The notes beneath the pieces were generated by a model that did not search any database, had not been told where the DNA came from, and saw only the letters and a program-made list of their open reading frames with translations. A DNA stretch of 64,000 nucleotides from the NCBI GenBank assembly GCA_965200155.1, contig CBDATR010000043.1:65858-129857 (forward strand). Direction: 5' to 3'. Position 1 is the first letter of the stretch, and each line of letters begins with the position of its first letter. Made by a program: the position numbers and the translations under genes. This stretch comes from Nitrosopumilaceae archaeon. GTDB lineage: Archaea > Thermoproteota > Nitrososphaeria > Nitrososphaerales > Nitrosopumilaceae. This document shows positions 1 through 64,000 of the stretch, in pieces.

Positions 1-349
1 AGGATGAGGTTTCCACTATTTTATTGACATCCATTCCCAAATCACTGTCAAGGTATGACATGCTGAGGCTGGCCACTCTAGTATTGGTGCCCTCGGGCAT
101 TACAATCATGATGTCAATATCACTGTACTTGTTGTAATCTCCACGGGCCATGGACCCAAATAATATGATCGATAATGGTTTCAAGTCACGTACTATTCTC
201 TCACAGACCAGTTGTATCGTGTCTGCCTGCTCTGGCAATAACATTGCCACCAATGAGGGCGGCAACGTGATAGAATGATGTTTAGTAGTCGCGGTTGTTA
301 TACTTGGAGGCAGTATGTCGATCAATTCCGCTGGCGTAGTGGTTGCCAT
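1..349 (-). CDS. MNT-family minimal nucleotidyltransferase (3' end runs off window)
   Basis: Manual translation from ATG at 349: ...IILFGSMARGDYNKYSDIDIMIV..., the GS-x-ARGD / SDID polymerase-beta motif. Not in the ORF track. Confidence 0.85.
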   Translation of the reverse strand, partial: MATTTPAELIDILPPSITTATTKHHSITLPPSLVAMLLPEQADTIQLVCERIVRDLKPLSIILFGSMARGDYNKYSDIDIMIVMPEGTNTRVASLSMSYLDSDLGMDVNKIVETSS

Positions 350-609
350 ACTACTATGATACGTGTGGTGGTATATTAGTCACTTTGTAAGGAGAATATG
401 CAGAATCAGGCAAATCATCAATTTCCAAAACAAAACATTTCTAAGTGGAATTATTCCAGCTAATATGATGCCCAAATTTAAGACACCCACTGAAGAGATA
501 AAGCATCTTCAAGTGAGTCTTGAACGCGCACATAAGGGGATAAAAAAGAGTGATGAAAAGCTAAAGCAGCGAGAAATGGATCTGGAAGAGATGAATAGGA
601 AGAACAAGG

Positions 610-701
610 GTATGAGTTCACGTCTTCCGGAATCTTGTGCACAAATCACATTAACTGTCGCGATCAGTTGTGCGTAAATTTAGACACAGGTGAACTCATA
701 C
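610..701. mobile_element. 92-bp MITE with IS66-type ends (gtatgagttcac...gtgaactcatac)
   Basis: 12-bp TIR identical to the IS66 termini; 8-bp TSD gaacaagg. Confidence 0.95.
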
Positions 702-1498
702 GAACAAGGAGCTGGAAAAGTCACCTGCAAACTTAACCACACATGAAAGATGATGCATATCTTCACAAGATCAAAGAGAAAGCTGATCCGGACGATGTAC
801 GCCATTACGTAAATTTGGAAAACACAGTAAAGGATCACAAAAAGATGCATGACACTGCATTGTTGACAATCGAGGCATTCTGGTACATTTGCAGTCGTGT
901 GTCAAAAAACATAGGCAATCACGAAAAGACTCTACTATTCAAGTATATGGATGCGAATTCAGCCGAACCGGGATCCAGACGCAAGCTGCTCTTTCATCAT
1001 GCTATTTGCCATTAGAGCCAGATCAAAAATGACCGAAGCTGAAATAGCAGTGGAATTCGGGGTGAACCAGTCCACGGTGAGTCGCTATGTCAGCGTCTTA
1101 TCAACCAGGAGGCACTGGCGTCACCGGTGAAGATAACTGAGGCCATAGGTGCGGCAAAAACCAACGAGGATATCACGAACATGCTGGCAGAGGAGGATGG
1201 CGTCATACCTTTGATACTGGATGGTACTGTAGTACGGACGGTGCGTCCCATAGACCCCCGGAAACAAAAAAGTCAATACTCCGGAAAAAAGAAATCACAT
1301 ATACTGATACTGACCGATATTCACGGGGCCACAATATGGACCAGCGACGCCTTTGATGGTAGTACGCACGATTTTAGTATTCTAAAGCAGTCCATCTAAA
1401 GGGATTAGGATTACTATTTGAGGCCATGATCAAAAAGAACTCCGGATTAAAGGTAAAACTGTACACGGATCTGGGATTTGTGGGTATAGAAAAGATAT

Positions 1499-1590
1499 GT
1501 ATGAGTTCACCTGTGTCTAAATTTACGCACAACTGATCGCGACAGTTAATGTGATTTGTGCACAAGATTCCGGAAGATGTGAACTCATAC
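1499..1590. mobile_element. 92-bp MITE
   Basis: Consensus copy; TSD aaagatat. Confidence 0.95.
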
Positions 1591-2026
1591 AAAGATATTA
1601 CCGGGAATAATATCCATCCAGCCGCTCAAGAGATCAAAACATGAGAAACTAACATGAGAAACACAACGCGCGTATAAACAAGACCAGAATAAAGGTAGAT
1701 CAAAGTATAAAGATGTCAACTAGAATGTCCGACATATATCTTGGAACCATATCTATGAAGAGTTTCAGATGGCTTGTGCCATAGTAAACACAATGGTCAT
1801 ATATTAGTCGGGATCAGGATCCCTTCGGACTGCTACCAGCACCGGAATAAGATCCGTCATGTTCTGATGTCGTCGAGTGCATGTTTCCCTATTCATCAAC
1901 TAGTCGTTAACAGTTTCATGCGGGGCACATTACTCCATATGTTTTTCCGGCTTTTAGACTTAAAACGACTGTTTTAAAATGAAAATTATGTAGATGAATT
2001 TATTTCTAGATATTAGCAGTAGATTC

Positions 2027-2118
2027 GTATGAGTTCACGTCTTCTGGAATCTTATGTACAAATCACATTAACTGTCGCGATCAGTTATGCGTAAATTTAG
2101 ACACAGGTGAACTCATAC
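2027..2118. mobile_element. 92-bp MITE
   Basis: Consensus copy; TSD gtagattc. Confidence 0.95.
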
Positions 2119-2395
2119 GTAGATTCTGTACATTTTATGTTTTAGAGAACTGATTATTTGTCTGATTCTGCATATTCTCTAATGGACTATCGGATAATTA
2201 ATGAACGATTCCATCAATAGACCTTATGCGCATGATTGACAGGAATAGCCCATGTTGCTTCAAACTGGGGTGTATTTTATGGCACACAATCAGTCAAGCA
2301 TGAACAATGTGAATGGTACCTGCCAGCACTAACGTATGTCGTGTAGTGGGGTAACCGGATCTTGATGACGTATATCATGAGTGAGCTAAACGGTT

Positions 2396-2494
2396 GTATG
2401 AGTTCACCTGTGTCTAAATTTACGCACAACTGATAGAACCGGTTACCAGTTAATGTGATTTGTGCACAAGATTCCGGAAGACGTGAACTCATAC
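2396..2494. mobile_element. MITE variant (99 bp) carried inside the IS5-like element
   Basis: Central tcgcg replaced by gtaaccggttct; no TSD; same variant at the same site in copy 3 (57382). Confidence 0.9.
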
Positions 2495-2549
2495 CATTAA
2501 TTTAGTGGATTTTCTGATGAGTAATATTCGAATTATAATAACACGGAAA

Positions 2550-3653
2550 TTATGGACAGATATTTTTCAAGAATTTCTTGTACCTGGTATGCTTGTGCAT
2601 AATGTGTAAATTATGCAACCCAGATACTACGAGTAGATCTTCCCGGAATTCCTCACGACTACCATCATATACCTGACTTAATCTACGATATACCTTTAGC
2701 ATTCGAATTACATTCTCGATTAATATGCGCCTTTTTGATACATATTGGTTGTATTTCCTTTCAGTTTTAGTGAGTGATTCCCTACCCCTGTATGGAATTA
2801 TGACCTTTGCGCCGGGTAGGAAGTCTTTCATACCCTGGTATCCTGCATCTGCTATTACTGTTATCTTCTCAGATGGCAGCGTGGTTGATTCTTTTAGGGA
2901 CTTGCCCCATTTGCCACCGAGGGGAATATCATTCTTGAATATACCATAATCGTGTCTTTTTCCCTCATATACTCCACTGACGTGAATTATCAGTCTTTTC
3001 TTGTTTGATGTTATCTGTACGTTATACGTATGGGTTTTTTGTTTACCAGAGTACATTGCCTCCTGATTTTTTTCAGGACGCTGTACGCGTACATGTGTCC
3101 CGTCAGTCTTTATCTCCCCTCCGGCTCGACCGGGAACAATTTCCTTAAAGTCGGGTGTTGACTTGATTTGTGATATTGCTTTTGCAACGGTATCGGCCGT
3201 TGGGAGTATCTTGATCAGTCCCTGCTTTGTAAACTGGATGTAACGGCATATGTTTGACTGGTTTATCTTGAGTATTGCAGCAAGAAGCTCCTGCTTTGTG
3301 TTGCAGCGCAGGCGTATCAGTGTAACTAAGAGTACATGCCTAATGGGAAATTTGTTCACATGGCCGCGATCATTTGTAAGTTCTAAGAATCGCCGTGCAT
3401 CATCGCCTTCCAGGGACTCTACGTATTCTGTGAATCTGGTTAGTATCCATTTGAACTCTTCCGGAGTGCATCCGGTCAGGGAATGAAGCTGATCCTTGCG
3501 TTCTATGATGTCATCGAGATTTGAAACGAGGGCATTCTTTGTTTGAGCTTCAAGTTTGGCGTGCAGGTTTGTTACTTCGGCCTCGGACCTGGTGCGTAGC
3601 CGGTAGTACTCTGTGACTAACTGCTCCTTGGTGAGTTCTTCTGCTTTTAGCAT
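2550..3653 (-). CDS. DDE_Tnp_4-type transposase
   Basis: HTH (LKINQSNICRY) plus KTDGT, YSGKQKTHT, GKRHD, IADAGYQG and RILIENVI motifs. Confidence 0.92.
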   Translation of the reverse strand: MLKAEELTKEQLVTEYYRLRTRSEAEVTNLHAKLEAQTKNALVSNLDDIIERKDQLHSLTGCTPEEFKWILTRFTEYVESLEGDDARRFLELTNDRGHVNKFPIRHVLLVTLIRLRCNTKQELLAAILKINQSNICRYIQFTKQGLIKILPTADTVAKAISQIKSTPDFKEIVPGRAGGEIKTDGTHVRVQRPEKNQEAMYSGKQKTHTYNVQITSNKKRLIIHVSGVYEGKRHDYGIFKNDIPLGGKWGKSLKESTTLPSEKITVIADAGYQGMKDFLPGAKVIIPYRGRESLTKTERKYNQYVSKRRILIENVIRMLKVYRRLSQVYDGSREEFREDLLVVSGLHNLHIMHKHTRYKKFLKNICP

Positions 3654-4108
3654 ACCTGGTATTACAAAATTAGGTCTTAACTTTTCTGTTTCATACGAGT
3701 CTGTGTGGGAAAACCCATGATATTAGGTCAATTGCTCGTATCTAACAACTTGGTTTAGACGTGCAGGGTGGGAGAAGTGATTCTGCGCATACGGTCTAAT
3801 AATCGCGTGAATTCATACCGACGATTACTAAACTCCAAACATATTTAGATGATTCTATCCACTGCTGGTGTATTGGAGAGTCTAATGCATACAATTGAGA
3901 TCATACGTTCCAAGATACATGAGCATGAATCAGTTTTATCACAGAATGAAAGCATGACTAGATATGTGTTAGTAGATCCATTGCTTCAAGGATTAGGTTG
4001 GGACTTGTCTGATCCAAATCAGGTAGAAACAGAAGTACATATCAATAAGAACAGTTATTTGGATTATATGTTGGGAAGAAAAATAATAATCGAAGCGAAA
4101 AAATTAGG

Positions 4109-5848
4109 GTATGAGTTCACGTGTTTTGATCACATAATAAGATAGAATACATCCCAGTTTTTTTAATTATAACTGCATTCTGGCAGCAACCTCGTTCATT
4201 ACAGAAAGGCCCTGAGCCCTCCATGTCTGAACACATGATACAAATGTAGACATGCGGCGCATTGCCCTTTCGCCACCCTTTATCTGACCACTAATCTTGC
4301 GGAATACCACTGCGTATCGCAAAGCCTGCTCCGCTGGATTGTTGGTGGGCTCTACACAGTCATATTCTAAGAATACGAACATACATGGTATGGCCTTATT
4401 CAATCCTTTTACCTTCTTTTGTAGTTCAGTATCATTAACATCACAGTACTGATGCAGAATGGATTCTGCTCCTGTCTCAAATGAGTGTCGTAATTGCGCG
4501 GACGGCCCGCAGTGATTCAGGGATTCCCGTGCGCTCCGGAACAATCCTTTCAGGTCGTTGTCAAGTTTGATCCGGGCGTACTGAGCACCGGGATCAATAT
4601 AGAATCCTGCATGTAATGCCTGGGTATCGCGCAGTAAATGCGCCCAACACAACTGGTGCCTCCCACCGTCATCAAACCGGCGATACACAACGTACCTGTC
4701 CGTTACTATCGCACCATGGTAACCGTTAAGGTATTTGTTCACTACATTTGAACTCCTACTTTTGTCATATATGGACATCATCCACTCTTCGGCCCGCATC
4801 CCCCATACCCAACCACGCCTACCCGCCAGTGATATACCAGTTTCGTCCACATGTATGCTGGGTGATTTTATTATATTCTCATGAATTGTTTCCATAAATG
4901 ATTCACATGCATCGGCGGCCCTGGCAATTATGTTGTTTACCGCACCCACAGATATATTCAGGCCGAAGAGATCCTTCGAAATTACAGGTATGCGTTTTAT
5001 TGGAATCTTTTCCGCACGCAATGCAGTGATAGCACCACATAATTGAACCCCAAAATCACCACTCTTTGGGACGCCAGCTGCTGGGGCCAGTTGTTTTTTG
5101 CCGCACCCACACGCAGCCATTTCTATCACATGAAGGGTCTCCTCTATTTTGGCTGGTATTAATTCCGTTATGTGTCGTTGTTTCCAACCAATTTTTGTCA
5201 TCATATTGCCGCACTCACATAGTGGAGTATGCTCAAAGGTGTGATGCACTATTCTGCCGGGGTTGTGGGAACGGGAAACCCCCTTGTGTCCCTTTTGAGC
5301 GCCAGCCTTTTTGGCTGATTTAGTACTGGCTTCTTTCTGTTTCTTATTATCTCCCTGTTTTCGCTTCTGTTCCTCCTGTTTTCGCTTCTTGTACTGGAGG
5401 GATTGAAGGGATGGTGGCGAGTGGGCATTCTCATAATATTTAAGTCGCGTTGTGAGTACCGCAATTTTCCTGTCTTTTTCTACTAATTCCTCTTTCAATT
5501 CATTTACATAATTTATAATAATTTGGAAATCTTGTGCGAGATTTCGTATTTCTTTTGTGGTGCGGGACACATATGCTTCCAATACTCTCACACGTTCCTT
5601 GTAATGTGCAAGATCTTTCTCGGTAGCCGCAAGACGTAGGACAAGGCGGCCCATGGCCCCTGCCTTGTAATGTGCAAGTTCTTTCTTGGTAGACGCAAGG
5701 GTATCCTGAAGAAGCTTATTTTTCAGTTCTAATTCCTTATAGGACAGGCGTCTTCTCATTAGATTCTTATTGCAAATTTGGTATTTAAGCAAAATATTGT
5801 CATACCAATCTATATCTTAGTGAATGATCAAAACACGTGAACTCATAC
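4109..5848 (-). mobile_element. IS66-family element (single-ORF, ISBst12-like), apparently intact
   Basis: 24-bp perfect TIR gtatgagttcacgtgttttgatca; 8-bp TSD aaattagg. Confidence 0.95.
4167..5792 (-). CDS. IS66 transposase (TnpC-like)
   Basis: Coiled coil, HSPPS, GAQKGHKG, Zn finger, HVDETG, VTDRY, QLCWAHLLR, PTNNPAEQALR. Confidence 0.95.
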   Translation of the reverse strand: MLKYQICNKNLMRRRLSYKELELKNKLLQDTLASTKKELAHYKAGAMGRLVLRLAATEKDLAHYKERVRVLEAYVSRTTKEIRNLAQDFQIIINYVNELKEELVEKDRKIAVLTTRLKYYENAHSPPSLQSLQYKKRKQEEQKRKQGDNKKQKEASTKSAKKAGAQKGHKGVSRSHNPGRIVHHTFEHTPLCECGNMMTKIGWKQRHITELIPAKIEETLHVIEMAACGCGKKQLAPAAGVPKSGDFGVQLCGAITALRAEKIPIKRIPVISKDLFGLNISVGAVNNIIARAADACESFMETIHENIIKSPSIHVDETGISLAGRRGWVWGMRAEEWMMSIYDKSRSSNVVNKYLNGYHGAIVTDRYVVYRRFDDGGRHQLCWAHLLRDTQALHAGFYIDPGAQYARIKLDNDLKGLFRSARESLNHCGPSAQLRHSFETGAESILHQYCDVNDTELQKKVKGLNKAIPCMFVFLEYDCVEPTNNPAEQALRYAVVFRKISGQIKGGERAMRRMSTFVSCVQTWRAQGLSVMNEVAARMQL

Positions 5849-6024
5849 AAATTAGGTACTCGTTTGGATGATTCTCGTGAGCAATTACTTGGTTACATGA
5901 AAGATGAAAAAGAACTCCAATATGGTATACTCACCAATGGTAATTACTGGCGAATATTCACACCCAATTCGACCTCTATAAGTTGTGAATGTGAAATTAA
6001 AAGTAGTGATGTTGGAAATACATT

Positions 6025-7570
6025 AGACCGTATGCGCAGAATCACTTCTCCCACCCTGCACGTCTAAACCAAGTTGTTAGATACGAACAATTGACCTAGT
6101 ATCATGGGTTTTCCCACAGACTCGTGTGAAACAGAAAAGTTAAGACCTAATTTTGTAATACCAGGTATGCTAAAAGCAGAAGAACTCACCAGGGTGCAGT
6201 TAGTCACAGAGTACTACCGGCTACGCACCAGGTCCGAGGCCGAAGTAACAAACCTGCGTGGCAAAGTTGACAGTTTACGTGGGAAAAATGACAGCCTGCA
6301 CGCCAAACTTGAAGCTCAAACAAAGAATGCCCTCGTTTCAAATCTCGATGGCATCATAGAACGCAAGGATCAGCTTCATTCCCTGACCGGGTGCACCCCG
6401 GAAGAGTTCAAATGGATATTAATCAGATTCACAGAATACGTAGAGTCCCTGGAAGGCGATGATGCACGGCGATTCTTAGAACTTACAAATGATCGCGGGC
6501 ACGTGAACAAATTTCCGGTCAGGCATGTACTCTTAGTTACACTGATACGCCTGCGCTGCAATACAAAGCAGGAGCTGCTGGCAGCAATACTCAAGATAAA
6601 CCAGTCAAACATATGCCGTTACATCCAGTTTACAAAGCAGGGACTGATCAAGATACTCCCAACGGCCGATACCGTTGCAAAAGCAATATCGCAAATCAAG
6701 TCAGCATCGGACTTTAAGGAAATTGTTCCCGGTCGAGCCGGAGGGGAAATAAAGACTGACGGGACACATGTACGCGTACAACGTCCTGAAAAAAATCAGG
6801 AGGCAATGTACTCTGGTAAACAAAAAACCCACACGTATAACGTACAGATAACATCAAACAAGAAAAGACTGATAATTCACGTAAGTGGAGTATATGAGGG
6901 AAAAAGACACGATTATGGCATATTCAAGAATGATATTCCCCTTGGAGGCAAATGGGGCAAGTCCCTAAAAGAATCAACCACGCCGCCATCCGATAAGATA
7001 ACAGTAATAGCAGATGCAGGATACCAGGGTATGAAAGACTTCCTACCCGGCGCAAAGGTCATGATTCCATACAGGGGTAGGGAATCACTCACTAAAACTG
7101 AAAGGAAATACAACCAATATGTATCAAAAAGGCGCATATTAATCGAGAATGTAATTCGAATGCTAAAGGTATATCGTAGATTAAGTCAGGTATATGATGG
7201 TAGTCGTGAGGAATTCCGGGAAGATCTACTCGTAGTATCCGGGTTGCATAATTTACACATTATGCACAAGCATACCAGGTACAAGAAATTCTTGAAAAAT
7301 ATCTGTCCATAATTTCCGTGATATTATAATTCGAATATTACTCATCAGAAAATCCACTAAATTAATGGGTTTTGTGGTAACCATTTAGCTCACTCATGAT
7401 ATACGTCATCAAGATCCGGTCACCCCACTACACGACATTTGTAATCACGGCATACGTTAGTGCTGGCAGGTGCCATTCACATTGTTCATGCTTGACTGAT
7501 TGTGTGCCATAAAATACACCCCAGTTTGAAGCAACATGGGCTATTCCTGTCAATCATGCGCATAAGGTCT
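6025..7570 (+). mobile_element. IS5-family element, copy 2 (no MITE)
   Basis: Same TIRs as copy 1; TSD ATT. Confidence 0.92.
6167..7312 (+). CDS. DDE_Tnp_4-type transposase
   Basis: Near-identical to 2550..3653, with two extra coiled-coil heptads. Start chosen to match copy 1; the ORF track starts at 6104. Confidence 0.92.
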   Translation: MLKAEELTRVQLVTEYYRLRTRSEAEVTNLRGKVDSLRGKNDSLHAKLEAQTKNALVSNLDGIIERKDQLHSLTGCTPEEFKWILIRFTEYVESLEGDDARRFLELTNDRGHVNKFPVRHVLLVTLIRLRCNTKQELLAAILKINQSNICRYIQFTKQGLIKILPTADTVAKAISQIKSASDFKEIVPGRAGGEIKTDGTHVRVQRPEKNQEAMYSGKQKTHTYNVQITSNKKRLIIHVSGVYEGKRHDYGIFKNDIPLGGKWGKSLKESTTPPSDKITVIADAGYQGMKDFLPGAKVMIPYRGRESLTKTERKYNQYVSKRRILIENVIRMLKVYRRLSQVYDGSREEFREDLLVVSGLHNLHIMHKHTRYKKFLKNICP

Positions 7571-8145
7571 ATTGTCTGTGTTATCAAAATTCTACAAACA
7601 ATTAATTCAATTACCGTCAAATAACATGCATTCATCACAAGTTACGGATTCGAATCAATCATCAGAAGAGCAAGTGGATAAACAAAAAATTGTATGCTTG
7701 GACAAGGTTGTTGTAAAGAAACATACTAAGCCACTTAAGATAATATTCCCAGACAACAATAGTGTACAGTTGAATACTTGGATTGGTGTACTGGAATATA
7801 TTGTAGAGTATTTAATAAAAAATAATAAACTAAAGAAAGAAGATCTTCCAATTCCACCAGAAGCACAGACGTATATCATAAATACCAAACCGAAACATAA
7901 AGCGAGAAATTTTATACGTTATAAGAAAATATGTGGTATGTATATAGATGTAAATATTAGTGGTCAGTGTTGTGTACAAAATGCAATTAAATTAATTAAA
8001 GCTACAAATACACGTCTCCCTGATTTTAAATTAGTATTAGCTACTAGTTAATGATACGATATGTCTAATTTTACACACGACGTATCACAATAATTAGTGT
8101 GATTTAAGCACGTAAATATAAGATGTAAACTCGTACGATTATCCA

Positions 8146-9073
8146 CTATTCCACATAATGATGATGAACCAAATCATCATAGAATCTGACCGATTTTATA
8201 TTAACAAACTCCAGCATTCCATACCTTGATAGCTCCCTCCCAAATCCACTATGCTTTATCCCACCAAAGGGAATTCTGGGATCTGATACGACCACATTAT
8301 TCACGCTAACTATTCCTGATTCAATGCGCCTCGATATCTTTTCTGCCTTCTGTAAGTTCTTTGTCCATATACTGGCACCCAGACCAAACTCAATATCATT
8401 GGCAAGTCTTATGGCCTCGTTTTCATCCTCGACTATAGTTATGGGTGCAACAGGTCCAAAGGTCTCCTCACTGGTAATCCTCATATTTGATTCTATATTG
8501 GTAAGTATGGTCGGCTTGTAAAAGAACCCGTCCCTGTCCATTTGCGAGCCTCCCAAAAGTATCTCTGCTCCCTTCTCCTTTGCATCCTCCACAATCCCAG
8601 AAATGGTATCAAGGCTATCTTTGCTTGAGAGGGGGCCAATATCTGTCTCCAATGATGCAGGATCCCCAACTCTCAACTGTGACGTCTTTTTAACAAACAT
8701 CTCTATGAAATCCTTGGCAACACTCTTACTCACAAAGAACCGCTTTGATGCCACACAGCTCTGCCCGCAATTGATAAATCTGCCCTTTACGGCTCCTTCG
8801 GCTGCCTTCTCTACTATTGCATCATCTAATACTATGAAGGGATCACTACCTCCCAGCTCCAGGACACATTTTTTCAGGTTCCTGGCTGCTCTTTGGCCCA
8901 CCTTTGCCCCTGCATTTGTACTTCCAGTAAAAGTGACAGCATTCACGTCCGAGTCAATCAGGTGATTCGCCGAGTCCACACTACCGACGACTGTCTGAAA
9001 TATTCCCTCGGGTATACCTGATTCAGTAAACGCCTTTTCTATCTCCAATCCAGATTGCAATGTAACCCTGGAC
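8146..9073 (-). pseudogene. NAD(P)-dependent aldehyde dehydrogenase (succinate-semialdehyde dehydrogenase-like), 5'-truncated
   Basis: FTGST, LELGGSDP, GQSCVA, EETFGP and PFGGIKHSGFGRE motifs. The N-terminal part is missing at the MITE junction. Confidence 0.9.
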
Positions 9074-9165
9074 GTATGAGTTCACCTGTGTCTAAATTTA
9101 CGCATAACTGATCGCGACAGTTAATGTGATTTGTGCATAAGATTCCGGAAGACGTGAACTCATAC
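9074..9165. mobile_element. 92-bp MITE at a deletion/rearrangement junction
   Basis: Consensus copy with no TSD; abuts an IS66 left-end remnant. Confidence 0.92.
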
Positions 9166-9251
9166 CCGGCGTCTGCTCATTAGGTTCTTATTGTAAATTT
9201 AGTATTTAAGCAAAATATTGTCATACCACGTCAAAACACATGAACTCATAC
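9166..9251 (-). mobile_element. IS66 left-end remnant
   Basis: Matches 5745-5848 with deletions; ends in catgaactcatac. Confidence 0.8.
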
Positions 9252-9277
9252 AATGATTTCTCACTACTACAGGCGCC

Positions 9278-9313
9278 AACCCATTAACGGAACAATGATG
9301 CAATCATTATAGT
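9278..9313 (+). promoter_or_regulatory. Element-type promoter (CCCATTAAC box ~25-30 nt before start)
   Basis: cccattaacgga(a/g)caatgatg(c/t)aat(c/t)attatag(t/c)ATG is shared with 12251-12287; the core recurs at 55926(-), 59421 and 63985. Confidence 0.7.
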
Positions 9314-11767
9314 ATGATCCGCTTACTCACATTAGTCCTGTTACTATCATTTACGGGACTCGCATATGGTGATGGCGCCCAATTCTTCATAATAACAGAG
9401 AACGGGAATATATTCAACATTTTTGGCCCGCCCCCGGCAAGGCCGCCGGGCTTTGACTCTGCACCATTTCTCAATGCTGAACGGATTAACACCGCGATAT
9501 CAGTCACGACAGGGAGTGATGCTGTTTTCGGGCAGGCCGGTTCCATAACTACACTCCCGGCAGCCAGTAGTATGAGAGCTGCCATTATTACAGATTGGGG
9601 AACAGCATCTGATGAGTTATACTCAGCCATGTTAGTGGGGGAGTTACACAAGACCACTACTGGCCAACCCTATCTTGGTGATGGGGTGATCAGCGGTGGA
9701 CTGGATTTACTAGAATATTGTAACTTGCCGTATAACTCAACGTTGGGCTTGGGTGTGGATTGTGTGAATAACTATAATGGTAATGACATGACTCCCGTTC
9801 CAAGATATGGACATGGGTATGTATTAGAGGGTATACCACCGGTTGGCCGTGCCATTGTAAATGTGGATGTGTTGTTCGGAAAATATTATGAGGTGATGTT
9901 CACCTGTCCTGGATGCACAGATGAGTCAAGGGCATATTTTATAGAGAATGTTCTGAGCATGCATCAGTTCGGTGACGCCGGATTCAGGGATAGTCCGGGC
10001 CTAACATTCACACCGGACGCGCCCTTCAAATTCGACCAAACCACTCTTGCCGGTCTAGCACTCGTTCCCGGCACGAATCAACCTGGTCGGGATGCAAATA
10101 ACATTGGTGCATGGAACTGTACCGCCACCGACTGTGACTATGGAAGTATTTATGCGACTAAGTGGAAATCACTACTCCCTGGATGGAATAGCATACAGCA
10201 TGGAACACCCGGAAACTTTGCGATCATAACGATTGATCCCGGAACGGGTGCAAAACTCCAGTTACGGGAAGGGAATAGTACGGATGGCTCCTGCTGTTTT
10301 GGCTTTGATGGAGGCTTGTACAATCATATTGGAAGTGCCGCGGTAATCCATGATACCGACAGGCATGTAATGATAGTCCCGAACGGCGGCTCCATACCAC
10401 ATGAGAACCCCATTATTCTAGATGAGCAGAAACTCCAGCAAGAACGTTTACTCAACACACAAGTCGGGTCAGTACCAAGACAGTTCTCGCATAGCCAGGA
10501 TGGTGACCCACTATACAATGGACTATACTATGATGAGAATGGTTCATGGCCGCCATATCATGTTAGACTGGTTGACGCGGTTCAGACAGACTTTTCACAG
10601 AAACCGTTCAACATTAACGACTACTTGGGCAAGGGTAATTACACCAATGATGACATGATAAGAATACTCAGGGGTTCCTACCCAATCAATGATCCCATGG
10701 ATTCGGAAATCTATGACATAAGAAATGATGTCATGTTACGTGGTGGTAGTGGAACGTTCCAGTACTGGGACGGCGATGATGTAAAACGACCATATATTGA
10801 TCCCTGGATGAGACTCCAAAAGAACCCCGTATGGGAAGAATATGGTGTGACCCTACCACAGAATAGTTTTGTTATAGTCGACACCTATGCAACCATTCCA
10901 GTAGTAAAGCCAACACGACTAAGTGACACATACCTCTCCAGTACACCATGCGGATTGCCGGGAACAGATGAGGTGAACCGCCTAAATGTGATAGCCGCGT
11001 CAAACTCTGGCGGGTATGATGCTAGTGTGATTGAATTCTTGGTTCTCGCCGACGGTTCCGGCCCCATTGAGACCAACCTAAAACTGCAACTAATCTATGA
11101 GGCCAGTCGTACATACCTGGACTACATAGACGGGAACTATCTGGCCGGTGACTCCATTCATGTACCGATTCTGCCTAACAGGCCATACCTGTGTACCATT
11201 ATAGCCCCAAACATACTGGAATCACAATTCCTCCTGGCTACCTTGCCACATGGCCAGTCATATATCTCACTGGGCGGCATTGAGGGAGTAGTGCCGGTGT
11301 CCGCCGAGTATGTCCAATATATGGGCGTGCAGTCACCGCGGGATGGTACCATTTCCCTGGACATATCAAGTAGAATAGGTGCCAGTGTTAGCGCCTTTGG
11401 AAAGGGACCAATAGGCGCCAATAATACTCAGTGGACGAATGGCTCCATACCCGTTCTTGCAACCATTACAGTAAAGGGGAATGAGAGTCCGTTACTATCA
11501 TTTTCGATAGACACATTTGATATAATAGAAGAGGAGTATAATGATGATGGAGCCAACTGTTATGGCCGGTTCGTCACTGACATTGATTCATCCACATACG
11601 TGCAGAGAACCGTATCCATTCCCGCTTCTTTGGGCGAGCACATTCCAATCGAACTGAAAATAATCACACAGGACACACTGACTGACATTCCCTTCTGTGG
11701 CGGAGTGACAAAGGAGAGTATTCTCATCCAATATATCTTACATACCTTTGCCATTGATGTTAGGTAA
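9314..11767 (+). CDS. Large secreted protein (putative adhesin / pilus-associated), paralog family A
   Basis: Signal peptide; QFFIITENGNIF..GP..RPP, TDW, CxxC, YDxRN and AGDSIHVPILP motifs shared with 14984 and partly 12285. Confidence 0.8.
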   Translation: MIRLLTLVLLLSFTGLAYGDGAQFFIITENGNIFNIFGPPPARPPGFDSAPFLNAERINTAISVTTGSDAVFGQAGSITTLPAASSMRAAIITDWGTASDELYSAMLVGELHKTTTGQPYLGDGVISGGLDLLEYCNLPYNSTLGLGVDCVNNYNGNDMTPVPRYGHGYVLEGIPPVGRAIVNVDVLFGKYYEVMFTCPGCTDESRAYFIENVLSMHQFGDAGFRDSPGLTFTPDAPFKFDQTTLAGLALVPGTNQPGRDANNIGAWNCTATDCDYGSIYATKWKSLLPGWNSIQHGTPGNFAIITIDPGTGAKLQLREGNSTDGSCCFGFDGGLYNHIGSAAVIHDTDRHVMIVPNGGSIPHENPIILDEQKLQQERLLNTQVGSVPRQFSHSQDGDPLYNGLYYDENGSWPPYHVRLVDAVQTDFSQKPFNINDYLGKGNYTNDDMIRILRGSYPINDPMDSEIYDIRNDVMLRGGSGTFQYWDGDDVKRPYIDPWMRLQKNPVWEEYGVTLPQNSFVIVDTYATIPVVKPTRLSDTYLSSTPCGLPGTDEVNRLNVIAASNSGGYDASVIEFLVLADGSGPIETNLKLQLIYEASRTYLDYIDGNYLAGDSIHVPILPNRPYLCTIIAPNILESQFLLATLPHGQSYISLGGIEGVVPVSAEYVQYMGVQSPRDGTISLDISSRIGASVSAFGKGPIGANNTQWTNGSIPVLATITVKGNESPLLSFSIDTFDIIEEEYNDDGANCYGRFVTDIDSSTYVQRTVSIPASLGEHIPIELKIITQDTLTDIPFCGGVTKESILIQYILHTFAIDVR

Positions 11768-11879
11768 TGATATAGCACTAATGTGGTGTCAAAAACTACA
11801 GGAGATGTCAGTTTTCCACTCCATGATCAGCCACCCGCTGCAAGATATTCCTGGTTGCATTGATATCATCTTGGGTCTC

Positions 11880-12170
11880 CTGCGTATAGTAACCGGTTCA
11901 TTTGTCCCTTAGTGATTCCTTGGAATGGTGCGCGCACACGTCTGGCTGGTATTCTAGGAATGGGAGTGAAAGTCTATCCCCCTGACCTCACACTTCCGGC
12001 GGAACTCTCCAACGCGACTCTCGCGCATCGTTCCATTCATTCCACGTTTAACAAGTGTCCTATGTAACCAGGAGTCTAACGCGGATATCAATGCGACATT
12101 TAGTAACAGGTTTCCTGCATGGGGCAACAGAGTATCGTCCTGGAATCGATGTCCACACCGGACCAAAGGT
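11880..12170 (-). pseudogene. tnpB: tnpB remnant (no TIRs visible)
   Basis: MNGTMRESRVGEFRRKCE is similar to the 37818 fragment; an ADINA-like segment is present, apparently inverted. Confidence 0.6.
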
Positions 12171-12284
12171 GCCATTATTCATGTGTGGAAAACCGATGTA
12201 GGTTTTGGTGTCACATTATACGAATCCATAAGCAGGCAATCCCCTGACAGCCCATTAACGGAGCAATGATGTAATTATTATAGC

Positions 12285-14987
12285 ATGATCCCACTAATCC
12301 CCGTGATAATGGCAGCCGGGGCGCTGTCAGTCGGAATAATATTGTATGGGGCGGGCGCCGCCATGGAGTTACAGGAACTGTATGATGGTGCCGCGGATAA
12401 TATACATGAGCGGGAGCAGGAGTTGCTGTCTGGACGGTATGAGACCAATGCGCCACCAAACATTCAGGGGGCAGTGATAACCAGTTCATGGACAGATGAC
12501 TCTATCATTACTGGATTCGTGATAACCTGCAATGATTTGGTGCATACCGTTCCAGCTGATATCCCGGTGGCCGGGGGCGTGGTCTTTGGCTTGAATTCCA
12601 CTCACCTGAGTGACATAAACGGCAAAACCGGTCTGTGTGGTAACTCAATAACACTAGAGTTGCTTACAAAGCGGGGCAACCTCTTTGAGATTGTTTCCCC
12701 GGACCGTGATCCAACAACTGATGTGGTATCAACACCCTACATAGAGTACCAGAGGGTGGGGGGACTGGTAGCCAACGGTAACCAGATAGTAGAGGCCGCA
12801 CAGTATAATCATGTCGGTGCCGGTGTTACTTATATCATAGATGACTGGGGCGACTCTCTCACTTATGGTATACCCAACTGGGCACCCCTCCAGGGTGTAA
12901 TGAGGCTGAGCCCTGTTCCTCACCTGTATCTGGGGCAGTTATACACAACACCACCAGGCATAGAGGCCGTGAATAGTGTAGAGGTGATTGCCGGTGATGT
13001 GAGATTCACCAATACAACTGATGCAACCCATGGCAAGTACCACAAGTTCGCCGGGACAGGCCGTGTAATGGTTCACCTGAATGATAATAATAATCACTTT
13101 GTAATTCACATGGTATGTCCGGATTGCCACGAGGATACGCCCGCGGTTATAGGTGGCATACCAACAACGAGCGGCACTTCTGACAGTACGAGCCTGGGGA
13201 CCGGAATAGTGAGTTCGGGAACATCTTTCCCCTGCACCATTAATGGGATAACACATCCCGGTTGCGGTCTCCATCCGGTTCACACGAATAATAGGGAGTG
13301 GCCCCTAAGGCCGGTACCGAAAATAACACTCAGTCATGTAGAGAATCCAGGCATAAACGGGACCGTTCTGCATATAACAAACTATAATACCTGTCCCGGT
13401 GCCGCCCATGATAATACCATTCTGGACTCGCTGAACTCGACTCATTTCAGGCTACTATCAAATGGTTGTATCATGAAAAATTATTCTTATGAGTGGTGGG
13501 ATGGTGATATCAAACTATATGACTCATTGCCGATTCGGCCAGGCTTGTCAACATGGCAAAATCCGTCCGGACACAACCCCACAATCATTCTAAACATGCG
13601 GGGCGGCCAGATTCTCTTACAGATATGGTCTGTGACTCAGGTACAATACTATAATGACATATTCAACCCCACTTTTACTATCACGCCAAGGACTGGTGAT
13701 AATACCAAGCTATTCGTGATTCATGATGCCATGGCGCATCTTGGTGTGTATGCCATCTCTGACTTGCATGACATGAAGAATCATGTCCAGACATACCCGC
13801 AACTACTCAAGAATGGAACGGTTTACAGATTCTCACATAGCCCCGGAATGGACAAGACCGGCGGGTTATTGGGCCACGACTGTATGCGGGGCTTCAAGTA
13901 CTGCATGACTGTATTTAATGCACCACGACTGCCAAGTGTGAATAATGCACAAGGTATAGTCTATGACACCCGTAATGCCATAGAACTGAATCGTGATGCA
14001 CTAGTTCACAATAGGAATAATGTGTTCACCACGAATAACCCGACTCCGGGCGAGGTAAAATATGACTCAACTACTCTAGAATTGATACAGGCATACGGAG
14101 TGATACCAATTACAGGCGGTGTAAAGGTAGATGAGTTATACATTATACCATCATTCCATAGTAACGGGTGTGACCGATATATCGACAAGACGACATCCCC
14201 CCATACATGGACTGCCTCTATGTCACACTCTGGATGGTTACGATTACAATACCTGGAGACACATTACGGCAGGGATAACCCCTCACTAAACGTCCCACTA
14301 CTGCCTAATTTCGGGACACTATGCATGAGAACTCATGGTAATGAGGAATTCAGGCAGTTCAAGATGGATGACTTTTTCATTCAGGGATCAGCCGCATCAT
14401 TTGGTGGGACAAAACACACCCATACGGTAACGGGCACGCTTTCGAATAATCCAACCACAGGTAACATTTCGGTACTGGATACTGATGTAACCCTGCTTGG
14501 CAGTGGCACTACAACGATGGATCTTGCCGTCGATATGGCTGGCCGGGTCGTGATAAGTGGTGTTGTGGATAATGGTGGCTCTGCACCAGACGGGAATGGT
14601 TCTGCCAACTGTAACTGGAGTAATAACAAGCCGCCCCGATCTGCACCGTTACAGAAAGTCACACTATTTGTGACGGTGAATGTGAATGTACCGGGAAGTA
14701 ACGACTACAATGAACAGTTCTTCCATGAAGTACCGCTTTCGGCCAGCCCGGCACCAACTAGTGTCGGCGAGGATTGTAGGCATGTATCAATTGCAGAGTT
14801 CCAGTATCCGGCAGAATTCAAGACAATACCACTCACGTATGGTAGTAATGCGGACATAAAGGTGACAGTTGAAACAAAGGTGGTATTCGCGCATGGTTCC
14901 TCGCCGCTTTATGCCGGTGGTTCTCCCACTGAGACCCTATACGTTGAGACCATTCTAGAGCAGTTAACATTGGTGGTGAACAATTGA
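12285..14987 (+). CDS. Large membrane-anchored/pilin-like surface protein, family A
   Basis: N-terminal hydrophobic helix; LLTKRGNLF motif of archaeal pilin-like domains; CPDC, YDTRN and NVPLLP motifs shared with the neighbours. Confidence 0.8.
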   Translation: MIPLIPVIMAAGALSVGIILYGAGAAMELQELYDGAADNIHEREQELLSGRYETNAPPNIQGAVITSSWTDDSIITGFVITCNDLVHTVPADIPVAGGVVFGLNSTHLSDINGKTGLCGNSITLELLTKRGNLFEIVSPDRDPTTDVVSTPYIEYQRVGGLVANGNQIVEAAQYNHVGAGVTYIIDDWGDSLTYGIPNWAPLQGVMRLSPVPHLYLGQLYTTPPGIEAVNSVEVIAGDVRFTNTTDATHGKYHKFAGTGRVMVHLNDNNNHFVIHMVCPDCHEDTPAVIGGIPTTSGTSDSTSLGTGIVSSGTSFPCTINGITHPGCGLHPVHTNNREWPLRPVPKITLSHVENPGINGTVLHITNYNTCPGAAHDNTILDSLNSTHFRLLSNGCIMKNYSYEWWDGDIKLYDSLPIRPGLSTWQNPSGHNPTIILNMRGGQILLQIWSVTQVQYYNDIFNPTFTITPRTGDNTKLFVIHDAMAHLGVYAISDLHDMKNHVQTYPQLLKNGTVYRFSHSPGMDKTGGLLGHDCMRGFKYCMTVFNAPRLPSVNNAQGIVYDTRNAIELNRDALVHNRNNVFTTNNPTPGEVKYDSTTLELIQAYGVIPITGGVKVDELYIIPSFHSNGCDRYIDKTTSPHTWTASMSHSGWLRLQYLETHYGRDNPSLNVPLLPNFGTLCMRTHGNEEFRQFKMDDFFIQGSAASFGGTKHTHTVTGTLSNNPTTGNISVLDTDVTLLGSGTTTMDLAVDMAGRVVISGVVDNGGSAPDGNGSANCNWSNNKPPRSAPLQKVTLFVTVNVNVPGSNDYNEQFFHEVPLSASPAPTSVGEDCRHVSIAEFQYPAEFKTIPLTYGSNADIKVTVETKVVFAHGSSPLYAGGSPTETLYVETILEQLTLVVNN

Positions 14988-17800
14988 GGGCTGTAATCAT
15001 TCTAGTCATCATTCTAGTATTCATTCCGCCGGTATATGCGTATGACGTACAATTCCATTTCATAACAGAGAACGGGAACATCTTTCTACTATCTGGTCCT
15101 GATGAGCCAAGGCCGCCTAATATCATAGGTGAGACCGCATTTCTCAGTGTTGATAATCCTCCCGCCGGTATGTTCATTGTTACATCGAATAATGGAACGA
15201 TTCAAAGAGTTACACCATTACAGACAGGGATAGACGTGAGTGATTATTCCGGTAGTGATAGAGTAAGAGTCATCACTTATACTGATTGGAACGGTGGCAG
15301 TGTTAGAGAATTCCGTGATCAGCCATTCGGGACACTCTCCAACGGCATTAATGGAATGTACCATTCTAATAGTATGGGATTAATCGCCGATTACAGTAAC
15401 TATACAATGATGTCGGTGATTGATTCGTCCCGTTTTGATCTGGGTAGTGGCTCTGATAATACACTTGGTACACTAACACAGGGGAGTAACGGTGAATACA
15501 CCATTAACATGGCAACAATGAATCGTGCAGGTCTTAATTTCGGGCCGGGATCTGATGCCACTTACTACATCTATTGGGGCTGTAGGGATTGCAATACAAA
15601 TGTGGTTGTGGGATTCGGTGGCTCATCTGATCAGGCAAGACTGCCGAATGATCATCATCCAAGAGGTTGGGAATCAACACAGTCATGTGGTGTATCTGAT
15701 ACTGACACCTGGTCTACCAATTCGGGAACCATAGATGTTGATTATCATATACCCTCAGAGGAACACAGTCAGGCAGGCGATTACACCATAAGTAATAGGT
15801 ATGATGACTTGTCCATTCTACCACAGCATCATACTAGTTCTACTTATACAGATGAGACAGATGATAACCGCCGGTTCGACATGGATATTATAGCTATAAC
15901 CACGTCAACACCCAGAAGTGAGTATCTATTCTCATGCTCCGGAACTATCACCGTTGAGACATGTGATGAACATGGGAGTAATTGTACGACTCAGTCAAGT
16001 AGTGGTAATTCCGGTACCACTACACGTTATACAGATGGCTCATGTACTAATGAGATGAGTTCTCAGAGATCATCATCCCACATGGGCTACATTGCATCTG
16101 CTGATTGTACTGCTGGACCTGCACCATCTAAACCAGCTGATATCAACAACCGTAGCAGTCCTGTAGATATGGGTGGCAACCAAACCAGAGTAACTACAAG
16201 AACATGTAACTATAATAGCAGTCCTACACTAATGGGTACAACTGCAACCATAAGTACAACATGTGATTTACACATACAGACCCCACACTTAACATTGAAT
16301 GAGTCTCTAACAGTGAAGCCGGGTTTGAACATATACAGGCCGGATTCCAGCTTCATAAACCAGAACCTCACTATAATAATGGATGACACAGAGAATGGTG
16401 GCGGGCAGAATGAGCGTATACAGGTATTCCACGGGCCGGATGATATTCTAACAGGTCCATACGACTTTCATTTGAGAACGCCGGAATCCGGTATACTATA
16501 TGATGATCATGACCACTATGGATGGATAGACCATACCAAATCATATACAACCGAGATGCTAGAACAACTAGGATACACCATTAGAGTGTCGATGGCCGGA
16601 TTCAATGACGGACTGGGTACTAGTGGGACGGAACCATACAACCCCGGCCAGCGACTATGCCATGGTGACTGTCTGTTAGGCCTGGAAGGGATTGACGGGG
16701 AGAAGCCAAGACTCATGGTCTTGAGGCAATCACCACCAAGTCATGGAGTCGTTCTAAATGGATTAATCTATGATCACAAGAATAATGACTGGTATAGTAG
16801 TGGATTCGGGTATGGTACTGATGGACTAGTCACTGCAACATCACTATACCTTACCGTTCCCTTCTCTGTTGATACCACTCTAGTGAATGTGTGGTTATTC
16901 AATGAGAACTTTGATCCAACACAACAACTCATATCACCGAATGATGCATTGTCTCCCACAGCTGATCTATGTCACTTACGACAGGCAGGCCAAATTGAAA
17001 TATTTGATGCCGGTCCCACCACCATATCAGCCGGGAACAGTATTCACATACCTATTCTACCTGAAATGCGCTATTCAGCATTCATAGGAAATGGTGAATG
17101 TCACTGGTATGATATTGCCTCACTGCCTTCACCATTATCTAGTATATCATCCGGTGCAAGAATGGTTCCATTGAATAACGGGACTATTCTAGGCGGCACG
17201 TTAACCGTAAAGCATGACGGACAGGCACATGTAGATATCATTACTGACTTGCGTGCCGTTTACCAGTCCGAGATGTACGGGGATGTCATTATAGGAACAC
17301 CGGCAGATATAACACAGTGGTCCGTCCCGCCCCTGAAAGTAAACGTGACTGCAATAGCCCAGGTGAACGGGCTGGGAAGTTCCTGTGGTGATACCGGCAT
17401 GTATTGTTCCCAGCCTATCACTCTAGTGAATAGCAGCGCTCCTCATATAGGCACATACATTCATGGCTCGGTTATGTCTGGTTCATTCACACATGATGAA
17501 CCATACGGGATTGCCCCCACATCTGGTGCCGGACAGGATGAATATGGATTTGTAAATGGCCGGTGTTACGGACTGGAAACCATAATAGCTGATACAGGCG
17601 GCATTATTGCAAGAAGCATACCGGGAATACCTGTCAATGCCGGTGACACTATTGCTCTGTCATTTAATGTAATTGTGATCAGCCCAAGAACCATTCCCGG
17701 ACTAATCGAGACAGAAACTACAGGTGAGATTTGTGATATAAAACTGACCGAGCAGTCACTAATACTTGATGTCAGTACCATGACTGCCACACTGCGTTGA
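14984..17800 (+). CDS. Large secreted protein, family A
   Basis: Signal peptide; QFHFITENGNIF; Ser/Thr/Cys-rich insert; overlaps the upstream stop codon (translational coupling). Confidence 0.8.
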   Translation: MRAVIILVIILVFIPPVYAYDVQFHFITENGNIFLLSGPDEPRPPNIIGETAFLSVDNPPAGMFIVTSNNGTIQRVTPLQTGIDVSDYSGSDRVRVITYTDWNGGSVREFRDQPFGTLSNGINGMYHSNSMGLIADYSNYTMMSVIDSSRFDLGSGSDNTLGTLTQGSNGEYTINMATMNRAGLNFGPGSDATYYIYWGCRDCNTNVVVGFGGSSDQARLPNDHHPRGWESTQSCGVSDTDTWSTNSGTIDVDYHIPSEEHSQAGDYTISNRYDDLSILPQHHTSSTYTDETDDNRRFDMDIIAITTSTPRSEYLFSCSGTITVETCDEHGSNCTTQSSSGNSGTTTRYTDGSCTNEMSSQRSSSHMGYIASADCTAGPAPSKPADINNRSSPVDMGGNQTRVTTRTCNYNSSPTLMGTTATISTTCDLHIQTPHLTLNESLTVKPGLNIYRPDSSFINQNLTIIMDDTENGGGQNERIQVFHGPDDILTGPYDFHLRTPESGILYDDHDHYGWIDHTKSYTTEMLEQLGYTIRVSMAGFNDGLGTSGTEPYNPGQRLCHGDCLLGLEGIDGEKPRLMVLRQSPPSHGVVLNGLIYDHKNNDWYSSGFGYGTDGLVTATSLYLTVPFSVDTTLVNVWLFNENFDPTQQLISPNDALSPTADLCHLRQAGQIEIFDAGPTTISAGNSIHIPILPEMRYSAFIGNGECHWYDIASLPSPLSSISSGARMVPLNNGTILGGTLTVKHDGQAHVDIITDLRAVYQSEMYGDVIIGTPADITQWSVPPLKVNVTAIAQVNGLGSSCGDTGMYCSQPITLVNSSAPHIGTYIHGSVMSGSFTHDEPYGIAPTSGAGQDEYGFVNGRCYGLETIIADTGGIIARSIPGIPVNAGDTIALSFNVIVISPRTIPGLIETETTGEICDIKLTEQSLILDVSTMTATLR

Positions 17801-18377
17801 CTCATGACCGTTCTTATGGGGGCGATAATCCCATGGCGACTTTCCAATCTGTCGTTGGGCACGGCTATAATGGGGTATAGTCACTCTGAGTCCCCAATAG
17901 GATGGTGAGGGATTAGAATAAACCTAAAGGGGATCCGGGGCTCGCCGCCTGTGAGATGGGATACCTGTGTTGAATAATTGGAAATCGATAATTGACACTA
18001 AAACAGGCATAGTGTGGGCTATATGGTGCAGATGGTTCTCATCTCCATTTGATATATGTCGGCAACCTTGTCAGTTTTGACTCCATTATCGGTGTGAATC
18101 TACAGTAGTGAGCCTGCCGATACATGCCGCATTATTTGGGGGCAGTTTTGTTATCTCTTGGTTATGGGCGGCCTGTGTTACATTGTATCAACCACACAGT
18201 TCTAACATTCCTGGTTATGTTCCATTTTGTCCAAGCAACCACTTCGGAACGTCCAATGATAGTCCCAAAAGATGTTTAATTGATACTTCCGGATGTTTTT
18301 TCAGTGATCCTTGGATATTTTGAGGCCACCCTGACCTGTCGTAAAATATTACTTCCTCAATGAAGCCCATGATTCTG

Positions 18378-19322
18378 CTATGTTGAGCACGCCGACCAGC
18401 CACAGGAACAGGACATACATGACTCTGTCCTGATCAACACGCCACCACAACTAGGACAGCCGCCCCTGTATGGCGTGTCCTCCCAGATATCATCCTGTTT
18501 CCCATATATGGCCGTGGGTACCCAGTTCGGTATCACTTTTGTTATGATTCTGTGAATGACATGATGATCCATACCCGGTGGTATTATAACACCGGGCCCT
18601 GATGCGCCCTCCCATGATTCCAGGAACCGGGCGGCTCTCAGGGCGGTCTCGGCCAGTTCAGGTAGTGGTATCTTACTCATGTCCAGCATCCCGCCGAACC
18701 GCCCCTCCCGGATCAAGCAACCGGTATACAGACATGCCATTTCAAAGACATTACGAAATGAGTCCGGCGAGTCATTCCAGTTGACATAGAGGGCGAACTT
18801 GTTCGTATATGTTAGAACATGCAACTGCTCCTGTATCATTGCCGGTATTGTAACACGGTACGGCCCGTTGTACCGGCCCTCCATGATTATTACATCATCT
18901 GGTATGAACCGGCCCGATAACACCAAGTCAGAACAGTCAGGCTCAATCCGCTCTATCGCTGTTCTAATACTGGCCGGATTGGTTGCCGCCCCTCTTAACA
19001 TGGATAATGTGGATGCCTTGATATGTTTCAATGACTCATCGATGCCCCCTGTAATGGTGGCCCGTTTTTGTCTCTCCACTCTCCTGCTGGCACGATACTC
19101 GATGTAACGCCTGCACGCATTGTATAGCCCGGCGCGCATCATTGTCTCCTCTGTTAGATTCCCCAGAATGGTAACATTTAGTGGTGGACGCGCCATTCTA
19201 GTGACATCCGCGGCCAGCTTTGCCGCTATCTCCGGCTCCACCCCTGCCTGTATCATTGCCTGACATATCTTGGACTCATCATACTTAGTAACGGTACCGT
19301 CACGCTTTACACAGGTAAGCAT
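18378..19322 (-). CDS. ATP-cone protein with remnant class II ribonucleotide reductase segments and C-terminal Zn ribbon
   Basis: VKRDG..YDESKI ATP cone; SGRFIP and LAETALRAARFLE resemble NrdJ segments; CPSCGGVLIRTESCMSCSCGWSAC resembles the NrdJ tail; only 314 aa. Confidence 0.7.
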   Translation of the reverse strand: MLTCVKRDGTVTKYDESKICQAMIQAGVEPEIAAKLAADVTRMARPPLNVTILGNLTEETMMRAGLYNACRRYIEYRASRRVERQKRATITGGIDESLKHIKASTLSMLRGAATNPASIRTAIERIEPDCSDLVLSGRFIPDDVIIMEGRYNGPYRVTIPAMIQEQLHVLTYTNKFALYVNWNDSPDSFRNVFEMACLYTGCLIREGRFGGMLDMSKIPLPELAETALRAARFLESWEGASGPGVIIPPGMDHHVIHRIITKVIPNWVPTAIYGKQDDIWEDTPYRGGCPSCGGVLIRTESCMSCSCGWSACST

Positions 19323-19564
19323 TCTTTACCACACCCATGAGTTCTTTTGGCTAACGCGGGTATCATGTTCGCTGCATCAGCCTTCATTATATTACCACAC
19401 TTCTTACACATGTATGATATGATGGTCCCGCTAATGCCGGTAAACCCACTGAAACCATCACAGGAATGCCTGATGGAATAGTTCGATACCTGGTCAGGCA
19501 CATTCCCGTATGCCGAGAACTGATCCTTGCACTGATCACAATAGTATGAAATGGTTATCTTCAC
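19307..19564 (-). CDS. Small double Zn-finger protein
   Basis: CDQC...HSC and CKKC...HGC; coupled between tbp and the ATP-cone gene. Confidence 0.7.
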   Translation of the reverse strand: MKITISYYCDQCKDQFSAYGNVPDQVSNYSIRHSCDGFSGFTGISGTIISYMCKKCGNIMKADAANMIPALAKRTHGCGKECLPV

Positions 19565-20094
19565 TATTCCATGACACCTATATCTACTAGTTTGCCATGT
19601 AACTGATTCACAGCTTCTGAAACGGCATTAATTGAGTTAGCCCCCACACATACAACATTTCCGGTGGCGAATAACAACATGGTACAGTCGGGCTTTCTCC
19701 ATCGTATTATAACACCACTAAAGTGTTCCGGCTCATAGATTGTTCGAGGTATGAAACGGACCACCTGACTTAGGTCAATGCCTTGTGAGAATTTGGATGT
19801 AGCCACAACATTACAAATGTACCGCGTGACATTTCCCACTGGTATATCGTGCTTCTTTAACGTCTCTATCATGGTATCCATGGCGCCAAAGGCTATTTCC
19901 GCGGTGGGCGCCCCGACAGCCACCATTTTTCCAGAACTGAATACCATTACCGTCGTTCTATTGATTCTGAAACGGGCGGCGGGAAACTGTTCCGGCTCAT
20001 ACTCGGTACCCTCTATCTGGTGAACCGTATCCAGGGACAGCGTGGTGCCAATATATCCCGCGCATACTATATTGTGCGGCTTTATTTCAATCAC
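19564..20094 (-). CDS. tbp: TATA-box binding protein (divergent, element-encoded)
   Basis: Two TBP repeats: NIVC..EYEPEQFPA..VFSSGKMVAVGA and NVVAT..IYEPEHFSG..LFATGNVVCVGA. Confidence 0.95.
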   Translation of the reverse strand: MIEIKPHNIVCAGYIGTTLSLDTVHQIEGTEYEPEQFPAARFRINRTTVMVFSSGKMVAVGAPTAEIAFGAMDTMIETLKKHDIPVGNVTRYICNVVATSKFSQGIDLSQVVRFIPRTIYEPEHFSGVIIRWRKPDCTMLLFATGNVVCVGANSINAVSEAVNQLHGKLVDIGVME

Positions 20095-20107
20095 GGCGAT
20101 TCAGAAT

Positions 20108-20130
20108 ATCACTCCCTTAAAAGGCGGGTC
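20108..20130 (-). promoter_or_regulatory. tbp promoter, GAC-N-CGCCTTTTAAGGGAGTGAT class
   Basis: 22/23 identical to 22784-22806, at similar spacing from a GTG start. Confidence 0.7.
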
Positions 20131-20517
20131 ATACACTGGAATGATACGTGGAAAAGAGCCATTCTAGTCCTGCTTGAAATCAATGGCGGTCACCATTCTC
20201 TGGTACATTGATGAGAAAAGTGCGTACTGTCCGCAAAAGCCTCACTGAATTAAAAACCATCATTTCATGAAATGGGTTCTTTGATTGTATTCGTGACTTC
20301 TACCTGGATGTGCATGATTTCCGCCCTGAAAATAACCGGCATTATTCCACGACAATGTGGGTACAATCCTGACGCTTACCATTTCCACAACCCTTGTCAT
20401 ATCTGGTGGGTCTTGCATCCATGACAAGAGTGATGCGGGAATAGTATAAACCGGTTAATACATAAAGAATATACCTTTCATGTTTTGTAGCTAGAAGAAT
20501 AGAATCATAGTATAATT

Positions 20518-21223
20518 ATGAAACGTAAATGTAGTGGATTAATACTAGACATAGAGGGTGAGCTTGTATGCAGTACATGTGGTGCCGTGAGAGGCTATGT
20601 GAATGAGGAAACGCCGAACATGGAGAGTCATGCACGACTGGACTATTCCGGCAAGCTGGTTACACACTCTTTGCAAAAGTGATGAAGCAGGACACAGAAG
20701 GGTGTAACCGCTCATTACTGATTGCCATCTCACAGATACGAAAATTACGTGACGAGTTAGCTCTCTGCCTGTACTATGCCATTTACCTGATTAGAAAGGC
20801 GATAGCCGCGAAATATCTTGTGGGCCGCTCTATTGAGTCATGTTCGGCCGCCGTCGTACTGCTGGCATGTCGAAAGCACGGTGTGAGTAGGACCATACCT
20901 GACCTGGTAAAGGCAACCGGACTTAGACGCCGGGAGATATACCGCACATACTCACAGATGACCGAGAAGTTTGCTGGCTCACTACCTGATCCTGTCATGT
21001 ACATACCACGAGTGGGTACTGATGCCGGTATTACCGATAGAGATGCCGTTAAGGTGATTCACTCACTGAATGGTGTTGAGGTACCAGTACCCGATTGCTG
21101 TTGCCGCGGGCGCACTATTCATGCAAGAGTATGGGTGAAATAGTGGACAGGGAGGAACTAGCCAAGGCTGCCGGTATTGGGGAAATGACCTTGATCACTA
21201 TCACAAGGAAACTGCTATCATAA
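20518..21223 (+). pseudogene. tfb: Transcription initiation factor B, two frameshifts
   Basis: Zn ribbon GELVCSTCGAV (from ATG 20518), cyclin repeat GRSIESCSAAVVLLACRKHGVSRT, and second repeat AVAAGALF..EELAKAAGIGEMTL each lie in different frames. Confidence 0.85.
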
Positions 21224-21965
21224 TTTGGTTAACATGGCCTTTACCTAGAATCAAACATAGGACTAATGAACGTTCAATTCAACCCAGACGGATTATTACA
21301 AGTTCCCGGCGATATATTGACAGGGCTTTCCACTCTATGCGTGATGCCGCGAAAGCCGGTGTCACCGTGACGGTTGGTTTTTAATCATTCACTTTGTTCT
21401 TGTCATTCTGTCACTCACTCTCTCATTTATTCCCGGATTGATCAAAGACCCATCCAGTTGAAATCACGCCCGCCATACTAGAATGGTCTCTATATAACCG
21501 GATGAAACTGCAGACACAAGGAATACCATCCCTGCAAAGCACATCACACCGAACAGAATGGTCCCAATGAATCTCCCGCGTTTCCACTCCTCACCAAAGT
21601 TGCGGCGCACACGGACATAGATTAGGTACGGGACCCACACCAGCAACCCTAGCGTGATGATGAAATTACTACTATTGTTATAATGAGTCTGGTTTATATC
21701 CCAGAACAGCTATAAATACCACAGAATCTGCTCGATCATTCCACTCCTGTCCATCACTCCCACAAATTTCTCTTGGAATATAAGGGCGGACTGGTTTCGT
21801 CTGTATTGGACGCGCCTCGTTGGGCTGGAATATCTGTAAAAGGGATGGTGAATCCTTCATACCATGGCAGACTAAAGGATATCTCGTTATAGTGAGGAAG
21901 AGGAGCCGCATGAAAAAATAACCATAAGCAAGAAAAAACTTGTAATAATATTCATCATACTGGGA

Positions 21966-22244
21966 ATGTACTTTTTGAACCGGGATGAAATCCTGGACAT
22001 GTGGGTCATTCATCTCTGGATTGTAATGGATCCGTTCGTGACACCCATAACGAGTTTCATCTGGGCATGGTTGGAGTTTGCTATTCTGTGGTTCTTTCTG
22101 TCCTTCTTTGACACTCTGGTGCAACTGGAAATAGTATTACAGCCAGTCCTGACTGATTTTACCGAGGAGGTCAAAGAGTATACCCAAATGGTACACGAGC
22201 GTTTGACTAATAGGGTGTTATTAGTGCATAGATATCAAATCTAG
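21966..22244 (+). CDS. Hypothetical membrane protein (possibly the frameshifted tail of a longer gene)
   Basis: Hydrophobic aromatic-rich ORF; no family recognised. Confidence 0.4.
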   Translation: MYFLNRDEILDMWVIHLWIVMDPFVTPITSFIWAWLEFAILWFFLSFFDTLVQLEIVLQPVLTDFTEEVKEYTQMVHERLTNRVLLVHRYQI

Positions 22245-22819
22245 AGGACTTGTGATTGTTGAGGATGCAATAGAGATTCTAAAAGAATCCGGTTCCACAG
22301 ATCACCGAAGAGCAGTACAACCGAATGCGTGAGAGAATCTTGGTCCAATAGCAGATGAGTTAGGAGAACTCAACGAATGACACCCCGAGAAATAGAAGAA
22401 TACGAGAACTTTTACGTGACTTCAACCAATAATATGGAGCAACTTCTGCATAGTTAGGGAACCATTATAGTCCATTTATTGCTGCTAGGGGATGAATACT
22501 GATCAAATATCAATACTCGTTTCACTGTTCATTGGAATTGATGAGCCCCATATCGGAATCATATTTGGAGCTGTTGGAATAGTCACGTGGCACGCCGTTA
22601 TGACAGGCAGGTACCGCCAGAGCGATGGAGGCGCGGTGGCCGTGTCTCAATGTTGCCACTATATGCGGTGTTACTAATTTGGTGGCACCACCCCGGCAAT
22701 ATACTGATAGCTGTTGTCGTTCTAGTGTGTTTCATGAGAACAATTCGCAGTATTGTGCCGATGGGCATTCGGCTTTTGAATATGACTCGCCTTTTAAGGG
22801 AGTGATCAGCTGCCCACAC

Positions 22820-23011
22820 GTGAAGTTAAAAGCTGATGAGGTTGACCGGATTGTATATGTTTCCCGGGACATATTCTATAATGAGAATCCAGCGCCTGAT
22901 GTCCTGTACATATTTACACATGATAATATGAGTCTGGGATTATACCGCATAAAAACTACAGGCTGGCGGTATGCGATTTGTCTGTGTATTGAGGCGTATA
23001 GATATCATTAA
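22820..23011 (+). CDS. Small hypothetical protein
   Basis: In-frame GTG of ORF 22625..23011, directly after a copy of the tbp-type promoter. Confidence 0.45.
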   Translation: MKLKADEVDRIVYVSRDIFYNENPAPDVLYIFTHDNMSLGLYRIKTTGWRYAICLCIEAYRYH

Positions 23012-24027
23012 TCACAAGAGAAGATTACTACACGCACTGGAGAACATGAAATGATTCATGTAATCATTATGGTATTGATGGGCGGTACCCTGCCGAGGCC
23101 GGAACGCAAGCCATTCTGGAAGAGGTGGAGACACTGAGAGTATCCTGCGTCATTCATGAATCTGTGCCCATATGCCTGCACTGTTCCAGGAAGCAATTCG
23201 GTAACTCAATCCATAATCTGGAGAATGGCAAGGGGAACCGCTTGCGGGCAATCTATTACGGCCTCTCCAGTCCTGTGGACTGTATTGAAGGGTAATTTAC
23301 TCCCTGACAACTTTCCTGATCAAGAAAAATGCGTATAGTGATGACAAGGAGATAAACTTTGTAGTGGACGAGTGTGCTTACTGTCATTCTTGTGCGGTTT
23401 CAATGGAGAACAAACTGATATGGAGGTTGACAAACCATTACCGGATAAGATAAAACTACCCCCGGCGAACAGAATCTCCCACTGCCCAGTCATTGGTGCA
23501 GAAAACCCATACAAGAATAACCACTCTACTACCTGGAATCATAGTAGCGTCATGTATGCTTGGATATGTAGCATTCATGCATGATTCATCCAGTGTTGCC
23601 GGAAATGTCATTTTACTCGTAATGGGCGGCGCGTCTACATACCTGCTACTAATGACGCGGGAGAGGGTCCGCATTACGGGATGTAATGGTAGATAACATT
23701 ATGATACAAAGTTCAGAGGTGGGTCAAGAGGAAAAATCAGCACCCGCATTACGGGACAAGATAATTTATCCAGTCGCGTTCACACTCTTGCTTCACTATT
23801 GGTAGAGCCGTGGCTCATTATACCCATGGCAATATTAACAGGGAGTACCTGGTTCCGCTCGGTGGCTGTAGAAAAGAACATGCGTACGAAAGACATACTG
23901 TACAACTATATGATGAGGGTAAACAAATACTGGGAATAGCCAAATGGATGCTAGAGAACGGTGCAAGCGAAGTCAATGTAATAGGAGAGTTCAAGCCATT
24001 CGTTGAGAACAGATCACCTTTGAGTGT

Positions 24028-25074
24028 GTGGTCAAAAACGGAGTGAATGTGATAAAAATTACTGCCTTTTTATGGTACCATGAATTACACTATAACATGA
24101 TAAGAATAAGACCAAATGAATGGTTACATATGGAGTTTAAGGGTTCAGGTAAGATAAACAACACTCAAAAGATATCAGGAACATTATACATGACCAATAG
24201 GAGAGTAGTCATTCAGGGCAGTGACGGTCCCATTTGGACTGGACTGATCAAGGATATGACAGTCTCTGTTGAGAATGATATATGTCATATGAAAGTCGGA
24301 CGTGATGATGTAACATGGAAATCCTCAACCATTCCCGTTTCCTGGTGGGGCAATGCTATCATGTTCTGGAAGAAGGGAACCATTCTTGCACCGGACGGTG
24401 GGGAACCCTCACACAATTACGGGATATACCCGCCTGTCTATAATGATATAACAGAATTGCCGGACTTGATAAAAAATTCTGAATGGAATATACGCTGGTA
24501 TACAAAAGACGAGCTGGAACAATGCGGCATGGGAACGCCGGAGAATAGTGATGGATTTGAGAGAACCGTATACAAGACCAATCTTATACTGGCTGCATTA
24601 CGTCATGACGGATTCCCCCAGGGGCCACCAAACACGCATCTTAGAATGCTCCACCGCCGTCATGCACTAGTCCATGTAACGTATCTGGTATGGGGGTGGA
24701 AGCAGGGTATACGACACATGATGACAAGGGTGACCGGTTACGGCCATTACGCCGGTGACGGACAGATAGCCATGTACCGCCAGCCTCCGGACAAGATGTT
24801 CGAGCCAAAGCCGTTCTCCCCTATCAAGAGAGAGTGGCACCACGAGATCAATCCCGCGCACTGTGGCGGCCATACATATGAAATTCTGGAGACATGTCAT
24901 AGAATGTTGCCAATCATTACCAGGGTAGCCGATGAACTACACGCTGACCCGACATGGCACCCGTACATTAGGTTACGCCAGATATATGAGGCCATACGGG
25001 ATGACAAGGCCATCCCGCCGCCAGTCAAGGAGGCATTACCATTGGCACGGGCGGCAACAGATAACCCGTGGTGA
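24028..25074 (+). CDS. Hypothetical protein with N-terminal PH/GRAM-like domain
   Basis: GTLYMTNRRVVIQG is typical of PH-like folds; a degenerate paralog lies at ~63496-63930. Confidence 0.6.
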   Translation: MVKNGVNVIKITAFLWYHELHYNMIRIRPNEWLHMEFKGSGKINNTQKISGTLYMTNRRVVIQGSDGPIWTGLIKDMTVSVENDICHMKVGRDDVTWKSSTIPVSWWGNAIMFWKKGTILAPDGGEPSHNYGIYPPVYNDITELPDLIKNSEWNIRWYTKDELEQCGMGTPENSDGFERTVYKTNLILAALRHDGFPQGPPNTHLRMLHRRHALVHVTYLVWGWKQGIRHMMTRVTGYGHYAGDGQIAMYRQPPDKMFEPKPFSPIKREWHHEINPAHCGGHTYEILETCHRMLPIITRVADELHADPTWHPYIRLRQIYEAIRDDKAIPPPVKEALPLARAATDNPW

Positions 25075-25188
25075 CACTAATGCCGTGGGACGCGAGACCG
25101 ACCATAATGAAACCGGATGGCTCCGCCATACCGGGAATCATTCCCGTCCGCCATGAAACTGATTCAGTTCTGGGTGACTAAAACCATT

Positions 25189-25590
25189 CTAATCCCAGAA
25201 TAGATCACGCTTGAACTGTATGAAAATGGTATCCCCCTTACAGGAATACTGCCTCTTTGTGTAATTACCCCTCCATATCATTACTTCATCGCCGGGTGTC
25301 ATATTAGTTGACATCGCTACCGGAAACATTAGCTGCCAGAAATGAACCGTGTTATATCCCCTAAACTCCCTGACATTCAGTATGTGTGATATGATATCTT
25401 TATTGTGACGTTTCTTGCCCAATCGTAACATCTTTTCGGACTGAATGCCGAGCCACTGATAGGGGCCAAACTCATTAACAAAGTCACCTGTCATGAGAAG
25501 TGGTAATCTCACCTTGAAATAGACTCTGTCGGTTATCTCACCGTATACCTGCTGCATCTGTATCTTGCGTGTTTTATAATGCCTTGACAT
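25189..25590 (-). CDS. Hypothetical protein
   Basis: 133-aa ORF with gaccagctttaaa promoter-like box upstream; divergent from 25603. Confidence 0.55.
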   Translation of the reverse strand: MSRHYKTRKIQMQQVYGEITDRVYFKVRLPLLMTGDFVNEFGPYQWLGIQSEKMLRLGKKRHNKDIISHILNVREFRGYNTVHFWQLMFPVAMSTNMTPGDEVMIWRGNYTKRQYSCKGDTIFIQFKRDLFWD

Positions 25591-25602
25591 ACCATTATAC
25601 CA

Positions 25603-26685
25603 GTGTGGAGTGGTTTAAAGCTGGTCGAGCACCAGGAAAAGAAGCGAGAAAACCTGGTACAAGCTATTCTAGCCTATGTGGGGACGGCATCATTTCTTAC
25701 ATACCGTGATGACACCGGCATGGTCCGTTACTCGATGTGCTTTGATGATCAATATCTCTCATACATTCGCGGTTTGCACGCAGTTGATACGGAACTAGGT
25801 GGTGTAGAGATAAAGCCCAGTGACCCGCCCAGTATCTTAGCAGAATGCCCACTAATCTGGGACATGGAGATGACCGGATTCGGCGCCGCGGAACTCCCGT
25901 CCAGTACCGGCAAGCGTTCTGCTACATCCGCCCTTGGTACACAGATAACCGATATTGCATACCGCCTAATGATATGCCAGCGAGTCCCGTACAGCAGGGT
26001 AATAACCGAGTATGTTAACAATGGGGGAAACCCGCAGGGAATATGCCGCAAGGTAGCCGGAATGGCCGCACGCGAGGCCGTCTCATTTGTCATGACCGAT
26101 GCCAAAAATAACACCACCCCCAAGGTGACACCCAAGAAGGAACCATACACTCATACCAGAATCATCCTTGGAGCCAGGGACGTGAATCACCTGGAGATAT
26201 TGCGTGACTCATTCCCCGCGGGTTCCATAAAGAAACGGGGTGTGATAAAGCCGGAAACTATTCACGGAGTGATAGGAATGCCGCCGCCAGCCAGGTCTGT
26301 CCATACGCCTGTCTTTAACGACGAAGAGTTGGGAAAATTGGAAATCATACCGACCAGAGTGACAGAAGTGCCCATGCCCTATGGGAGAGCAATCACCAGT
26401 ACTACCCAGCCCCCCATAAGGTTCCCTGATATCTTATTCTGGGATGATAATTCCACCACTCCCGGTTACAGCCCGTTATTCTTGGCCGATGAGAATGGAA
26501 ATGAGACGGATGATTCCGAGCCTGGTATAATAGGGAATGATTCTGTTGAGGAACCGAATAATTCGATGAATGGTGAACCCGTTATGGAAGAGCCTGCCAC
26601 AGAAGAGAGTAGTAGTGGGAATGGTTTCGGTTTTAGAATAATCAATGGGAAAGAAAGGTTCCCGGTTAGAGTGATTCCCGGTTAG
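25603..26685 (+). CDS. Hypothetical protein with acidic C-terminal tail
   Basis: 360-aa ORF; no family recognised. Confidence 0.6.
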   Translation: MWSGLKLVEHQEKKRENLVQAILAYVGTASFLTYRDDTGMVRYSMCFDDQYLSYIRGLHAVDTELGGVEIKPSDPPSILAECPLIWDMEMTGFGAAELPSSTGKRSATSALGTQITDIAYRLMICQRVPYSRVITEYVNNGGNPQGICRKVAGMAAREAVSFVMTDAKNNTTPKVTPKKEPYTHTRIILGARDVNHLEILRDSFPAGSIKKRGVIKPETIHGVIGMPPPARSVHTPVFNDEELGKLEIIPTRVTEVPMPYGRAITSTTQPPIRFPDILFWDDNSTTPGYSPLFLADENGNETDDSEPGIIGNDSVEEPNNSMNGEPVMEEPATEESSSGNGFGFRIINGKERFPVRVIPG

Positions 26686-26711
26686 AGTGATTCCCGGTTA
26701 GAGTGATTCCC
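26659..26711. repeat. 16-bp tandem repeat x3 (ttcccggttagagtga)
   Basis: Seen directly; spans the stop codon of 25603..26685. Confidence 0.9.
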
Positions 26712-26861
26712 TTGAGCCATTCTATCATCCGGGAATTTCTGCATGATCTCAATCGTGACTTGCCGGGACCATTTTGTAACATCTGATTGTCCCATAATCT
26801 TGATTTTAAATATATAATTCTCGATGAAAACAACGATAGTTTTTTATCTCATTCTTTGTAT

Positions 26862-27187
26862 ATGATCTATTATCACATTGCAATTTTAATCGCCGGTTGT
26901 CTTGCAATTCTTGCGTATGGTGTCGTTCTAACATTGGACGTATGTTATGTTGGAGTTAGCTCAATTCTTGCGGCTGTTGTTGCACTTATTAATATAATTT
27001 GGTACAGGAGCGGCCGTACTATTGTGACGTATTTCTCGATTGCTTTAACTACAGCGCTGATGGTTCAGAATTTCACAACAGTAGTAGAATCTTTCCTGAT
27101 CATACCCACAACCATATTACTACCGCAATCGTGAAGCTTGTACGCGGTTACATACAGGGACCCCGCCCCATAGAGACGAGTCAATAG
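26862..27187 (+). pseudogene. 4-TM membrane protein, frameshifted paralog of 48919..49254
   Basis: IAILIAGC..YG..L.LDV.Y..IWY..GR in one frame; VKLVRGYIQGPRPIETSQ in another, matching VKVVHDYRQGHSPIKASQ. Confidence 0.7.
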
Positions 27188-29116
27188 ACTGTTCGTTCAC
27201 TCTCTGGTTGTGGTCGTTACCACAAGAATTATTCAATGGTATGGAATACCTTGGTAAATTCTAAAGAATAGCGCCCGCCATGACTCCTTGGATAAATTTG
27301 TTGGAATATAGGTTTCCCCCTACCGCGCTCTCCCAGAACCTTCCACCGGCATCATTCCAGGAATGGTAACCCCTCCCGCATGGAACTTGATTCTGGTAAC
27401 AGTAATTCCAGACTCACTTTTTATAACAATAATAATGACTGAGTAATATGGGCAAATTCAATGAAGTATTAGAGCAGATACGTCGGGAATCAGGGAATAA
27501 CAAGGAGCTTGGTGACAAGTTTGAGGTGCTCATGGTGGAGTATTTCAAGAATTGTAAGCAGTACGGCTTGGAAGATGTACAAATATGGCCCAAACAAGAT
27601 TTGGGAATAGATATACTGGCGCATGACAAGTTCGGGGAACGGTGGGCAATACAATGCAAATGTCATGATGTTGATTCCACATTACAGTATGAGGGAAATG
27701 TATCCAATTTGTGGTCTGCCGCCGAAATGAATGGTATACAAAACAATAGTCACCACTGCCAAACCCAGCACCAACCTTGAAAAAGTATGTAAACAGACCA
27801 ATACACATATCATATGAGGATCTCGAATCCGCCAATATAGAGTGGAGTACTGATATCATTCAGGCACGAGAGCCCCACAAATTATACGAACATCAAAGTG
27901 AGGCTTTAAAGGATTGTCTGGACGGGTTCACCAAGCATGATCGCGGTCAACTCATCATGGCATGCGGTACTGGTAAGACACTAACATCACTCCATATAGC
28001 GGAAAAACAAGTCGGGAATAGTGGATTGGTTCTATATCTTGTGCCGTCCATATCGCTCATAAAGCAGACTATACAAGCATGGTCTGAGAATGCCAACATA
28101 GAACATCAGTACATGGTAGTTTGCTCAGACAGTACCGTAAAAGGTAAGGAGGATATCTCTGTGACTGATATAGTTGGATCAGTGACGACTGATCATGACT
28201 TATTGAGGGAGCAGTATGAAAAGACCAATAGCGATGCGCGTTATTTTCTGCACGTACCAGTCCGCGGATGTCATAAAGGAATCATTCAGCGGAATGCAGT
28301 TTGACTTGATAATATTCGATGAAGCGCATAGGACGGCCGGAAAACAGGATAAGAGCTTTGCTCTAGCACACCATGACGAGAATATTAACTCTGCAAAAAG
28401 ACTCTACATGACTGCAACTCCCCGTATGTACAATCGGGAGGGCGTGACTGATGGTTATTCCATGGATGATTATAGTATATTCGGTAGACGGTTCCACGAG
28501 TTGAAGTTCTCCAAGGCCATAGATACTGGCATACTATCTGATTACAAGGTAGTGGGACTTCGTATCTTGGCCGATGATTTGGACAAGGCTAGGGCAGACG
28601 CGGGCGAGGCCGATGATTTCACACTGGAGGAGGAGTGTAAGCTGGCATCAATATACAAGTCCATAAAGCAGCAGGATGAGAGTCTGGAACCAAATCTCCT
28701 ACAGCGTATTCTAGTATTCCATAATAAAATACCACAATCTAAACGATTCGAGATTGCATTTCCCAAGATAGTGAAACGAATGGATGGAGAAGGTGTGGAT
28801 GTACGTCATATTGACGGGAATAGTCGTGCACGGGACCGCGCGTCAACCATAGAGTGGTTGAAGAGGGGGGAATCCGATGTACGAATAATATCAAATGTAA
28901 GATGTCTATCAGAAGGAGTGGATGTTCCCGCCCTGGATGGTGTGGTATTCTGCGAGCCCCGCCAGTCAGTAATAGATGTGGTGCAGTCACTTGGGAGAGT
29001 AATGCGAAAGTCACCGGGCAAAAGTATAGGATATGTTATAGTACCTGTAGTGGTATCTCGTAACGAGGCTATTGAGCATGTTATAAATCGCGATAAATCA
29101 AACAAGCTAATACTTC

Positions 29117-29238
29117 GTATGAGTTCACCTGTGTCTAAATGGAACGGGTCATTCTATAACTGATCGCGACAGTTAAAGAGTAACCGGTTACTATTTTGTG
29201 CATAAGATTGGAACCGGTTCCAAGACGTGAACTCATAC
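29117..29238. mobile_element. MITE variant (122 bp) with three palindromic filler replacements
   Basis: TSD aatacttc; +9, +13 and +8 bp relative to the 92-bp consensus. Confidence 0.92.
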
Positions 29239-29359
29239 AATACTTCAGCTTGCAGATGCATTAAGAGCACATGATGACAGGATAGACCGCTACTTCAATC
29301 AGGCGAGACTTGTTTCTGATGGTGGTTCCGGTGGTGAGAGTTCGGAGCCCGGTATAATA

Positions 29360-32227
29360 GTGCCGCCGCAAATTGCCAGTATTTTTGATGTCCTGCCTGC
29401 AACACTACTCAAGGTCGGATACTATTGGGATGATTACGGGTTCAAACTGGGTGAGAAAGCTGCCATAGTCGCGATGAAGGCCAAGAATCGCGGTGAAACA
29501 GCATTCATAGAACGATTACATAAAGACCTACAAGGTGTAGTCAGCGATACAATAACGCGAGATGATACTATAGATGCTATTTCACAACATATCGTACTGG
29601 CGCCTGTCTTTGAGGCGCTTTTCGGGCAGACAAGTAACCCAGTTTGGAAGGCGTTTAACCATGTAGCAGAAGAATTAGACTTTAGTACGGAATTAGATGA
29701 TTTAGAAGAGTGGCACCAATTAATGTGGTACCATGTTGAGAATATAACAAATCCACAGGCAAAGCAGAATGTAATAATCAAGGTATATGGTAATTTCTTT
29801 AAGGGATTTGACAAAAAACAGGCCAAGACCATAGTATACACGCCTGTCGAAATAGTGGATTTCATTATTCAATCGGCACAGTATGTATTGGAGTCAGAGT
29901 TCGGAACAGGGTTCGATGGGAATATTCGCGTGTTGGATCCTTTCGCAGGAACCGGTGTATTTCTGGCTCGGTTGTTAGAATCAGGTCATTTGGGTACGCA
30001 TCCAGCAGAGATGCTTTTTGGTGAGAACAAGTTATTAGCATATTATACCGCGTGCGCAAATCTGGAAACCACAATGGAGAAGGTGACAGGGATTAGCACT
30101 CCGTTCATGAATGGTTCATACGTGGATACATTCACAATTCCGCCGGATTGGCTGGAGTTAAAGGCGCAGGGTAGGGCACATGTACAATCCATGATAGATG
30201 ACACATTATTCCGCAAGGCGCGCGGGCTTGTTGATAAACAGCGGGACAAGCGCATAATAGGTAATCCACCATACTCTGGTGGGCAGAGAACCGCCAACGA
30301 GGACAAGAAGAATGATTCCCACCCCATTCTAGAACCACGCATAAAGAATACGTACATTAGAATGGCGCCCAAGGGGAATAAGAGGGGATTATACAATTCA
30401 TATGTCAAGGCCATTCGTTGGGCATCAGAAAGAATCGGGGAGTCGGGAGTAATCGGTTTCATAACACCCTCTGGTTTCATCACAGGGAATAGTGAAGCTG
30501 GTATACGCGCCTGTCTTGAAATGGAGTTCACTGATGTGTACTGCTTTGACTTGAGAGGTGATGTGAAAAAAAGTGACTGGCGACGTGAGGGTGGCAAGAT
30601 ATTTGGGAGTGGCTCAACTGTGGGTACCGCTATAACCATCCTGGTGAAGAACCCCGCCAAACATCATTCTACGATTCACTATCATGGCATCGGCAACTAC
30701 TTGAGTAGAGAGGAGAAGTTGGAAATCATAAAAGAGCATGGTTCCATTGCAGGAATGGAATGGGAGATTATAACACCGGATCGATTCCATGACTGGTTAG
30801 AACAGCGTGGCGATACCAGTGAACAGTGGGATTCCATCACTCCAATGGGGAGTAAAGAGGGAAAGCAGGGGGAGATTGGTGTGACGTTTGGTGAATATTC
30901 ACGCGGTCTGGCTACTTCCAGAGATCCATGGGCATACAATTCATCCATTGATAAATTGGAAAATAATATGAAGCAACACATCAACTATTGTAACGGACAA
31001 GATTTGAATAATTTTGTGGTTGATCCAAAACAGGCGAAAAAGAATAGTTCCATGATAGAACGCATGAAAAAGTTGGGCAGAAAGGTGGACTTTGATAAGA
31101 ATAAAATACGTACAGTGTTGTATAGACCATTTTTCAAGCAGTATCTGTATTTTGATCCAATCTTTGTTCATGAGCCGACTGTGGTTTCACCATTCTTTCC
31201 AACCGGTGGCTCCAAGAATATTGCCATCATGGTGGCTGACAAAATAAAGGGTGTGTTCTCCACGTTTGTAACAGGAATAACACCGGATCTACACATCCAC
31301 GAGGCATCCCAATGCTTTCCCATGAGAGTCAAGAAACAAAAGGACAAGAATAGACATGTGGTAGGTAACCAGTCAACCAGTCAACCAGTCAACCAGTCAA
31401 CCAGTCAACCAGTCAACCATCGAGAACCTGGCGATAATAGTCCCCGACAAAATAAAGGGCGAATTCTCAGTATTCATAACGGGAATAACACCGGATCTGG
31501 AAGTGGTGCATCACGGGCAGGTATTCCCCATGTTCACACAGTCACCGGAGGTGACGAGATGAAGGACAACATCACCGACTATTCCCTGGAACTATACCAG
31601 AAACGATATAATGATGACTCCATAACTAAAGAGGACATATTCTACTACACCTATGGCATTCTACATCATAATGGTTATCGTTCCAAGTATCAAGCATTCC
31701 TTGTTAGGGGATTACCGAATATTCCCATGGCGCCTGACTTCCGTGCCTTTGAGAGAGCAGGGCGTCAGTTAGCTAACTTGCACCTGAATTATGAGATGTG
31801 CCCCCGTTATGATCTTGGTGAACCATTATCTCCAATACCGGACGCGCCAAAAAAGATAGCCTTTGGTAAGAAACCAAATAGAACCGGTTCCCCGGGCCCC
31901 AAAGACAAACCGGATCCGTCAACCATCATAATAGACGGCCAAAAGATATACAATAACATACCATTAATCAATTACAAAGTGAATGGTCGTACCCCCGTGG
32001 GCTGGTTCGTGGACAGATACCAGTACAGGGAGAACATAGAAAGTGGCATCACCAACTACCCACTGGAGGGTGCCACCGGTGATGAAACACGCGCCATAAT
32101 AGAACGGTTAGTATACGTTGGAATGGAGTCAGATAATATCATAACCAACCTCCCAACTGAATTCGAGATGGAACTGGAACAAGAACCAACCGGCCTGGAC
32201 AAGTACTACAAGGCGCCCATTCCCTAA
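29360..32227 (+). CDS. Open MTase-TRD half of the type ISP enzyme
   Basis: 955-aa ORF containing MTase motif I (FAGTG), motif IV (NPPY) and the ISP C-terminal domain. Confidence 0.75.
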   Translation: MPPQIASIFDVLPATLLKVGYYWDDYGFKLGEKAAIVAMKAKNRGETAFIERLHKDLQGVVSDTITRDDTIDAISQHIVLAPVFEALFGQTSNPVWKAFNHVAEELDFSTELDDLEEWHQLMWYHVENITNPQAKQNVIIKVYGNFFKGFDKKQAKTIVYTPVEIVDFIIQSAQYVLESEFGTGFDGNIRVLDPFAGTGVFLARLLESGHLGTHPAEMLFGENKLLAYYTACANLETTMEKVTGISTPFMNGSYVDTFTIPPDWLELKAQGRAHVQSMIDDTLFRKARGLVDKQRDKRIIGNPPYSGGQRTANEDKKNDSHPILEPRIKNTYIRMAPKGNKRGLYNSYVKAIRWASERIGESGVIGFITPSGFITGNSEAGIRACLEMEFTDVYCFDLRGDVKKSDWRREGGKIFGSGSTVGTAITILVKNPAKHHSTIHYHGIGNYLSREEKLEIIKEHGSIAGMEWEIITPDRFHDWLEQRGDTSEQWDSITPMGSKEGKQGEIGVTFGEYSRGLATSRDPWAYNSSIDKLENNMKQHINYCNGQDLNNFVVDPKQAKKNSSMIERMKKLGRKVDFDKNKIRTVLYRPFFKQYLYFDPIFVHEPTVVSPFFPTGGSKNIAIMVADKIKGVFSTFVTGITPDLHIHEASQCFPMRVKKQKDKNRHVVGNQSTSQPVNQSTSQPVNHREPGDNSPRQNKGRILSIHNGNNTGSGSGASRAGIPHVHTVTGGDEMKDNITDYSLELYQKRYNDDSITKEDIFYYTYGILHHNGYRSKYQAFLVRGLPNIPMAPDFRAFERAGRQLANLHLNYEMCPRYDLGEPLSPIPDAPKKIAFGKKPNRTGSPGPKDKPDPSTIIIDGQKIYNNIPLINYKVNGRTPVGWFVDRYQYRENIESGITNYPLEGATGDETRAIIERLVYVGMESDNIITNLPTEFEMELEQEPTGLDKYYKAPIP
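31367..31419. repeat. (aaccagtc)6 simple sequence repeat in the TRD region
   Basis: Six perfect 8-mers plus a partial unit, between two homologous TRD segments. Confidence 0.95.
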
Positions 32228-32452
32228 TGAGTTCACGTGATGTTCCAGGAACGTGTTAGAAGAGAAATATTGCGGTAATCATATATCCACTCTCCAGTAC
32301 AAGGGACTCAAGTCCTTACAAGGGACTATTATTCTAATAGGCTAGCGCATGTCTCATCCACACATGAAGTGCTGGTTTGGGATACAACATGTCTATTCTC
32401 ACATCAGTATCAAAGCAATGCTTTTAACATTGTATTTCAACTAATTTTTAAA

Positions 32453-34807
32453 ATGTTACAATATAATAACCGTACCAATATTACATTTAAAGCCTTAATC
32501 GGGGGGGGGGGGCTCCTTCTTGCACTAGTATTAGTACCGGCCACTGATCTTGCGTTTGCTCAAACAACCAGTCCAATATTTGGCCTTACAGTAACTCCTG
32601 CCTCCACTGGTGCCACCGTTACATGGAATCAGTACCAAGACCATACCAATTATGTCGTGGTGTTACTTGATGGAGATGGAAATAAAATTTCTGGTGGGGT
32701 AACACGCGTTACAGGACTCACACATGATATTACCGGACTGACTTCTAACACTGACTATATGGTATTTGTCAGAACCACTGGAGCTGGCTTTGTCCAGTCC
32801 AACTCTGTATCATTTAGCACAATTGACTTTGGCTTCACTAATGCTATATCAGACATTACCATGAATGAGGCCGAGAGAAAAACCATACCACTCAGTGTAA
32901 CCCCTGCGAGTGATTCTGTCACATATGCGATAACCAAACAGGACGGCACGGCTGCACCCAGCTTTGCATCCATAGATTCCATATCTTTTGACGGTACAAT
33001 TACAGACGGCATTGTTTTTACTCCTGACAGAGAAGACAGTGGGGAATATTCGCTGCGTCTCACGGCAACTATTGGTGATGGCACCGCCACTGAAAACTTT
33101 TTACTTACCGTAAATGACCCTGGTATTGATCCACCCCAAATCAAAGCCCAAACTAGCACCTCTGTAACTATAGAGATCGCCTCAGAAGACATTAATACAC
33201 AAGACTCAACCTGTACATTCGCCGATATCTACCCAACCTCCTCTGGACGTTCAAGTGTTGTTTCACATGGTTTCACATCAAACCCTCTAACAATTACGGG
33301 CCTCTCACCGGATACTGCATACACCATAATTGTGGGCAAATCATGTATTCCCTTGGGAAATCTGGGAATCCTCCAGTTCACTACATCTGGGGGTAGTGTA
33401 GGACAATCAGTTCAAGGTAATCTCAGATTCACAAACACCATAAAAGACATTACCATGGCCGAGGGTACAACACGTCACATAAAGCTAAATGCAACTGATT
33501 CTGATAATAGGGACATTACATATAGTGTAGATGTCCTGAACGACAAGACATTACCTGGGTCTGCAGGAACATCAAATGGTTTCCTCGTTTTGGAGCCTGA
33601 TAGAACAGCAGCAGGAGAATACACTCTACGTGTCACAGCAACTGCTGGCAGCGACACTAAACGTGATGAATTTGTACTTACCGTAAGTGATCCTGGTATT
33701 GATCCACCCCAAATCAAAACTAAAAATAGCACCTCTGTAACTATAGAGGTCGCCTCAGAGGACTATAATACAAAAGACGCAACCTGTACAACCGCCGGTA
33801 TCTTCGAAACCTCCTCCGGGCCTTCAGGTGCTGAAATAGAGGATTTCGAATCAAACCCCTTGACAATTACGGGCCTCACACCTGATACTGCATACACCAT
33901 AAGTGTGTATAAATTCTGTGATCCCGCTGGAATTCTGGGAACCCTAAAGTTCACTACATCTGGGGGTCGTGTAGCACAATCAGTTCAAGGTGATTTCAGA
34001 TTCACTAACACCATAAATGACATTACCATGGCCGAGGGCACAATACACAGCATACAGCTAAATGCAATAGATCCGGATAATAGGGACATCACATATAGTG
34101 TAGAGATCCTGAACGATAAGACATTACCTGGATCATTAGGAATATTCAATGATAACCTCCTACAGCTGGCGCCTGATAGAACAGCAGCAGGAGAATACAC
34201 TCTGCGTGTCACAGCAACTGCTGGTAGCGACACCATACGTGATGAATTTACACTTACCGTAAGTGACTCTGGCACATCTTCACTCCAAATCAAAACCCAA
34301 ACTAGAACCTCTGTGACTGTGGAGGTAGCCTCAGCGGACTATAATCCACAAGATGCAACCTGTATATTCGCCGATATCTACCCAACCTCTTCCGGACCTT
34401 CAAGTGCCGTTTCACATAGTTTCAGAACAAACCCTCTAACAATTACGGGCCTCTCACCTGATACTGCATACACCATAATTGTGGGCAAAGAATGTATTCC
34501 CATGGGAAATCTGGGAACCCTCCAGTTCAATACATCTGGGAACAGTCAGACATCTTTAGTACTAAGTAGAACCATAAGTGGCAATGATGTTACTCTAAGC
34601 TGGAACAACTTGGCAAGTACCTATGTAGTGGTGGTATTTGATGGGGAAAGAGACCGAGTCATTACTGGCGGATCAGCACGCGTATCAACTAACTCATATA
34701 CGCTCAATGACCTAGACGCTGACACATATACGGCATTTGTGAGAACCCCTGGACCCTCAGGAACTTCTACCATGTCCAACACTGTAACCTTTACTATCAC
34801 TAGTTAA
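32453..34807 (+). CDS. Secreted fibronectin-III / cadherin-like repeat surface protein
   Basis: Signal peptide ending AFA-Q; FN3 motifs ITGLxPDTAYTI x3 and ITGLTSNTDY; three ~190-aa Ig+FN3 repeats. Start uncertain (ORF track gives 32369). Confidence 0.85.
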   Translation: MLQYNNRTNITFKALIGGGGLLLALVLVPATDLAFAQTTSPIFGLTVTPASTGATVTWNQYQDHTNYVVVLLDGDGNKISGGVTRVTGLTHDITGLTSNTDYMVFVRTTGAGFVQSNSVSFSTIDFGFTNAISDITMNEAERKTIPLSVTPASDSVTYAITKQDGTAAPSFASIDSISFDGTITDGIVFTPDREDSGEYSLRLTATIGDGTATENFLLTVNDPGIDPPQIKAQTSTSVTIEIASEDINTQDSTCTFADIYPTSSGRSSVVSHGFTSNPLTITGLSPDTAYTIIVGKSCIPLGNLGILQFTTSGGSVGQSVQGNLRFTNTIKDITMAEGTTRHIKLNATDSDNRDITYSVDVLNDKTLPGSAGTSNGFLVLEPDRTAAGEYTLRVTATAGSDTKRDEFVLTVSDPGIDPPQIKTKNSTSVTIEVASEDYNTKDATCTTAGIFETSSGPSGAEIEDFESNPLTITGLTPDTAYTISVYKFCDPAGILGTLKFTTSGGRVAQSVQGDFRFTNTINDITMAEGTIHSIQLNAIDPDNRDITYSVEILNDKTLPGSLGIFNDNLLQLAPDRTAAGEYTLRVTATAGSDTIRDEFTLTVSDSGTSSLQIKTQTRTSVTVEVASADYNPQDATCIFADIYPTSSGPSSAVSHSFRTNPLTITGLSPDTAYTIIVGKECIPMGNLGTLQFNTSGNSQTSLVLSRTISGNDVTLSWNNLASTYVVVVFDGERDRVITGGSARVSTNSYTLNDLDADTYTAFVRTPGPSGTSTMSNTVTFTITS
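32501..32512 (+). repeat. G12 homopolymer in the signal-peptide coding region
   Basis: Seen directly; currently in frame (LIGGGGLL). Confidence 0.9.
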
Positions 34808-34881
34808 TTTTTTTCTCAGTTTAAGTTGGCTCACGCGTTCAGATGCCAACCCGGCTTTGTGCGGCAGAGCCAGAGGACTAC

Positions 34882-35848
34882 TATAGCGGTCACCATAAGT
34901 CTTGGAATGGTAAAGGGACCAGTTCTATGTTAATCGTACCGTCATCTAGAATCACTCCCTGACGCGCTGGGCCGAAGTTATGGGGGAGTCATTCCAGTTC
35001 AACATGCCGGTGAATGTTTTTCATGACTGGAGGAAGTGGACATATTCGACTTGCCGGAATGATATCCTGGTGGCAGATATCGGCGAGCCTGTTTACGCGC
35101 GCCAGTTTCATCCATATAATGAGGAATGGTGATGGTGGCGCCGATTGGTTGAGTGAGATATAATTCCGGTATGATAAGATGGATGCATCAGGCGCGTTTA
35201 TGAGGATAACATCTCGCGCCGCCGCAAACAGAATCATTCTGTCGTGTCCAAAGCCACCAATCCGGCGCAATTCTCGTGAATTGTACTTGCCGGGCATTGG
35301 TGTCGTAACCTGGGACATGCTGGACGCAAGAGAACTGTTCCAGGAGAGCGCGATTCATATCAACAAACGGGAGAAACCACTTAGGCTGCAAGCATTTGGT
35401 CTTCACGGCCGGCAATCATACGGGAGATGCGTTACCACTAGAGTAAGACAGAAGGCGAACGATTCCATGAATAGCATACAAGGTAGTCATCGAGAACTTG
35501 TCAGATCATGGTGGGAACAGGAATCGTTCCATGAGAGAGAACCGCGTTGGTGGATTCTTACAGAAGTCGGGGGATTGAATTGGAGGCGGTACCGGCCAAG
35601 ACTGGTGGGCATCATTCCAAGAAAACTAGGGACACATTCAAGTGCAACCAGGAGTTTCATGCCGATATCAAAGAGTAACCGGATGAGGTGGCAGGGAACC
35701 GTTTCTCACCCATGCAGGGAGCCATTCCCGTCCAACCATCGGACTGTTATTCAAACAGTCCAACCGGAGGCGCCAGGACGTAATGTAGAGCAATGTACTG
35801 TCCAGAAGCGAGGCGCCACGTTCACAAAGAGTTATGGTGACCGCTATA
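34882..35848 (+). mobile_element. tnpB: TIR-flanked degenerate tnpB element, copy A
   Basis: tatagcggtcaccataa ... ttatggtgaccgctata; fragments RVRQKANDSM and FKCNQEFHADI. Confidence 0.8.
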
Positions 35849-36263
35849 CTGGTCTCTCGCTATGATTGCCGATTCCCTCTTTTGCAACTCGTCTATCTCG
35901 CGTGTTATCCTACAGACTTCCTCTCTTCCACTGACTATTCTTTTCAATATGGGCCGCGCCTCCGGACTAGCCTTCTCTAACATCTTTTCAAATATGTCAT
36001 AACATTCTTCCAATCGTTCTATTTTGTTCATGAAATGAATCATGAAATTTACATTTAAGCGTGATTTTTACCACTGTAACAAACAAATCATTCCAACATG
36101 TCAGAAGTTGACGATCTCATGGAAAAGTGGAAAAATCTAGAGGCACAACACAGAGATTTGGAACATTCAAAACATGTGTTACGGGATTTTGATAAAGAAG
36201 AGCTTGATGTAATCACATATGCACAGAACATGATCATGAAAGATATCGAGTGGATAAAAAACA

Positions 36264-36355
36264 GTATGAGTTCACCTGTGTCTAAATTTACGCATAACTG
36301 ATCGCGACAGTTAATGTGATTTGTGTACAAGATTCCGGAAGACGTGAACTCATAC
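36264..36355. mobile_element. 92-bp MITE (no TSD, fused to an IS66 remnant)
   Basis: Consensus copy. Confidence 0.92.
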
Positions 36356-36926
36356 TCACAGACAGGTACGCCGTGTATCGCCGGTTTGATGACGGTGGGA
36401 AGCACCATCTGGGCGCATTTATTGCGCGATACCAGTATATTACATGCAGGATTCTATATCGATCCCGGTGATCAGGACGCCCGGATCAAACTTGACAACG
36501 ATTTGAAAGAATTGTTCCGGAGCGCACGTGAATCGCTGCGGGCCGTCCGCGCAATTACGACACTCATTTGAGGCAGGAGCAGATGCATCAGTACTGTGAT
36601 GTTGAGGATACTGAACTGCAAAAGAAGGTAAAAGGATTGAATAAGGCCATACCAGGCATGTTCGTATTCCTAGAATATGACAGTGTGGAGCCGACCAACA
36701 ATCCAGCGGAGCAGTGGAACCGGTTCTGATACGCAGTGGTATTACGTAAGATTAGTGGTCAGATAAAGAGTGGTGAAAGGGCCATGCGCCGCATGTCCAC
36801 ATGTGTTCAGAGATGGCGGGCTCAGGGCCTTTCTGTAATGAACGAGGTTGCTGCCAGAATGCAATTATAATTAAAAACTGGGATGCATTCTATCTTATTA
36901 TATGATCAAAACACGTGAACTCATAC
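36356..36926 (+). mobile_element. IS66 3' remnant
   Basis: Degenerate match to 43910-44501, ending in the TIR. Confidence 0.9.
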
Positions 36927-37321
36927 AAGATATGACATGGTGGACTTGCCGCCTATCTTCCCGCTTGTCCCTATTATGGAGTATAGTCGTTCATTGATAT
37001 CGGCGATCTCACCCCACCAGGCCTGATCAACATCATTCAATGTCCATGTGTCCTGGAATGATGCACCGGCCGCCTTGGAGCCTATGGGGGCGGCATAGTT
37101 ATGCTTGGGTATGAGTTCACGTCTTCCGGAATCTTATACACAAATCACATTAACTGTCGCGATCAGTTGTGCGTAAATTTAGACACAGGTGAACTCATAC
37201 ATGCTTGGAGTTGAAGGGCGGATCAAGGTATATCAAGTCTATACTATTCTTTTCCATACCGCGCATTATACTAAGATTGTCGGCCACAAAAATGGTCCTG
37301 TTCTCGGGGGGGGGGGGTCAT
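36927..37321 (-). pseudogene. Beta-class N6/N4 DNA methyltransferase, 5' fragment with poly-C tract after the start codon
   Basis: ENRTIFVADNLSIMRGMEKNSIDLIYLDPPFNSKH|NYAAPIGSKAAGASFQDTW; interrupted by a MITE and truncated by IS66. Confidence 0.85.
37109..37200. mobile_element. 92-bp MITE
   Basis: TSD atgcttgg. Confidence 0.95.
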
Positions 37322-37594
37322 GTAACTTGATAATTCATTTCTGTGCTATTAAGGTGGTGTTTTATCAATTGATTTCCAATATGTTATAGGTAAGTACGAC
37401 GTGTAAGTCACCGGCTTGCTGGGCAGGAATGGCCATGGTGTCTATGACGCCTCCCTTGAAAGACTGGCGTGCCTACAGATTCCACACTAATCGATACATG
37501 ACAAAAATATCATACACGGGCTCGCCGCCGATCTGGTTCCATCAGTAATGGTAACTCATTGAAATGAGTAATCAAGATTAGGTTGCTCACCGTA

Positions 37595-38915
37595 TATAGC
37601 GGTCACCATAATTACGTGGCGCCTCGCTCCTGGACAGCATGGCTTTGCGTTCCGTCCTGGCGCCCCACGGTTGGGCGGGGAATGGTTCTCCGCCCCGTGC
37701 AGGGGAACCGGTTACTAAACGCGGCATTGATATCCGCGTGAAACCCCTGGCTACATGTGCCCCTAGTAACATGTCTGGCCGGTATTCTTGACCGGTACCG
37801 CCTCTAATTCAATCCCCCTACTTTTGCTCTACCTTGCGCCGGAACTCGCCCACCCGGTTCTCGCGCATCATTCTATTCATGGAACGTTTCCGGTTGCCAC
37901 CTTTCCTGGTCATGGGTTCTACCGACAAGTCCTCGATGACCACCTTGTCCACACCTTTTGTGACAGCATGACTCATGGAGTCATTCGCGATGTTGTTAGC
38001 TTTCTGTCGTAATCGTGATATCTTTTTGCGGTTCTTGCCCTTTCTTGTTCTAATACTCTGGAGTGCGCGTATTATCGTGGCGCCTCGCTCCTGCTGACAC
38101 CCCAATGGAAAAACTTCGAAACTCGCGTGCTGGAGTGCGCGTATTATCGTGGCGCCTCGCTCCTGGACAGCATGGCTTTGCGTTCTTTCTTGTTCTAATA
38201 CTCTGGAGTGCGCGTATTATGGAACGATGTCTCATATCATGGATTGCCGTTAGTGACTGCCACGTGTTTCCCGCCGACCTCGAACCACACCAGTCTTGAC
38301 ATGTTGGAATGGATTCTCTCGCTTGTTGATGTGGATTTCGAATTTACGTTCCCTACTCTTGGTGACATGTTCATAGCATGTCCCAGGATGGGTCAATCGG
38401 TTAACCAAGGCCGCGCAAGCCTAGCTCGAACTTACCGCGTCTAGTTGGTGGGTCTTTCATCCTCACGATATGGAATGAATTCCGAGCAATCCTCATACTG
38501 ACGCCTGTAATATGGCACCGCGAGCATATGCTACTGGTAACTCGCGTAACCATTACGGCGCCACTTGGTTAATTCCAGGAACAGACCATTCCTGATTATC
38601 GTTTTAGATCGTGGGAACTCATTCACGTATAATGAGTCACCTTCTTTAGTCCGTATTGTGGACTCATTCTTATTCCTGGAACCACCCTTACTCTTGTCCG
38701 GATCGTGCTTGAATAGCGCCGGTCATATAATGGACATGATATCGGCTACTGATCGGTTGTACACAATGCTTGTTCATCACTTCTATCCATTGGTCTCAAC
38801 GGTAGTATAACGGTTCATGGGACAATTCCAGTAGTTGTATGGTCCTATGCCGGACTATTCCATGGAATGATTCTATGGAACGATTCTATGGCAAGGACTT
38901 ATGGTGACCGCTATA
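37595..38915 (-). mobile_element. tnpB: TIR-flanked degenerate tnpB element, copy B
   Basis: 17-bp TIRs; VDKVVIEDLSVEPM..KRSMNRMMRENRVGEFRRKVEQK and FHADINAA RuvC segments. Confidence 0.85.
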
Positions 38916-39178
38916 CCTACTGTTTTGCTTATGCTTACCGGATTTTGTACCATGAAAACACGCTTCAATTCATAGCGACTTGGACGGTTACTGTTACTGC
39001 CTATCCATTTACACTGTATGTGGTGCCTGCGGCATATTTTCTGGCCAGTTGTACACAAGATTGATGTATACACTGACCACAGATGATTAGGATGATGGTT
39101 GAGCAGCTCACCCATGCATCTAAGATGGGTTCATCACTCATGTGCGGGTGTGCCATCTTGCGGCTCACATAGAGTACT

Positions 39179-39655
39179 CTAACGGAAGTTTTTACATTTG
39201 ATTTTTGTTTCATCTAAGTGTCCCGCTCTTACTGCATCATTTAACAATTTTTTTACACTTTTCTGGTTTATATGCACACGTTCCCCTGCATAAATTATCT
39301 CGGCCATCTGTGCCAACTGCATTATTGCTAGGTTATCAATATCATAATGTAAACCATTGACATCGCTGTCTGGAGTATCTCCAGTAATGCATTGTGGAGA
39401 AATACCAATGGATTTTAGATCATTACCCCCAAACATAGTATAGTCTATAGGACCAACACATTTCCTGGTGGCCGCAATGGCTATGGCCACTCTTTGATGG
39501 CCCACTTCATCCCGAACCTCAAAAACTGATAGACTACAATTGTCCTTGGTTTTCATGTCAAGAAGCGCGTCACAATGCAATCCACTATCTCCTGCCAAGT
39601 TGGATTTACTGCCTTTCCATCTGTTATGTTTGACTATCCTCAGAAATTTCATCAT
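39179..39655 (-). CDS. Hypothetical protein, possible ART/RES-like fold toxin (third gene of operon)
   Basis: R near the N-terminus, SLSVF, GDTPD..N..HYDI; overlaps the upstream gene. Confidence 0.55.
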   Translation of the reverse strand: MMKFLRIVKHNRWKGSKSNLAGDSGLHCDALLDMKTKDNCSLSVFEVRDEVGHQRVAIAIAATRKCVGPIDYTMFGGNDLKSIGISPQCITGDTPDSDVNGLHYDIDNLAIMQLAQMAEIIYAGERVHINQKSVKKLLNDAVRAGHLDETKIKCKNFR

Positions 39656-40430
39656 CCGAATTAAACGATGTAATTACCTCTTTGATGTATTGTTTAAACC
39701 ACTTAACTTCCTCCTTCTCATACGCGCGCTTAAGGTTGTGTATGGCCTTAGGGTCTTCCAAGGCATCAATACCAATTAATGCCGCATCCCGTATGTATAC
39801 GTCAGTAGATTCCAGTGCCTGCACCAGCAACGAGAGTCTGGCATCATGGGTTTTGTCATCACGACTATTTCCGATCTGTATTAATGCTTCTTGTTTCACA
39901 TCTTCTAGTACATCGTCCTTGCGCATAATATCCTGAATACGCCCGATGGCTTCCATTCCATATTCACGAATCACTCTATGTATGGTGGTCCGAAAGTTAC
40001 TATCCATTCCATACTCAAATATCTCGTCATTATTGTAAAACATCTCATGCAGTTCTTTTGTCAGCGCATCTCGATCATATCTGACCCGGACTGTATGTGG
40101 TTGAATAGATGCATTGATAGTTGGCCAAATACGCTCTAGTGTTTCAGCATCAGAGGTGTAATGTGACGATTCCCGTCCTGTTCTATCTGATTTCAACTGC
40201 CATCCGCCGCTAAACTCGCTATGAAGCATTCCATGTTCTGATTCCCGTCCTGTTCTATCTGATTTCAACTGCCATGGTTTAATCAAAGTGACGACCTTAT
40301 GTGGTGTTTCTATCTGTCGCAGTTCTTCACATCCAACGTTTTCCCAATCTTTCGTAAAGTTTATCCGTTTTGTACTAGTGACGTAATTATCACCTGCCTT
40401 AGGCGATGCGATCAACGTACTATTGGTCAT
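39624..40430 (-). CDS. HEAT-repeat domain protein
   Basis: VKQEALIQIG, LESTDVYIRDAALIGIDALEDPKAIHNLKRA; internal 36-bp duplication. Confidence 0.75.
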   Translation of the reverse strand: MTNSTLIASPKAGDNYVTSTKRINFTKDWENVGCEELRQIETPHKVVTLIKPWQLKSDRTGRESEHGMLHSEFSGGWQLKSDRTGRESSHYTSDAETLERIWPTINASIQPHTVRVRYDRDALTKELHEMFYNNDEIFEYGMDSNFRTTIHRVIREYGMEAIGRIQDIMRKDDVLEDVKQEALIQIGNSRDDKTHDARLSLLVQALESTDVYIRDAALIGIDALEDPKAIHNLKRAYEKEEVKWFKQYIKEVITSFNSDDEISEDSQT

Positions 40431-41134
40431 CTATCCCCCCTACTTGCTATATCTCGTCCTTGTTCTACTAATTCGCTGAATATATCATCTGCATCACTTC
40501 CGGTGACTGTTTTATACAATGGTGTGGTGTTTATATCTAGTTCCAGCATACAAATGGTTGTAGCAGACTCTGGTACGTTATCACCTCTCACCCTTACACT
40601 CCATTTGTTTAAGCGATTGATTGTGATATCCGGGTTTACTTTGGACTGCTTCGGGCGATTAATTTGATAGAAAAAGTTTGTTGTATCCTGCGGGTACATC
40701 TTCACATTTGTAAGGTATGGTTGGATCTCCTCGTATCCTGTTTGTATGCTCGCTGTTGGTCTCACAAGAATAGCCCCAAATGCTAGCCTCTTTGCAGGAG
40801 GGCACCTTGAGAACCAATTTTTTACAGTCATTAGAAAAGGTTCCAGTGTGTGATTAGTCATTGGGCTCGACACAGGTACCGGTGATTCGTTTGTTATTGT
40901 TTCAAGAACCCAATCTACCCTGTCAGACTGGCTAATCAAGACTAGTTTGTTATTACCTAGTGGGCCTATCTGCTCTTTTGAGTTGTGTTTGTGGTCGATG
41001 TGTTCTTCCTCCGGATTCTTGTCAATAGTTTCATGCCACCAAGTATTTTTTATAGCATAATTTGTGTTAGTATTATCAATGAACGTAGTGGCCCTGAGCT
41101 GACCAATCAACCACTCACTAGTTGCCACTAACAC
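40427..41134 (-). CDS. Hypothetical protein resembling the TIGR04255-like family
   Basis: DRVDW, RLAFGAIL, QINRP, INRLNKWS, LELDINT pattern; first gene of an overlapping three-gene operon. Confidence 0.55.
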   Translation of the reverse strand: MLVATSEWLIGQLRATTFIDNTNTNYAIKNTWWHETIDKNPEEEHIDHKHNSKEQIGPLGNNKLVLISQSDRVDWVLETITNESPVPVSSPMTNHTLEPFLMTVKNWFSRCPPAKRLAFGAILVRPTASIQTGYEEIQPYLTNVKMYPQDTTNFFYQINRPKQSKVNPDITINRLNKWSVRVRGDNVPESATTICMLELDINTTPLYKTVTGSDADDIFSELVEQGRDIASRGDR

Positions 41135-41261
41135 CGCGTCCCCCTTGTGAATATGTCCTCGTAGTCAAACCTGTCATAATATATGCCGAGCCATTTTTAA
41201 ACACTTTGAGGCTTGTTAAATGACTGACTTTGATCTAACTTCTTCTGTCGTACTTTGGGCA

Positions 41262-42444
41262 TATAGCGGTCGCCATAATTACGTGGCTCCTCGCTCCTGG
41301 ACAGCATGGCTCTTATTCCCGTCCTGGCGCCCCCTGGTTGGGCGGGAATGGTCGCCCCCTGGTTGGGCGGGGAACGGTTCCCTGGTTGGGCGGGTAAACC
41401 GCCCCCCGGACGACACGCCCCGTGCAGGGAAACCGGTTACTAAATGCCGCGTTGATATCGGCATGAAACTCTTGGTTACATCGGGTACAGTAACCGGTTA
41501 CTGTGCCCCTAGTTAACGTGCCCACAAGAATGGCTGGTATTCTTGGCCGGTACCGCCACCAATTCAATCCCCCTACCCAGCTTGTGTAAGAATCCACCAA
41601 CTCGCGCATCATTCTATTCATGTAACGTTTCCGGTTCCCACCATGTACTTGACTGACAAGTTCTCGACGACTACCTTGTCAACTCCTTTTGTAACAGAAT
41701 AGACGATTCTGTTCATGGAGTCATTCACTATATCGTTCCCCTTATTACGGTTCTTACCCTTCTAATACCCTGGAGTGCGCGTATTATGGAACGATGTCTC
41801 ATGTCATGTGTTCCCGTTAGTGACGGCCACGTGTTTCCCGCCTACCTCGAATAACGCCGGTTGGTACATGTGGTTCCTTTCACGCTTATGTGAACCTTGA
41901 ATTCGCGCTCTCCTGGAACGGTTCTCTTACGCTAGCATGTCCCAGGAATAGTCAATCGGCTTTGTCGTCCTCACGACACCAATGCCCGGCAAGTGTAATT
42001 CACGAGGTCCGCGCCGTTTTGGTGGCTTTGGACACGACAGATCTTTGCGGCGGCGCGGTATATTATCCTCGTACACTCTCCTGCACGCGACTGATGCATC
42101 CATCTCAACCACGGGTATTCATGGCGCCACCTTGGATATTTTGGTGGATGAAACTGGCGCGCGAAAACAGGCTCGCCGATATCTGCCACCAGGATATCAT
42201 TCTTAGGCAAGTCGAATGTTTCCACCACTTCCTGTAATGAATTCCTCGCTGAACATTCACCGCCATGTTAAACTGGAAAGCCCGCCCATTATCTCGGCCC
42301 GGCGCGTCAGGGAGTGATCTGGTTCCAGTTGTACAATGATGGTACGAACTATTTTTGACATAGAACCATTCCAGTACTGGAACCATTCCAGGACTGGTCC
42401 CTTTATGGTCATGTACCATTCCAAGACTTATGGTGAGCGCTATA
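41262..42444 (-). mobile_element. tnpB: TIR-flanked degenerate tnpB element, copy C
   Basis: TIRs tatagcggtcgccataa / ttatggtgagcgctata; VVVENLSV, MNRMMRE, CNQEFHADINAA. Confidence 0.85.
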
Positions 42445-42449
42445 GTAAT

Positions 42450-42733
42450 GTATGAGTTCACGTGTTTTGATCACATAATAAGATAGAATGCATCCCAGTT
42501 TTTTAATTATAACTGCATTCTGGCAGCAACCTCGTTCATTACAGAAAGGCCCTGAGCCCTCCATGTCTGAACACATGATACGAATGTGGACATGCGGCGC
42601 ATTGCCCTTTCGCCACCCTTTATCTGACCACTAATCTTGCGGAATACCACTGCGTATCGCAAAGCCTGCTCCACTGGATTGTTGGTGGGCTCTACACAGT
42701 CATATTCTAAGAATACGAACATGCATGGTATGG
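42450..42733 (-). mobile_element. IS66 3' fragment truncated by the adjacent IS66 copy
   Basis: Matches 4109-4393. Confidence 0.9.
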
Positions 42734-44501
42734 GTATGAGTTCACGTGTTTTGATCATTCACTAAGATATAGATTGGTATGGCAATATTTTACTTAAATA
42801 CCAAATTTGCAATAAGAATCTAATGAGAAGACGCCGGTCCTATAAGGAATTGGAACTGGAAAATAAACTTCTTCAGGATACCCTTGCGTCTACCGAGAAA
42901 GATCTTGCACATTACAAGGAACGTGTGAGAGTATTGGAAGCATATGTGTCCCGCACCACAAAAGAAATACGAAATCTCACACAAGATTTCCAAATTATTA
43001 GGAATTATGTAAATGAATTGAATGAGAAATTAAAAGAAAAACAGGGGAAAATTGCGGTACTCACAACGCGACTTAAATATTATGAGAATGCTCACTCGCC
43101 ACCATCCCTTCAATCCCTCCAGTACAAGAAGCGAAAACAGGAGGAACAGAAGCAGGGAGATAATAAGAAACAGAAAGAAGCCAGTACGAAATCAGCCAAA
43201 AAGGCTGGCGCTCAAAAGGGACACAAGGGGGTTTCCCGTTCCCACAACCCCGGCAGAGTAGTGCATCACACCTTTGAGTACACACCAATATGTGAGTGCG
43301 GCAATATAATGACAAAAATTGGTTGGAAACAACGACACATAACGGAATTAATACCAGCCAAAATAGAGGAGACCCTTCATGTGATAGAAATGGCTGCATG
43401 CAAGTGCGGCAAAAAACAACTGGCCCCAGCAGCTGGCGTCCCAAAGAGTGGTGATTTTGGAGTTCAATTATGCGGTGCCATCACTGCATTGCGTGCGGAA
43501 AAGATTCCAATAAAACGCATACCTGTAATTTCGAAGGATCTCTTCGGCCTGAATATATCTGTGGGTGCGGTAAACAACATAATTGCCGTATGAGTTCACC
43601 TGTGTCTAAATTTACGCATAACTGATCGCGACAGTTAATGTGATTTGTGCATAAGATTCCGGCAGACGTGAACTCATACTAATTGCCAGGGCCGCCGATG
43701 CATGCGAATCATTTATGGAAACAATTCATGAGAATATAATAAAATCACCCAGCATTCATGTGGATGAAACTGGTATATCACTGGCGGGTAGGCGTGGCTG
43801 GGTATGGGGGATGCGAGCCGAAGAGTGGATGATGTCCATATATGACAAAAGTAGGAGTTCAAATGTAGTGAACAAATACCTGAACGGTTACCAGGGAGCG
43901 ATAGTAACGGACAGGTACGTTGTGTATCGCCGGTTTGATGACGGTGGGAAGCACCAGTTGTGTTGGGCGCATTTATTGCGCGATACCCAGGCATTACATG
44001 CAGGATTCTATATCGATCCCGGTGCTCAGGACGCCCGGATCAAACTTGACAACGACCTGAAAGGATTGTTCCGGAGCGCACGGGAATCCCTGAATCACTG
44101 CGGGCCGTCCGCGCAATTACGACACTCATTTGAGGCAGGAGCAGAATCCATTCTGCATCAATACTGTGATGTTGATGATACTGAACTACAAAAGAAGGTA
44201 AAAGGATTGAATAAGGCCATACCATGCATGTTCGTATTCTTAGAATATGACTGTGTAGAGCCCACCAACAATCCAGCGGAGCAGGCTTTGCGATACGCAG
44301 TGGTATTCCGCAAGATTAGTGGCCAGATAAAGGGTGGCGAAAGGGCAATGCGCCGTATGTCCACATTCGTATCATGTGTTCAGACATGGAGGGCTCAAGG
44401 CCTTTCTGTAATGAACGAGGTTGCTGCCAGAATGCAGTTATAATTAAAAAAACTGGGATGCATTCTATCTTATTATGTGATCAAAACACGTGAACTCATA
44501 C
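42734..44501 (+). mobile_element. IS66 copy with transposase (42823..44443) disrupted by its own MITE
   Basis: 24-bp TIRs; ORFs 42823..43593 and 43715..44443 rejoin when the MITE is removed. Confidence 0.95.
43588..43679. mobile_element. 92-bp MITE
   Basis: TSD taattgcc. Confidence 0.95.
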
Positions 44502-44596
44502 CATTACTTTGCTGCGCAAACTAACTGCCCCGAAGGGGCGCACGGAAAAAGCCTATGCTAAAACTAGTCGCCCCAAGACTTATGGTGACTGCTATA
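44502..44596 (-). mobile_element. Isolated end of the IS630 element
   Basis: Nearly identical to 48488-48582. Confidence 0.85.
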
Positions 44597-44849
44597 TACA
44601 TAGGCACTGCAATGGAGAGTTGTAGATATATTCTCCAAACACCATAACGCGTCCCCTAAGTCTAGGTATGAGTTCACGTCTTCCGGAATCTTATGCACAA
44701 ATCACATTAACTGTAGCGATCAGTTATGCGTAAATTTAGACACAGGTGAACTCATACTGTAGTTTTGATGGTAGCTGTTAATAATAAATTATAATGTTAA
44801 ATTTACACCAAAACCTCGATTTGTGATTAAATACCATATGTACAAATTT

Positions 44850-44950
44850 GTATGAGTTCACGTCTTCCGGAATCTTATGCACAAATCACATTAACTAGAA
44901 CAACCTGTTCCATCAGTTGTGCGTAAATTTAGACACAGATGAACTCATAC
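44850..44950. mobile_element. MITE variant (101 bp)
   Basis: TSD acaaattt; gtcgcg replaced by agaacaacctgttcc. Confidence 0.92.
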
Positions 44951-45229
44951 ACAAATTTTACCTTACCGCATAGTATTTTTAATGAGTGAAAATTACATTT
45001 AGTAAATCAAATTACAGATGCGCATATACCACATTTACCTACTACTACCATCAATAATTAACATAATTTAAGCATGAAGATTAATAATATTGGAACAAGT
45101 CCAGACTTTTTGGTAGTTTGTAATTATGATGAGATTATCATACATTTGATTGGTTATATTTGTAATTGCTTTACTAATGTTACAATTTAGGGACAGGTTT
45201 AATATTACAATGCCTGCCAATGTGTTATT

Positions 45230-45787
45230 ATGCTACCACGTCTAGATTCCATACGTCAGATAAGAGTTAAGCTGAGCATAACTCAAAAAGAGTTGGCGCA
45301 AGCATGTAATATTAGTACATCGATGATAAATCAGATAGAATCTGGCCGTACCAAACCTAGCTACGACACAGCGAAAAGAATCTTTGATACACTAGTCACG
45401 CTGGAAGGGAAGACGCGTACACACAAGGCTGGAAGCCTTTGCAGTAAGGAGATAGTAAAGCTGGACGTGCAAGATACACTGCACGATGCTGTGCGCAGTA
45501 TGCGACAGCACTCCATAAGTCAAATCCCTGTCTTTATGGACGGGCATCCGGTAGGGGTTGTTACTGAGGATGGATTGGTACGCCACTTAGTGGACGATGG
45601 CGAAGATGTACTAAAGGAGACGCGCCTAAAAGATGCCATGGATCCAGTACCGCCGCTGATAGATCACACAACCCCTACTGAGGCACTAGTTACTTTAATT
45701 CGTTATTCTAAATGTATATTGGTTACAAAAGAATCAGAAATAATTGGAATTATAACCGCATCAGATACTTTAAAAATTATGGAATAA
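45230..45787 (+). CDS. Archaeal HTH-CBS transcriptional regulator (COG3620-like)
   Basis: XRE HTH (ITQKELAQACNISTSMINQIESGRTKPSYDT) plus a CBS pair (ISQIPV, IIGIITASD). Confidence 0.9.
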   Translation: MLPRLDSIRQIRVKLSITQKELAQACNISTSMINQIESGRTKPSYDTAKRIFDTLVTLEGKTRTHKAGSLCSKEIVKLDVQDTLHDAVRSMRQHSISQIPVFMDGHPVGVVTEDGLVRHLVDDGEDVLKETRLKDAMDPVPPLIDHTTPTEALVTLIRYSKCILVTKESEIIGIITASDTLKIME

Positions 45788-46094
45788 ATATTTGGTATGA
45801 GTTCACGTCTTCCGGAATATTATGCACAAATCACATTACTGTCGCGATCAGTTATGCGTAAATTTAGACACAGGTGAACTCATACAAGTCTAGGACATCC
45901 AACCATATGGAACTTGTTACCCAGTAACTTGTGGTGACTCATCACTCCCTGTGGGCGGGGCATTCCGGTGTAGCCATTCTATAACCAAGATCAACCATTC
46001 CTGAATGGGTGCCACCTCACCATTTTGATGAGTTACCAAAATCAAGCGGGATGACAGCTTGTGTTCCGGTGTTAAGCCATCAAAATATTCACCA

Positions 46095-46454
46095 TTAACG
46101 CGATATTACTCTTTGTGTGGCATGAATGCCATTTAACGCATATGGGACACCCAGACGCGAACATAGAACCACACCTGTGAATAGAGCTGGCGTTATCTGA
46201 ATCACATCAGTAATAGCGGCCACCGGTAACACAACTGCCAACAAAAGGGCGGGAACGCTAACGACAGCCATATCAAGTATTTTTCGCCGGTCAGCCCCAT
46301 CATTCCTCCACACATGAAGTCCGCATATGGCCATGCCCCATACTGAAATGAGTAACATCATGTCCGTTTGATACCCGGCCACAACATGATAGAGAATAGC
46401 ACCAGCTGAGCCCAATAGTAACACGTAATCCAGTATGTGCCTCATGTTATTCAC
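46095..46454 (-). CDS. Hypothetical 4-TM membrane protein
   Basis: Hydrophobic segments. Confidence 0.55.
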   Translation of the reverse strand: MNNMRHILDYVLLLGSAGAILYHVVAGYQTDMMLLISVWGMAICGLHVWRNDGADRRKILDMAVVSVPALLLAVVLPVAAITDVIQITPALFTGVVLCSRLGVPYALNGIHATQRVISR

Positions 46455-46534
46455 CCAGGACCCTTATGAATATCTCAATTAGCGTATATGCAACAGCCAA
46501 GCTACCACCATACTTCAGAAATTCGACAAGAATA

Positions 46535-46774
46535 TCATCCAGATACTTTTTTATTTCCCTGGCTCTTTCCCTGTCCATCCAACATCTGTCCTAACTCGCG
46601 ACTGAGAGGTTCCAACTCGCTTTGTACCCGTTCCTTCAGTCTAGAAAAGTCATCAACAGACATATTTCCCTCGCTAGTGGACGAGACGCCTGCCTTCTCC
46701 ATTTCAGATTTGACATTGGTCAGGTTACGAATGATGTCACTTCTGACTTCGTCAAGCTCACGCATACCTTCCAT
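46535..46774 (-). CDS. Small helical hypothetical protein
   Basis: 79-aa charged ORF. Confidence 0.5.
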   Translation of the reverse strand: MEGMRELDEVRSDIIRNLTNVKSEMEKAGVSSTSEGNMSVDDFSRLKERVQSELEPLSRELGQMLDGQGKSQGNKKVSG

Positions 46775-46859
46775 ATGTTTTCTATAACATAAAAAGTGTT
46801 AGTTCTGTCGAGTTTGTTGTATAACTCCAAACAAGTTAGATTGAAAGTGTATGTGAATG

Positions 46860-47546
46860 AGTATTTTGTCATGGATCTAAGCATTAATATCCGGAAATAT
46901 TCCAACAAATTAGATTGTGTTCATAGACAACAGGAAGTACGTCCAGCGGGAATGGCTTCGATTATGGGTGGTGATGAAAGGGCCAACCAAGAGGGTGCCC
47001 GCTACCTGAGAACCGGTTCTTGTGGGCATGTTACATAGCATTGTGAACAGCATGATACAGGCAGCTATCTTATTGGACAGATACCAAACCCCGCACTATA
47101 CAGACGGGGAAAAGATTGACATAGACAAGTTAACTAGAACCATGACTCGACCGGCCTTGAAAAGTGCAATCGCGGTTATGGCCAAATGGAGAATGGGGCG
47201 CGGATTCATCAGTGCTCGTAGACGGGGAGAGCACACGCGTTCACAGTTACCGGCGAGTAGGTTGGTGACACGCGCATGTTAAAACAATGCAGTACTGGGC
47301 CTATATGCAGAAGAAACGCAACCAGAGATAAAACACGATTTGAAGAGTTCCGGACCCATGGCCATAGTTGCCAGCAATTCAGGACTGAAAGACAAGCCGC
47401 CACCTTGGCAAAAGGCGTACCGCCATTTCTGGCTGATGGTGACGCGCAACGCACACACAATCTGGAATTGCTTGCGGACAGCGCATACGCGTCCAGGGAC
47501 AACATGTCGCGATAATGGAATCCGGACATCCAGTCCAGCTAAATTC
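46860..47546 (+). pseudogene. Degenerate DDE transposase remnant (IS5/IS4-like), truncated by IS630
   Basis: LLADSAYASRDN motif; multiple frameshifts. Confidence 0.45.
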
Positions 47547-48582
47547 TATAGTAGTCACCATAAGTCTTGGCGGTGACTTTCCATAGAATGTCACGACAAA
47601 GATGGTGGACAGGCTAAATCATGATGAGTTTAGCGGCGGGTCATGACTACAAACGCACAAAATACACCACTTAGTGGCGTGAAATGGTATGTGGGTAGCC
47701 GGGTTGTGTTATGATATGTTTCACACCGCTTGAACCGCCTCGTTTCCCATCCATGATTGGTACCTCCGGCGGCTTTCTGTTCCAGAATTTGTGTTGTGAT
47801 ATACTTGTGGTCGTCAATATTTTATTGGGTATACTCCTGAATTCCTCGACTGGATTCAGGTACGGATGTTTGGTATATGGCCTTTTTTTGAGGTGTACTA
47901 AGTATAGAATAATCTTGCCCACCTTTCATGAATATCCATGATTTTGTAATCAAGACCCTTACATGGAGAACCGGTATTATCCACCTGTCCATGCCATAAG
48001 TACGCGCCTGCCTCCTGTGTCGCGCGGATAGATGGGATTCATCATCGGCGTAGCCCAGCTTTTTGTAATGGGCAACTGTTTGGAACATCTTTTGTATGAG
48101 TTCACGTCTTCCGGAATCTTGTGCATAAATCACATTAACTGTCACGATCAGTTATGCGTAAATTTAGACACAGGTGAACTCATACCATCTTTTGCCTCCA
48201 TTCCTGGAACGGTTCCATCGAGTCCCGGTTTGTGGGAGCAACCTGATTGTGCTCAGTCTTGTGCCGGATAGGTAATCCTGCATACGTGAGTTTGCGCTCA
48301 CATTTTGCCCTTCTCCAGCAAACTACTCTGGGCCTGTTAGTCTCCCTGCTGTATCTAACAGTGTGTATATCACACTGTTGCAGCTTGCACAAATACCCAG
48401 TGGGCGCGCAATTTGCACGGAATACTCGCTTGCCTGAATTTGGCGCTATTCATTATACAAAATCGAAATTTTTAACTTTTCATATGCCATTACTTTGCTG
48501 CGCAAACTAACTGCCCCGAAGGGGCGCACGGAAAAAGCCTATGCTAAAACTAGTCGCCCCAAGACTTATGGTGACCGCTATA
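47547..48582 (-). mobile_element. Degenerate IS630-family element
   Basis: 24-bp TIR tatag(t/c)(a/g)gtcaccataagtcttgg with terminal TA; fragments with DESH and PYLNPVEE (the IS630 P-x-LNPIE motif). Confidence 0.75.
48094..48185. mobile_element. 92-bp MITE
   Basis: TSD catctttt. Confidence 0.95.
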
Positions 48583-48918
48583 GCCGGAACTTGCTGTTGT
48601 TTATGAGGTTTTAAAACCATTCCAGTACGGCACTGTACCAATCCTTTAACCATAGAGCCAACACATTATAGCAATGAATGATGATATACAAATTAACGAA
48701 ATAGCCAGGGATGTCAAGAGAATCCTGGACAATAACGGCAGTGACGAAGATATCAGAAATAGGATACAATTCGTGGAGTGATGATTCCATGACAGATAAA
48801 CAAAACATCGTGATTCAATTAGTGAGTGTTACCACAGCGCTACATCGTGATGCTATCGACAATTTCATAAATACGTGCAACTAATACATATCACTACCTT
48901 TTTATTTTTGTATATGTA

Positions 48919-49254
48919 ATGTATAATATAATAGATTACCGCATCATTATCCTGATTGTAGGTTGTGCAGGTGCCATGACGTATGGTGCCTTTCTCTCAC
49001 TTGACGTTTACTATATAGTTAGCACGGCTATAGCCGCAACCGCTTCCTCAATAACACTGATCTGGTATGATAAGGGTCGACCCATCATTCCATTCCTCTC
49101 CCTGACTACCACTGTAATAATCATTGCTCAAACTATTGCAATGGACGTTCCATTATTGCTGTTCGTTCCCACTATTCTACTGATGGTCGCCGCCACAGTA
49201 AAGGTCGTACACGATTACAGACAGGGACACAGCCCCATAAAGGCGAGTCAATAA
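48919..49254 (+). CDS. 4-TM membrane protein
   Basis: Hydrophobic; paralog at 26862. Confidence 0.7.
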   Translation: MYNIIDYRIIILIVGCAGAMTYGAFLSLDVYYIVSTAIAATASSITLIWYDKGRPIIPFLSLTTTVIIIAQTIAMDVPLLLFVPTILLMVAATVKVVHDYRQGHSPIKASQ

Positions 49255-49368
49255 TTCACTCAGGCTGCCGCTAACCCCAATCATTCCAGGAGTGGTACTC
49301 TCATACTTTTGTGGAGTGATACCACTCCCATGATAACCCAAAAACCCTTCATTGAATCATCATTATAT

Positions 49369-50128
49369 CGTGGTAGTAGAAGTTACCGGCTCCGTTATAA
49401 TATTCACCGTTGCCGCGGCTGCAGCCCTTGGCGCCTCCATCATTCTAATTGATGCGGCCAACACGTATGATACCTATGCGCCCACTAACGTGGCTATTAT
49501 AATTAATGATAGATTCAATAACTACAACTATGAGTGGGGCGAGATCATTTTGGTCTATCCTGGTGGCCCGCTGGAGATTGGTGGGGATGTGGAATTATGC
49601 TTCAAGGGAACTGGTGCCTCCTGTGATAAAAGTACGGATAGAATAGTCGAGGTGGATGTTCATGTAACAAAAGACCCCAGCTTGACTGGCAGCTCCACAT
49701 GCACTAGAGTGACATGGGACGACCGTATAGATGCGACAGTAGGTACAAGTGGAAATAAGGTATGCAGCTTCCGGTTAGATGACATACTTACAGACATGAG
49801 TTTTGATAATGTCATTCTAACAGGTGAGAATGCTACTGGTATAAACAGTCGTGTGGCTCCCACTCCACAGAATCCCAGGGTAGTCCAGATTAGGGCGGAT
49901 GATGACGGCATATTCAAAATCGTTGCCCAGTATTGTGACTCCTGTGCGAGGGAATGTAAGGCCGATGAAGAGTTCAGTTGCTGGACTCAGGAGGCCGTGG
50001 GGAATGGCATCAGAATAAGGTATGAGGGCATGATTGGCGTTAATGGTAACGTGGAATATGGTGATACGCTCTCTTATGTGATAAAATCAACACGGCATAC
50101 CAGTTCCGGGGTGGTGGGAGTAAGATGA
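49369..50128 (+). CDS. Pilin-like / membrane-anchored secreted protein
   Basis: N-terminal VEVTGSVIIFTVAAAAALG helix and Cys-containing beta domain; coupled to the next pilin. Start uncertain. Confidence 0.6.
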
Positions 50129-50598
50129 GGCGAACAGCAATAGGTGAGATAGTATCTGCGGCCATCATTCTTGGTACAACCGCGGTTGTCGCTACTATAA
50201 TGCTAAATATACTAAGTGAGCAGGCGCAAACCACCACCGATGACATGCGCTCACGGCTTGATATCATGCGTGCACAGGCAGTGGAACAGCTGGATATCAT
50301 AAGTCGGGCCGACACAAGTGGTGAGGCGACATTCATTGTCATTAATTATGGTGACTTCCCGACCAGTATACCATTCCTGATATATGATAAGCATGGTATT
50401 AACATACAGGGCGACGTCAAGTCATACATATTACAGAATGGTACTGACATATGTACGGGCTCATACGTCTGCCCCACGCCCTACACCGAGTCGCTGGATA
50501 TCGGCGAATACGTGCAAGTGACAGTACGGAGCGCCGCGAATAAACACCTTATACTAGTCACAGACACGGGGAGACCTCTTGAGACTTCTAGTCCCTAG
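50125..50598 (+). CDS. Archaeal type IV pilin-like protein
   Basis: Class III signal MRRTA/IGEIVSAAIILG, xINYG and C-terminal LVTDTGR motifs. Confidence 0.8.
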   Translation: MRRTAIGEIVSAAIILGTTAVVATIMLNILSEQAQTTTDDMRSRLDIMRAQAVEQLDIISRADTSGEATFIVINYGDFPTSIPFLIYDKHGINIQGDVKSYILQNGTDICTGSYVCPTPYTESLDIGEYVQVTVRSAANKHLILVTDTGRPLETSSP

Positions 50599-53500
50599 TG
50601 TAGTGGTTCTGATTCTACTACCAACCACTCTTACATATGGTAATGACTGGGAGAGTGTTTTTGGAGTGATAATGTCGTCCACACTCAATGACGGCTCACC
50701 CGGTACCAAGTCGGATACAGGTCCCCTAGGATGCACGGTAAGTGCAACTCATAAATATCATTGGTATCTCTCTGATACAACCCAGGCACGTAATAACTCC
50801 CCGCGGGAAACATCGTTATACCCCGGTGATCTTGTAAGGGGAACTTACAAATATGAAGAGAAGAATTGTGACTGTGGTTATTCTATAACGGGGCCAACAG
50901 CTAGAGGTAATTGGTCAGAGATGACGGGACTGTCTCTTATACAGGACGGATTTAATTACATACAGAATATGAAGATATTAATTAATGAGCCTGTCCCCGG
51001 TGCCAAAGTTCAGAACGGTGACCTACACATAACGGAGTATGATAATGGTGGCCGGAGCCGTTCCCACATACATGGAGTAGTTCCGGAGGTTGGTTATACA
51101 AGCGGGACAGAATTTACCATTACCGGAAAAGCAAAGAATAGTCAGAATATTTGTGTTGTAGATGCAAAAGTAACACTTTATACCAAATTTCTCTATAGAA
51201 CGCCCTTCTGGGAAACAAGCATACACGAGCACCATGTAATGACACCGGACGGTTTCCCTGCACTGAATCTGGACTACTCCAACTATTATCATGATTCCAT
51301 GCCACTGGAGGCCGGTTCCAACTGGTTATTCGATGACTACCGCTGGGAGACCATCACCGTAAAACATGAAGTGAATAATCAAAGAATGATGTCACAACAA
51401 CACTGTGAGAGTCGTTCTTGTGAGATTGACATACCAGAAGTACTACCATCTAATGCATATGTCGGGCATGGTTCTTTCAATGGAATGGCAAAGAATCAAC
51501 CATGGGATGGAGTAACAACCGGTTTACTGGATAATAATGAGTCCATGTTTTTCCTAGCGGCGCCACAGGATACCACTGAGATAAAAGTTCAAACAGTAAT
51601 GTATAATGATGGAAAAGAGATAGCAAGGGGTTTCAACTCTACATACCAGTTCATACCGGACTATAATGCTACACTCAATTTAACACCGATCACGAATACG
51701 GCTCTAGGTGAGGAGACCCCACTGAAAAGGCCGGTATCACTAATCATACAGTATAACGGGACCATACCTGATACACTTCATTATTGTTCCACCGGAATAG
51801 TCCATGACTCTAATGGTAAGGCGCTAGCTGTTGGCGAGTATGGGGGAGCGGATAATTGGGGCAGGGTGGCCGGGGATCTATGCCCGGAGGACCCTGATTA
51901 TCTATTCAAGAATGAGTGGGACGCGTCTCAGTGTGTCACGAATGATAATTGCTCATATGTGGTGCACCCGCCTACTCCCATATCTTCTGAGTGGGGCCGC
52001 TGGAGTGCCGTGAATCCGGAGACGCGCGCCAATTTTTATAATTTCACCGGCCAGCATACCATATGTCCGGAACCCTGGAATACTACAATGATACCAGAGT
52101 GTTCCAGTTATGAGACGGATTACAAAAACTGGGATTACGTGCCACAGACCAGTCGCGATTTCATACCAGCATGTCTGATGAGTCAGATCGCCGCCATGGA
52201 TGTGAACAAGAACCAGCCACGTCATGACACCTGGTGGAAGACCGGCAATCCTGACGATACAGAATACTCTTACCGGGGATTATGGGTGGACATAGATGAT
52301 GGACAGGTAATAGTACCCGCTAATCGCACGCATGACTATTACATTATTGATTCACTACTCTGTGAGGAAAAGGCCGGACCCCGTGACTGTGTGGAACGGG
52401 GCTCATTATGTGAGGAACGATTTGACAGGATATGTGAGTCTGTCTTTGAGCCATTCTTGTATCCTGATGACTATTCCATCACCGGCCATGAAAGATTCCA
52501 GGAAATGGTTTACAATGATGAAGAATACCAGGAATGTATCAAGGATACACGATCACAAACATGTGCCAGTGAAACATACAAGCGGTTGGATGATTTCCTG
52601 ACACACCGATGTAGTGACATTCACATGGTAGACACGCATACACAGATTATTGACACATCATTCTATGGTGGCGGCAGTTTCACATCCGCTTACACATGTC
52701 ATAACGCATATGCAAATCGCTGGATAGAGGTTGTTAATAGTGATGTATTGATAGATTGGGAGGCCAACATTAATGGCCCAACCCTGTCCGGTTCCGGTAC
52801 ACACGTACAACCCCAATGGGATAATATACCGCAATCCATCTATGTCCCATATACTCCCAATACGGGCGCCTTTGTGGGTATAGAGGAACGTCCTGGGAAT
52901 ATTCTGACTGATGACGGGAATATCACATGTGACTGTAAGGATAAGAATGATGACGGTATCTGTGATAGAGTGGGCAAGGACCTGAATAATAACGGGATTG
53001 TAGATAGCTGGGACCCACTAACTCGTGATGGTGACATTCTATGCCTTGACAGGACAGGATTAAAGGAAAATCATGAAGATACATGTCTGGCATTATACGG
53101 ACGTGACAAGGGGGACCCGTACCATTCCTGTATGGCTGATGCCCCCAATGACGGGCCAGACGGCCGTTGCAATCCTGCAATGATAGAGCATCCGGACTTT
53201 GCAGATGGCATACCATACCTGGATAGTGACGGGAATCACCTGTATTGTCAAGATAATACTGGTAATTGCCTCTCGTCCGGTGACACATATGAGGTACATG
53301 AGCAGTATGATATCTGCCAGGACCCACAGACACCTATCTCAATTAAAAGAATACCGGCCCCGGCCAGTATGCCACCATTATACAAGCCGGTCTTTGATGA
53401 GCGGTGGCCGCCGGAATGCCTGCCAGATTACCCTGTGGGTGAGTGGGAGAGACCAAGTCATGATGTCTCCCTTGACTTTGCCCACCTGGACGGGGTAGAG

Positions 53501-55081
53501 TGGGCGGTCGGGAATTCCTCATACATTGGTTTTGAGGTTGCAGAGGATGACACCAGAACCATGCTACTACATGCTGGGACGGGAGTGATACGGTTCGAGG
53601 CCTGCCCTAATTGCTCCCATAATAGGACTGATGACGGTTACTGGAAGGGCGGGTTCACCACTCAGCTTGGCGGTAATCTGACATATTATAATGGAATAAT
53701 TCACCATCCGACATTCCTGCAGAGAAGTTCCAGCATGGTCGAGGTAATGGCAGTGAAACCCGGCGGCGTTAATGATTCTTGTGTGGCGGGGAGTGATTCC
53801 ATACCCTTCTGCCTGCAGGATGATGATGTCATACTAACACTGACGGCATACCCGCACATGGAGAGGCCAGTAGCTGATGAAACCCAGATGGCCGCCCACG
53901 AATGCCAGATAGACGGGGATAACCATTCCTGGTTCTTTGGACTTGGTGGCTTTGCCGTTGATTTCATCACGCCTACTGTTCCGGTACCACAGATAAGAGA
54001 ATACTGGAATGACATGTCATGCCGGGATGGATTGGGAATATCATTAACAGTCCAGGACTTTGAGAATGCCTTGCATGGCGTAGCAGCTAAAAGGGAGTCA
54101 GGACAGCCATGGACTGTTGCGAACGGGACCGGCAGGGTAGACATGGATGTATTCCGGAATGGTCTCTGGCTGAATACTTTGGCCATTCTAGAACACCGTG
54201 GTATGTGTACAATGTATACGTGGACCCAGAACGTGACTGATGGTGCGTCAACATGTCCTGATACTACAACATTACTGGATGCATGTATAAGGGAGACAGG
54301 TGATATCCGGGGATGTCTGGGAGTACACGCAAAGAATGACTCATGTTCCAATACAAGGGACGGCAGGCAGTATGCAACGACTGATAGAGCGAATCTCACA
54401 TGCAGTGGTACTGGAATACTGGAGACAGATATACCATATAATGAAGTAGATTGGGGACGGGGTGGCAGCTATGCATGTCAGGAGGTACAGGCCTGTGAAG
54501 AAACTGAAACAATCTACAAGTGCATGGCAGGCCAGATAGTGGAGCACACAGTATGCATGGTGCCAGAAGAGACCTTTGATGTAATTATGATGCCGTACGA
54601 TGAGGTCATGTCGAACAAGACGCCGCAAATGTTACATATCGAGGCAATATGGAACCAGATACCAGTCTACGACACCCATATACTGGGCGGCGCCATGAAT
54701 AATGGAACAGTCGACAGGTTCTTTGTGGACTATTATGGGGTAGGGGAATTGAACATATATCGTACAAGTCCTGGCTCCCAGACCATAATTCTAGAGGTGC
54801 CGGAGACATTTGGTGACATCAGAATGATAGAGTATAATGATATCATTCAAGAGGTAGAGTGCTCGCCGTGCATTATACAGTATGAGCCCGCCGCCACAAT
54901 AACGGTGTGGAATTTGTATAACGGGACACTAACGGCGACGGTGGATAGCTCACATACCACATTGGGCAACATAATAACGACTGACGAGATAACGGGCGCC
55001 CTGTGGATTTATGCGCCTACCATAATAGCAGCTGCAGGTATCATTATAGTATTGAGGAGAGTTATCAAGTATGGGAACTAG
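50579..55081 (+). CDS. 1500-aa Cys-rich cell-surface protein (putative adhesin / mating-pair stabiliser)
   Basis: Signal peptide, many Cys, Ca-binding-like DKNDDGICD and DLNNNGIVD, C-terminal TM followed by RR. Confidence 0.8.
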   Translation: MRLLVPSVVVLILLPTTLTYGNDWESVFGVIMSSTLNDGSPGTKSDTGPLGCTVSATHKYHWYLSDTTQARNNSPRETSLYPGDLVRGTYKYEEKNCDCGYSITGPTARGNWSEMTGLSLIQDGFNYIQNMKILINEPVPGAKVQNGDLHITEYDNGGRSRSHIHGVVPEVGYTSGTEFTITGKAKNSQNICVVDAKVTLYTKFLYRTPFWETSIHEHHVMTPDGFPALNLDYSNYYHDSMPLEAGSNWLFDDYRWETITVKHEVNNQRMMSQQHCESRSCEIDIPEVLPSNAYVGHGSFNGMAKNQPWDGVTTGLLDNNESMFFLAAPQDTTEIKVQTVMYNDGKEIARGFNSTYQFIPDYNATLNLTPITNTALGEETPLKRPVSLIIQYNGTIPDTLHYCSTGIVHDSNGKALAVGEYGGADNWGRVAGDLCPEDPDYLFKNEWDASQCVTNDNCSYVVHPPTPISSEWGRWSAVNPETRANFYNFTGQHTICPEPWNTTMIPECSSYETDYKNWDYVPQTSRDFIPACLMSQIAAMDVNKNQPRHDTWWKTGNPDDTEYSYRGLWVDIDDGQVIVPANRTHDYYIIDSLLCEEKAGPRDCVERGSLCEERFDRICESVFEPFLYPDDYSITGHERFQEMVYNDEEYQECIKDTRSQTCASETYKRLDDFLTHRCSDIHMVDTHTQIIDTSFYGGGSFTSAYTCHNAYANRWIEVVNSDVLIDWEANINGPTLSGSGTHVQPQWDNIPQSIYVPYTPNTGAFVGIEERPGNILTDDGNITCDCKDKNDDGICDRVGKDLNNNGIVDSWDPLTRDGDILCLDRTGLKENHEDTCLALYGRDKGDPYHSCMADAPNDGPDGRCNPAMIEHPDFADGIPYLDSDGNHLYCQDNTGNCLSSGDTYEVHEQYDICQDPQTPISIKRIPAPASMPPLYKPVFDERWPPECLPDYPVGEWERPSHDVSLDFAHLDGVEWAVGNSSYIGFEVAEDDTRTMLLHAGTGVIRFEACPNCSHNRTDDGYWKGGFTTQLGGNLTYYNGIIHHPTFLQRSSSMVEVMAVKPGGVNDSCVAGSDSIPFCLQDDDVILTLTAYPHMERPVADETQMAAHECQIDGDNHSWFFGLGGFAVDFITPTVPVPQIREYWNDMSCRDGLGISLTVQDFENALHGVAAKRESGQPWTVANGTGRVDMDVFRNGLWLNTLAILEHRGMCTMYTWTQNVTDGASTCPDTTTLLDACIRETGDIRGCLGVHAKNDSCSNTRDGRQYATTDRANLTCSGTGILETDIPYNEVDWGRGGSYACQEVQACEETETIYKCMAGQIVEHTVCMVPEETFDVIMMPYDEVMSNKTPQMLHIEAIWNQIPVYDTHILGGAMNNGTVDRFFVDYYGVGELNIYRTSPGSQTIILEVPETFGDIRMIEYNDIIQEVECSPCIIQYEPAATITVWNLYNGTLTATVDSSHTTLGNIITTDEITGALWIYAPTIIAAAGIIIVLRRVIKYGN

Positions 55082-55290
55082 CATATTCTTCCAAAGAACG
55101 GTCGCAATCCTGGAATGGTTCCTTACGTTCTACTATCTGTCTTGGCGCATCATTCCAAAGAACGGTTATCCTCATTCTTTTTACAGCGCATCGTGGGATG
55201 AGCGTGCCGTCTGAATATAGGCAAAACTTCCGGCACGGCCATGGAATTATTCCTCCCTTAAAAGAGTGGTCATAAAACTCGTTCCATGAT

Positions 55291-55503
55291 TCATGGGATG
55301 ACCTTTAACATTCTCATTCTATGTGTCAGTAGAATGGCCATGATGTTTGGCTGCCTGATTCGGTCCGGCCTTACCACTAGAATGGTAATTCCAATAGGTC
55401 GTTCACCAACCTGCAATCCATCACTAAATGAGATGTAGCCGGTCCTGCCTTGCTTGGCAATCTGTAAAACATTCTTGACGGCGTCCTTCTTGCTTAATGA
55501 CAT
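55291..55503 (-). CDS. Small hypothetical protein
   Basis: Preceded by a gaccgcccttttatt promoter-like box. Confidence 0.5.
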   Translation of the reverse strand: MSLSKKDAVKNVLQIAKQGRTGYISFSDGLQVGERPIGITILVVRPDRIRQPNIMAILLTHRMRMLKVIP

Positions 55504-55565
55504 GGAATAGTGGAATTATGGTAGAATAAAAGGGCGGTCCTATACTGGACTGATATAATAATAAA

Positions 55566-55904
55566 TTAAGAATGAGTGTGATGTGGGTTAACACGCATTA
55601 CTACTATTACTGCAATAGATGCTACCAGTAGGATGTACTTGATTATGTTCATGATTATGTCAAACATAGTTTCAGTATCATGTTCAATACATCTGAGTTG
55701 TTCTGTAAATCCTAATCCTTTGCGGACATCCTCGTCGTTACATGCCTCTTTTTCAATATCAGAGAGATTAGACGCATTTGTAGTAAGTAGGATTGGCCCT
55801 ATCCACGCAATAACTGCCGCAAATATTAGTACCAGAAGGATGGTTCTGGTGTTAACCATTGGGTCGTCCTTTTCTTCTCCCTTGTTAATACTCCTTTTGA
55901 GCAT
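55566..55904 (-). CDS. Two-TM membrane protein
   Basis: Two hydrophobic helices; upstream gacaacccattaaccc box. Confidence 0.65.
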   Translation of the reverse strand: MLKRSINKGEEKDDPMVNTRTILLVLIFAAVIAWIGPILLTTNASNLSDIEKEACNDEDVRKGLGFTEQLRCIEHDTETMFDIIMNIIKYILLVASIAVIVVMRVNPHHTHS

Positions 55905-56080
55905 ATAGAGTAATGGCTCAATGATGGGTTAATGGGTTGTCAGGAATGAATCATTATATGAGATTAAACTCACTCCAATTGGTGCCCACAATGATTAGCG
56001 CCCAATTCTATACCCTCCTAGTTGGGTACAACCATTATTCCTTGCCGTTCCATACTCCTTGATTTAATAAACGACTCAAT

Positions 56081-57657
56081 AGACCGTATGCGCAGAATCA
56101 CATCTCCCACCCTGCACGTCTAAACCAAGTTGTTAGATACGAACAATTGACCTAGTATCATGGGTTTTCCCACAGACTCGTGTGAAACAGAAAAGTTAAG
56201 ACCTAATTTTGTAATACCAGGTATGCTAAAAGTAGAAGAACTCACCAGGGAGCAGTTAGTCACAGAGTACTACCGGCTACGCACCAGGTCCGAGGCCGAA
56301 GTAACAAACCTGCGTGGCAAACTTGAAGCTCAAACAAAGAATGCCCTCGTTTCAAATCTCGATGACATCATAGAACGCAAGGATCAGCTTCATTCCCTGA
56401 CCGGATGCACCCCGGAAGAGTTCAAATGGATACTAACCAGATTCACAGAATACGTAGAGTCCCTGGAAGGCGATGATGCACGGCGATTCTTAGAACTTAC
56501 AAATGATCGCGGCCATGTGAACAAATTTCCCATTAGGCATGTACTCTTAGTTACACTGATACGCCTGCGCTGCAACACAAAGCAGGAGCTGCTGGCAGCC
56601 ATACTCAAGATAAACCAGTCAAACATATGCCGTTACATCCAGTTTACAAAGCAGGGACTGATCAAGATACTCCCAACGGCCGATACCGTTGCAAAAGCAA
56701 TATCGCAAATCAAGTCAGCATCGGACTTTAAGGAAATTGTTCCCGGTCGAGCCGGAGGGGAGATAAAGACTGACGGGACACATGTACGCGTACAACGTCC
56801 TGAAAAAAATCAGGAGGCAATGTACTCTGGTAAACAAAAAACCCACACGTATAACGTACAGATAACATCAAACAAGAAAAGACTGATAATTCACGTAAGT
56901 GGAGTATATGAGGGAAAAAGACACGATTATGGCATATTCAAGAATGATATTCCCCTTGGAGGCAAATGGGGCAAGTCCCTAAAAGAATCAACCACGCCAC
57001 CATCTGAGAAGATAACAGTAATAGCAGATGCAGGATACCAGGGTATGAAAGACTTCCTACCCGGCGCAAAGGTCATAATTCCATCCAGGGGTAGGGAATC
57101 ACTCACTAAAACTGAAAGGAAATACAACCAATATGTATCAAAAAGGCGCATATTAATCGAGCATATAATTCGAATGCTAAAGGTATATCGTAGATTAAGT
57201 CAGGTATATGATGGTAGTCGTGAGGAATTCCGGGAAGATCTACTCGTAGTATCCGGGTTGCATAATTTACACATTATGCACAAGCATACCAGGTACAAGA
57301 AATTCTTGAAAAATATCTGTCCATAATTTCCGTGTTATTATAATTCGAATATTACTCATCAGAAAATCCACTAAATTAATGGTATGAGTTCATGTCTTCC
57401 GGAATCTTGTGCACAAATCACATTAACTGGTAACCGGTTCTATCAGTTGTGCGTAAATTTAGACACAGGTGAACTCATACAACCGTTTAGCTCACTTCCG
57501 ATATACTTCATCAAGATCCGGTTACCCCACTACACGACATACGTTAGTGCTGGCAGGTGCCATTCACATTGTTCATGCTTGACGGATTGTGTGCCATAAA
57601 ATACACCCCAGTTTGAAGCAACATGGGCTGTTACTGTCAATCATGCGCATAAGGTCT
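56081..57657 (+). mobile_element. IS5-family element, copy 3 (contains variant MITE 57382..57480)
   Basis: TIRs; TSD AAT. Confidence 0.92.
56223..57326 (+). CDS. DDE_Tnp_4-type transposase
   Basis: Near-identical to the other two copies. Confidence 0.92.
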   Translation: MLKVEELTREQLVTEYYRLRTRSEAEVTNLRGKLEAQTKNALVSNLDDIIERKDQLHSLTGCTPEEFKWILTRFTEYVESLEGDDARRFLELTNDRGHVNKFPIRHVLLVTLIRLRCNTKQELLAAILKINQSNICRYIQFTKQGLIKILPTADTVAKAISQIKSASDFKEIVPGRAGGEIKTDGTHVRVQRPEKNQEAMYSGKQKTHTYNVQITSNKKRLIIHVSGVYEGKRHDYGIFKNDIPLGGKWGKSLKESTTPPSEKITVIADAGYQGMKDFLPGAKVIIPSRGRESLTKTERKYNQYVSKRRILIEHIIRMLKVYRRLSQVYDGSREEFREDLLVVSGLHNLHIMHKHTRYKKFLKNICP

Positions 57658-57778
57658 AATAACCGGGATCGCCTTAAGACTATACGACATCTAATGGTAT
57701 TCATCATATGAAGATATAAGTAATAGTATGAATGAACGAACATCGCTTTTATACTATCAGTAATCTGTCATTCTAGGC

Positions 57779-58033
57779 ATGAAGCCATACTTTCTACAGT
57801 GTCTCAAATGTAAGGAGGCCAGAGTCTGGCACTACAAGGACGAGAATTATTCCTGCCGGAACGGCTGTCATATAAGGTGGACACAGCCCTGGTATCACGG
57901 CTTTGGACCGGACGAGAAGCCGGTAATAGATCACCCCTCCTCCAAGTATGATCCCGGGGATCAGTGGCCGGATACCAAAATACCCGACTTCTATGTGAGT
58001 AACAAGCTGGAGATGAAGAGATTATGCCGATGA
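57779..58033 (+). CDS. Small Zn-ribbon protein
   Basis: CLKC...CRNGC. Confidence 0.6.
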   Translation: MKPYFLQCLKCKEARVWHYKDENYSCRNGCHIRWTQPWYHGFGPDEKPVIDHPSSKYDPGDQWPDTKIPDFYVSNKLEMKRLCR

Positions 58034-59358
58034 AGTGCACCCAGTGCGGCGAGGTAATTCTGGGTGACACGTGCATGTTATGCGGGCATGTCATGGAACA
58101 GTCTACCATAAATGACTTGAGATCAGAGAACCGATTATCAAATGACACCAAGCAGACGGGTAGAATAGGCGAGAACCTCATTGACATCAGTAATAGCATT
58201 CACATCATGGATGAGAATCATAACACAGTATATGACATACCATTCGAGCAGGCCCAGTGCAAGAATGGTATGCTAGGATTAACGATAAAACACACAGGCA
58301 AGACGATTCGACTGAAAGGCGAGGACACGAAAGCGTGGGAGAGAGCCATCAATTATCAAAAGTCAAAGCCCGTCTGGTACATTCATGGGACTGATGACTG
58401 TGAAATAATATATGCCAAGACCGTTCTAGGCGTGACACCGTGCGTGATAAGCCCGCCCTTCTCGTGGGTGGCATTCAAGAAAGACTCCTATGACATTCTG
58501 GTGGCTCGTGATGGCATAAATGGTAGAACAATTCCCATAAAGAATAGGACCGGTCAATATCATGTAAAACTGGAGGGTGGAGATCCCGTTCACCGTACTA
58601 CCCCCATCCCGGAAGGCGAGACACTAGTCCTGAATAAGAACAGGAGTTTAGTCATATCTGACATACCATACCTGGTTGACAATAATGGTAGAATAGTACT
58701 GGCCATGCAGTCAGCATACGCGAAAACCAAGTTCATGAGTCGCGGCGCCAAAATAACATGGAAAGAACCATTCCTAGGGGAGATAACCATTGAGATAAAA
58801 TGTGATAGCAAGCTAAAGTATAGCAGGCTGGAGGAGTTACTACCACCGCCACAAAAGCCAGATGAGAGACACAAGGTAAAAGTTAACCCGTACAATCGCG
58901 GTGTATTCAAAGGTGTTGACTTACAAGTCACCACTAGTGACTTACAATCACGGTTAAGCCGCTTTGACGGGTTCGTCTTTGAGGCCGTCTGCTCTAATTT
59001 GTTATCCGCGATGGGTTGGAGTATCATAAAGGGATATGACGTGAGAACCAGCGAGATGATTGGCGATACCCGGGCCGACATGGGTATTGATATTATAGCC
59101 GAACAACACTATCAGGATGGTACCAAACAGCGTGCCATCATACAATGTAAACATTGGAAGGAGCAGTGTGGCGGGCCAGATGTCAACAAGACACTAGGAG
59201 CGGCCACCATATCAGGCGGGAGTTGTGTTATAATGATTTGTACTGGGGGATTCTCGAACCAGGCTAAAGTGATAGCAAGGCAGTCAACCATGGATGTTCT
59301 ACTCTGGGACTGGGCAATGATACAGAATGGAATCCAGGAGTACCTGTTAAAATCATGA
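58024..59358 (+). CDS. Zn-ribbon + PH-like + C-terminal Mrr-like restriction endonuclease
   Basis: CTQC..CMLC; FEAVCSNLLSAMGW, ADMGIDIIA, IIQCKHW, TGGFSNQA. Confidence 0.8.
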   Translation: MPMKCTQCGEVILGDTCMLCGHVMEQSTINDLRSENRLSNDTKQTGRIGENLIDISNSIHIMDENHNTVYDIPFEQAQCKNGMLGLTIKHTGKTIRLKGEDTKAWERAINYQKSKPVWYIHGTDDCEIIYAKTVLGVTPCVISPPFSWVAFKKDSYDILVARDGINGRTIPIKNRTGQYHVKLEGGDPVHRTTPIPEGETLVLNKNRSLVISDIPYLVDNNGRIVLAMQSAYAKTKFMSRGAKITWKEPFLGEITIEIKCDSKLKYSRLEELLPPPQKPDERHKVKVNPYNRGVFKGVDLQVTTSDLQSRLSRFDGFVFEAVCSNLLSAMGWSIIKGYDVRTSEMIGDTRADMGIDIIAEQHYQDGTKQRAIIQCKHWKEQCGGPDVNKTLGAATISGGSCVIMICTGGFSNQAKVIARQSTMDVLLWDWAMIQNGIQEYLLKS

Positions 59359-59452
59359 GGTTCCCTAAAATGAAACATCATACTCTGGACGTCAATGGCC
59401 GGAAATACACCATTCCCGTAACCCATTAACCTTTCTGGAACCATATTCCAGT

Positions 59453-61300
59453 ATGAACATACGTTCCGTCCTGTCGGCGAAAGCAGCTACAAAGAAATCA
59501 ACACCCATCACATATCAGGTCAGCGGTATTAATTATCGCGTACTATCGGACGAGGAACAAAGAGAGCAGGAGACCGAGTTCCTCAAGATATTACGTAACC
59601 TTGACAAGCCACTGGAGATAGTGCGGGCACCACAGGGCGGGCGCCTCTATGAGGGAACGGAATACTCCCAGTACATGACATATTTCACGTCAGTCCAGGA
59701 CTTGGAGATGATACTGAATGGCGCCGGATACTCACCTGTACGACTGGACAAGCCGTACCGCCATGATATCAGAAAGGAGTATGAGGATCATTTGGAAATG
59801 ACTGACGGTACAAGGTTGCGCGTCTATAACGTGTATAATTTAAGACACAATCTCAATGAGATAGGTTGGACTGTTAAACTACCTGTGGATACCACCATTA
59901 CAAGGATAAACCCGCTTGATCCCGGAAAGGCAAGAAGTGAGTTGACGAAATTCATTAACGTCGGTTACTCTAGAATCAAGGACCAGACTGTTGCCGCGGA
60001 TGTCAATGAGGCCCAGCAGTTAAGGACTCAAATATCCAATGACGAGACCGGCATGGTTGATGTCTCAGTTCATGCCATAAAGTATGGTTTTGATGCAGCG
60101 AATCTCCGGGAGGAATGTAAAATAATGGAGCGCGAGTGCCGGTTAAGACAGTTAAGACTGAGTACCATCCGCGGAATGCAGAGGCGATTATTAGATGGCT
60201 ATGGCAGACAGTTCATCTTTGAGCTGGGCGCCGCCGCTTTGGCGCTATTTCCATTTGATAGTGCTGACTTGATAGAGCCCGGTGGAATAATAGTCGGTAT
60301 AAACAGACTGACTCCCTCGCCGGTAGTCTATGATTATACTAGGCGGGTTAACTCGAATGTAACATTTGTTGGGGAATCCGGTAAAGGTAAAAGTACTACC
60401 ACAAAGACATATCTCGATAATTTCCTTACTAGGTATCCCTCTGACACCATGGTTACCATAATAGACCCACACGGGGAGTATGCAGCCTTGGCAGAGAGAT
60501 GGAACTGTGAGGTGCGGGACCTCTCAAACCGTGATAACATGGGCCTTGATCCGTTCAAGATACTGGAACATCCAAGCAAGGCCATCGGCTTGCTGGCAGA
60601 ATGTACCGGTATGGGGGATGCTGAAAGGTCAGTCGCCATTTCAGCCTGTGATAATGTCAAATCAGTCAGCGAGATGAGGGAGGCGCTGGAGACATCTGAG
60701 TATCAGCCGGAGATTGCAAAGCGAGCCGCAGCGTATCTGGCACAGTTCACGGCCGGGGACATTGCCGGAATATTCCAGGGCGACCCGGCGGCGCCCCCGA
60801 GGGTCATTTACACACTGAGGGGTGAGGACAAGACCAAACTTAATGCCATGTTAGTGAGTATGGTGATGGCCCGTGCATGGCGTTCCATGAGGGAGACCAG
60901 TCCTGGAATAACTAAATTATTCGTCATAGATGAAGGATGGTATGTTACTTCAATGGACGCTACTGGCGCCATTCTATCTGATATTGCACGTTCAGGCCGA
61001 AAGGAGAACGTTCACTTGTTATTCCTGACACAGGAGCCGGATGACATTTTAGGGAACCAGTACGGGAAGGACGTCCTAATGAATAGTGATACTACCTTAA
61101 TGTTGGGTTTGAAACCGACCCTAGCTGAGCAGTTGCAGAAGGTACTACATTTATCCGAGACCGAAAAGCGGGATATAGTCCGGCTGGGATTAGGTGATGT
61201 AATATTGCGGGCAGGCCATAATAGAATATACATGCACTGCACGCCAACAGAGAGCCAGCTAGCCGCGTTCACTACAAAGCCGGGGGAGATGGCTGAATGA
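59453..61300 (+). CDS. virB4: VirB4/TraC-like conjugative ATPase
   Basis: Walker A GESGKGKS, IIDPHGEY, Walker B FVIDEGW, ARSGRK..FLTQ, VLMNSDT; the N-terminal region has the VirB4 layout. Confidence 0.85.
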   Translation: MNIRSVLSAKAATKKSTPITYQVSGINYRVLSDEEQREQETEFLKILRNLDKPLEIVRAPQGGRLYEGTEYSQYMTYFTSVQDLEMILNGAGYSPVRLDKPYRHDIRKEYEDHLEMTDGTRLRVYNVYNLRHNLNEIGWTVKLPVDTTITRINPLDPGKARSELTKFINVGYSRIKDQTVAADVNEAQQLRTQISNDETGMVDVSVHAIKYGFDAANLREECKIMERECRLRQLRLSTIRGMQRRLLDGYGRQFIFELGAAALALFPFDSADLIEPGGIIVGINRLTPSPVVYDYTRRVNSNVTFVGESGKGKSTTTKTYLDNFLTRYPSDTMVTIIDPHGEYAALAERWNCEVRDLSNRDNMGLDPFKILEHPSKAIGLLAECTGMGDAERSVAISACDNVKSVSEMREALETSEYQPEIAKRAAAYLAQFTAGDIAGIFQGDPAAPPRVIYTLRGEDKTKLNAMLVSMVMARAWRSMRETSPGITKLFVIDEGWYVTSMDATGAILSDIARSGRKENVHLLFLTQEPDDILGNQYGKDVLMNSDTTLMLGLKPTLAEQLQKVLHLSETEKRDIVRLGLGDVILRAGHNRIYMHCTPTESQLAAFTTKPGEMAE

Positions 61301-61527
61301 GCGTGCTTGCCAGAAGAATCGTGACAGCTTCCGGTAATGATGTGGTGGTGGAGATAATAGCTACCGGGACCGGTCCGGCATTAAAAGTGGAGGATTGCCC
61401 CATGGTGCCGTTGACGATTCACGACACGCATAGATTGTTATTGCGGTTCGGCCGGGGGACTGGTGATGATGAAGGCTTGACACCGACCGGGGAACGACTT
61501 GCAGCTGTTCTGGGGGAGCTGGCATGA
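61297..61527 (+). CDS. Small hypothetical protein
   Basis: ATGA-coupled in the virB4 operon. Confidence 0.6.
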   Translation: MSVLARRIVTASGNDVVVEIIATGTGPALKVEDCPMVPLTIHDTHRLLLRFGRGTGDDEGLTPTGERLAAVLGELA

Positions 61528-61787
61528 AAGCACTACATAATAATTTAAAGTACGCGATGCGCGCACAGTCGGATATATTCTTGGATGTCAAGGTATCTGG
61601 TGTGCGTGATGCCGGGAATCGCTCTTACATTGATGTGACCGATGGCTATATGACTATGCCACTTGTTATATTCGGGGATGTTCCAAAGTGCAAGAGTGGT
61701 TCCAGGATCAAGGTGGGGCCGGTCTACTATTCGGATCAATACGAGAACTTTGTATTGAAGCGTAGCGGGAAAATCATGATAACATGA
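61524..61787 (+). CDS. OB-fold (ssDNA-binding-like) protein
   Basis: IDVTDG..MPLVIFGD..GSRIKV..Y RPA-like pattern; ATGA-coupled. Confidence 0.6.
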   Translation: MKALHNNLKYAMRAQSDIFLDVKVSGVRDAGNRSYIDVTDGYMTMPLVIFGDVPKCKSGSRIKVGPVYYSDQYENFVLKRSGKIMIT

Positions 61788-62296
61788 AAGGAATAATGGG
61801 TAAGTTACTAGTTTCAGTAGTGAAACATTCGGTAAAGTCCGCCAGGGCATGGCGACAGAGGCGGCACATGGAGAAGTTACTGGGGCAGAGAAAACTGATT
61901 AATGAGATGGATAACATGAACGGGACTGAATTCGAGGAGTTCCTGGATGTGGTTTTCACTAGAATGGGTTATCGTGTTAGGCATATGGGAAAGTCCGGTG
62001 ACTATGGAGTTGATCTCGTTCTAGAAAAGCAGTACAGAAATGAGGATAACAAATTCTCATCCAGAAAGTTACGCATAGCTGTTCAGGCAAAGCGGTACAG
62101 GAATAATGTGGGAAACAAGGCGGTTCAGGAAGTCTATTCCGGTATGGCTATGTACAAATGTAATGCAGGATGGGTCGTGACCAATTCCGGTTTCACCAGG
62201 GCGGCCATAGAGCAGGCAGAAGGGTGCGGTGTTCGCTTGGTTGATCGGCAGAAACTGCTTAGGATGGTTGCAAGCACGATTCATGATCATTCCTAA
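61784..62296 (+). CDS. Mrr-like restriction endonuclease
   Basis: MNGTEFEEFL..MGY, GDYGVDLV, AVQAKRY, VGNKAVQEV, VVTNSGFT. Confidence 0.9.
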   Translation: MKGIMGKLLVSVVKHSVKSARAWRQRRHMEKLLGQRKLINEMDNMNGTEFEEFLDVVFTRMGYRVRHMGKSGDYGVDLVLEKQYRNEDNKFSSRKLRIAVQAKRYRNNVGNKAVQEVYSGMAMYKCNAGWVVTNSGFTRAAIEQAEGCGVRLVDRQKLLRMVASTIHDHS

Positions 62297-62457
62297 GGCG
62301 CCGCGTGTTCTGATGGACATAGGCTGGGAAATGTCATTCCCGATACAGAACCTGAATGTGGTTATCATATGCTTCAATGGGGTCGCAACCGTTAGGCTGC
62401 GGAAATACCGCGCAGGTTAACAAGATATATGTTTTGTTCAGCTTGCGCCATACTTCA

Positions 62458-63495
62458 ATAATGTGAAAAGTCCGCTCAGGATCCGGCGTACAGTAGTTCA
62501 GATTGCACAAGCCAGATGGTAAAGAGAATACAGAGGAATCAAGACAAAAGAGGCGTTGTCACAACCAAAATAGCTCAAGACCTGAGACGAGACACGTACG
62601 AAGATTGTGAATTAGAGGACGGGAACGACTCGAGTAAAGATGGGCAGGTCCATGATGCCAATCACCGCCACCCAGATACTAATGGTAACTGAAGCATATC
62701 ACAAGGATCCCGCCGTAGTACGTATTGCAAAGAGGCTTAGACATGATATATCGCGCAGTATATCGCATAATGAAAAAGAACGGTACGGCAGGATCATCGT
62801 ATGAGTTCACCTGTGTCTAAATTTACGCACAACTGATCGCGACAGTTAATGTGATTTGTGCACAAGATTCCGGAAGACGTGAACTCATACGGATCATCAC
62901 CTGCAGAGTGGGTACGCTATGAGCGTAAATATTCCGATGCAATGTGGCACTGGCATGTCATGAAAAGATGAGCGCTTCAAGGGACTGAATCTCATAGATG
63001 ATGCATCTAGGTGCATCGTCGGAGCGGCACTATTTGAGCATGCAACATGAGAACGCCACTCTATTACTGAGACTGGTAATGAAACGATTCGGCGCCCCTG
63101 CATCTTGGATAACGGCGCGTGTTTCATAGGACAATAAAAGGGCAAAAAGAGCTGGAAACCCACACTATTCTAGGAAGAACTGCTGGATCAAGACATCATA
63201 CTAATCAATTCTAGACCATACCACCCGCAGACAAATGGCAAACTGTAGCGCTCCCATGGAATGATTGAGGACTAGGGGACTCTTATTTAAGAGTCCAATG
63301 AGATATGGCATTATGAAAGTCTCCGGGATTATGTGGACTACTATAATGAGAGAAGGTTGCACTTCTCACTGGATATAGATAACGCCGAAACACCACTCCA
63401 GTAATAAAAAGACAACCCAGACAATTAGGGTAAATGATGCAAAATGGATGGAGCGGGATGCCAATGACTAGCGGACCGACTTTTCATACATTACA
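62458..63495 (+). mobile_element. Degenerate IS481-family element
   Basis: DDASRCIVG, DNGACF, RPYHPQTNGKL, YYNERRLHFSL with stop codons; imperfect inverted ends gaaaagtc..ccgct, right end ...ttaca. Confidence 0.8.
62799..62890. mobile_element. 92-bp MITE
   Basis: TSD ggatcatc. Confidence 0.95.
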
Positions 63496-63527
63496 GGCTG
63501 ATCAAGGATATGACAGTCACTGTTGAG

Positions 63528-63623
63528 CGTGCCGGGGGTTCTTGGCACGGCCACCATTCCATGACCGCCCATTTAAGGGAGCAATAATCGTGCCGGGGGT
63601 TCTTGGCACGGCCACCATTCCAT
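63528..63623. repeat. Two 35-bp hairpin direct repeats enclosing a promoter-like spacer
   Basis: cgtgccgggggttcttggcacggccaccattccat x2 separated by gaccgcccatttaaggggagcaataat. Confidence 0.85.
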
Positions 63624-64000
63624 CATTGGGGTTGCCATTACATATCTGGGATGGCCCGGATCCATATCATAATGACAGAGAATTATTCTCGCATGACTGG
63701 GAATAGAATCTATCCGGTATCAAAGTTGCGCCCGAATCATTCATCCGATGAAACCAACACTGAGCTGGGCTATTCAGATGACGAGTATGGAGACCGTAAA
63801 AAGAACCACTGGCTACCTTTCACTGGGCCTTATTGTGGGATTGCCCTTCTTGCAGTTGCAATATTCACAATGTCTGCCTTGGTCTTATCGGTCCCTACAG
63901 GGAAGCATTCACATGGTTCCCGCTCATTGAGGCGTGGATTCATCACATTTGAGCTTTATGTTTCACAATTTTCCCCATATGTTAACCCATTAACCTTTCA

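Follow-up and report, generated by a model that had tools for sequence, protein, structure and literature searches.

A divergent TBP gene, its operon partners, and a candidate promoter class on a probable, decaying conjugative-type island of a Nitrosopumilaceae archaeon

We analyzed a 64,000-nucleotide stretch of archaeal DNA (the window) in which an intact, divergent TBP gene and a broken TFB gene face away from each other. We favor the reading (probability of about 0.55) that this locus holds the transcription-factor genes of a large conjugative-type island, integrated and decaying, where the variant TBP and an island TFB would read promoters of their own.

The divergent TBP and its operon

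The core of the locus consists of the following features:
18378..19322, minus strand: predicted RNR-derived ATP-cone protein, 314 aa
19307..19564, minus strand: Zn-ribbon protein, 85 aa, CxxC...C...CxxC...HGCGxEC
19564..20094, minus strand: divergent TBP paralog, intact, 176 aa, GTG start, PF00352
20108..20133, minus strand: candidate BRE/TATA promoter motif ahead of the TBP operon, in the direction of tbp TATGACCCGCC-TTTTAA-GGGAGTGAT
20518..21223, plus strand: TFB pseudogene, 424 nt from the TBP start, with three frame changes and one zinc-ribbon cysteine lost

The window TBP matched PF00352 with two tandem repeats (E 4.1e-39; score 132.7 bits, cut-off 22.9), and its AF2 model (pLDDT 94.8) had the saddle fold, with a TM score of 0.93 and an rmsd of 1.6 A to the Sulfolobus acidocaldarius TBP 1mp9. 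It is not the host's only TBP: the genome has three TBP genes, and the other two, both canonical, are 34-35% identical to it. Four phenylalanines (F37, F52, F125, and F142), which we take to be the DNA-kinking residues, and two asparagines of the NVV motifs (N8 and N95), presumably DNA contacting, were invariant in an alignment of divergent and canonical TBPs. The EPE stirrup motif was also retained. Two changes were clade-wide, namely, the replacement of the canonical Thr of the TGAK motif by Val in both repeats (Ala in one sequence) and a two-residue deletion in repeat 1. Against the housekeeping TBP equivalogs (NCBIfam NF001592 and others), the best score was 119.6 bits, below the cut-off of 270.

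Phylogenetically, the window TBP fell into a clade apart from the chromosomal orthologs (SH-aLRT 100; stem 1.69) and did not cluster with them. Of 10 genomes sampled within the genus, 5 had a member of the clade; the 391 genomes from elsewhere in the class had none. Five relatives were found among 5.8 billion proteins, while the IMG/VR scan gave no close relative and the JGI metagenome contigs gave none closer than 37% over the full length. The closest relatives of the operon as a whole were in Nitrosopumilaceae MAGs.

An intact divergent tbp leading an operon with Zn-finger and ATP-cone genes had already been proposed in a first-pass annotation made by a model from the sequence alone, and the PF00352 match and overlapping reading frames confirm it. 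The start of the Zn-ribbon ORF shares 1 nt with the stop codon of TBP, and the ATP-cone and Zn-ribbon ORFs overlap by 16 nt; tbp heads an overlapping three-gene operon that is predicted to be translationally coupled. Contigs of two metatranscriptome libraries, which may contain DNA, covered the operon. The Zn-ribbon ORF follows TBP in three other genomes (48-53% identity) and matched no Pfam family above cut-off.

The third protein comprises an ATP-cone (PF03477 at 2.9e-9), a middle part without a recognized match, an RNR C-terminal strand, and a zinc tail. Its C-terminal ~95 aa match the C terminus of a class-II-like RNR (hhalign 97%, E 2.5e-11), the RNR alignment is confined to this part, and the catalytic ten-stranded barrel found no counterpart in the 314 aa (no PF02867 or PF00317 match, PF03477 only). 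We describe it here for the first time as a predicted RNR derivative without the catalytic barrel. Foldseek matched its model through the ATP-cone only and returned nothing for the middle part, for which the ESM Atlas likewise held no usable match, and the C-terminal profile had 0 matches among PDB sequences. The family is tiny, with 15 relatives at 54-65% identity and 8 matches in 1.84 billion representatives. A 389-aa ORF in the relative G317 was considered as a Zn-ribbon/ATP-cone fusion and rejected, as its two matches lie in different frames; the two proteins are encoded by separate overlapping ORFs in different frames in 4 of 4 genomes.

The tbp-Zn-ATPcone unit was kept in four of the five genomes with the divergent TBP, and the tbp-tfb pairing was found in one of the five; the conserved unit is tbp-Zn-ATPcone, not tbp-tfb. 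Between the relatives G208 and G153, dN/dS was 0.19 for TBP, 0.07 for the Zn-ribbon, and 0.19 for the ATP-cone protein, and all three coding differences from another strain in the operon were synonymous. The operon is under purifying selection.

The TFB pseudogene

The TFB gene of the window is dead. It had been reported as frameshifted at two places (~20660 and ~21085); alignment to intact relatives gave three frame changes, at ~20680-20705, 21085-21095, and 21130-21140. The pieces are a Zn-ribbon (20518-20682), cyclin repeat 1 (20679-21143; PF00382 at 1.3e-10), a short segment in a different frame, and 21095-21223, and the two cyclin repeats do not share one open frame. The Zn-ribbon scored 14.3 bits with PF08271 (E 0.031; cut-off 29), and the first of its four cysteines is replaced compared with the intact relative on contig C35. 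The same reading frames were seen, with 0 gaps, in three other assemblies, and the breaks are therefore not an artifact of one assembly. A 13.9-kb DNA contig of another study (X3) spans 18300-21400 with 12 substitutions, 5 of them inside the pseudogene, and 0 gaps, and contigs of two RNA libraries had 0 gaps in the TFB region. In each of the two runs of one study, RNA-library contigs gave no coverage of positions 20409-20569. Intact TFB paralogs of the island type occur on the island-like contigs C35 (10578-11402 and 43844-44635), C12, and C9. Beyond the pseudogene, no recognizable gene remains in 21150-24100, and this segment had no relative in the data searched.

A candidate island promoter class

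The promoter motif of the TBP operon has a second copy in the window:
22781..23008, plus strand: second motif copy (22781-22806) and a 63-aa ORF (22820-23008), its putative target, without a Pfam match

In the TBP operon, TTTTAA starts 28 nt before the GTG, the genome-wide TATA peak being at -29, and this distance suggests that the operon mRNA is probably leaderless. The extended form of the motif in this genome is ATGACCnGCC-TTTTAA-GGGAG. All 15 genome-wide matches to this 26-nt form were located on contigs C9, C12, C22, and C35 or in the window, always with a start codon 6-26 nt downstream, and none were found on the core contigs C10, C24, and C34 (1.29 Mb in total). The genes downstream include a TFB paralog, ThyX, the island RNR, the TBP operon, a Type ISP fragment, and others without an assigned function. 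All five divergent TBP genes also have a C(C/G)GCC-TTWWAW element 20-22 nt ahead of their start codons. "CC" stood directly 5' of the TATA box in 7 of 22 island promoters versus 9 of 238 core promoters; the core promoters include the TTTATATA type. These matches point to a promoter signature, newly described here, that is common to island genes, including tbp.

In the island of G208, whose borders were drawn in part post hoc, the extended ATGACC motif occurs once, in inverted orientation, and only the short C-rich signature recurs; CC was also present on 7 of 30 promoters of a distant 200-kb region of that genome. The inverted repeat formed by 20108-20133 and 22781-22806 was considered as the ends of a tfb-carrying transposon and rejected: the same 26 nt occur just ahead of the coding starts of genes that are unrelated to one another and differ in their flanking sequence, which argues for promoters rather than transposon ends. 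Rfam and bacterial promoter and terminator scans gave nothing useful.

Island context and putative mobility

Three further sets of features place the operon in a larger region:
9314..17800, plus strand: three large ORFs of 817, 900, and 938 aa, putative island cargo
24028..25074, plus strand: 348-aa protein, conserved neighbor of the TBP operon, no Pfam match
59453..61300, plus strand: VirB4-like conjugation ATPase (NF045971 at 3.5e-32, below its cut-off; AAA_10 and TraG P-loop)

The window is homologous to a ~180-kb island in G208 (~1.59-1.77 Mb of that genome), which contains orthologs of the large ORFs, VirB4, MCM, PriL, RNR, TopoVI, VirD4, a VirB11-like ATPase, and three TFBs. The GC content of that island is ~0.50-0.55 versus ~0.44-0.47 on its right flank. 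The three large ORFs have orthologs there at 42-47% identity and matched nothing in Pfam, NCBIfam, or PHROGs. Orthologs of the 348-aa protein (37-39% identity) adjoin TBP in G153 and lie ~1.7 kb upstream of it in G208. The VirB4 orthologs of G208 and G317 are 74-75% identical to that of the window and lie 114 kb and 37 kb, respectively, from their TBP genes. The VirD4 ortholog, which is 4 kb from the TBP operon in G208, is on contig C22 and outside the window; with VirD4 and the VirB11-like ATPase on another contig, the window and these genes can only be presumed to form a single element. On contig C43, the island is contiguous with core genes. The RNR and ThyX genes preceded by the motif are second, island-borne copies on island-like contigs. 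Many genes neighboring the operon are broken: TFB is a pseudogene, the Type ISP gene lies in four pieces, IS66 is split, and the aldehyde dehydrogenase is truncated.

The first-pass annotation spoke of a mobile element. VirB4 and the homology to an island with conjugation and replication genes agree with this. PF00589 had 0 matches in the genome (87.6% complete), the window and the rest of contig C43 had no tRNA to serve as a target, and no att repeats were found. Because neither an integrase nor an att site was found, we only infer mobility. No ParB was found beside the island TFB of C35, and PHROGs gave no virus-like match in the locus. The order ECH, 330-aa gene, tbp is common to G153 and G208, as would be expected just as well if a fixed island had been inherited vertically. 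The TopoIB-to-tbp distance differs among genomes and is uninformative because of IS-driven rearrangement.

Discussion

In the reading that we favor, selection maintains an intact TBP paralog on the island; the adjoining TFB copy is dead, with intact island-type TFBs on other island-like contigs. A leaderless operon with translational coupling would yield this TBP along with the Zn-ribbon and the RNR-derived ATP-cone protein. Acting with at least one island TFB, the TBP would recognize promoters in which a C-rich element abuts the 5' side of a TTTTAA-type TATA box. Such promoters would serve its own operon, a TFB paralog, the island RNR, ThyX, and further genes of the island, and the ATP-cone protein would probably make the program respond to the ATP/dATP pool. 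The gene structure, the divergence, the distribution, the synteny, the selection, and the motif with its positions were observed; the identity of the proteins that read the motif, the nucleotide sensing, and the past mobility are what we infer. The private transcription module proposed in the first-pass annotation survives in part: the island promoter motif and the separate TBP agree with it, and the dead tfb and the tbp-tfb pair in only one of five genomes do not.

The island may also have been only the birthplace of a domesticated host regulator, a chromosomal NrdR-like switch for RNR and ThyX that is unrelated to transfer. The motif common to the TBP operon, RNR, and ThyX would fit such a switch, as would the union of an ATP-cone and an RNR tail in one protein, the shared synteny of G153 and G208, the lack of an integrase in the genome, and the heavy decay of the island while the operon is under selection. 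However, the motif also precedes the TFB paralog, the Type ISP fragment, and genes without an assigned function, the RNR and ThyX in question are the island-borne copies, and the clade is absent from 5 of the 10 genomes of the genus; we consider this explanation possible but unlikely.

The clade-wide changes in TGAK and repeat 1, together with a score far below the NCBIfam equivalog cut-offs (119.6 versus 270 bits), could instead reflect a decoy or inhibitor that sequesters host TFB or blocks host TATA boxes and so favors the element. Such a role is improbable given that the Phe and Asn positions of canonical TBPs and the EPE stirrup are kept and that a matching promoter class exists, the TBP gene's own promoter included; long-term retention in a decayed island also fits a productive role better. 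That the operon is a nonfunctional remnant of a dead element, like the adjoining TFB, would be in keeping with its many broken neighbors (TFB, Type ISP, IS66, and aldehyde dehydrogenase). We disfavor this as very improbable, since its ORFs are intact across the five genomes with the divergent TBP (the operon being kept in four), dN/dS is 0.07-0.19, and two strains differ only synonymously.

Returning to the variant TBP as a reader of island promoters, we regard the locus as a variant of the plasmid-borne haloarchaeal TBP/TFB genes and of the TFB genes on thaumarchaeal ICEs. Passages of PMC2121645 describe multiple TBP and TFB genes in Halobacterium sp. NRC-1, several of them on pNRC100 and pNRC200, so that extrachromosomal TBP genes, taken to be rare on mobile elements in the first-pass annotation, were already known. 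Common to both cases are TBP/TFB paralogs of accessory replicons and the idea that TBP-TFB pairs read particular promoter classes. The present locus differs in belonging to another phylum and to an integrated island, in a far more divergent TBP (34-35% identity to the host copies) that shares an operon with an ATP-cone protein, and in a candidate promoter class that can be read from sequence. Thaumarchaeal ICEs with VirB4- and VirD4-type ATPases are described as carrying divergent TFB genes whose products are proposed to change promoter specificity (PMC6563490 and PMC5797428), and passages of the former place the TFIIB homolog mostly just upstream of ParB and mention an integrase and att repeats, often at a tRNA. 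The words "TBP" and "TATA" occur in the main text of neither article. Compared with the ICEs so described, the window shares the VirB4/TrbE-type ATPase. TFB genes are present, dead in the window and intact on C35, C12, and C9, but the C35 TFB has no ParB beside it, and neither an integrase nor an att site turned up here. Phage and plasmid sigma factors would be analogous, as element-encoded initiation factors that redirect the host RNA polymerase, although the proteins are unrelated.

NrdR is a bacterial repressor of RNR genes of ~150 aa, with a zinc-ribbon N-terminal to one ATP-cone, that acts at tandem NrdR boxes. As in NrdR, an ATP-cone sensor, a zinc-ribbon, and RNR promoters are linked here, and the ATP-cone model superposes on NrdR with an rmsd of 2.3-3.2 A over 83-87 residues. 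Unlike in NrdR, the zinc-ribbon has its own ORF in a different frame, the ATP-cone protein has double the length and a terminal RNR tail, tandem NrdR boxes were not seen, and the protein is coupled to a TBP instead of working by itself. With class II (B12-type) RNRs, the protein shares the N-terminal ATP-cone, the last barrel strand, and the zinc tail CPxCG...CxSCxCGWSAC; it differs in lacking the catalytic barrel and in its length of only 314 aa. The barrel-less RNR and the Zn-ribbon might together form an ATP/dATP sensor of a dedicated TBP, switching the promoter class by dNTP supply, an idea that we put forward tentatively and hold to be rather doubtful. If it is true, a basal transcription factor would be wired to the nucleotide pool, giving archaea an equivalent of NrdR that acts on the preinitiation complex, and the element or the host would switch RNR, ThyX, TFB, the TBP operon, and other island genes on and off.

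Whether extra archaeal TBP and TFB paralogs define promoter classes as bacterial sigma factors do has been argued mostly from haloarchaea. The pieces for a clean test lie side by side here: a divergent TBP lineage, island-type TFBs, and an island-confined BRE/TATA signature that also precedes the factor genes themselves. An RNR reduced to its regulatory ends suggests an unreported archaeal link from nucleotide sensing to transcription initiation. Recombinant proteins would suffice for testing, without culture of the symbiont. The sequencing runs that contain the stretch are labeled sponge metagenome, and the archaeon bears amoA.

A divergent TBP heads a conserved operon

The first-pass annotation had described an intact, divergent tbp leading an operon with a zinc finger gene and an ATP-cone gene, opposite a frameshifted tfb. 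We confirmed this arrangement, in which TBP and its two partners are overlapping minus-strand ORFs.

18378-19322, minus strand: ATP-cone protein, 314 aa (PF03477, 2.9e-9), overlapping the zinc ORF by 16 nt
19307-19564, minus strand: cysteine-rich (Zn) ORF, 85 aa; its start and the TBP stop share 1 nt
19564-20094, minus strand: TBP, 176 aa (PF00352, 4.1e-39; two repeats)
20518-21223, plus strand: TFB-like gene, readable in pieces only, 424 nt from the TBP start
59453-61300: VirB4-like ATPase

The gene is not the host's only tbp. The window's own genome (G000) has three, two of them canonical (contigs C24 and C34), and the window's TBP is 34 to 35% identical to that pair. It also stands apart from the chromosomal orthologs: in a 47-row tree (from a quick search without bootstrap, with long branches flagged), it formed a clade with nine others (four encoded by genomes of its genus, five metagenomic; SH-aLRT 100; stem, 1.69 substitutions per site), opposite all 34 canonical thaumarchaeal TBPs (likewise SH-aLRT 100). 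Among 401 genomes of the class, a profile of this clade scored 259 to 303 bits in exactly five, all from the window's genus (5 of its 10 sampled genomes, G000 included), and at most 171 bits in the others. The 391 genomes without the clade include three unpublished ones (G283, G132, and G231). A word-based search of 5.8 billion clustered proteins returned five relatives at 47 to 51% identity, and the only close relatives in a species-level genome collection lay in MAGs titled Nitrosopumilaceae. IMG/VR yielded no relatives, and the JGI metagenome contigs yielded no full-length relative above 37%.

The TBP model (pLDDT 94.8) matched solved archaeal and eukaryotic TBPs with TM values of 0.83 to 0.93. 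Four Phe and two Asn positions, which we take to be the DNA-kinking and minor-groove residues, are invariant between the divergent clade and canonical TBPs. Specific to the clade are Val (Ala in one sequence) in place of the TGAK Thr in each repeat and the loss of two residues from repeat 1. Between two other carriers, G208 and G153, dN/dS was 0.19 for TBP, 0.07 for the Zn-ribbon protein, and 0.19 for the ATP-cone protein. The window differs from a 13.9-kb contig of another strain at three coding sites, all of them synonymous changes. Judged by its model and sequence, the window's TBP looks functional.

Further unusual TBPs were seen. A second, aberrant TBP in G317 (locus L057:19285-19848; PF00352, 2.5e-40) lies divergently, 165 nt from the clade TBP, and forms a long branch outside both TBP clades. 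A very divergent, 172-aa TBP-like ORF in G208 (G208:C1:1630858-1631376) directly follows an MCM gene and precedes the island's VirB4 gene by ~1 kb; similar copies occur in G317 and G153.

The operon partners are conserved and the facing TFB is dead

The order tbp-Zn-ATP cone recurs in four of the five genomes (G000, G153, G208, and G317). In G336, TBP stands alone, with a HerA-like ATPase on one side, a D5-type primase-helicase on the other, and a tRNA-Leu nearby. The gene facing away from tbp varies: a 344-aa protein without known family in G153 (ortholog of window 24028-25074), a 394-aa protein without known family in G208, the aberrant second TBP in G317, and, in G000 only, the dead TFB. 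Because the facing gene differs in each genome and a TFB occurs there only in the window's genome, tbp and tfb do not make up the conserved unit. The conserved partners are the Zn-ribbon protein and an ATP-cone protein derived from ribonucleotide reductase (RNR).

The ATP-cone protein belongs to a very small, highly conserved family of 15 sequences (54 to 65% identity; mean column identity, 76%). A profile of residues 95 to 314 found just 8 matches among 1.84 billion representatives. One, 626 aa long, has RNR barrel domains, and its final ~100 residues align to the final ~95 of the ATP-cone protein (hhalign 97%, E = 2.5e-11), a stretch that includes the motif CPxCG...ESCxSCxCGWSAC. Residues 281 to 313 weakly resemble the end of B12-dependent RNR (NCBIfam). 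Pfam detected no RNR barrel domain in the protein, and its model (pLDDT 73) matched solved structures, NrdR among them, through the ATP-cone alone. The protein is thus an RNR cut down to its regulatory N terminus and C-terminal tail. The island's own RNR gave only a weak ATP-cone match (22.5 bits, under the cut-off).

Alignment of intact relatives to the DNA placed three frame changes in the TFB-like gene (~20680-20705, 21085-21095, and 21130-21140), one more than originally noted, and Cys 1 of the four zinc-ribbon cysteines is replaced. The 13.9-kb DNA contig comes from another study and covers 18300-21400 without gaps, differing by 12 substitutions (5 of them in the 706-nt TFB gene); contigs from two metatranscriptome libraries also cross the TFB region without gaps. 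Since all of these are gap free there, the breaks are real and the TFB is a pseudogene. In addition to the TFB pseudogene, the metatranscriptome contigs (one study) cover all three operon genes, which is only a hint of expression, as such libraries can hold DNA.

A promoter signature accompanies the divergent TBP

An apparent inverted repeat from a repeat search (20108-20133 and 22781-22806) is in fact a 26-nt element preceding start codons. In the direction of transcription it reads TATGACCCGCC-TTTTAA-GGGAGTGAT and ends 13 nt before the start codon. TTTTAA begins 28 nt before the TBP GTG, in keeping with TATA-like hexamers across the genome, whose frequency peaks at -29; this spacing suggests leaderless mRNAs. 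The extended motif ATGA[ACT][CT][CTG]N[CT][CT]TTTTA[AT] has 15 copies in G000 (~12 independent, the remainder belonging to duplicated genes), each 6 to 26 nt before a start codon: three on C9, one on C12, five on C22, four on C35, two in the window, and none on C10, C24, and C34 (1.29 Mb in sum). Behind it lie the TBP operon, a 63-aa ORF, an intact TFB paralog, the island RNR, ThyX (PF02511, 3.6e-44), a Type ISP fragment, a weak PAPS-reductase-like match (E = 0.0067, under the cut-off), and ORFs without known family. The motif approximates in extent what we take to be the footprint of TBP plus TFB; which factors read it we can only infer.

A short form, C(C/G)GCC plus TTWWAW, precedes each of the five TBP genes, 20 to 22 nt from the start. 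The canonical TBP genes have TATATATA- or TTTATATA-type boxes. We compared promoters having a TATA-like hexamer between -32 and -27. In G000, CC directly preceded the hexamer in 7 of 22 island promoters versus 9 of 238 core promoters (Fisher, 8e-5), and CGCC did so in 2 of 22 versus 0 of 238. In G208, CC was found in 17 of 22 promoters inside the island and 7 of 44 outside (1.7e-6); the borders there were drawn partly with the data already in view. CC was found in 7 of 30 promoters of a distant 200-kb stretch. G208 has not retained the extended ATGACC form (one copy, in inverted orientation).

Two details were noted along the way. The ThyX at C35:20890-22482 (531 aa, two Thy1 stretches), which follows the island motif, looks like a tandem-duplicated thymidylate synthase. 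A 34-nt piece at 20112-20145 showed contig depth far above its surroundings in two runs, owing to the multicopy motif and duplicated Type ISP 5' ends.

The locus resembles a decaying conjugative island

The window is the 3' half of C43 (129,857 bp). Its genome encodes archaeal amoA, and public sequencing runs containing the stretch bear the label sponge metagenome. The first 34 kb of C43 holds genes for ArgRS, ProRS, a eukaryote-type topoisomerase IB, and proteasome alpha; from ~35 kb to the end follow restriction-modification genes, IS elements, broken genes, and ORFs without family. Orthologs of the window's VirB4 (74 to 75% identity) lie 114 kb (G208) and 37 kb (G317) from the TBP genes. 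Nearly all of the window's large orphan ORFs (817, 900, 938, 360, 348, 444, and 1,500 aa) have orthologs at ~1.59 to 1.77 Mb of the complete G208 genome. This island also holds VirB4, VirD4, a VirB11/T2SSE-type ATPase, MCM, PriL, TopoVI, RNR, three TFBs, and the second, very aberrant TBP, and its GC content is ~0.50 to 0.55, versus ~0.44 to 0.47 on the right flank. Its counterparts in G000 are spread among several contigs (C22, C35, C12, and part of C9) and the window, and the island-like contigs carry second copies of RNR, MCM, PriL, and TopoVI. We read the locus as one or more integrated conjugative-type islands, old and decaying.

The earlier attribution to a mobile element thus stands in part. 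The divergent TBP lies in an island resembling an integrative conjugative element (ICE), but we found no tyrosine recombinase in G000 (2.38 Mb in 51 contigs, 87.6% complete), no tRNA in the window or elsewhere on C43, and no att repeats, and the local order ECH, 330-aa gene, tbp, common to G153 and G208, also counts against it. Likewise, the proposed private basal transcription module gains from the divergent TBP, the ICE-like setting, and the promoter signature and loses from the dead adjacent TFB and the conserved Zn-ribbon and ATP-cone partners. The divergent TBP, its place in an ICE-like island, and the distinct promoter signature are all real; mobility and function we infer.

Element-borne transcription factors have precedents. 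In Halobacterium NRC-1, pNRC100 carries four tbp genes and pNRC200 carries one tbp and two tfb genes, with the proposal that the TBP-TFB pairs there recognize distinct promoter classes (PMC2121645). TFIIB homologs occur on all thaumarchaeal ICEs of PMC6563490, mostly upstream of ParB; the island TFB that we examined had no ParB beside it. Divergent TFIIBs on two ICEs and a provirus were suggested to alter promoter specificity (PMC5797428). The main texts of these last two papers contain neither "TBP" nor "TATA", and their supplements may list such genes. According to one review, archaeal viruses appear dependent on host TBP and TFB (PMC5569661).

Other features of the region

In G208, the VirB11/T2SSE-type ATPase (locus L056:6416-8488) has an intein-splicing domain match. 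The same rve-type IS lies in the same orientation near both judged island ends (G208:C1:1588492-1589349 and 1766045-1766902); it is multicopy, so its placement may be chance. IS elements in the window comprise three with DDE_Tnp_4 transposases and two of the IS66 family, one of the latter split into two ORFs (2550-7312, 42823-44443, and 56160-57326). A Type ISP restriction-modification gene at 27448-32227 is broken into four successive ORFs (Mrr_cat; ResIII; ResIII/Helicase_C; coupler/methylase/specificity); an intact 1,382-aa relative adjoins the TBP operon in G153, and two more Type ISP genes or fragments lie upstream of the window on C43. The aldehyde dehydrogenase ORF at 8146-9060 is 5' truncated, matching only positions 168 to 461 of the Pfam model. 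Upstream of the window, C43:11863-14661 encodes 932 aa made up almost wholly of collagen triple-helix repeats (PF01391, 7.6e-128) and adjoins a TPR protein, both being eukaryote-like repeat proteins.

What the first reader, a model, noticed from the sequence alone, without database searches (positions are those of the whole stretch)
29117..29238. Recurrent sequence-specific palindromic fillers written into DNA (RGAA/GTAA-CCGG-TTCY/TTAC)
Seen: aligning repeat copies shows 4-7 bp replaced by stereotyped quasi-palindromes unrelated to the flanks. This MITE has three: ttacgc->ggaacgggtcattct, tgtga->agagtaaccggttactat, ccgg->ggaaccggttcc. MITEs 2396/57382 have tcgcg->gtaaccggttct, and MITE 44850 has gtcgcg->agaacaacctgttcc. 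The IS66 remnant at 36715 has gctttgc->tggaaccggttct, and tnpB copy C at ~41490 gains gtaaccggttac relative to copy B. The same words occur in other decayed DNA (11889, 37704, 47010, 48206). Read on each strand, the filler core begins GGAA, AGAA or GTAA, and the halves often meet at a self-complementary CCGG. Inference: both ends of a break receive a sequence-biased non-templated (or RNA/protein-templated) 3' extension and are joined through annealing tips. Alternatives are capture of a short oligonucleotide or the excision scar of a tiny element. I know no described archaeal process with this signature, and no responsible enzyme is evident in this window.
Basis: partly seen in the sequence, partly recalled or inferred. 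Interest (0 to 1): 0.9.

Follow-up and report, generated by a model that had tools for sequence, protein, structure and literature searches.

The report
Stereotyped palindromic 12-mers written into repeats
In this sponge-associated ammonia-oxidising archaeon, short stretches of mobile DNA have repeatedly been replaced by nearly the same 12-base palindrome, a change no known DNA repair or transposition process explains.

Summary
The word RKAACCGGTTMY occurs 162 times in this 2.38-Mb genome against 4 for a control word. In 400 other genomes of the family it occurs 0-12 times.

Paralogue comparisons give about ten clear cases where 4-9 bp were lost and 12-16 bp containing this palindrome were gained. 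There is no target-site duplication.

The window's element (29117-29238) is a 92-bp IS66-derived MITE. It carries three such replacements, built up in a nested series.

- Variant MITEs have their own 8-bp duplications at new loci, so each replacement came before further transposition.
- Replaced segments are preferentially loops of small hairpins (P=0.004).
- Later hits land in the centre of earlier palindromes.
- The outer dinucleotides (AG, GG, GT, AT) combine freely on the two sides.
- Contigs from three runs in two studies carry the fillers, so this is not an assembly artefact.

No parent element, local template, reverse transcriptase, Ku, PrimPol or Y1 transposase was found. My best reading, at 0.4, is breakage at hairpin-prone sites, joined through a stereotyped self-complementary filler, then amplified by transposition. 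The source of the word is unknown.

The parts
29117..29238 (+). 122-bp copy of the IS66-derived MITE (base form 92 bp, ends GTATGAGTTCAC...GTGAACTCATAC) carrying three fillers. It splits a Type ISP restriction-modification gene.
   Evidence: class aFG+d+e, 2 copies in the genome, both with perfect 8-bp duplications; for the split gene.
29109..29116 (.). Left copy of the 8-bp target-site duplication, AATACTTC.
   Evidence: Read directly. The same 8 bp recur at 29239-29246.
29239..29246 (.). Right copy of the 8-bp target-site duplication, AATACTTC.
29141..29155 (+). Filler d: GGAACGGGTCATTCT replaces TTACGC of the base MITE (15-mer type, centre GGT).
   Evidence: 226 copies with GCGTAA against 14 with the filler, exact anchors.
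29177..29194 (+). Filler a, re-hit twice: AGAGTAACCGGTTACTAT replaces TGTGA, by way of AGAACCGGTTCT and AGAGTAACCGGTTCT.
29210..29221 (+). Filler e: GGAACCGGTTCC replaces the CCGG centre of the MITE's TTCCGGAA palindrome.
   Evidence: In one search, unique-flank contigs of runs X1, X2 and X5 start at 29209/29210 and cover it with 0-1 differences.
2435..2446 (+). Filler b: AGAACCGGTTAC replaces CGCGA, the loop of the hairpin AACTG-ATCGCGA-CAGTT, in another MITE copy.
   Evidence: fold.
57430..57441 (-). Filler b in a third MITE copy, in reverse orientation.
44897..44911 (-). Filler c: GGAACAGGTTGTTCT replaces CGCGAC. It shares its left boundary with b and is a second, different event at the same hairpin loop.
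   Evidence: 60 copies genome-wide.
36715..36727 (+). Filler g: TGGAACCGGTTCT replaces GCTTTGC in the IS66-family transposase gene. It reads ...AEQ WNRF stop and cuts the protein from 508 to 457 aa.
   Evidence: 33 filled against 22 empty copies by exact anchors.
31880..31891 (+). AGAACCGGTTCC where paralogous Type ISP genes have GACGGT (+6, in frame).
   Evidence: 2 copies with, 3 without, in the alignment; Type_ISP_C domain.
37704..37715 (+). GGAACCGGTTAC in a decayed TnpB (OrfB_IS605) element. Other copies of this family mostly read GAAACCGGTTAC.
41429..41440 (+). GAAACCGGTTAC, the same family position in a second TnpB-element copy.
41490..41501 (+). GTAACCGGTTAC within a 21-nt stretch that is absent from the paralogue at window ~37690-37820.
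47009..47020 (+). AGAACCGGTTCT, inside TGAGAACCGGTTCTTG, where about 6 diverged paralogues have AGTATGCCG or a similar sequence.
   Evidence: Paralogues are only ~66% identical, so the boundaries are approximate.
28216..32227 (+). Type ISP restriction-modification gene: the helicase part is 28216-29163, and the coupler, methylase and specificity part is 29360-32227. The MITE interrupts it.

Best explanation
A lineage-specific mutational process replaces a few bases at hairpin-prone sites with a stereotyped self-complementary word. These sites lie mostly in mobile and defence DNA.

Proposed sequence of steps:
1. DNA is nicked or broken in or next to the loop of a small hairpin or the centre of a palindrome.
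2. 4-9 nt are lost.
3. Either each 3' end acquires about 6-8 nt reading RKAACC(GG), or a self-annealed oligonucleotide of that sequence is captured.
4. The two sides meet at the self-complementary CCGG/CG, giving RKAACCGGTTMY. Rarely the result is a 13-16-mer with extra junction bases, or a 15-mer with a GGT centre.
5. Elements carrying the new palindrome go on transposing, which multiplied about 25-30 events into 162 copies.
6. The new palindrome is itself a target, which produces nested hits.

Shown: the deletion-insertion changes and their polarity; the absence of target duplication; the hairpin-loop bias; nesting; free combination of halves; transposition after each event; restriction to this genome; presence in independent read sets.

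Inferred: the break itself, the tailing or capture step, and the joining at CCGG.

Unknown: the enzyme, and the source of the word. One further inference: the allowed outer dinucleotides are exactly {A or G}{G or T}. That is the set expected if a single imperfect palindrome such as AGAACCGGTTAC self-anneals with two mismatched outer pairs, which are then resolved independently.
For: - Polarity and recurrence: the base MITE has 364 copies, against variants c 60, a 34 and b 14, plus the nested series a+d 3, a+d+e 1, aF+d+e 5, aFG+d+e 2 and aFG+d+eH 1.
- Transposition after the event: perfect 8-bp duplications flank 32 of 60 c copies, 21 of 34 a copies, 6 of 14 b copies and 3 of 3 a+d copies.
- Other families show the same change: the IS66 transposase gene (33 filled, 22 empty; alignment), Type ISP paralogues, and TnpB-element and another repeat family.
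- Deletion sizes are 4-9 nt and insertion sizes 12-16 nt. No flanking direct repeats appear at any event.
- Hairpin bias: for the 5 events in the base MITE, the summed closing-stem length is 7 against 1.70 for random placements (P=0.004, 20000 draws). Events b and c replace the loop of the predicted hairpin.
- Nested hits replace the centres of TTCCGGAA and of earlier fillers.
- Only the CG-centred 12-mer is enriched. For RKAAC-N2-GTTMY, 162 of 207 hits have CG. Other spacer lengths are at control level, apart from the one c event.
- Halves combine freely: 9 of the 10 possible unordered pairs occur among 26 sites, and 7 are symmetric against 7.1 expected (my hand tally).
- Lineage restriction: 162 copies here against 0-12 in 400 family genomes. 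The MITE is absent from the 9 other genomes of the genus.
- Contigs from 3 runs in 2 studies run from unique flanks into the fillers.
Against: - No enzyme or template was found. The only reverse transcriptase hit is a eukaryote-type Ty3/gypsy element on a contaminant contig. There is no Ku, no Prim-Pol or Y1 transposase in any of the 10 genus genomes, and no NucS in this genome.
- The assembly is 87.6% complete, so a gene could be missing.
- Half-fillers, which messy end joining would be expected to leave, are not enriched: 473 RKAACCGG not followed by TT, against 200-462 for control words.
- The near-constant 12-nt length is more regular than usual end-joining products.
- 148 of 162 copies lie in repeated DNA, which makes up 28% of the genome. 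The process may therefore be tied to transposition rather than to general breakage, or purifying selection may hide events elsewhere.
- The same variants occur on both TT and CC MITE haplotypes. This needs either recombination between copies or recurrent identical events.
- In one IS66-like element the 12-mer sits in both terminal inverted repeats, and it lies ~150 bp inside TnpB elements. This hints at a functional motif rather than a scar.
Confidence: 0.4

Rival explanations
1. Short-patch copying from palindromes already in the genome, followed by selection. The word is a functional motif of mobile elements, for example a binding site or hairpin used by an IS66-family transposase or a host factor. 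Replication stalling at hairpins leads to template switching onto another copy of the palindrome. Elements that gain the motif are mobilised better and so expand.
For: - The 12-mer lies 17 nt inside both inverted terminal repeats of an IS66-like element.
- It sits ~150 bp from the end of ~25 TnpB-type elements, and a homologous element in genome G008 has GGAACCGGTTAT nearby.
- Filled MITE variants are amplified far more often than they occur as singletons.
- The variants occur on several MITE haplotypes, as gene conversion would give.
Against: - Copying a contiguous 12-mer should reproduce existing left-right combinations. Instead the halves assort freely and symmetric forms show no excess.
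- There is no flanking homology or shared flank between sites.
- The 15-mers have no donor anywhere in the genome.
- IS66 elements are abundant in all 9 other genus genomes searched (3-52 matches) without any enrichment of the word.
- One filler truncates the transposase, which is hard to see as an advantage.
Confidence: 0.2
2. Scar of an unseen mobile element. An element with ends RKAACCGG...CCGGTTMY inserts without target duplication. It is then lost almost completely, either by excision that leaves its tips or by deletion between the two CCGG, leaving tip plus tip.
For: - The GTAACC half equals the tip of the genome's IS66-like elements (GTAACCGTTTAGGTC, about 78 ends).
- CCGG in inverted tips would act as a direct repeat for deletion.
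- Independent halves fit imperfect terminal repeats.
- A 1.87-kb methylase/endonuclease cassette is flanked by two 12-mers lying in 29-nt direct repeats.
Against: - No event has a target duplication. Instead 4-9 bp of target are missing, although the IS66-type elements here make 8-bp duplications.
- Among the 47 MITE copies listed that have a 5' end but no nearby exact 3' end word, none carries an unknown larger insert at a filler position.
- No repeat boundary begins with AGAACC or GGAACC, the commonest halves.
- Half-sites are not enriched.
- The endonuclease family of the flanked cassette occurs in 12 of 401 family genomes, including 5 of the 9 other genus genomes, without enrichment of the word. 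It is absent from G008.
Confidence: 0.12
3. Not a process at all: chance similarity, ancestral polymorphism among repeat subfamilies, or an assembly or library artefact.
For: - Most copies are hitch-hikers in a few repeat families, so raw counts overstate the number of events.
- Some listed sites (11889, 20449, 48206, 51517) are weak.
Against: - 30 context clusters against about 4 expected.
- Nested derived states with clear polarity.
- Each variant sits at many loci with its own duplications.
- Contigs of three runs from two studies contain the fillers.
- 400 other family genomes lack the enrichment.
Confidence: 0.02

Closest known systems
Filler or templated insertions at alternative end-joining junctions (polymerase theta, synthesis-dependent MMEJ). 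I saw only the abstracts of PMC4912351 and PMC2943611 in search listing.
   Same: A few bases are lost and a short insertion is gained at one junction. Joining is through a short self-complementary overlap. Junction bases are occasionally added.
   Different: Known fillers copy sequence within tens of bases of the break or are random. Here unrelated sites receive the same word, and no local or genomic template exists. Whether this archaeon has any such polymerase was not tested. No Ku or Prim-Pol was found.
Transposon excision footprints and 'nearly precise excision' remnants (Tc1/mariner, hAT, P element, Tn10). Recalled knowledge, not read here.
   Same: A short palindromic remnant made of two element tips, with left and right halves independent.
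   Different: Footprints sit between retained target duplications and need a parent element. Here target bases are missing, there is no duplication, and there is no parent.
HIP1, the highly iterated octamer palindrome GCGATCGC of cyanobacteria. I saw only the abstracts of PMC5861425 and PMC4390886 in search listing.
   Same: One lineage-specific palindromic word is greatly over-represented and its mechanism is unexplained.
   Different: HIP1 is spread through genes at about one per gene. By my recollection it arises by substitution and is linked to methyltransferases. Here the word arrives by deletion-insertion, and 148 of 162 copies are in repeats.
REP/REPIN elements moved by RAYT (Y1) transposases. 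Recalled knowledge.
   Same: Short hairpin-forming palindromes that multiply within one genome.
   Different: REPs are 20-40 nt, carry a conserved 5' tetranucleotide, and need a RAYT. No Y1 transposase was found in any of the 10 genus genomes, and the 12-mers replace target bases.
P and N nucleotides at V(D)J or hAT hairpin-opened ends. Recalled knowledge.
   Same: Association with hairpins; small losses plus added bases; palindromic additions.
   Different: P nucleotides are palindromic to the local flank and N nucleotides are random. Here the addition is the same word at every site and is unrelated to the flanks.

Membership tests
Transposon excision footprint | The scar lies between the two retained copies of the target-site duplication. 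| tested here: not met
   No direct repeats flank any of the ~10 polarised events. Instead 4-9 bp of target are absent.
Transposon excision footprint | The scar is made of the terminal bases of an element present in the genome. | tested here: inconclusive
   GTAACC matches the tips of IS66-like elements. AGAACC and GGAACC, about half of all halves (26 of 52 in my tally), match no repeat boundary.
Insertion sequence or MITE (a 'nano-element') | Inverted ends plus a target-site duplication, with identical copies in varied flanks. | tested here: not met
   The flanks are varied and the ends are inverted, but there is no duplication and target bases are replaced. At 12 bp it is far below any known transposase substrate (established knowledge).
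REP/REPIN-RAYT | A Y1 (RAYT/IS200-type) transposase gene is present. | tested here: not met
   PF01797 gave 0 matches in 10 of 10 genus genomes, including this one. The control rang in 6 of 14 reference genomes. The assembly is 87.6% complete.
HIP1-like iterated palindrome | Genome-wide over-representation, including in genes, arising by substitution. | tested here: not met
   The word is over-represented (233 against 42.5 expected). However, 148 of 162 12-mers have repeated flanks, occurrences inside long ORFs mostly do not fit the 12-mer, and the polarised cases are deletion-insertions.
Templated or filler insertion of alternative end joining | Loss of a few bases and gain of a short insert at a single junction. 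| tested here: met
Templated or filler insertion of alternative end joining | The insert is copied from sequence near the break, directly or inverted. | tested here: not met
   The same word appears at unrelated sites. The 15-mers and their sub-words of 10 nt or more have no donor elsewhere in the genome.
Restriction-site-linked word (recognition site of a resident R-M system) | Presence of the enzyme correlates with the word. | tested here: not met
   The R.HinP1I-family gene next to two 12-mers occurs in 12 of 401 family genomes, 5 of them among the 9 other genus genomes, and none of those is enriched. It is absent from G008. The actual specificity of the enzyme cannot be tested here.

The most novel reading that the evidence does not exclude
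This archaeal lineage has an activity that writes a defined self-complementary word into DNA at hairpin loops and palindrome centres. It could be a template-carrying or sequence-restricted polymerase, or an oligonucleotide-joining integrase. In effect it tags, and sometimes disables, mobile and defence genes: it puts a stop codon into an IS66 transposase in about 33 of 55 copies. That would be a natural, sequence-specific DNA-writing system with no described counterpart.
Probability: 0.2. Interest if true: 0.9.

Novelty: new variant of a known kind. Interest (0 to 1): 0.72.

Why it matters
If the reading holds, short insertions at repair junctions need not be random or locally templated. A cell can add one defined word again and again. 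That points to an unknown enzyme or small nucleic acid in a sponge-associated thaumarchaeon.

It would also give natural tags marking where DNA breaks, here at hairpin loops of mobile elements. It shows how MITE subfamilies diversify in steps. In one case it shows a transposase gene being truncated and the truncated copy still spreading.

Such an activity would interest people working on archaeal break repair, which is poorly known, and on tools for inserting DNA. If the word instead proves to be a transposase or host-factor binding site gained repeatedly, it becomes a clear case of convergent evolution within selfish DNA.

Tried and rejected
- **Larger parent element at filler positions.** One search lists 47 MITE copies with a 5' end but no nearby exact 3' end word. 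None carried an unknown larger insert at a filler position; those that are truly interrupted carry other known IS.
- **Repeat boundaries starting with the filler halves.** Only IS66-like GTAACC tips were found.
- **Donor templates for the two 15-mers.** None in the genome.
- **Half-fillers.** Not enriched.
- **Other spacer lengths between RKAAC and GTTMY.** At control level. A 13-mer, AGAACGCCGTTCT, in another repeat showed no empty/filled contrast.
- **CRISPR self-targeting as the source of breaks.** 287 spacers gave 2 partial hits outside the array, none in a MITE or IS.
- **Candidate enzymes.**
  - RVT_1: the only hit is on a eukaryotic retroelement contig.
  - Ku: none.
  - NgoMIV-type endonuclease: none, but the control was silent, so this is uninformative.
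  - Prim-Pol and Y1 transposase: none in the genus.
  - Protein-primed PolB: none, control silent.
  - NucS: none in this genome.
  - Cas1: a single copy beside the CRISPR array (90).
- **IS66 transposition as a sufficient cause.** Rejected, because the 9 other genus genomes have 3-52 IS66 matches and no enrichment.
- **TnpB cleavage as the current agent.** Unlikely. All 17 TnpB matches here lie in frames of 349 aa or less, against about 440-480 aa in sister genomes.
- **The R.HinP1I-family/methylase cassette flanked by two 12-mers.** Its 5'-CG cutting chemistry (recalled) would fit RKAAC^CG-GTTMY, but its distribution does not track the word.
- **Orthologous empty sites in sister genomes for a unique-looking pair of fillers.** No DNA match, and the site proved to be an old MITE relative.
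- **The G008 element with GGAACCGGTTAT.** No match in this genome and no clear transposase nearby.
- **Literature.** Exact-word searches for AACCGGTT and the three 12-mers found only unrelated papers. Searches on filler DNA in archaea and on MITEs in sponge Thaumarchaeota listed nothing describing this, judged from titles and abstracts only. No paper was read beyond its listing, and supplements were not consulted.
Full report
**What is at the site.** Window 29117-29238 is a 122-bp copy of a miniature inverted-repeat element. Its ends read GTATGAGTTCAC...GTGAACTCATAC, and it is flanked by an 8-bp duplication, AATACTTC. It interrupts a Type ISP restriction-modification gene: the helicase part is 28216-29163, and the coupler, methylase and specificity part is 29360-32227.

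The whole assembly is 2.38 Mb in 51 contigs, 87.6% complete, and the window is C43:65858-129857. It carries archaeal amoA, and the stretch is held by sponge-metagenome runs. The organism is therefore a sponge-associated ammonia-oxidising thaumarchaeon.

**The element family.** A search for both terminal core words within 400 bp found 508 copies. By length, 364 have the 84-bp core (92 bp with the GTAT/ATAC ends), 49 are +7, 62 are +9, and a handful are longer.

Copies have 8-bp target duplications and a weak palindromic target preference. The autonomous partner is a 1.67-kb element with the same ends and one ORF of 508 aa. That ORF matches the IS66-family DDE transposase domain (PF03050, E=2.8e-39). 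The element is absent from the 9 other genomes of the genus that were searched.

**The replacements.** Against the base form, the length variants differ by clean deletion-insertions:

| Event | Lost | Gained |
|---|---|---|
| a | TGTGA | AGAACCGGTTCT |
| b | CGCGA | AGAACCGGTTAC |
| c | CGCGAC | GGAACAGGTTGTTCT |
| d | TTACGC | GGAACGGGTCATTCT |
| e | CCGG | GGAACCGGTTCC |

The variants form a nested series. By marker strings the copy numbers are:
- a: 34 copies
- a+d: 3
- a+d+e: 1
- then AGAACCGGTTCT re-hit to AGAGTAACCGGTTCT: 5
- then to AGAGTAACCGGTTACTAT: 2, which is the window's form
- then GGAACCGGTTCC re-hit to GGAGTAACCGGTTACGTTCC: 1

Perfect 8/8 duplications flank 225 of 364 base copies, 32 of 60 c, 21 of 34 a, 6 of 14 b and 3 of 3 a+d copies. 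Filled elements therefore transposed after the change.

**Other families show the same thing.**
- In the IS66 transposase gene, GCTTTGC is replaced by TGGAACCGGTTCT in 33 copies (28+3+2 by exact anchors). It is intact in 22 (21+1) (alignment). The filler reads ...AEQ-WNRF-stop and shortens the protein from 508 to 457 aa, just after the NNPAEQ stretch.
- In Type ISP paralogues, GACGGT in 3 aligned copies corresponds to AGAACCGGTTCC in 2, which is +6 and in frame.
- A repeat at window 47009 and a TnpB-element copy at 41490 carry the word where paralogues do not.
- In a ~25-copy TnpB-element family, one copy has a 16-nt stretch where the others have 24 nt containing GTAACCGGTTTC.

No event has flanking direct repeats. 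Losses are 4-9 nt, gains are 12-16 nt, and the net change is +6 to +9.

**Is it more than chance?**
- AACCGGTT occurs 13 times in the window against a mean of 0.89 in shuffles.
- Genome-wide it occurs 233 times against 42.5 expected under an order-3 Markov model, in 91 distinct contexts.
- RKAACCGGTTMY occurs 162 times against 4 for the same pattern read backwards.
- The 162 fall into 30 flank clusters.
- Among RKAAC-N-GTTMY patterns, only the 2-nt spacer CG is enriched (162 of 207). Other spacer lengths are at or below control, apart from the single c event.
- In 30 relatives the count is 0-3, except 12 in G008. In a 401-genome sample of the family the next highest after G008 are 8, 7 (with control also 7) and 6. 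That sample includes five unpublished genomes, used for counts only.
- 148 of the 162 have repeated flanks, in a genome where 28% of bases lie in repeated 20-mers.
- Occurrences of AACCGGTT inside long ORFs mostly do not fit the 12-mer.

**Not an artefact.** In Logan contigs of three runs from two studies, unique left-flank contigs run to 29145/29146, into filler d. Unique right-flank contigs start at 29209/29210 and so include filler e. Both do so with 0-1 differences. Raw reads of a fourth run cover the element at low depth.

**Anatomy that bears on mechanism.**
1. *Hairpins.* Events b and c replace the loop of the predicted hairpin AACTG-ATCGCGA-CAGTT. Event e replaces the centre of TTCCGGAA. 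The re-hits replace the centres of earlier fillers. For the five base-MITE events, complementary bases close the replaced segment more than expected at random: summed stem 7 against 1.70, P=0.004.
2. *Independent halves.* Read 5' to 3' on each strand, each half is AG, GG, GT or AT followed by AACC. In my hand tally of the 26 non-redundant sites, 9 of the 10 possible unordered pairs occur, and 7 sites are symmetric against 7.1 expected under independence.
3. *The allowed set is {A,G}x{G,T}.* A self-annealed imperfect palindrome with two mismatched outer pairs would yield exactly this set. This is inference only.
4. *Regular length.* Most events are exactly 12 nt. Three carry 1-4 extra junction bases. 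Two are 15-mers of the form GGAAC-N-GGT-N'-RTTCT.
5. *Half-fillers are not enriched*.

**What I could not find.**
- No unknown larger insert sits at a filler position in any of the 47 MITE copies listed (5' end present, no nearby exact 3' end word).
- No repeat boundary begins with AGAACC or GGAACC. GTAACC is the tip of IS66-like elements, with about 78 ends.
- The 15-mers have no donor.
- Of 287 CRISPR spacers, 0 hit MITEs or IS.
- Enzyme searches were negative or uninformative. The one RVT_1 hit is a Ty3/gypsy-type element with gag, protease, RT and integrase-like ORFs on contig C50, which I read as host contamination.
- IS66 transposases are common in all 9 sister genomes without the word, so IS66 activity alone is not the cause.
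- TnpB genes here are all in short frames.
- A methylase plus R.HinP1I-family cassette is flanked by two 12-mers in 29-nt direct repeats. This was an attractive lead, but the enzyme family's distribution does not follow the word.

**Interpretation.**
- I rank highest (0.4) a break or nick at hairpin-prone DNA, small loss, and joining through a stereotyped self-complementary filler, followed by amplification through transposition. The source of the filler is unknown.
- Next (0.2) is short-patch copying of a functional palindrome plus selection. Supporting this, the word lies in both terminal repeats of an IS66-like element, inside TnpB elements, and in a homologous element of G008.
- A scar of an unseen duplication-free element comes third (0.12).
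- Chance or artefact is last (0.02).

**Comparison with known systems.** The event type matches end-joining filler insertions, but those fillers are local or random (abstracts of PMC4912351 and PMC2943611, seen only in listing). It resembles HIP1 only in being an over-represented lineage-specific palindrome (abstracts of PMC5861425 and PMC4390886, seen only in listing). It fails the defining tests for excision footprints, MITEs and REP/RAYT elements.

Exact-word searches found no description of these 12-mers. The library searched lacks most subscription journals, and I opened no full texts or supplements.

**Verdict.** I classify this as a new variant of filler insertion. There is a 0.2 chance that it reflects a truly new DNA-writing activity.

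Noticed in passing
G000 contig C50:20800-24281 (loci L001, L002): A Ty3/gypsy-like retroelement with a CCHC gag, protease-like, RT and integrase-like ORFs. It gives the only RVT_1 hit in the assembly. It is almost certainly sponge-host DNA binned with the archaeon, so contig C50 (29.6 kb) is probably contamination.
   Followed up: partly
L044 (G000:C13:40860-42020); ends TGTAATGTATGAAAAGTC and TCAATAGTACGAAAAGTA genome-wide: A ~1-kb repeat with about 75 copies (80 and 72 ends). In this copy it is flanked by a 15-bp duplication, CATAAGATTCCGGAA. A second copy (C5:82483-83616) shows 16 bp. That is unusually long for an IS. It is inserted at least 8 times at or next to the MITE's TTCCGGAA palindrome. 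This copy has no long ORF, and only one Cas1 (beside the CRISPR array) exists in the assembly.
   Followed up: partly
window 36715-36727 and ~33 paralogues (e.g. L021): The filler in the IS66 transposase gene creates an in-frame TGA, giving 457 instead of 508 aa. More copies carry the truncated form than the intact one (33 against 22). The truncated form may be mobilised in trans or may act as a regulator.
   Followed up: partly
G000:C9:69442-91979: A CRISPR array of 288 repeats (ATTTCCGCAGCCTAACGGTTGCGGCCTCATTGAAGG, spacers 34-44 nt), downstream of a Cas1 lying in a 555-aa open frame. None of the 287 spacers matches the genome's own MITEs or IS. One matches C25:4806-4833 over 28 of 37 nt.
   Followed up: partly
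whole genome G000: GCCGGC is the most avoided hexamer palindrome (150 observed, 539 expected, ratio 0.28). The octamers AGCCGGCT, GGCCGGCC and CGCCGGCG are almost absent. This suggests past or present restriction at GCCGGC. No NgoMIV-family gene was detected, but that search's control was silent.
   Followed up: partly
L036 (G000:C24:349300-351900): A D12-class adenine methyltransferase (322 aa) and an R.HinP1I-family endonuclease in a short frame (162-191 aa, profile positions 43-208 only). They are flanked by 29-nt direct repeats, 76% identical and 1870 bp apart, each containing a 12-mer. The left flank resembles an IS66-type terminal repeat, and an IS end follows the right repeat.
   Followed up: partly
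G000, 17 OrfB_IS605 matches (e.g. C24:207086-207397; window 37818-38105): All TnpB matches in this genome lie in open frames of 120-349 aa, several with stops. Sister genomes have frames of about 440-480 aa. The TnpB elements here appear uniformly decayed.
   Followed up: no
L054 (G000:C24:369300-376600): Two inverted copies of an IS66-like terminal repeat (GTAACAAGTTCAACCAG-GGAACCGGTTCT-ATTCC...) lie 4.1 kb apart. They enclose a 743-aa fibronectin-III repeat protein, a typical 'eukaryote-like' symbiont gene, plus two MITEs. This may be a composite element carrying a host-interaction gene.
   Followed up: no
G000:C10:386960-387440: Thirteen tandem 39-bp units, each containing CAGAACCGGTTGTGG. 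This is probably a coding repeat. It inflates raw AACCGGTT counts and is unrelated to the fillers.
   Followed up: no
MITE copies genome-wide: Two linked C/T sites in the MITE (GCAYAAC and GCAYAAG) occur mainly as TT or CC. In the base form the counts are 143 and 95, with 32 TC and 26 CT. The same mix recurs in variants a, b and c. This implies frequent exchange between copies or concerted change of the two direct repeats.
   Followed up: partly

Follow-up and report, generated by a model that had tools for sequence, protein, structure and literature searches.

A probable three-state, repeat-driven switch in the target-recognition domain of archaeal Type ISP restriction-modification genes

In a Nitrosopumilaceae archaeon, the target-recognition domain of a Type ISP restriction-modification gene, at positions 31217–31562 of the 64,000-nucleotide stretch of DNA analysed here (the window), contains two tandem versions of one recognition segment which are separated by a simple sequence repeat and which lie in different reading frames. 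We consider this locus probably to be a member of a phase-variable Type ISP family with a three-state switch, which yields a fused enzyme carrying loop 1, a split one carrying loop 2, or no more than a truncated chain. The tandem-segment design was found at 26 loci in 14 Nitrosopumilaceae genomes, i.e., ten in this genome and 16 in 13 others; the loci are related, which makes counts over them non-independent. This recurrence of the layout is more than chance. A preliminary description of the window had proposed that translation of segment 2, and fusion or separation of the C-terminal part, depend on the number of repeat units. This follows from the reading frames, and it is backed by three states among 25 loci, by selection on segment 2, by an open read-through frame and by a conserved ATGA overlap.

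Enzymes of Type ISP translocate on DNA driven by ATP and cleave upon collision at head-to-head sites. Along 27448–32227 of the window, forward strand, their domain order is found, namely Mrr_cat_2, ResIII, Helicase_C, ISP_coupler, Eco57I and Type_ISP_C, and the Type ISP identity proposed earlier is supported by these Pfam domains, with LlaGI and LlaBIII as the best solved relatives (sequence matches with E values of 1e-108 and 3e-96). The gene is distributed over several frames. It begins with a Mrr-type nuclease fragment (27448–27780; Pfam Mrr_cat_2/Mrr_cat) in a frame that differs from the rest, followed by the N-terminal part of a ResIII/DEAD ATPase fragment in a second frame (27777–28304; Pfam ResIII and DEAD, tblastn) and by a third piece containing the end of ResIII and a Helicase_C fragment (28216–29163; Pfam, tblastn). 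A tblastn search with an intact paralog ORF located a frame change after the Mrr fragment and placed paralog residues 298–642 on 28213–29094 and residues 648–1404, in another frame, on 29240–31411, the homology being broken off between about 29095 and 29240. The 955-aa open frame at 29360–32227, which represents the fused state S1, comprises the coupler, an N6-adenine methyltransferase (NPPY) and the target-recognition domain (Pfam ISP_coupler, Eco57I-type methylase, and Type_ISP_C positions 3–341 of 342 with an insertion). The methyltransferase motifs FxGxG and NPPY are present as LDPFAGTGVF and IIGNPPYSGGQ in P0001 and align with LlaGI and LlaBIII. An intact paralog ORF of 1397 aa contains every Type ISP domain by Pfam, and in the paralogs the chain runs unbroken into the middle of the recognition domain, beyond which the repeat decides on its continuation. 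A single polypeptide, as is typical of Type ISP, is encoded only by S1 alleles with an intact N-terminal part, e.g., G003 (open frame of 1445 aa with one TAG inside the match) and G388:C102 (1686 aa). The window copy shifts frame three times in the stretch from nuclease through ATPase to coupler; judged by its frames, it would be a methyltransferase at best and, because these changes lie in its nuclease-helicase half, it may be a decaying member. An alternative genetic code was considered and dropped, the frames differing by indels and not by in-frame stops. RNA-library contigs cover parts of the gene; DNA carry-over is possible, so these are no sign of expression.

The anatomy of the site agrees with the preliminary description in each of its parts. 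Segment 1 (31217–31324, forward strand as all features below; NIAIMVADKIKGVFSTFVTGITPDLHIHEASQCFPM) encodes a beta-hairpin and the first copy of Loop VI (PDL-HIHEASQC) and is read in the frame of the N-terminal part, within the ORF 29360–32227. It is followed by a basic linker, RVKKQKDKNRHVVG (31325–31366), which is common to most paralogs of this genome, and by the simple sequence repeat, described before as (aaccagtc)6 and determined here as 6.6 copies of AACCAGTC at 31367–31419 (TRF: period 8, 100% matches). As in SSR contingency loci, this is a perfect tract within a gene, with a unit of 8 nt that is not divisible by 3; the unit has no stop codon in any frame, and the window tract alone has runs of at least three AACCAGTC units in the 2.38-Mb assembly. 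Segment 2 (31425–31532; NLAIIVPDKIKGEFSVFITGITPDLEVVHHGQVFPM), the homologous hairpin with the second copy of Loop VI (PDL-EVVHHGQV), sits ahead of the C-terminal frame by one base; the present allele reads it in another frame, free of stops, as linker. The third frame meets TAA TAG directly behind the repeat (31435–31440), an immediate stop for the truncated state S3, and ATAATAG is also present in most paralogs. The sequence GGAGGTGA (31547–31554), located 4 nt before an ATG, is complementary to the 3' end of 16S rRNA (GAUCACCUCCU), confirming the Shine-Dalgarno site that had been noted ahead of MKDNITDY. At 31559–31562 an ATGA overlap follows, in which the TGA (31560–31562) ends the segment-2 frame and the ATG (31559–31561) opens the MKDNITDY ORF; a stop/start overlap behind a ribosome-binding site is the arrangement of translationally coupled overlapping genes. 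The C-terminal module of 222 aa from this ATG (31559–32227) forms the second half of the recognition domain, which is fused here and a separate ORF in state S2. As the C-terminal and N-terminal parts are now in the same frame, the present allele is a single 955-aa ORF. Independent initiation of segment 2 was dropped as a candidate: in the window, its frame offers no ATG, GTG or TTG from the upstream stop up to segment 2.

The mapping onto LlaGI and LlaBIII that the preliminary description had suggested as a check identifies the segment as hairpin plus Loop VI. Segment 1 aligns with residues 1335–1372 of LlaBIII and with 1175–1206 of the LlaGI chain, and the segment corresponds to the hairpin 1347–1358 and to Loop VI (1365–1374) of LlaGI. 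That the two copies differ after PDL, in the recognition part of the protein, was borne out: the residue following PDL, H in the first segment and E in the second, aligns with H1368 of LlaGI and N1360 of LlaBIII in Loop VI, which according to the available portion of the structural report read target position +3 (PMC4872093). In an AlphaFold2 model of the S1 recognition domain of the window (mean pLDDT 79) segment 1 is folded with confident strands, residues 164–232, comprising linker, repeat and alternative-frame segment 2, stay below 50 pLDDT, and the best structural matches are LlaGI, LlaBIII and DrdV. For a natural S2 pair of another locus (L006; the final 264 aa of its large ORF together with the 222-aa ORF, each with its own alignment) the complex prediction gave a score of 0.30 (mark, 0.32), which weighs neither way on binding. 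For structure prediction, no naturally occurring protein was found in which a single frame joins both segments to the C-terminus.

From this layout we propose the following mechanism. An insertion, consisting of the linker, a non-triplet repeat and an out-of-frame copy of Loop VI, is located in the recognition domain directly behind the strand-loop element carrying Loop VI, and replication slippage of the repeat would shift the ribosome among three frames. In S1, the present state of the window, translation would proceed from the N-terminal part and segment 1 through the repeat and through the segment-2 DNA, read as a disordered linker of ~70 aa, into the C-terminal half, yielding a single-chain enzyme with Loop VI copy 1. 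In S2, segment 2 would be read in its own frame up to the TGA overlapping the ATG, and re-initiation at the Shine-Dalgarno site would yield the C-terminal half as a 222-aa subunit of its own, giving a two-chain enzyme with Loop VI copy 2 beside the break; the large chain of S2 holds both segments, either of which might enter the fold. In S3, the stops directly behind the repeat would lead to a truncated and presumably inactive protein. We infer that the chains of S2 assemble with copy 2 as the one in use, that the base read at target position +3 differs between S1 and S2, and that switching occurs at an appreciable rate in cells.

The same architecture, which the preliminary description had advised to look for in homologs, was found at 25 further loci, nine in the same genome and 16 elsewhere, the latter spread over 13 genomes from four genera. 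In a scan of 401 genomes of the family the segment occurred in 32 and tandem pairs in 15. Many loci have intact large ORFs of ~1400 aa. One paralog (C34) has an ORF containing Mrr, ResIII, Helicase_C, coupler, MTase and positions 2–158 of Type_ISP_C, and a 222-aa ORF covering positions 167–327 (of 342), a range matched by Pfam in the 222-aa ORFs of two paralogs; another locus (L040) contains three cassettes and a second repeat tract. Relatives of the stand-alone C-terminal ORF are found in public data in 380 protein clusters (length range searched 122–389 aa); among the matches listed, most of 120 clusters are ~220 aa long, and 45 of 46 sampled relatives start with M-x(0-3)-[DGN]N[IV]T. Scans of metagenome contigs with the two repeat flanks and a variable gap, and with the segment-2 peptide, gave no match.

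The repeats at the junction share position and frame-shifting character, while their units are of at least 11 different kinds, including AACCAGTC, AGCCAGTC, TCCACCAG, CACCACT, CAATCCG, AGACTCC, an 11-mer in 88 copies, GA/AG in 5–26 copies (the commonest), CA in six copies and G in 11 copies; in one variant CCAAC is placed before both segments. None has a length divisible by 3, and 12 of 12 units examined are free of stops in all frames. An equivalent tract is present in 24 of the 26 loci, the others being C24:487206 with a single unit and L021, which has no repeat and is locked in S1. Eight of the ten repeat tracts of at least 18 nt on contigs of at least 50 kb are located at these junctions. 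As to an invariant repeat length in the population and homologs, which the preliminary description had named as an argument against switching, two sister copies, C42 and C34:78175-82296, are identical over 4.1 kb except for one 8-bp unit (6 versus 5); owing to this difference one copy is in S1 and the other in S3. For the tract in the window, contigs from public runs (4 of 9 runs, ~90–450 nt, broken by paralogs) comprise none that spans 31367–31419.

Segment 2 in neutral decay, the other outcome that had been named as speaking against a switch, is contradicted by its substitution pattern. Among 22 unique sequences from 25 loci, dN/dS of segment 2 is about 0.15 in its own frame versus 2.2 in the C-terminal frame (0.15 versus 2.85 for the first 14 sequences), pairwise differences at codon positions 1, 2 and 3 are 0.23, 0.13 and 0.51, and all 36 third positions are variable. 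By this pattern of codon substitution, segment 2 is under purifying selection as a protein in its own frame. The conservation could in part result from gene conversion among paralogs; nonetheless, single-locus genomes (G003, G008, G063, G362, and G406) keep segment 2 intact. The design persists although synonymous divergence reaches about 1.3. In 13 of 13 loci tested, no stop interrupts the frame toward the C-terminus within segment 2, compared with an expectation of about 6% (4–22% of draws upon synonymous resampling), and this frame is open in nine further loci; the two loci whose segment 2 continues in frame into the C-terminus have a stop in it, and at one opposite-offset locus the frame needed there is open with 0.5% expected. 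As judged from these frame counts, the read-through frame is kept open by selection. The stop/start overlap is retained in 21 of 21 main-type loci, as ATGA in 20 and TGATG in one, and a Met at the C-terminal start occurs in 0 of 16 single-segment relatives; in all 19 single-segment loci, and in two more in this genome, segment and C-terminus share one frame. The states S1, S2 and S3 are represented by 9, 7 and 9 of 25 loci.

These data bear directly on a plain ON/OFF reading, in which only fused S1 is active, segment 2 is left over from the duplication by which the repeat-bearing insertion arose and is now no more than a spacer, and S2 and S3 are both OFF. We regard it as unlikely, although it would be the usual outcome of frame-shifting repeats in restriction-modification genes as far as such genes are treated in the available parts of PMC5909438, PMC4889913, and PMC7383803, and although the predicted S1 model folds with segment 1 alone. 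A spacer would not hold a dN/dS of 0.15 in its own frame with 36 of 36 third positions variable, it would not retain a canonical Loop VI motif, and it would retain neither ATGA with a ribosome-binding site (20 of 21) nor a Met absent from 16 of 16 single-segment relatives. In favor of ON/OFF, the two opposite-offset loci, C43:58167 and L051, have no ATG for the C-terminal part, and S2 therefore cannot yield a separate subunit there.

Alternatively, the segments might serve mainly as crossover sites, at which recombination or gene conversion swaps C-terminal modules and Loop VI alleles among about a dozen paralogs, with the repeat being secondary. Recombination between the copies, which the preliminary description had envisaged, is reflected in hybrid or collapsed segments at C22:28929 (G000) and C24:238650; moreover, the C-terminal parts of paralogs share 68–81% identity versus 54–63% for the N-terminal parts, and the Loop VI alleles HIHEASQ, EVVHHGQ, QVxxNGQ, NNIxPxQ and HVxETSx occur in either position at different loci. 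Crossover as the main role leaves the frame offset, the open alternative frame, the ATGA overlap and the non-triplet repeats unexplained, the single-locus genomes retain the design, and such exchange is compatible with, not exclusive of, a phase switch, which makes it an improbable substitute for the three-state switch.

Frame mixing at the level of RNA or ribosome, by transcriptional slippage or ribosomal frameshifting, would generate all products from one allele without heritable switching. In its favor, GA/AG tracts are the commonest repeat here, and suppression of (AG)n frameshifts has been described for a mod fragment of Mycoplasma bovis in E. coli, in the accessible part of a preprint (10.64898/2026.04.01.715767). 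Against it, 7-, 8- and 11-nt units are not known to be slippery. The one-unit difference between identical copies is, moreover, seen directly in DNA, and the three states are spread evenly among loci as DNA slippage predicts; we therefore rate frame mixing as quite improbable. Broken genes, whether through tandem duplication and frameshifting as restriction genes decay in an IS-rich symbiont genome or through an assembly artefact, are a very remote explanation, for although the window copy has three upstream frame changes and the genome is full of repeated elements with several truncated ISP fragments, the design is present in one- or two-contig genomes (G004, G005, G368, and G400), is kept over the synonymous divergence given above, and is accompanied by large ORFs that are still intact.

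Under the three-state switch, each gene could be a heritable stochastic switch with three positions, i.e., loop A fused, loop B split with a different +3 base, or no enzyme, and about ten loci could create thousands of combinations of restriction specificity and methylome in a clonal population; this wider picture we put forward tentatively, at slightly less than even chances. Runs that contain the source archaeon carry the label sponge metagenome, and exposure to phages is heavy in this setting according to the available text of PMC7848895. If true, a phase-variable specificity switch would be known in a Type ISP enzyme for the first time, as one of very few contingency loci described in archaea; the loci would serve as a natural experiment on the way in which Type ISP specificity depends on Loop VI and as a template for engineering switchable specificities, and they would indicate that archaeal defence and methylomes are shaped by contingency loci. 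For annotation, these comparisons suggest that hundreds of public ‘hypothetical’ ORFs of ~220 aa are the detachable half of these enzymes, and that many seemingly frameshifted ISP genes may be switch states and not pseudogenes. A published description of this arrangement was not found in a literature search whose scope left most subscription journals outside, which is no proof of unpublished status. What appears to be new is that one DNA stretch serves as a recognition cassette in one frame and as a stop-free linker in another, that a conserved stop/start overlap would rescue the downstream half of the domain, and that the setting is a single-chain Type ISP enzyme in archaea of the ammonia-oxidiser type.

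Comparison with known systems delimits what the archaeal loci share with them. LlaGI and LlaBIII from Lactococcus have the same domains in the same order (Mrr nuclease, SF2 ATPase, coupler, gamma-class N6-adenine methyltransferase, and Type_ISP_C), sequence and fold match, and it is their hairpin plus Loop VI that is duplicated; unlike these uninterrupted single chains with one Loop VI and no repeat, the archaeal genes carry an insertion with a repeat and an out-of-frame second Loop VI, and two ORFs can result. In host-adapted bacteria, phase variation of restriction-modification genes by repeats is well documented, as ON/OFF switching or, in Type I systems, as loss of a whole recognition domain. 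In the repeat-switched restriction-modification and methyltransferase genes an in-gene repeat likewise confers stochastic expression, whereas they are described, within the accessible parts of PMC4889913 and PMC5909438, as ON/OFF, with specificity alleles varying between strains and with no second in-gene cassette in another frame. The Type I hsdS shufflons of S. pneumoniae and Mycoplasma pulmonis also choose stochastically among recognition modules at one locus, but, as far as PMC7383803 and PMC7394358 cover them in part, by site-specific or homologous inversion between separate hsdS genes and not by repeat slippage or overlapping frames. The nearest parallels are the poly-G tract of NgoAV hsdS and the ‘extended’ hsdS of Mannheimia haemolytica, in which an in-gene repeat leads to alternative specificities beyond ON/OFF, in the same partial account by dropping or adding a whole recognition domain on a separate S subunit (PMC7383803). 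The archaeal loci exchange instead a 36-residue sub-domain cassette in a single-chain enzyme, the cassette DNA is read in two overlapping frames, and a stop/start overlap re-supplies the downstream half. With no HsdS, and with the repeat inside one recognition domain of a fused enzyme, the archaeal locus works like an NgoAV-type switch but is not a member of that class.

The open frame at 29360-32227 (plus strand, 955 codons by ORF search) matches the ISP_coupler, Eco57I-type methylase and Type_ISP_C profiles of Pfam, and the Type_ISP_C domain contains an insertion, as its match to profile positions 3-341 of 342 is stretched over 406 residues. Upstream, at 27448-29163, Mrr, ResIII and Helicase_C fragments (Pfam) lie in other frames, and an intact paralog frame of 1409 codons aligns to the window in four pieces and three different frames, with the homology broken off between the helicase and coupler parts at ~29095-29240. 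In this Type ISP gene, then, the methyltransferase-recognition half is open but the nuclease-helicase half is broken. The stretch at ~29095-29240, possibly a mobile-element end, codes for an MSSPVSK motif; the same motif flanks truncated ISP fragments on two other contigs of the assembly (C24:458585, C9:42512, C9:115500). Directly 3' of the gene lies an 812-aa ORF (32369-34807) matching fibronectin type III and other Ig-like domains.

The preliminary description had proposed a repeat-controlled switch between two homologous segments of the recognition domain, and its details were confirmed: segment 1 at 31217-31324, the (AACCAGTC)x6.6 repeat at 31367-31419, segment 2 at 31425-31532 in a frame one base ahead, a TGA (31560-31562) overlapping an ATG (31559-31561), and GGAGGTGA at 31547-31554. 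To this we add that in the window allele the C-terminal part is presently in frame with the N-terminal part, and that the reading between them crosses the DNA of segment 2 in another frame, one that has no stop. The third frame ends at TAATAG immediately 3' of the repeat. At 31430-31440, and at the same place in most paralogous loci, segment 2 specifies its two Ile residues by ATA-ATA, creating this TAATAG; since third-frame stops are expected anyway, it is by itself no sign of selection. As the window has no start codon in the segment-2 frame from the preceding stop up to the segment itself, translation of segment 2 must arrive through the repeat, as in state S2 below. For loci of this main type three states were defined: S1, in which N-terminal and C-terminal frames coincide and segment 1 would be used in a fused protein; S2, in which the N-terminal frame is that of segment 2 and the C-terminal part is a separate ORF; and S3, in which the third frame leads to an early stop.

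Segment 1 aligns with residues 1335-1372 of LlaBIII and with residues 1175-1206 of the LlaGI chain, which is without residues 2-165, so that its H1204 corresponds to H1368 of the full enzyme. This mapping, suggested earlier as a check, identifies the segment as the hairpin plus Loop VI region, with the residue after PDL aligned to H1368/N1360. In LlaGI, residues 1347-1358 belong to the core of the recognition domain as a conserved beta-hairpin, and Loop VI (1365-1374) is one of that domain's three base-reading loops; target position +3 (G or A) is read by H1368 in LlaGI and by the positionally equivalent N1360 in LlaBIII, its partner base by G1372 and Q1373 (PMC4872093). In the window the counterpart of H1368/N1360, immediately following PDL, is H in the first segment and E in the second, and the remaining loop is also unlike (HIHEASQC versus EVVHHGQV). 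Because the same study cautions that altering contact residues is possibly insufficient for a new specificity (PMC4872093), we infer, and do not assert, that S1 and S2 differ in specificity. A limited number of loop alleles recurs among the loci, in either position, a pattern that fits cassette exchange. Recombination between the copies, also envisaged beforehand, is pointed to by collapsed or hybrid segments at C22:28819-28938 and C24:238617-238736 of the same assembly, one with a segment-1-like start and a segment-2-like loop, without repeat and all in frame, the other with a segment-2-like start and a segment-1-like loop.

For the window's recognition domain in state S1 (456 aa), an AlphaFold2 model built on a 25-row alignment reached a mean pLDDT of 79 and a pTM of 0.77. 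The strands of segment 1 (model residues 121-156) are formed, residues 164-232, comprising linker, repeat peptide and alternative-frame segment 2, have pLDDT <50, and the fold picks up again at the MKDNITDY motif. Foldseek ranked LlaGI, LlaBIII and DrdV at the top (E 1e-24 to 1e-18). Together, model and ranking suggest that S1 is plausibly a folded enzyme with a floppy loop of ~70 residues.

The window's assembly (2.38 Mb, 51 contigs, 87.6% complete; SSU rRNA scoring 1438 bits with the archaeal versus 1093 with the bacterial model) contains about a dozen Type ISP loci, and sequencing runs containing the window stretch are labelled sponge metagenome. Looking for the architecture in homologs had been suggested as a check, and the layout segment 1-linker-repeat-segment 2-C-terminal part was found in nine further loci of this assembly and in other genomes. 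The repeats of the ten loci in the assembly are unlike, namely AACCAGTC x6 in the window only, AGCCAGTC x5 in four loci and x6 and x1 in one each, and TCCACCAG x7, CACCACT x9 and GA x ~10 in one each; in other genomes CAATCCG x9, AGACTCC x11-17, an 11-mer x88, GA/AG x5-26, CA x6 and G x11 occupy the same place. None of the 12 repeat units seen contains a stop in any frame (chance ~0.014 if units are independent), and of the 10 repeat tracts of at least 18 nt on contigs of at least 50 kb in the window's assembly, 8 lie at segment junctions. Two more loci of the assembly carry only one segment and stay in one frame, the pair including a segment-1/segment-2 hybrid, and several truncated fragments occur besides. 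A scan of 401 family genomes found the segment in 32 and tandem pairs in 15, across four genera; the 26 tandem loci examined come from 14 of these 15. Related loci derive from Nitrosopumilaceae archaeon, Nitrosopumilus sp., Thaumarchaeota archaeon and Cenarchaeum sp., a same-genus genome (G005) among them.

Three loci depart from the standard layout. One (L021) has no repeat. Another (L040, G041:C1:1-2743) has three segments in tandem at 837-1251, each with its own Loop VI allele; (GA)5 follows the first segment and G7 separates the second from the third, an arrangement that may be a nested switch. In the last, L020 (G004:C1:547200-548900), a CCAAC repeat of ~35 units precedes both segments, which are in different frames. 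In L041 (G383:C1:1572610-1575741) the 11-nt unit AACCCACTCAG x88 (968 nt) begins 54 nt past segment 1 and lies between both segments; each of its three frames yields a peptide with a period of 11 residues. On the window's own contig, ~6 kb ahead of the window start, a divergent second Type ISP locus (C43:57352-60113, minus strand, 44% identity) has the same design with a dinucleotide GA repeat; its segment 2 trails the C-terminal frame by one base, and the locus is without an ATG for a separate C-terminal ORF.

The assembly is also rich in IS- or MITE-like elements of several families (~0.3-1.7 kb, dozens of copies, 87-99% identity), with copies in the window at ~2478-7367, 36352-36928, 42734-44501 and 56193-57392 (C43:68335-73224, 102209-102785, 108591-110358 and 122050-123249). 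Its contigs below ~11 kb (C2, C4, C6, C8, C11, C14, C18, C26, C29, C33, C38-C40, C49) have a G+C of 0.36-0.41 versus ~0.47, are rich in long homopolymer or dinucleotide tracts, and may be bin contamination, e.g., host DNA.

In 19 single-segment loci, and two more in the window's assembly, the segment shares the frame of the C-terminal part. In tandem loci the last segment is one base ahead of that part in 21 (the main type), one base behind in two and the variant L020, and back in frame through an extra base in two. Among 25 loci, S1, S2 and S3 are represented 9, 7 and 9 times. Contigs C42 and C34 carry copies, either separate loci or population variants of a single locus, that are 99.47% identical across 4.5 kb; between C34:78175 and 82296 the sole difference is one AGCCAGTC unit (6 versus 5). 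This unit separates an S1 copy from an S3 copy and is direct evidence of slippage.

Neutral decay of segment 2 had been named as an outcome that would speak against the switch. In its own frame segment 2 (22 unique sequences, 25 loci) has mean pairwise differences of 0.23/0.13/0.51 at codon positions 1/2/3 and a dN/dS of 0.15, versus 2.2 in the C-terminal frame, which rules out a mere relic and reveals protein-level constraint; in an initial set of 14 unique sequences the values were 0.15 versus 2.85, with 36 of 36 third positions variable, and segment 1 has a dN/dS of 0.17. Gene conversion from functional paralogs is not the whole explanation, since segment 2 is also intact in genomes with only one tandem locus. 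When the segment-2 peptide was fixed and synonymous codons were redrawn from the usage of the window's assembly, the C-terminal frame was stop-free in 4-22% of redraws, mostly ~6%; the actual sequences have no stop in it at any of the 13 main-type loci tested or at nine further loci. Both loci with segment 2 fused in frame to the C-terminus carry a stop in that unneeded frame, and the tested opposite-offset locus keeps the needed frame open (expectation 0.5%). The read-through frame is thus maintained.

The segment-2 frame ends in ATGA, the TGA over the ATG, in 20 of 21 main-type loci and in TGATG in the other one. The junction Met lies one to three residues ahead of a conserved DNITD motif, is found at this position in none of 16 single-segment relatives, and is preceded by GGAGGTGA or GGTGAT-like motifs complementary to the 16S 3' end GAUCACCUCCU. 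In two paralogs the large ORF covers Type_ISP_C positions 2-158/160 and a 222-aa ORF positions 167-327. The C-terminal half matches 380 public protein clusters (search limited to 122-389 aa, E 1e-10 or better), most of the 120 matches listed being ~220 aa long; 45 of 46 sampled proteins start with M-x(0-3)-[DGN]N[IV]T, and the sole name met was "hypothetical protein" from a Cenarchaeum MAG.

The strongest rival is plain ON/OFF switching with an inactive S2, but this leaves both the protein-level conservation of segment 2 and the conserved stop/start overlap unexplained. The simplest account covering all constraints is a three-state contingency switch, in which S1 would give a fused enzyme with loop copy 1, S2 a split enzyme with loop copy 2 whose C-terminal half would be re-supplied by coupled re-initiation, and S3 a truncated product. 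A literature search returned no phase variation of Type ISP enzymes, none in archaea, and no recognition cassette read in two frames. It did return phase-variable Type I, III and IIG systems as well as NgoAV, in which specificity is repeat-switched as proposed here, but in hsdS, whereas the window gene is of Type ISP.

Follow-up and report, generated by a model that had tools for sequence, protein, structure and literature searches.

Relics of a tnpB-bearing, probably IS630-derived element in a Nitrosopumilaceae archaeon

Introduction

The window analysed here, a stretch of 64,000 nucleotides from a Nitrosopumilaceae archaeon (GCA_965200155.1, CBDATR010000043.1:65858-129857; positions are counted from its first letter), contains three decayed tnpB elements. 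They are probably what remains of a MITE-like, non-autonomous element derived from an insertion sequence of the IS630 family (Tc1/mariner-type, TA-duplicating). Its only cargo would be a TnpB-omegaRNA cassette, and it would have been moved in trans and have spread mostly or wholly after tnpB had broken. The cassette would consist of a promoter, tnpB and a guide-RNA scaffold extending from within the 3' end of the gene into the right terminal repeat. The role of TnpB in DDE cut-and-paste transposons is usually discussed for the eukaryotic Fanzors and a few prokaryotic branches.

Terminal Repeats and the Units That They Bound

The 17-bp repeat TATAGCGGTCACCATAA has nine matches in the window at up to three mismatches, versus a mean of 0.25 in shuffled windows, with none of 100 shuffles reaching nine, and its inverted pairs (34882/35848, 37595/38915, 41262/42444 and 47547/48582) all carry TA at start and end, so that the original prediction of three decayed tnpB genes bounded by this repeat, with TA on both sides, holds. 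In the whole genome, 65 matches at no more than one mismatch were counted versus none for the reversed control, and TA is found at both outer ends of 23 of the 24 inward-facing pairs spanning less than 4 kb. The full repeat is longer than 17 bp, being 22-24 bp in length (TATAGCG..CACCATAAGTCTT), inverted, with 0-2 mismatches between the arms. The genome also contains a true MITE of 91 bp with the same repeats, and the various classes of end (tnpB left, tnpB right, two IS630 ends and the MITE) have only about their first 24 bp in common.

Wide scans for TATAGCGNNCACCATAAGTCTT returned a single match among 185,579 species genomes, in a peptidase-gene region of a methanogen lineage and without a partner repeat, and a single match among metagenome contigs, in the same region and again without a partner, where about one chance match is expected by our own arithmetic and where records of the window's own lineage may be absent.

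Three of the four pairs in the window enclose tnpB relics, as seen by tblastn with an intact TnpB of 450 aa from a sister genome. Element 1 (34882-35848, plus strand, 967 bp), with no mismatches at either end, is matched at E = 6e-6. Element 2 (37595-38915, minus strand, 1321 bp), whose left end, on the tnpB 5' side, lies at 38915 and whose right end lies at 37595, is matched at E = 4e-20, and element 3 (41262-42444, minus strand, 1183 bp) at E = 3e-26 over query residues 117-412. The same query found no tnpB similarity in 47547-48582. Domain matches remain under the Pfam cut-offs in element 2 (OrfB_IS605, 23.1 bits) and element 3 (TNB, 14.6 bits), and element 1 has no Pfam domain match, while better-kept paralogues in the genome pass both models (PF07282 at 39.6 bits, cut-off 26.3; PF01385 at 38.4 bits, cut-off 30.5).

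Alignment places elements 1 and 3 in a short subfamily, the members of which have deletions in common; element 1 is 89-90% identical to copies at C35:24047-25240 and C22:56966-58055, with deletions in common. Element 2 has 72% identity to the consensus of a long subfamily, which counts 23 left ends in the genome. The 8-nt flanks of the long type are all different (23/23 left ends and 22/22 right ends), and it is supported that the unit repeat-tnpB-repeat is what transposes, with dozens of copies, each having unique flanks.

The region of the window is crowded with nested IS66, IS630 and MITE copies, and includes a solo IS630-type end (44580-44596, minus strand, by repeat match) that adjoins the end of an IS66-family element. 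Such packing would favour chance or simple nesting, with a tnpB element lying between or inside independent IS630 MITE ends; however, dozens of copies whose flanks are unrelated have the same pair of left and right ends at a constant spacing from tnpB, and no second set of ends is found inside, which refutes this reading and makes it hardly credible.

Decay of tnpB

No intact tnpB of this lineage is left in the assembly, where the longest tnpB open frame measures 349 aa. One frameshifting deletion of 8 nt, located before RuvC-III, is common to 24 copies, and the majority consensus of 13 copies still shows a frame break (111 + 309 aa). A single frame with the RuvC D-E-D residues was not found, the motifs VDVGG, VLEDL and HADINAA occurring only in separate frames. 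Better-preserved pieces exist, such as the CxxC...FHADINAA stretch that element 3 keeps in one frame, or the ancestral in-frame zinc finger kept in a fragment that terminates in a repeat of this kind at C10:490277. Programmed frameshifting at the common 8-nt deletion was considered and dropped, because there is no recognised slippery pattern and a second frame break exists.

Thus, of the non-autonomous, IS630-mobilised TnpB family originally proposed, the repeat-tnpB-repeat unit and its IS630-type ends stand, but not its spread as a working TnpB, given the frameshift common to 24 copies and the deletions of the short subfamily. Most or all of the spread would have come after tnpB was already broken, which would make the copies in the window dead passengers.

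An omegaRNA-Like 3' Segment

Near their right ends the three elements carry two helices (3 and 4 of the consensus structure; GGCGCC.GGACG ... CTGTCC ... GGCGCC), located at 35769-35817 on the plus strand in element 1, 31 nt before the element end, and on the minus strand at 37618-37664 in element 2 and 41285-41331 in element 3. The consensus was built on 23 sequences from three genomes and comprises 21 pairs, with 98.4% of cells paired versus 36-56% when the structure is slid, a covariation score of 0.372 versus at most 0.106, and eight pairs changed on both sides; these pair counts come from related sequences and from the same alignment that yielded the structure. A conserved 3' segment, that of element 2, had been predicted to be the omegaRNA end, and it proves to form the 3' side of two helices for which covariation is seen with the intact relatives. 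The presence of helices with compensatory changes, as expected of an omegaRNA, is therefore supported at the level of predicted structure. Rfam gave no matches, either on the window or on four loci. Elements 1 and 3 are covered in part by metatranscriptome contigs from two libraries, a coverage that does not by itself show transcription.

IS630-Type Partners and the TA Target

Decayed elements that carry pieces of an IS630-type DDE_3 transposase begin with the same 22-24 bp as the tnpB elements and have the same flanking TA. The fourth repeat pair of the window (47547-48582), for which an IS630 remnant had been claimed, is indeed a deleted copy of such a partner, both its ends and small internal pieces matching by blastn the element at C13:13691-15735, which has DDE_3 pieces. 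In a genome profile search the partner elements gave DDE_3 pieces of 25.1, 23.6, 20.8 and 20.3 bits in neighbouring frames, and hmmscan gave a C-terminal piece of 21.1-22.6 bits, every one of them below the Pfam cut-off of 28.6 bits. DDE_3 has 23-67 matches in each of five sister genomes, and the sister genome G005 contains a decayed relative, 51% identical and with an end matching at 16 of 22 positions, taken from the first seven matches, which alone were used because a MITE insertion in the protein query drew about 150 irrelevant MITE matches.

The tnpB elements themselves contain no DDE_3 transposase. Since only their outer 22-24 bp are common with the transposase-bearing IS630-type elements, they would have been moved by an IS630 transposase supplied in trans. 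MITEs and deletion derivatives of IS630 elements have only the terminal repeats in common with the autonomous element, insert at TA, and are amplified by a transposase acting in trans before they decay. The tnpB elements differ from IS630 MITEs in being much longer (1.0-1.6 kb) and in carrying a foreign gene cassette.

The tnpB elements would duplicate TA on insertion. In the only paralogous empty site found, the flanks are separated by exactly 2 nt, which read GT where TA is expected. No clean empty site was bridged in public runs, all four of which consisted of assembled contigs broken at repeats, and the joints of the public-run contigs have short sides, of 21-33 letters, at repeat edges. 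It weighs against an IS630 origin that the assembly (87.6% complete) yielded no intact IS630 transposase having these ends, that the DDE_3 pieces are below cut-off, and that the sole empty site reads GT.

Intact Relatives on an IS1595-Type Chassis

Intact TnpB relatives, about 50% identical, are found in sister genomes on a different chassis, with IS1595-type repeats and 8-bp duplications, perfect in 12 of 18 pairs. A search with the G005-type repeat near solo matches revealed no transposase, and a shorter 13-mer then revealed an IS1595 transposase element, which has the same ends as the intact tnpB relatives. In the genome of the window the G005-type repeat has no matches and the homology with the G005 element ends within the repeats, which together indicate that a whole element of the G005 type is not simply nested here.

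The TnpB clade is present in 6 of the 301 genomes of the class that were searched, and all of its occurrences among them fall within this archaeal genus. An inverted-repeat search in two further genomes (G178 and G007) found no repeats flanking the single tnpB copies, and a single query of intact TnpB found no relative in viral contigs. As the cassette is intact on IS1595-type ends in the sister genomes and sits on IS630-type ends here, the chassis has changed at least once, and the cassette in the window would descend from this genus-confined clade through such a change.

Hairpin Ends and TnpA

The layout with tnpB only and an omegaRNA at the 3' end, as well as an asymmetric, subfamily-specific motif in the 5' flank (see below), resembles that of ordinary IS200/IS605-type elements of the IS1341 group, which would move by peel-and-paste, the motif being then the target of TnpA and the IS630-like ends incidental. 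This reading is largely refuted and is given very little weight. The Y1 transposase TnpA (PF01797) was found in 0/5 genomes of the genus, three of which are single-contig and 99% complete (that of the window is 87.6% complete, the others 96-99%), while the control search was positive in 6 of 14 known genomes. Single-stranded DNA folds of the 100-nt ends, compared with shuffles, showed no subterminal hairpins (z from -1.4 to +2.0). Moreover, the perfect inverted repeats of 22-24 bp are common to the DDE_3-bearing elements and the MITE, and the clean 8-bp duplications of the relatives are not made by peel-and-paste. IS605 hairpin ends inside the repeats and chance MITE ends, both named in the original prediction as findings that would speak against it, were thus looked for and do not refute it, with no hairpins and no TnpA.

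The IS1341 group is alike in having an element of about 1.47 kb with tnpB alone, an omegaRNA that overlaps the gene at its 3' end, and a 5' flank motif. The present elements differ in that they have inverted repeats and are flanked by TA (their relatives by 8-bp duplications), in that they lack hairpin ends, and in that no TnpA was found in the genus.

A Motif in the 5' Flank of tnpB-Bearing Elements

Just before the TA, elements 1 and 3 carry a TAM-like TAC in the 5' flank (34879-34881, plus strand, and 42445-42447, minus strand), in line with the short-type left ends of the genome, where position -2 is A and position -1 is C in 5/5 and position -3 is T in 4/5. Long left ends have G at -1 in 21/23 (p = 8e-12), T at -2 in 17/23 and T at -3 in 14/23. 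No comparable flank motif was found at the long right end (n = 22) or at the two IS630 ends (n = 13 and n = 15). The intact relatives in G005 and G006 have, before the 8-bp duplication, A at -4 in 10/13, T at -3 in 10/13 and G at -1 in 13/13, and no motif after the right duplication. Because the motif occurs with tnpB on two chassis and not on IS630 ends, it follows the type of TnpB rather than the type of repeat. An asymmetric, TAM-like 5' flank motif is present in the tnpB-bearing elements only; a DDE transposase on its own would not be expected to give so strong and one-sided a motif, which weighs against the derivation from IS630 preferred here.

In a tentative extension, TnpB-omegaRNA would have been functionally coupled to the DDE transposon, and would still be so in the sister genomes, with the motif as the TAM and with elements preferentially kept, or copied into empty alleles, where TAM and target adjoin, the dead copies using TnpB in trans and their own omegaRNA. 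The long, short and G005/G006 left ends each carry their own motif and the IS630 ends are without one, and a guide running outwards from the right end would match the geometry of an empty site, from TAM to duplicated target to right flank. In Fanzors, the repeats and the duplication are described as becoming part of the guide-RNA scaffold, while the TAM includes the 5' duplication (Yoon et al., 2023, PMC10711439; review PMC13565253). This coupling is nevertheless the less probable outcome: tnpB was already broken when the 24 long copies and the short subfamily spread, so that the nuclease would be needed in trans, from a copy no longer seen, and the known homing rationale is weakened by the break or footprint that remains after cut-and-paste excision. 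The motif is a candidate TAM read from sequence, set against small control sets (one IS1595 transposase element and two copies of a third TnpB type).

Comparison With Known Systems

The IS630/Tc1-type association had at first been taken as characteristic of the eukaryotic Fanzors, a view that is out of date, as a prokaryotic branch of TnpB named DDE-6 has been linked to IS630-family DDE transposases with symmetric ends (Altae-Tran et al., 2023, PNAS, PMC10691335). DDE-6 resembles the present elements in that a prokaryotic tnpB lies inside symmetric inverted IS630-type ends, with its 3' end near the transposon end, and in that solo tnpB copies have the same ends as the IS630-linked ones and are taken to have moved in trans. 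The kind is thus already known, and what would be new is the host and the form. The present elements differ from DDE-6 in having no transposase or separate HTH gene in cis (no HTH gene was found inside the 1.47-kb element), in their archaeal host and in the fact that all copies are pseudogenes. They differ also in that their nearest intact relatives have IS1595-type ends, which points to a separate capture. One supplementary text of that paper, which gives transposase model names only, has no matches for 'DDE-6' and nothing on IS1595.

Fanzor1 and Fanzor2*, found in cut-and-paste transposons of eukaryotes, Tc1/mariner among them (Yoon et al., 2023, PMC10711439; review PMC13565253), are similar in several respects: a TnpB-family gene in elements with inverted repeats and target duplications, often non-autonomous; a guide-RNA scaffold whose 3' end is made by the repeat; a TAM-like motif that adjoins the duplicated target; and the independent capture of the gene by different transposon families. 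The present elements differ in their prokaryotic host and in an ordinary TnpB of about 450 aa, the best solved relatives of which are TnpB-type chains (E = 3e-12 and 7e-12), with a giant-virus TnpB-like protein at only E = 6e-4.

Concluding Remarks

The dead copies of the window matter little alone, but lead to a natural comparison set, made of a narrow TnpB clade on two DDE chassis, intact and multicopy in the sisters, with a clear autonomous IS1595 partner and a motif that tracks the type of nuclease. It is conceivable, if on balance doubtful, that in this genus, where no TnpA was found, TnpB-omegaRNA cassettes travel only as passengers on DDE ends of 13-24 bp (IS1595-type in the sisters, IS630-type here), that the chassis has been swapped, that each tnpB lineage has its own TAM-like 5' motif while transposase elements with the same ends have none, and that the nuclease decides where elements moved by a DDE transposase persist or are copied. 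If true, this would give Fanzor biology a parallel in prokaryotes, one for which testable intact copies exist, and the comparison set opens the TAM, the role of the repeat in the guide RNA and the effect of TnpB on insertion or retention to direct testing.

Repeat-bounded tnpB relics

With up to three mismatches allowed, the window contains nine copies of the 17-bp repeat (shuffle mean 0.25; nine reached in 0 of 100 shuffles), arranged as four inward-facing pairs at 34882/35848, 37595/38915, 41262/42444 and 47547/48582, each started and closed by TA, and one solo end at 44580-44596, confirming the original prediction of repeat-bounded elements with TA at both ends at the first three of these sites. 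Across the whole assembly (G000; 2.38 Mb in 51 contigs, 87.6% complete, with the window at C43:65858-129857), the repeat is matched 65 times at up to one mismatch and its reversed control never, and there are 24 inward pairs of less than 4 kb, 23 of which have TA at both outer ends. Aligned copies give a true repeat length of 22-24 bp, TATAGCG..CACCATAAGTCTT.

Judged by sequence similarity, elements 1 (34882..35848, forward strand), 2 (37595..38915, reverse) and 3 (41262..42444, reverse) are tnpB relics, because an intact 450-aa TnpB from a sister genome matches all three by tblastn (E = 6e-6, 4e-20 and 3e-26, respectively), which bears out the decayed tnpB proposed for each; the same query has no similarity to 47547-48582. 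The window copies are badly decayed, with no more than 23.1 bits to OrfB_IS605 in a frame of element 2, 14.6 bits to TNB in one of element 3 and no Pfam match on element 1. Better-kept G000 paralogues pass both models (PF07282, 39.6 and 32.9 bits; PF01385, 38.4 bits), with matches in two of the four pieces tried, and the 20 TNB matches in G000 all fall in frames of 349 aa or less. By Pfam the protein is an ordinary TnpB. Among solved structures it is closest to TnpB-type chains, at E = 3e-12 and 7e-12, and matches a giant-virus TnpB-like protein at no better than E = 6e-4.

The probable transposase behind the elements

Partner elements in G000, decayed and with the same repeats, contain DDE_3 (IS630/Tc1-type) transposase pieces in neighbouring frames, with genome-search scores of 25.1, 23.6, 20.8 and 20.3 bits and hmmscan scores of 21.1-22.6 bits, each below the 28.6-bit cut-off, and stops are present in every copy of this type. 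The stretch at 47547-48582, predicted to be an IS630 transposase remnant bounded by the same repeat, proved to match the fullest partner copy (C13:13691-15735) at both ends and in small inner pieces. The nearest relative outside G000 is a decayed 172-aa frame, 51% identical, in the sister genome G005, beside which an end matches at 16 of 22 positions. DDE_3 has 23-67 matches in each of five sister genomes, and Y1 TnpA (PF01797) was found in none of five genomes of the genus. Hairpins at the ends, as would be expected from nesting with an IS605-type element, were not found, the 100-nt ends folding as single-stranded DNA no better than shuffles (z from -1.4 to +2.0). At one paralogous empty site, that of C35:24047-25240, the flanks are separated by precisely 2 nt, but the dinucleotide reads GT where TA was expected.

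The tnpB elements have the repeats, the TA flanks and ends in common with the IS630-type, DDE_3-bearing elements, and with these the core of the original prediction, a non-autonomous tnpB element moved by IS630, is supported. We conclude that an IS630-family transposase probably moved the tnpB elements in trans, and infer both the transposition itself and the duplication of TA.

Subfamilies and decay

The element ends sort into classes that have roughly the first 24 bp only in common: the long tnpB subfamily has its own left (n = 23) and right (n = 22) ends, the short subfamily, which takes in window elements 1 and 3, a distinct left end (n = 5), and the IS630-type element two end types (n = 13 and 15), while a 91-bp MITE has the same repeats. 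The left end of element 2 is closer to the long type. Thirteen long copies have a mean identity of 88% (76-99%), and their majority consensus, of 1473 bp, contains two frames of 111 and 309 aa. One junction results from an 8-nt loss common to 24 copies, which deletes the zinc finger's second CxxC and causes a frameshift directly before the RuvC-III motif; the ancestral in-frame state survives in one fragment, whose end at C10:490277 is a repeat of this kind too. Several deletions are likewise common to four short-subfamily copies. The G000 tnpB copies are dead, and the common junction and deletions imply that amplification took place mostly or wholly with dead tnpB.

Stops within the relics are mostly TAG, far commoner than TGA or TAA. 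Element 2 also has an internal duplication (38060-38200), in which part of the 3' omegaRNA-like segment is joined to an inner tnpB segment.

Intact relatives on a different chassis

A 201-aa tnpB piece used as query matches 12 of 41 genomes, including 8 of the genus's 9 other genomes, and the intact protein, at E <= 1e-40, matches 6 of 301 genomes of the class, five of them in this genus (G000 counted). Intact copies, which the original prediction had proposed to look for in related genomes, are many in G005 (open frames 453-493 aa long, with about 50% identity to the relics of G000), with more in the sister genomes G006 and G001, but they stand on different repeats, the 17-bp repeat being at control level in five sister genomes. 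The G005-type elements, of the same length at 1472 bp, end in GGGAATTATATAC plus 10 further bases, which are specific to the subfamily and covary between both ends, and 13 of 18 pairs have an 8-bp duplication at up to one mismatch, perfect in 12 of those. Homology between the two element types spans the gene and the 3' helices and ends inside the repeats, and the G005 repeat has no match in G000, so that simple nesting of a whole G005-type element in an IS630 MITE is excluded.

A 13-mer of the G005 repeat is also found in a 2.7-kb element with the same ends (G005:C1:1770047-1772736, positions 301-2990 of locus L096, G005:C1:1769747-1773036). Bounded by inverted ends of 35 bp, with an 8-bp duplication, CAATTTTA, this element codes for an IS1595-family transposase (DDE_Tnp_IS1595, 138 bits; zinc ribbon, 24.8 bits, cut-off 25.4); its passenger is a DNA methylase-HNH fusion gene. 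The 13-bp IS1595-type end is common to three different TnpB types in G005, the two further ones (loci L095, L097 and L085) being of 445 and 476 aa and the second about 27% identical to the main type. The transposase element and the three TnpB types on the same ends indicate that in this genus the TnpB cassette travels as a passenger on DDE transposons, which are of IS1595 type in sister species and of IS630 type in G000.

G015, from another genus of the family, gives 28 matches to tnpB in its C-terminal half (e.g., L052). Their open frames measure 275-733 aa, in most cases above 550 aa, and are far longer than usual TnpB.

An omegaRNA-like 3' end

Alignment of the final 230 nt from 13 copies in G000 (the three window ones included), 6 in G005 and 4 in G006 gave a consensus structure of 21 pairs, 8 of them with changes on both sides. 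On this structure 98.4% of cells pair vs. 36-56% with partners slid, and the covariation score is 0.372, a value reached by 0 of 500 shuffles, vs. a maximum of 0.106, figures to be read with the structure derived from the same alignment, the sequences related and the region partly protein-coding. The Rfam search returned no match. The conserved 3' segment, proposed as the omegaRNA end, corresponds to the 3' strand in helices 3 and 4, and the covariation of these helices in the 23 sequences supports it as omegaRNA-like. Because only a short linker and the repeat separate it from the element boundary, the repeat would be the last part of the predicted guide-RNA scaffold, as described for Fanzors (PMC10711439).

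A one-sided 5' flank motif

In the long subfamily, the base directly outside the TA on the tnpB 5' side (-1) is G in 21 of 23 flanks (p = 8e-12); position -2 is T in 17 and position -3 is T in 14, and all 23 flanks are different. The short subfamily has AC in 5/5 and T at -3 in 4/5. No comparable motif is found at the long right end or at either IS630 end (best 10/22). Intact G005/G006 elements have, directly before the left 8-bp duplication, A at -4 (10/13), T at -3 (10/13) and G at -1 (13/13), with no motif after the right duplication; the same position is C in the single IS1595 transposase element and A and T in two copies of a third TnpB type. Present at tnpB-bearing ends across chassis and missing at IS630 ends, the motif thus tracks TnpB type, not repeat type. 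Its position is that expected of a target-adjacent motif (TAM) if the guide were read from the right end across the duplicated target. A simple TAM reading is opposed by the spread of the G000 copies with broken tnpB, for which the nuclease would have needed to act in trans, and we consider it possible but rather doubtful.

Genomic neighbourhood

A MITE of ~92 bp with ends GTATGAGTTCAC lies in the window at 36261-36355, 37108-37200, 43587-43683, 45792-45885 and 48088-48188 and at hundreds of places in G000, making up most of the 513 loci matched when four tnpB elements containing it were searched against G000. Its ends are identical to those of an IS66-family element (42733-44502), whose transposase is split by a copy of this MITE into two ORFs, 42823-43593 (zf-IS66, 22 bits, below the cut-off of 27.3) and 43715-44443 (DDE_Tnp_IS66, 112.8 bits). 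The window also contains a Type ISP restriction-modification gene (29360-32227; Type_ISP_C, 237.7 bits) and a 1500-aa ORF with no Pfam match (50579-55081). Public runs containing the window stretch are labelled sponge metagenome or with coded organisms.

Relation to known systems

The premise that association with such elements marks eukaryotic Fanzors only is out of date, because DDE-linked TnpB is already published: Altae-Tran et al. (2023; PMC10691335) associate a large prokaryotic branch, DDE-6, with IS630 transposases and with an HTH protein, and describe symmetric ends, solo TnpBs that have these ends too and, for all six DDE-linked groups, inverted repeats, a description that the G000 elements resemble in their tie to IS630, their symmetric inverted ends and their solo TnpBs. 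A claim of a prokaryotic first for IS630-linked tnpB is therefore not supported. A 2026 review gives ISL2, IS630 and IS1031 as DDE partners of TnpB (PMC13565253), and IS630 figures in a preprint (10.1101/2023.03.14.532601) as a control only. The main text of PMC10691335 makes no mention of 'IS1595', and none of nine papers naming TnpB and IS1595 presents the latter as a TnpB carrier by title or start of abstract, so that, as far as these texts go, such a carrier may be unreported. What gives the family its value is the comparison of its relics with relatives that are intact and ride on another DDE chassis, together with the flank motif on one side only.
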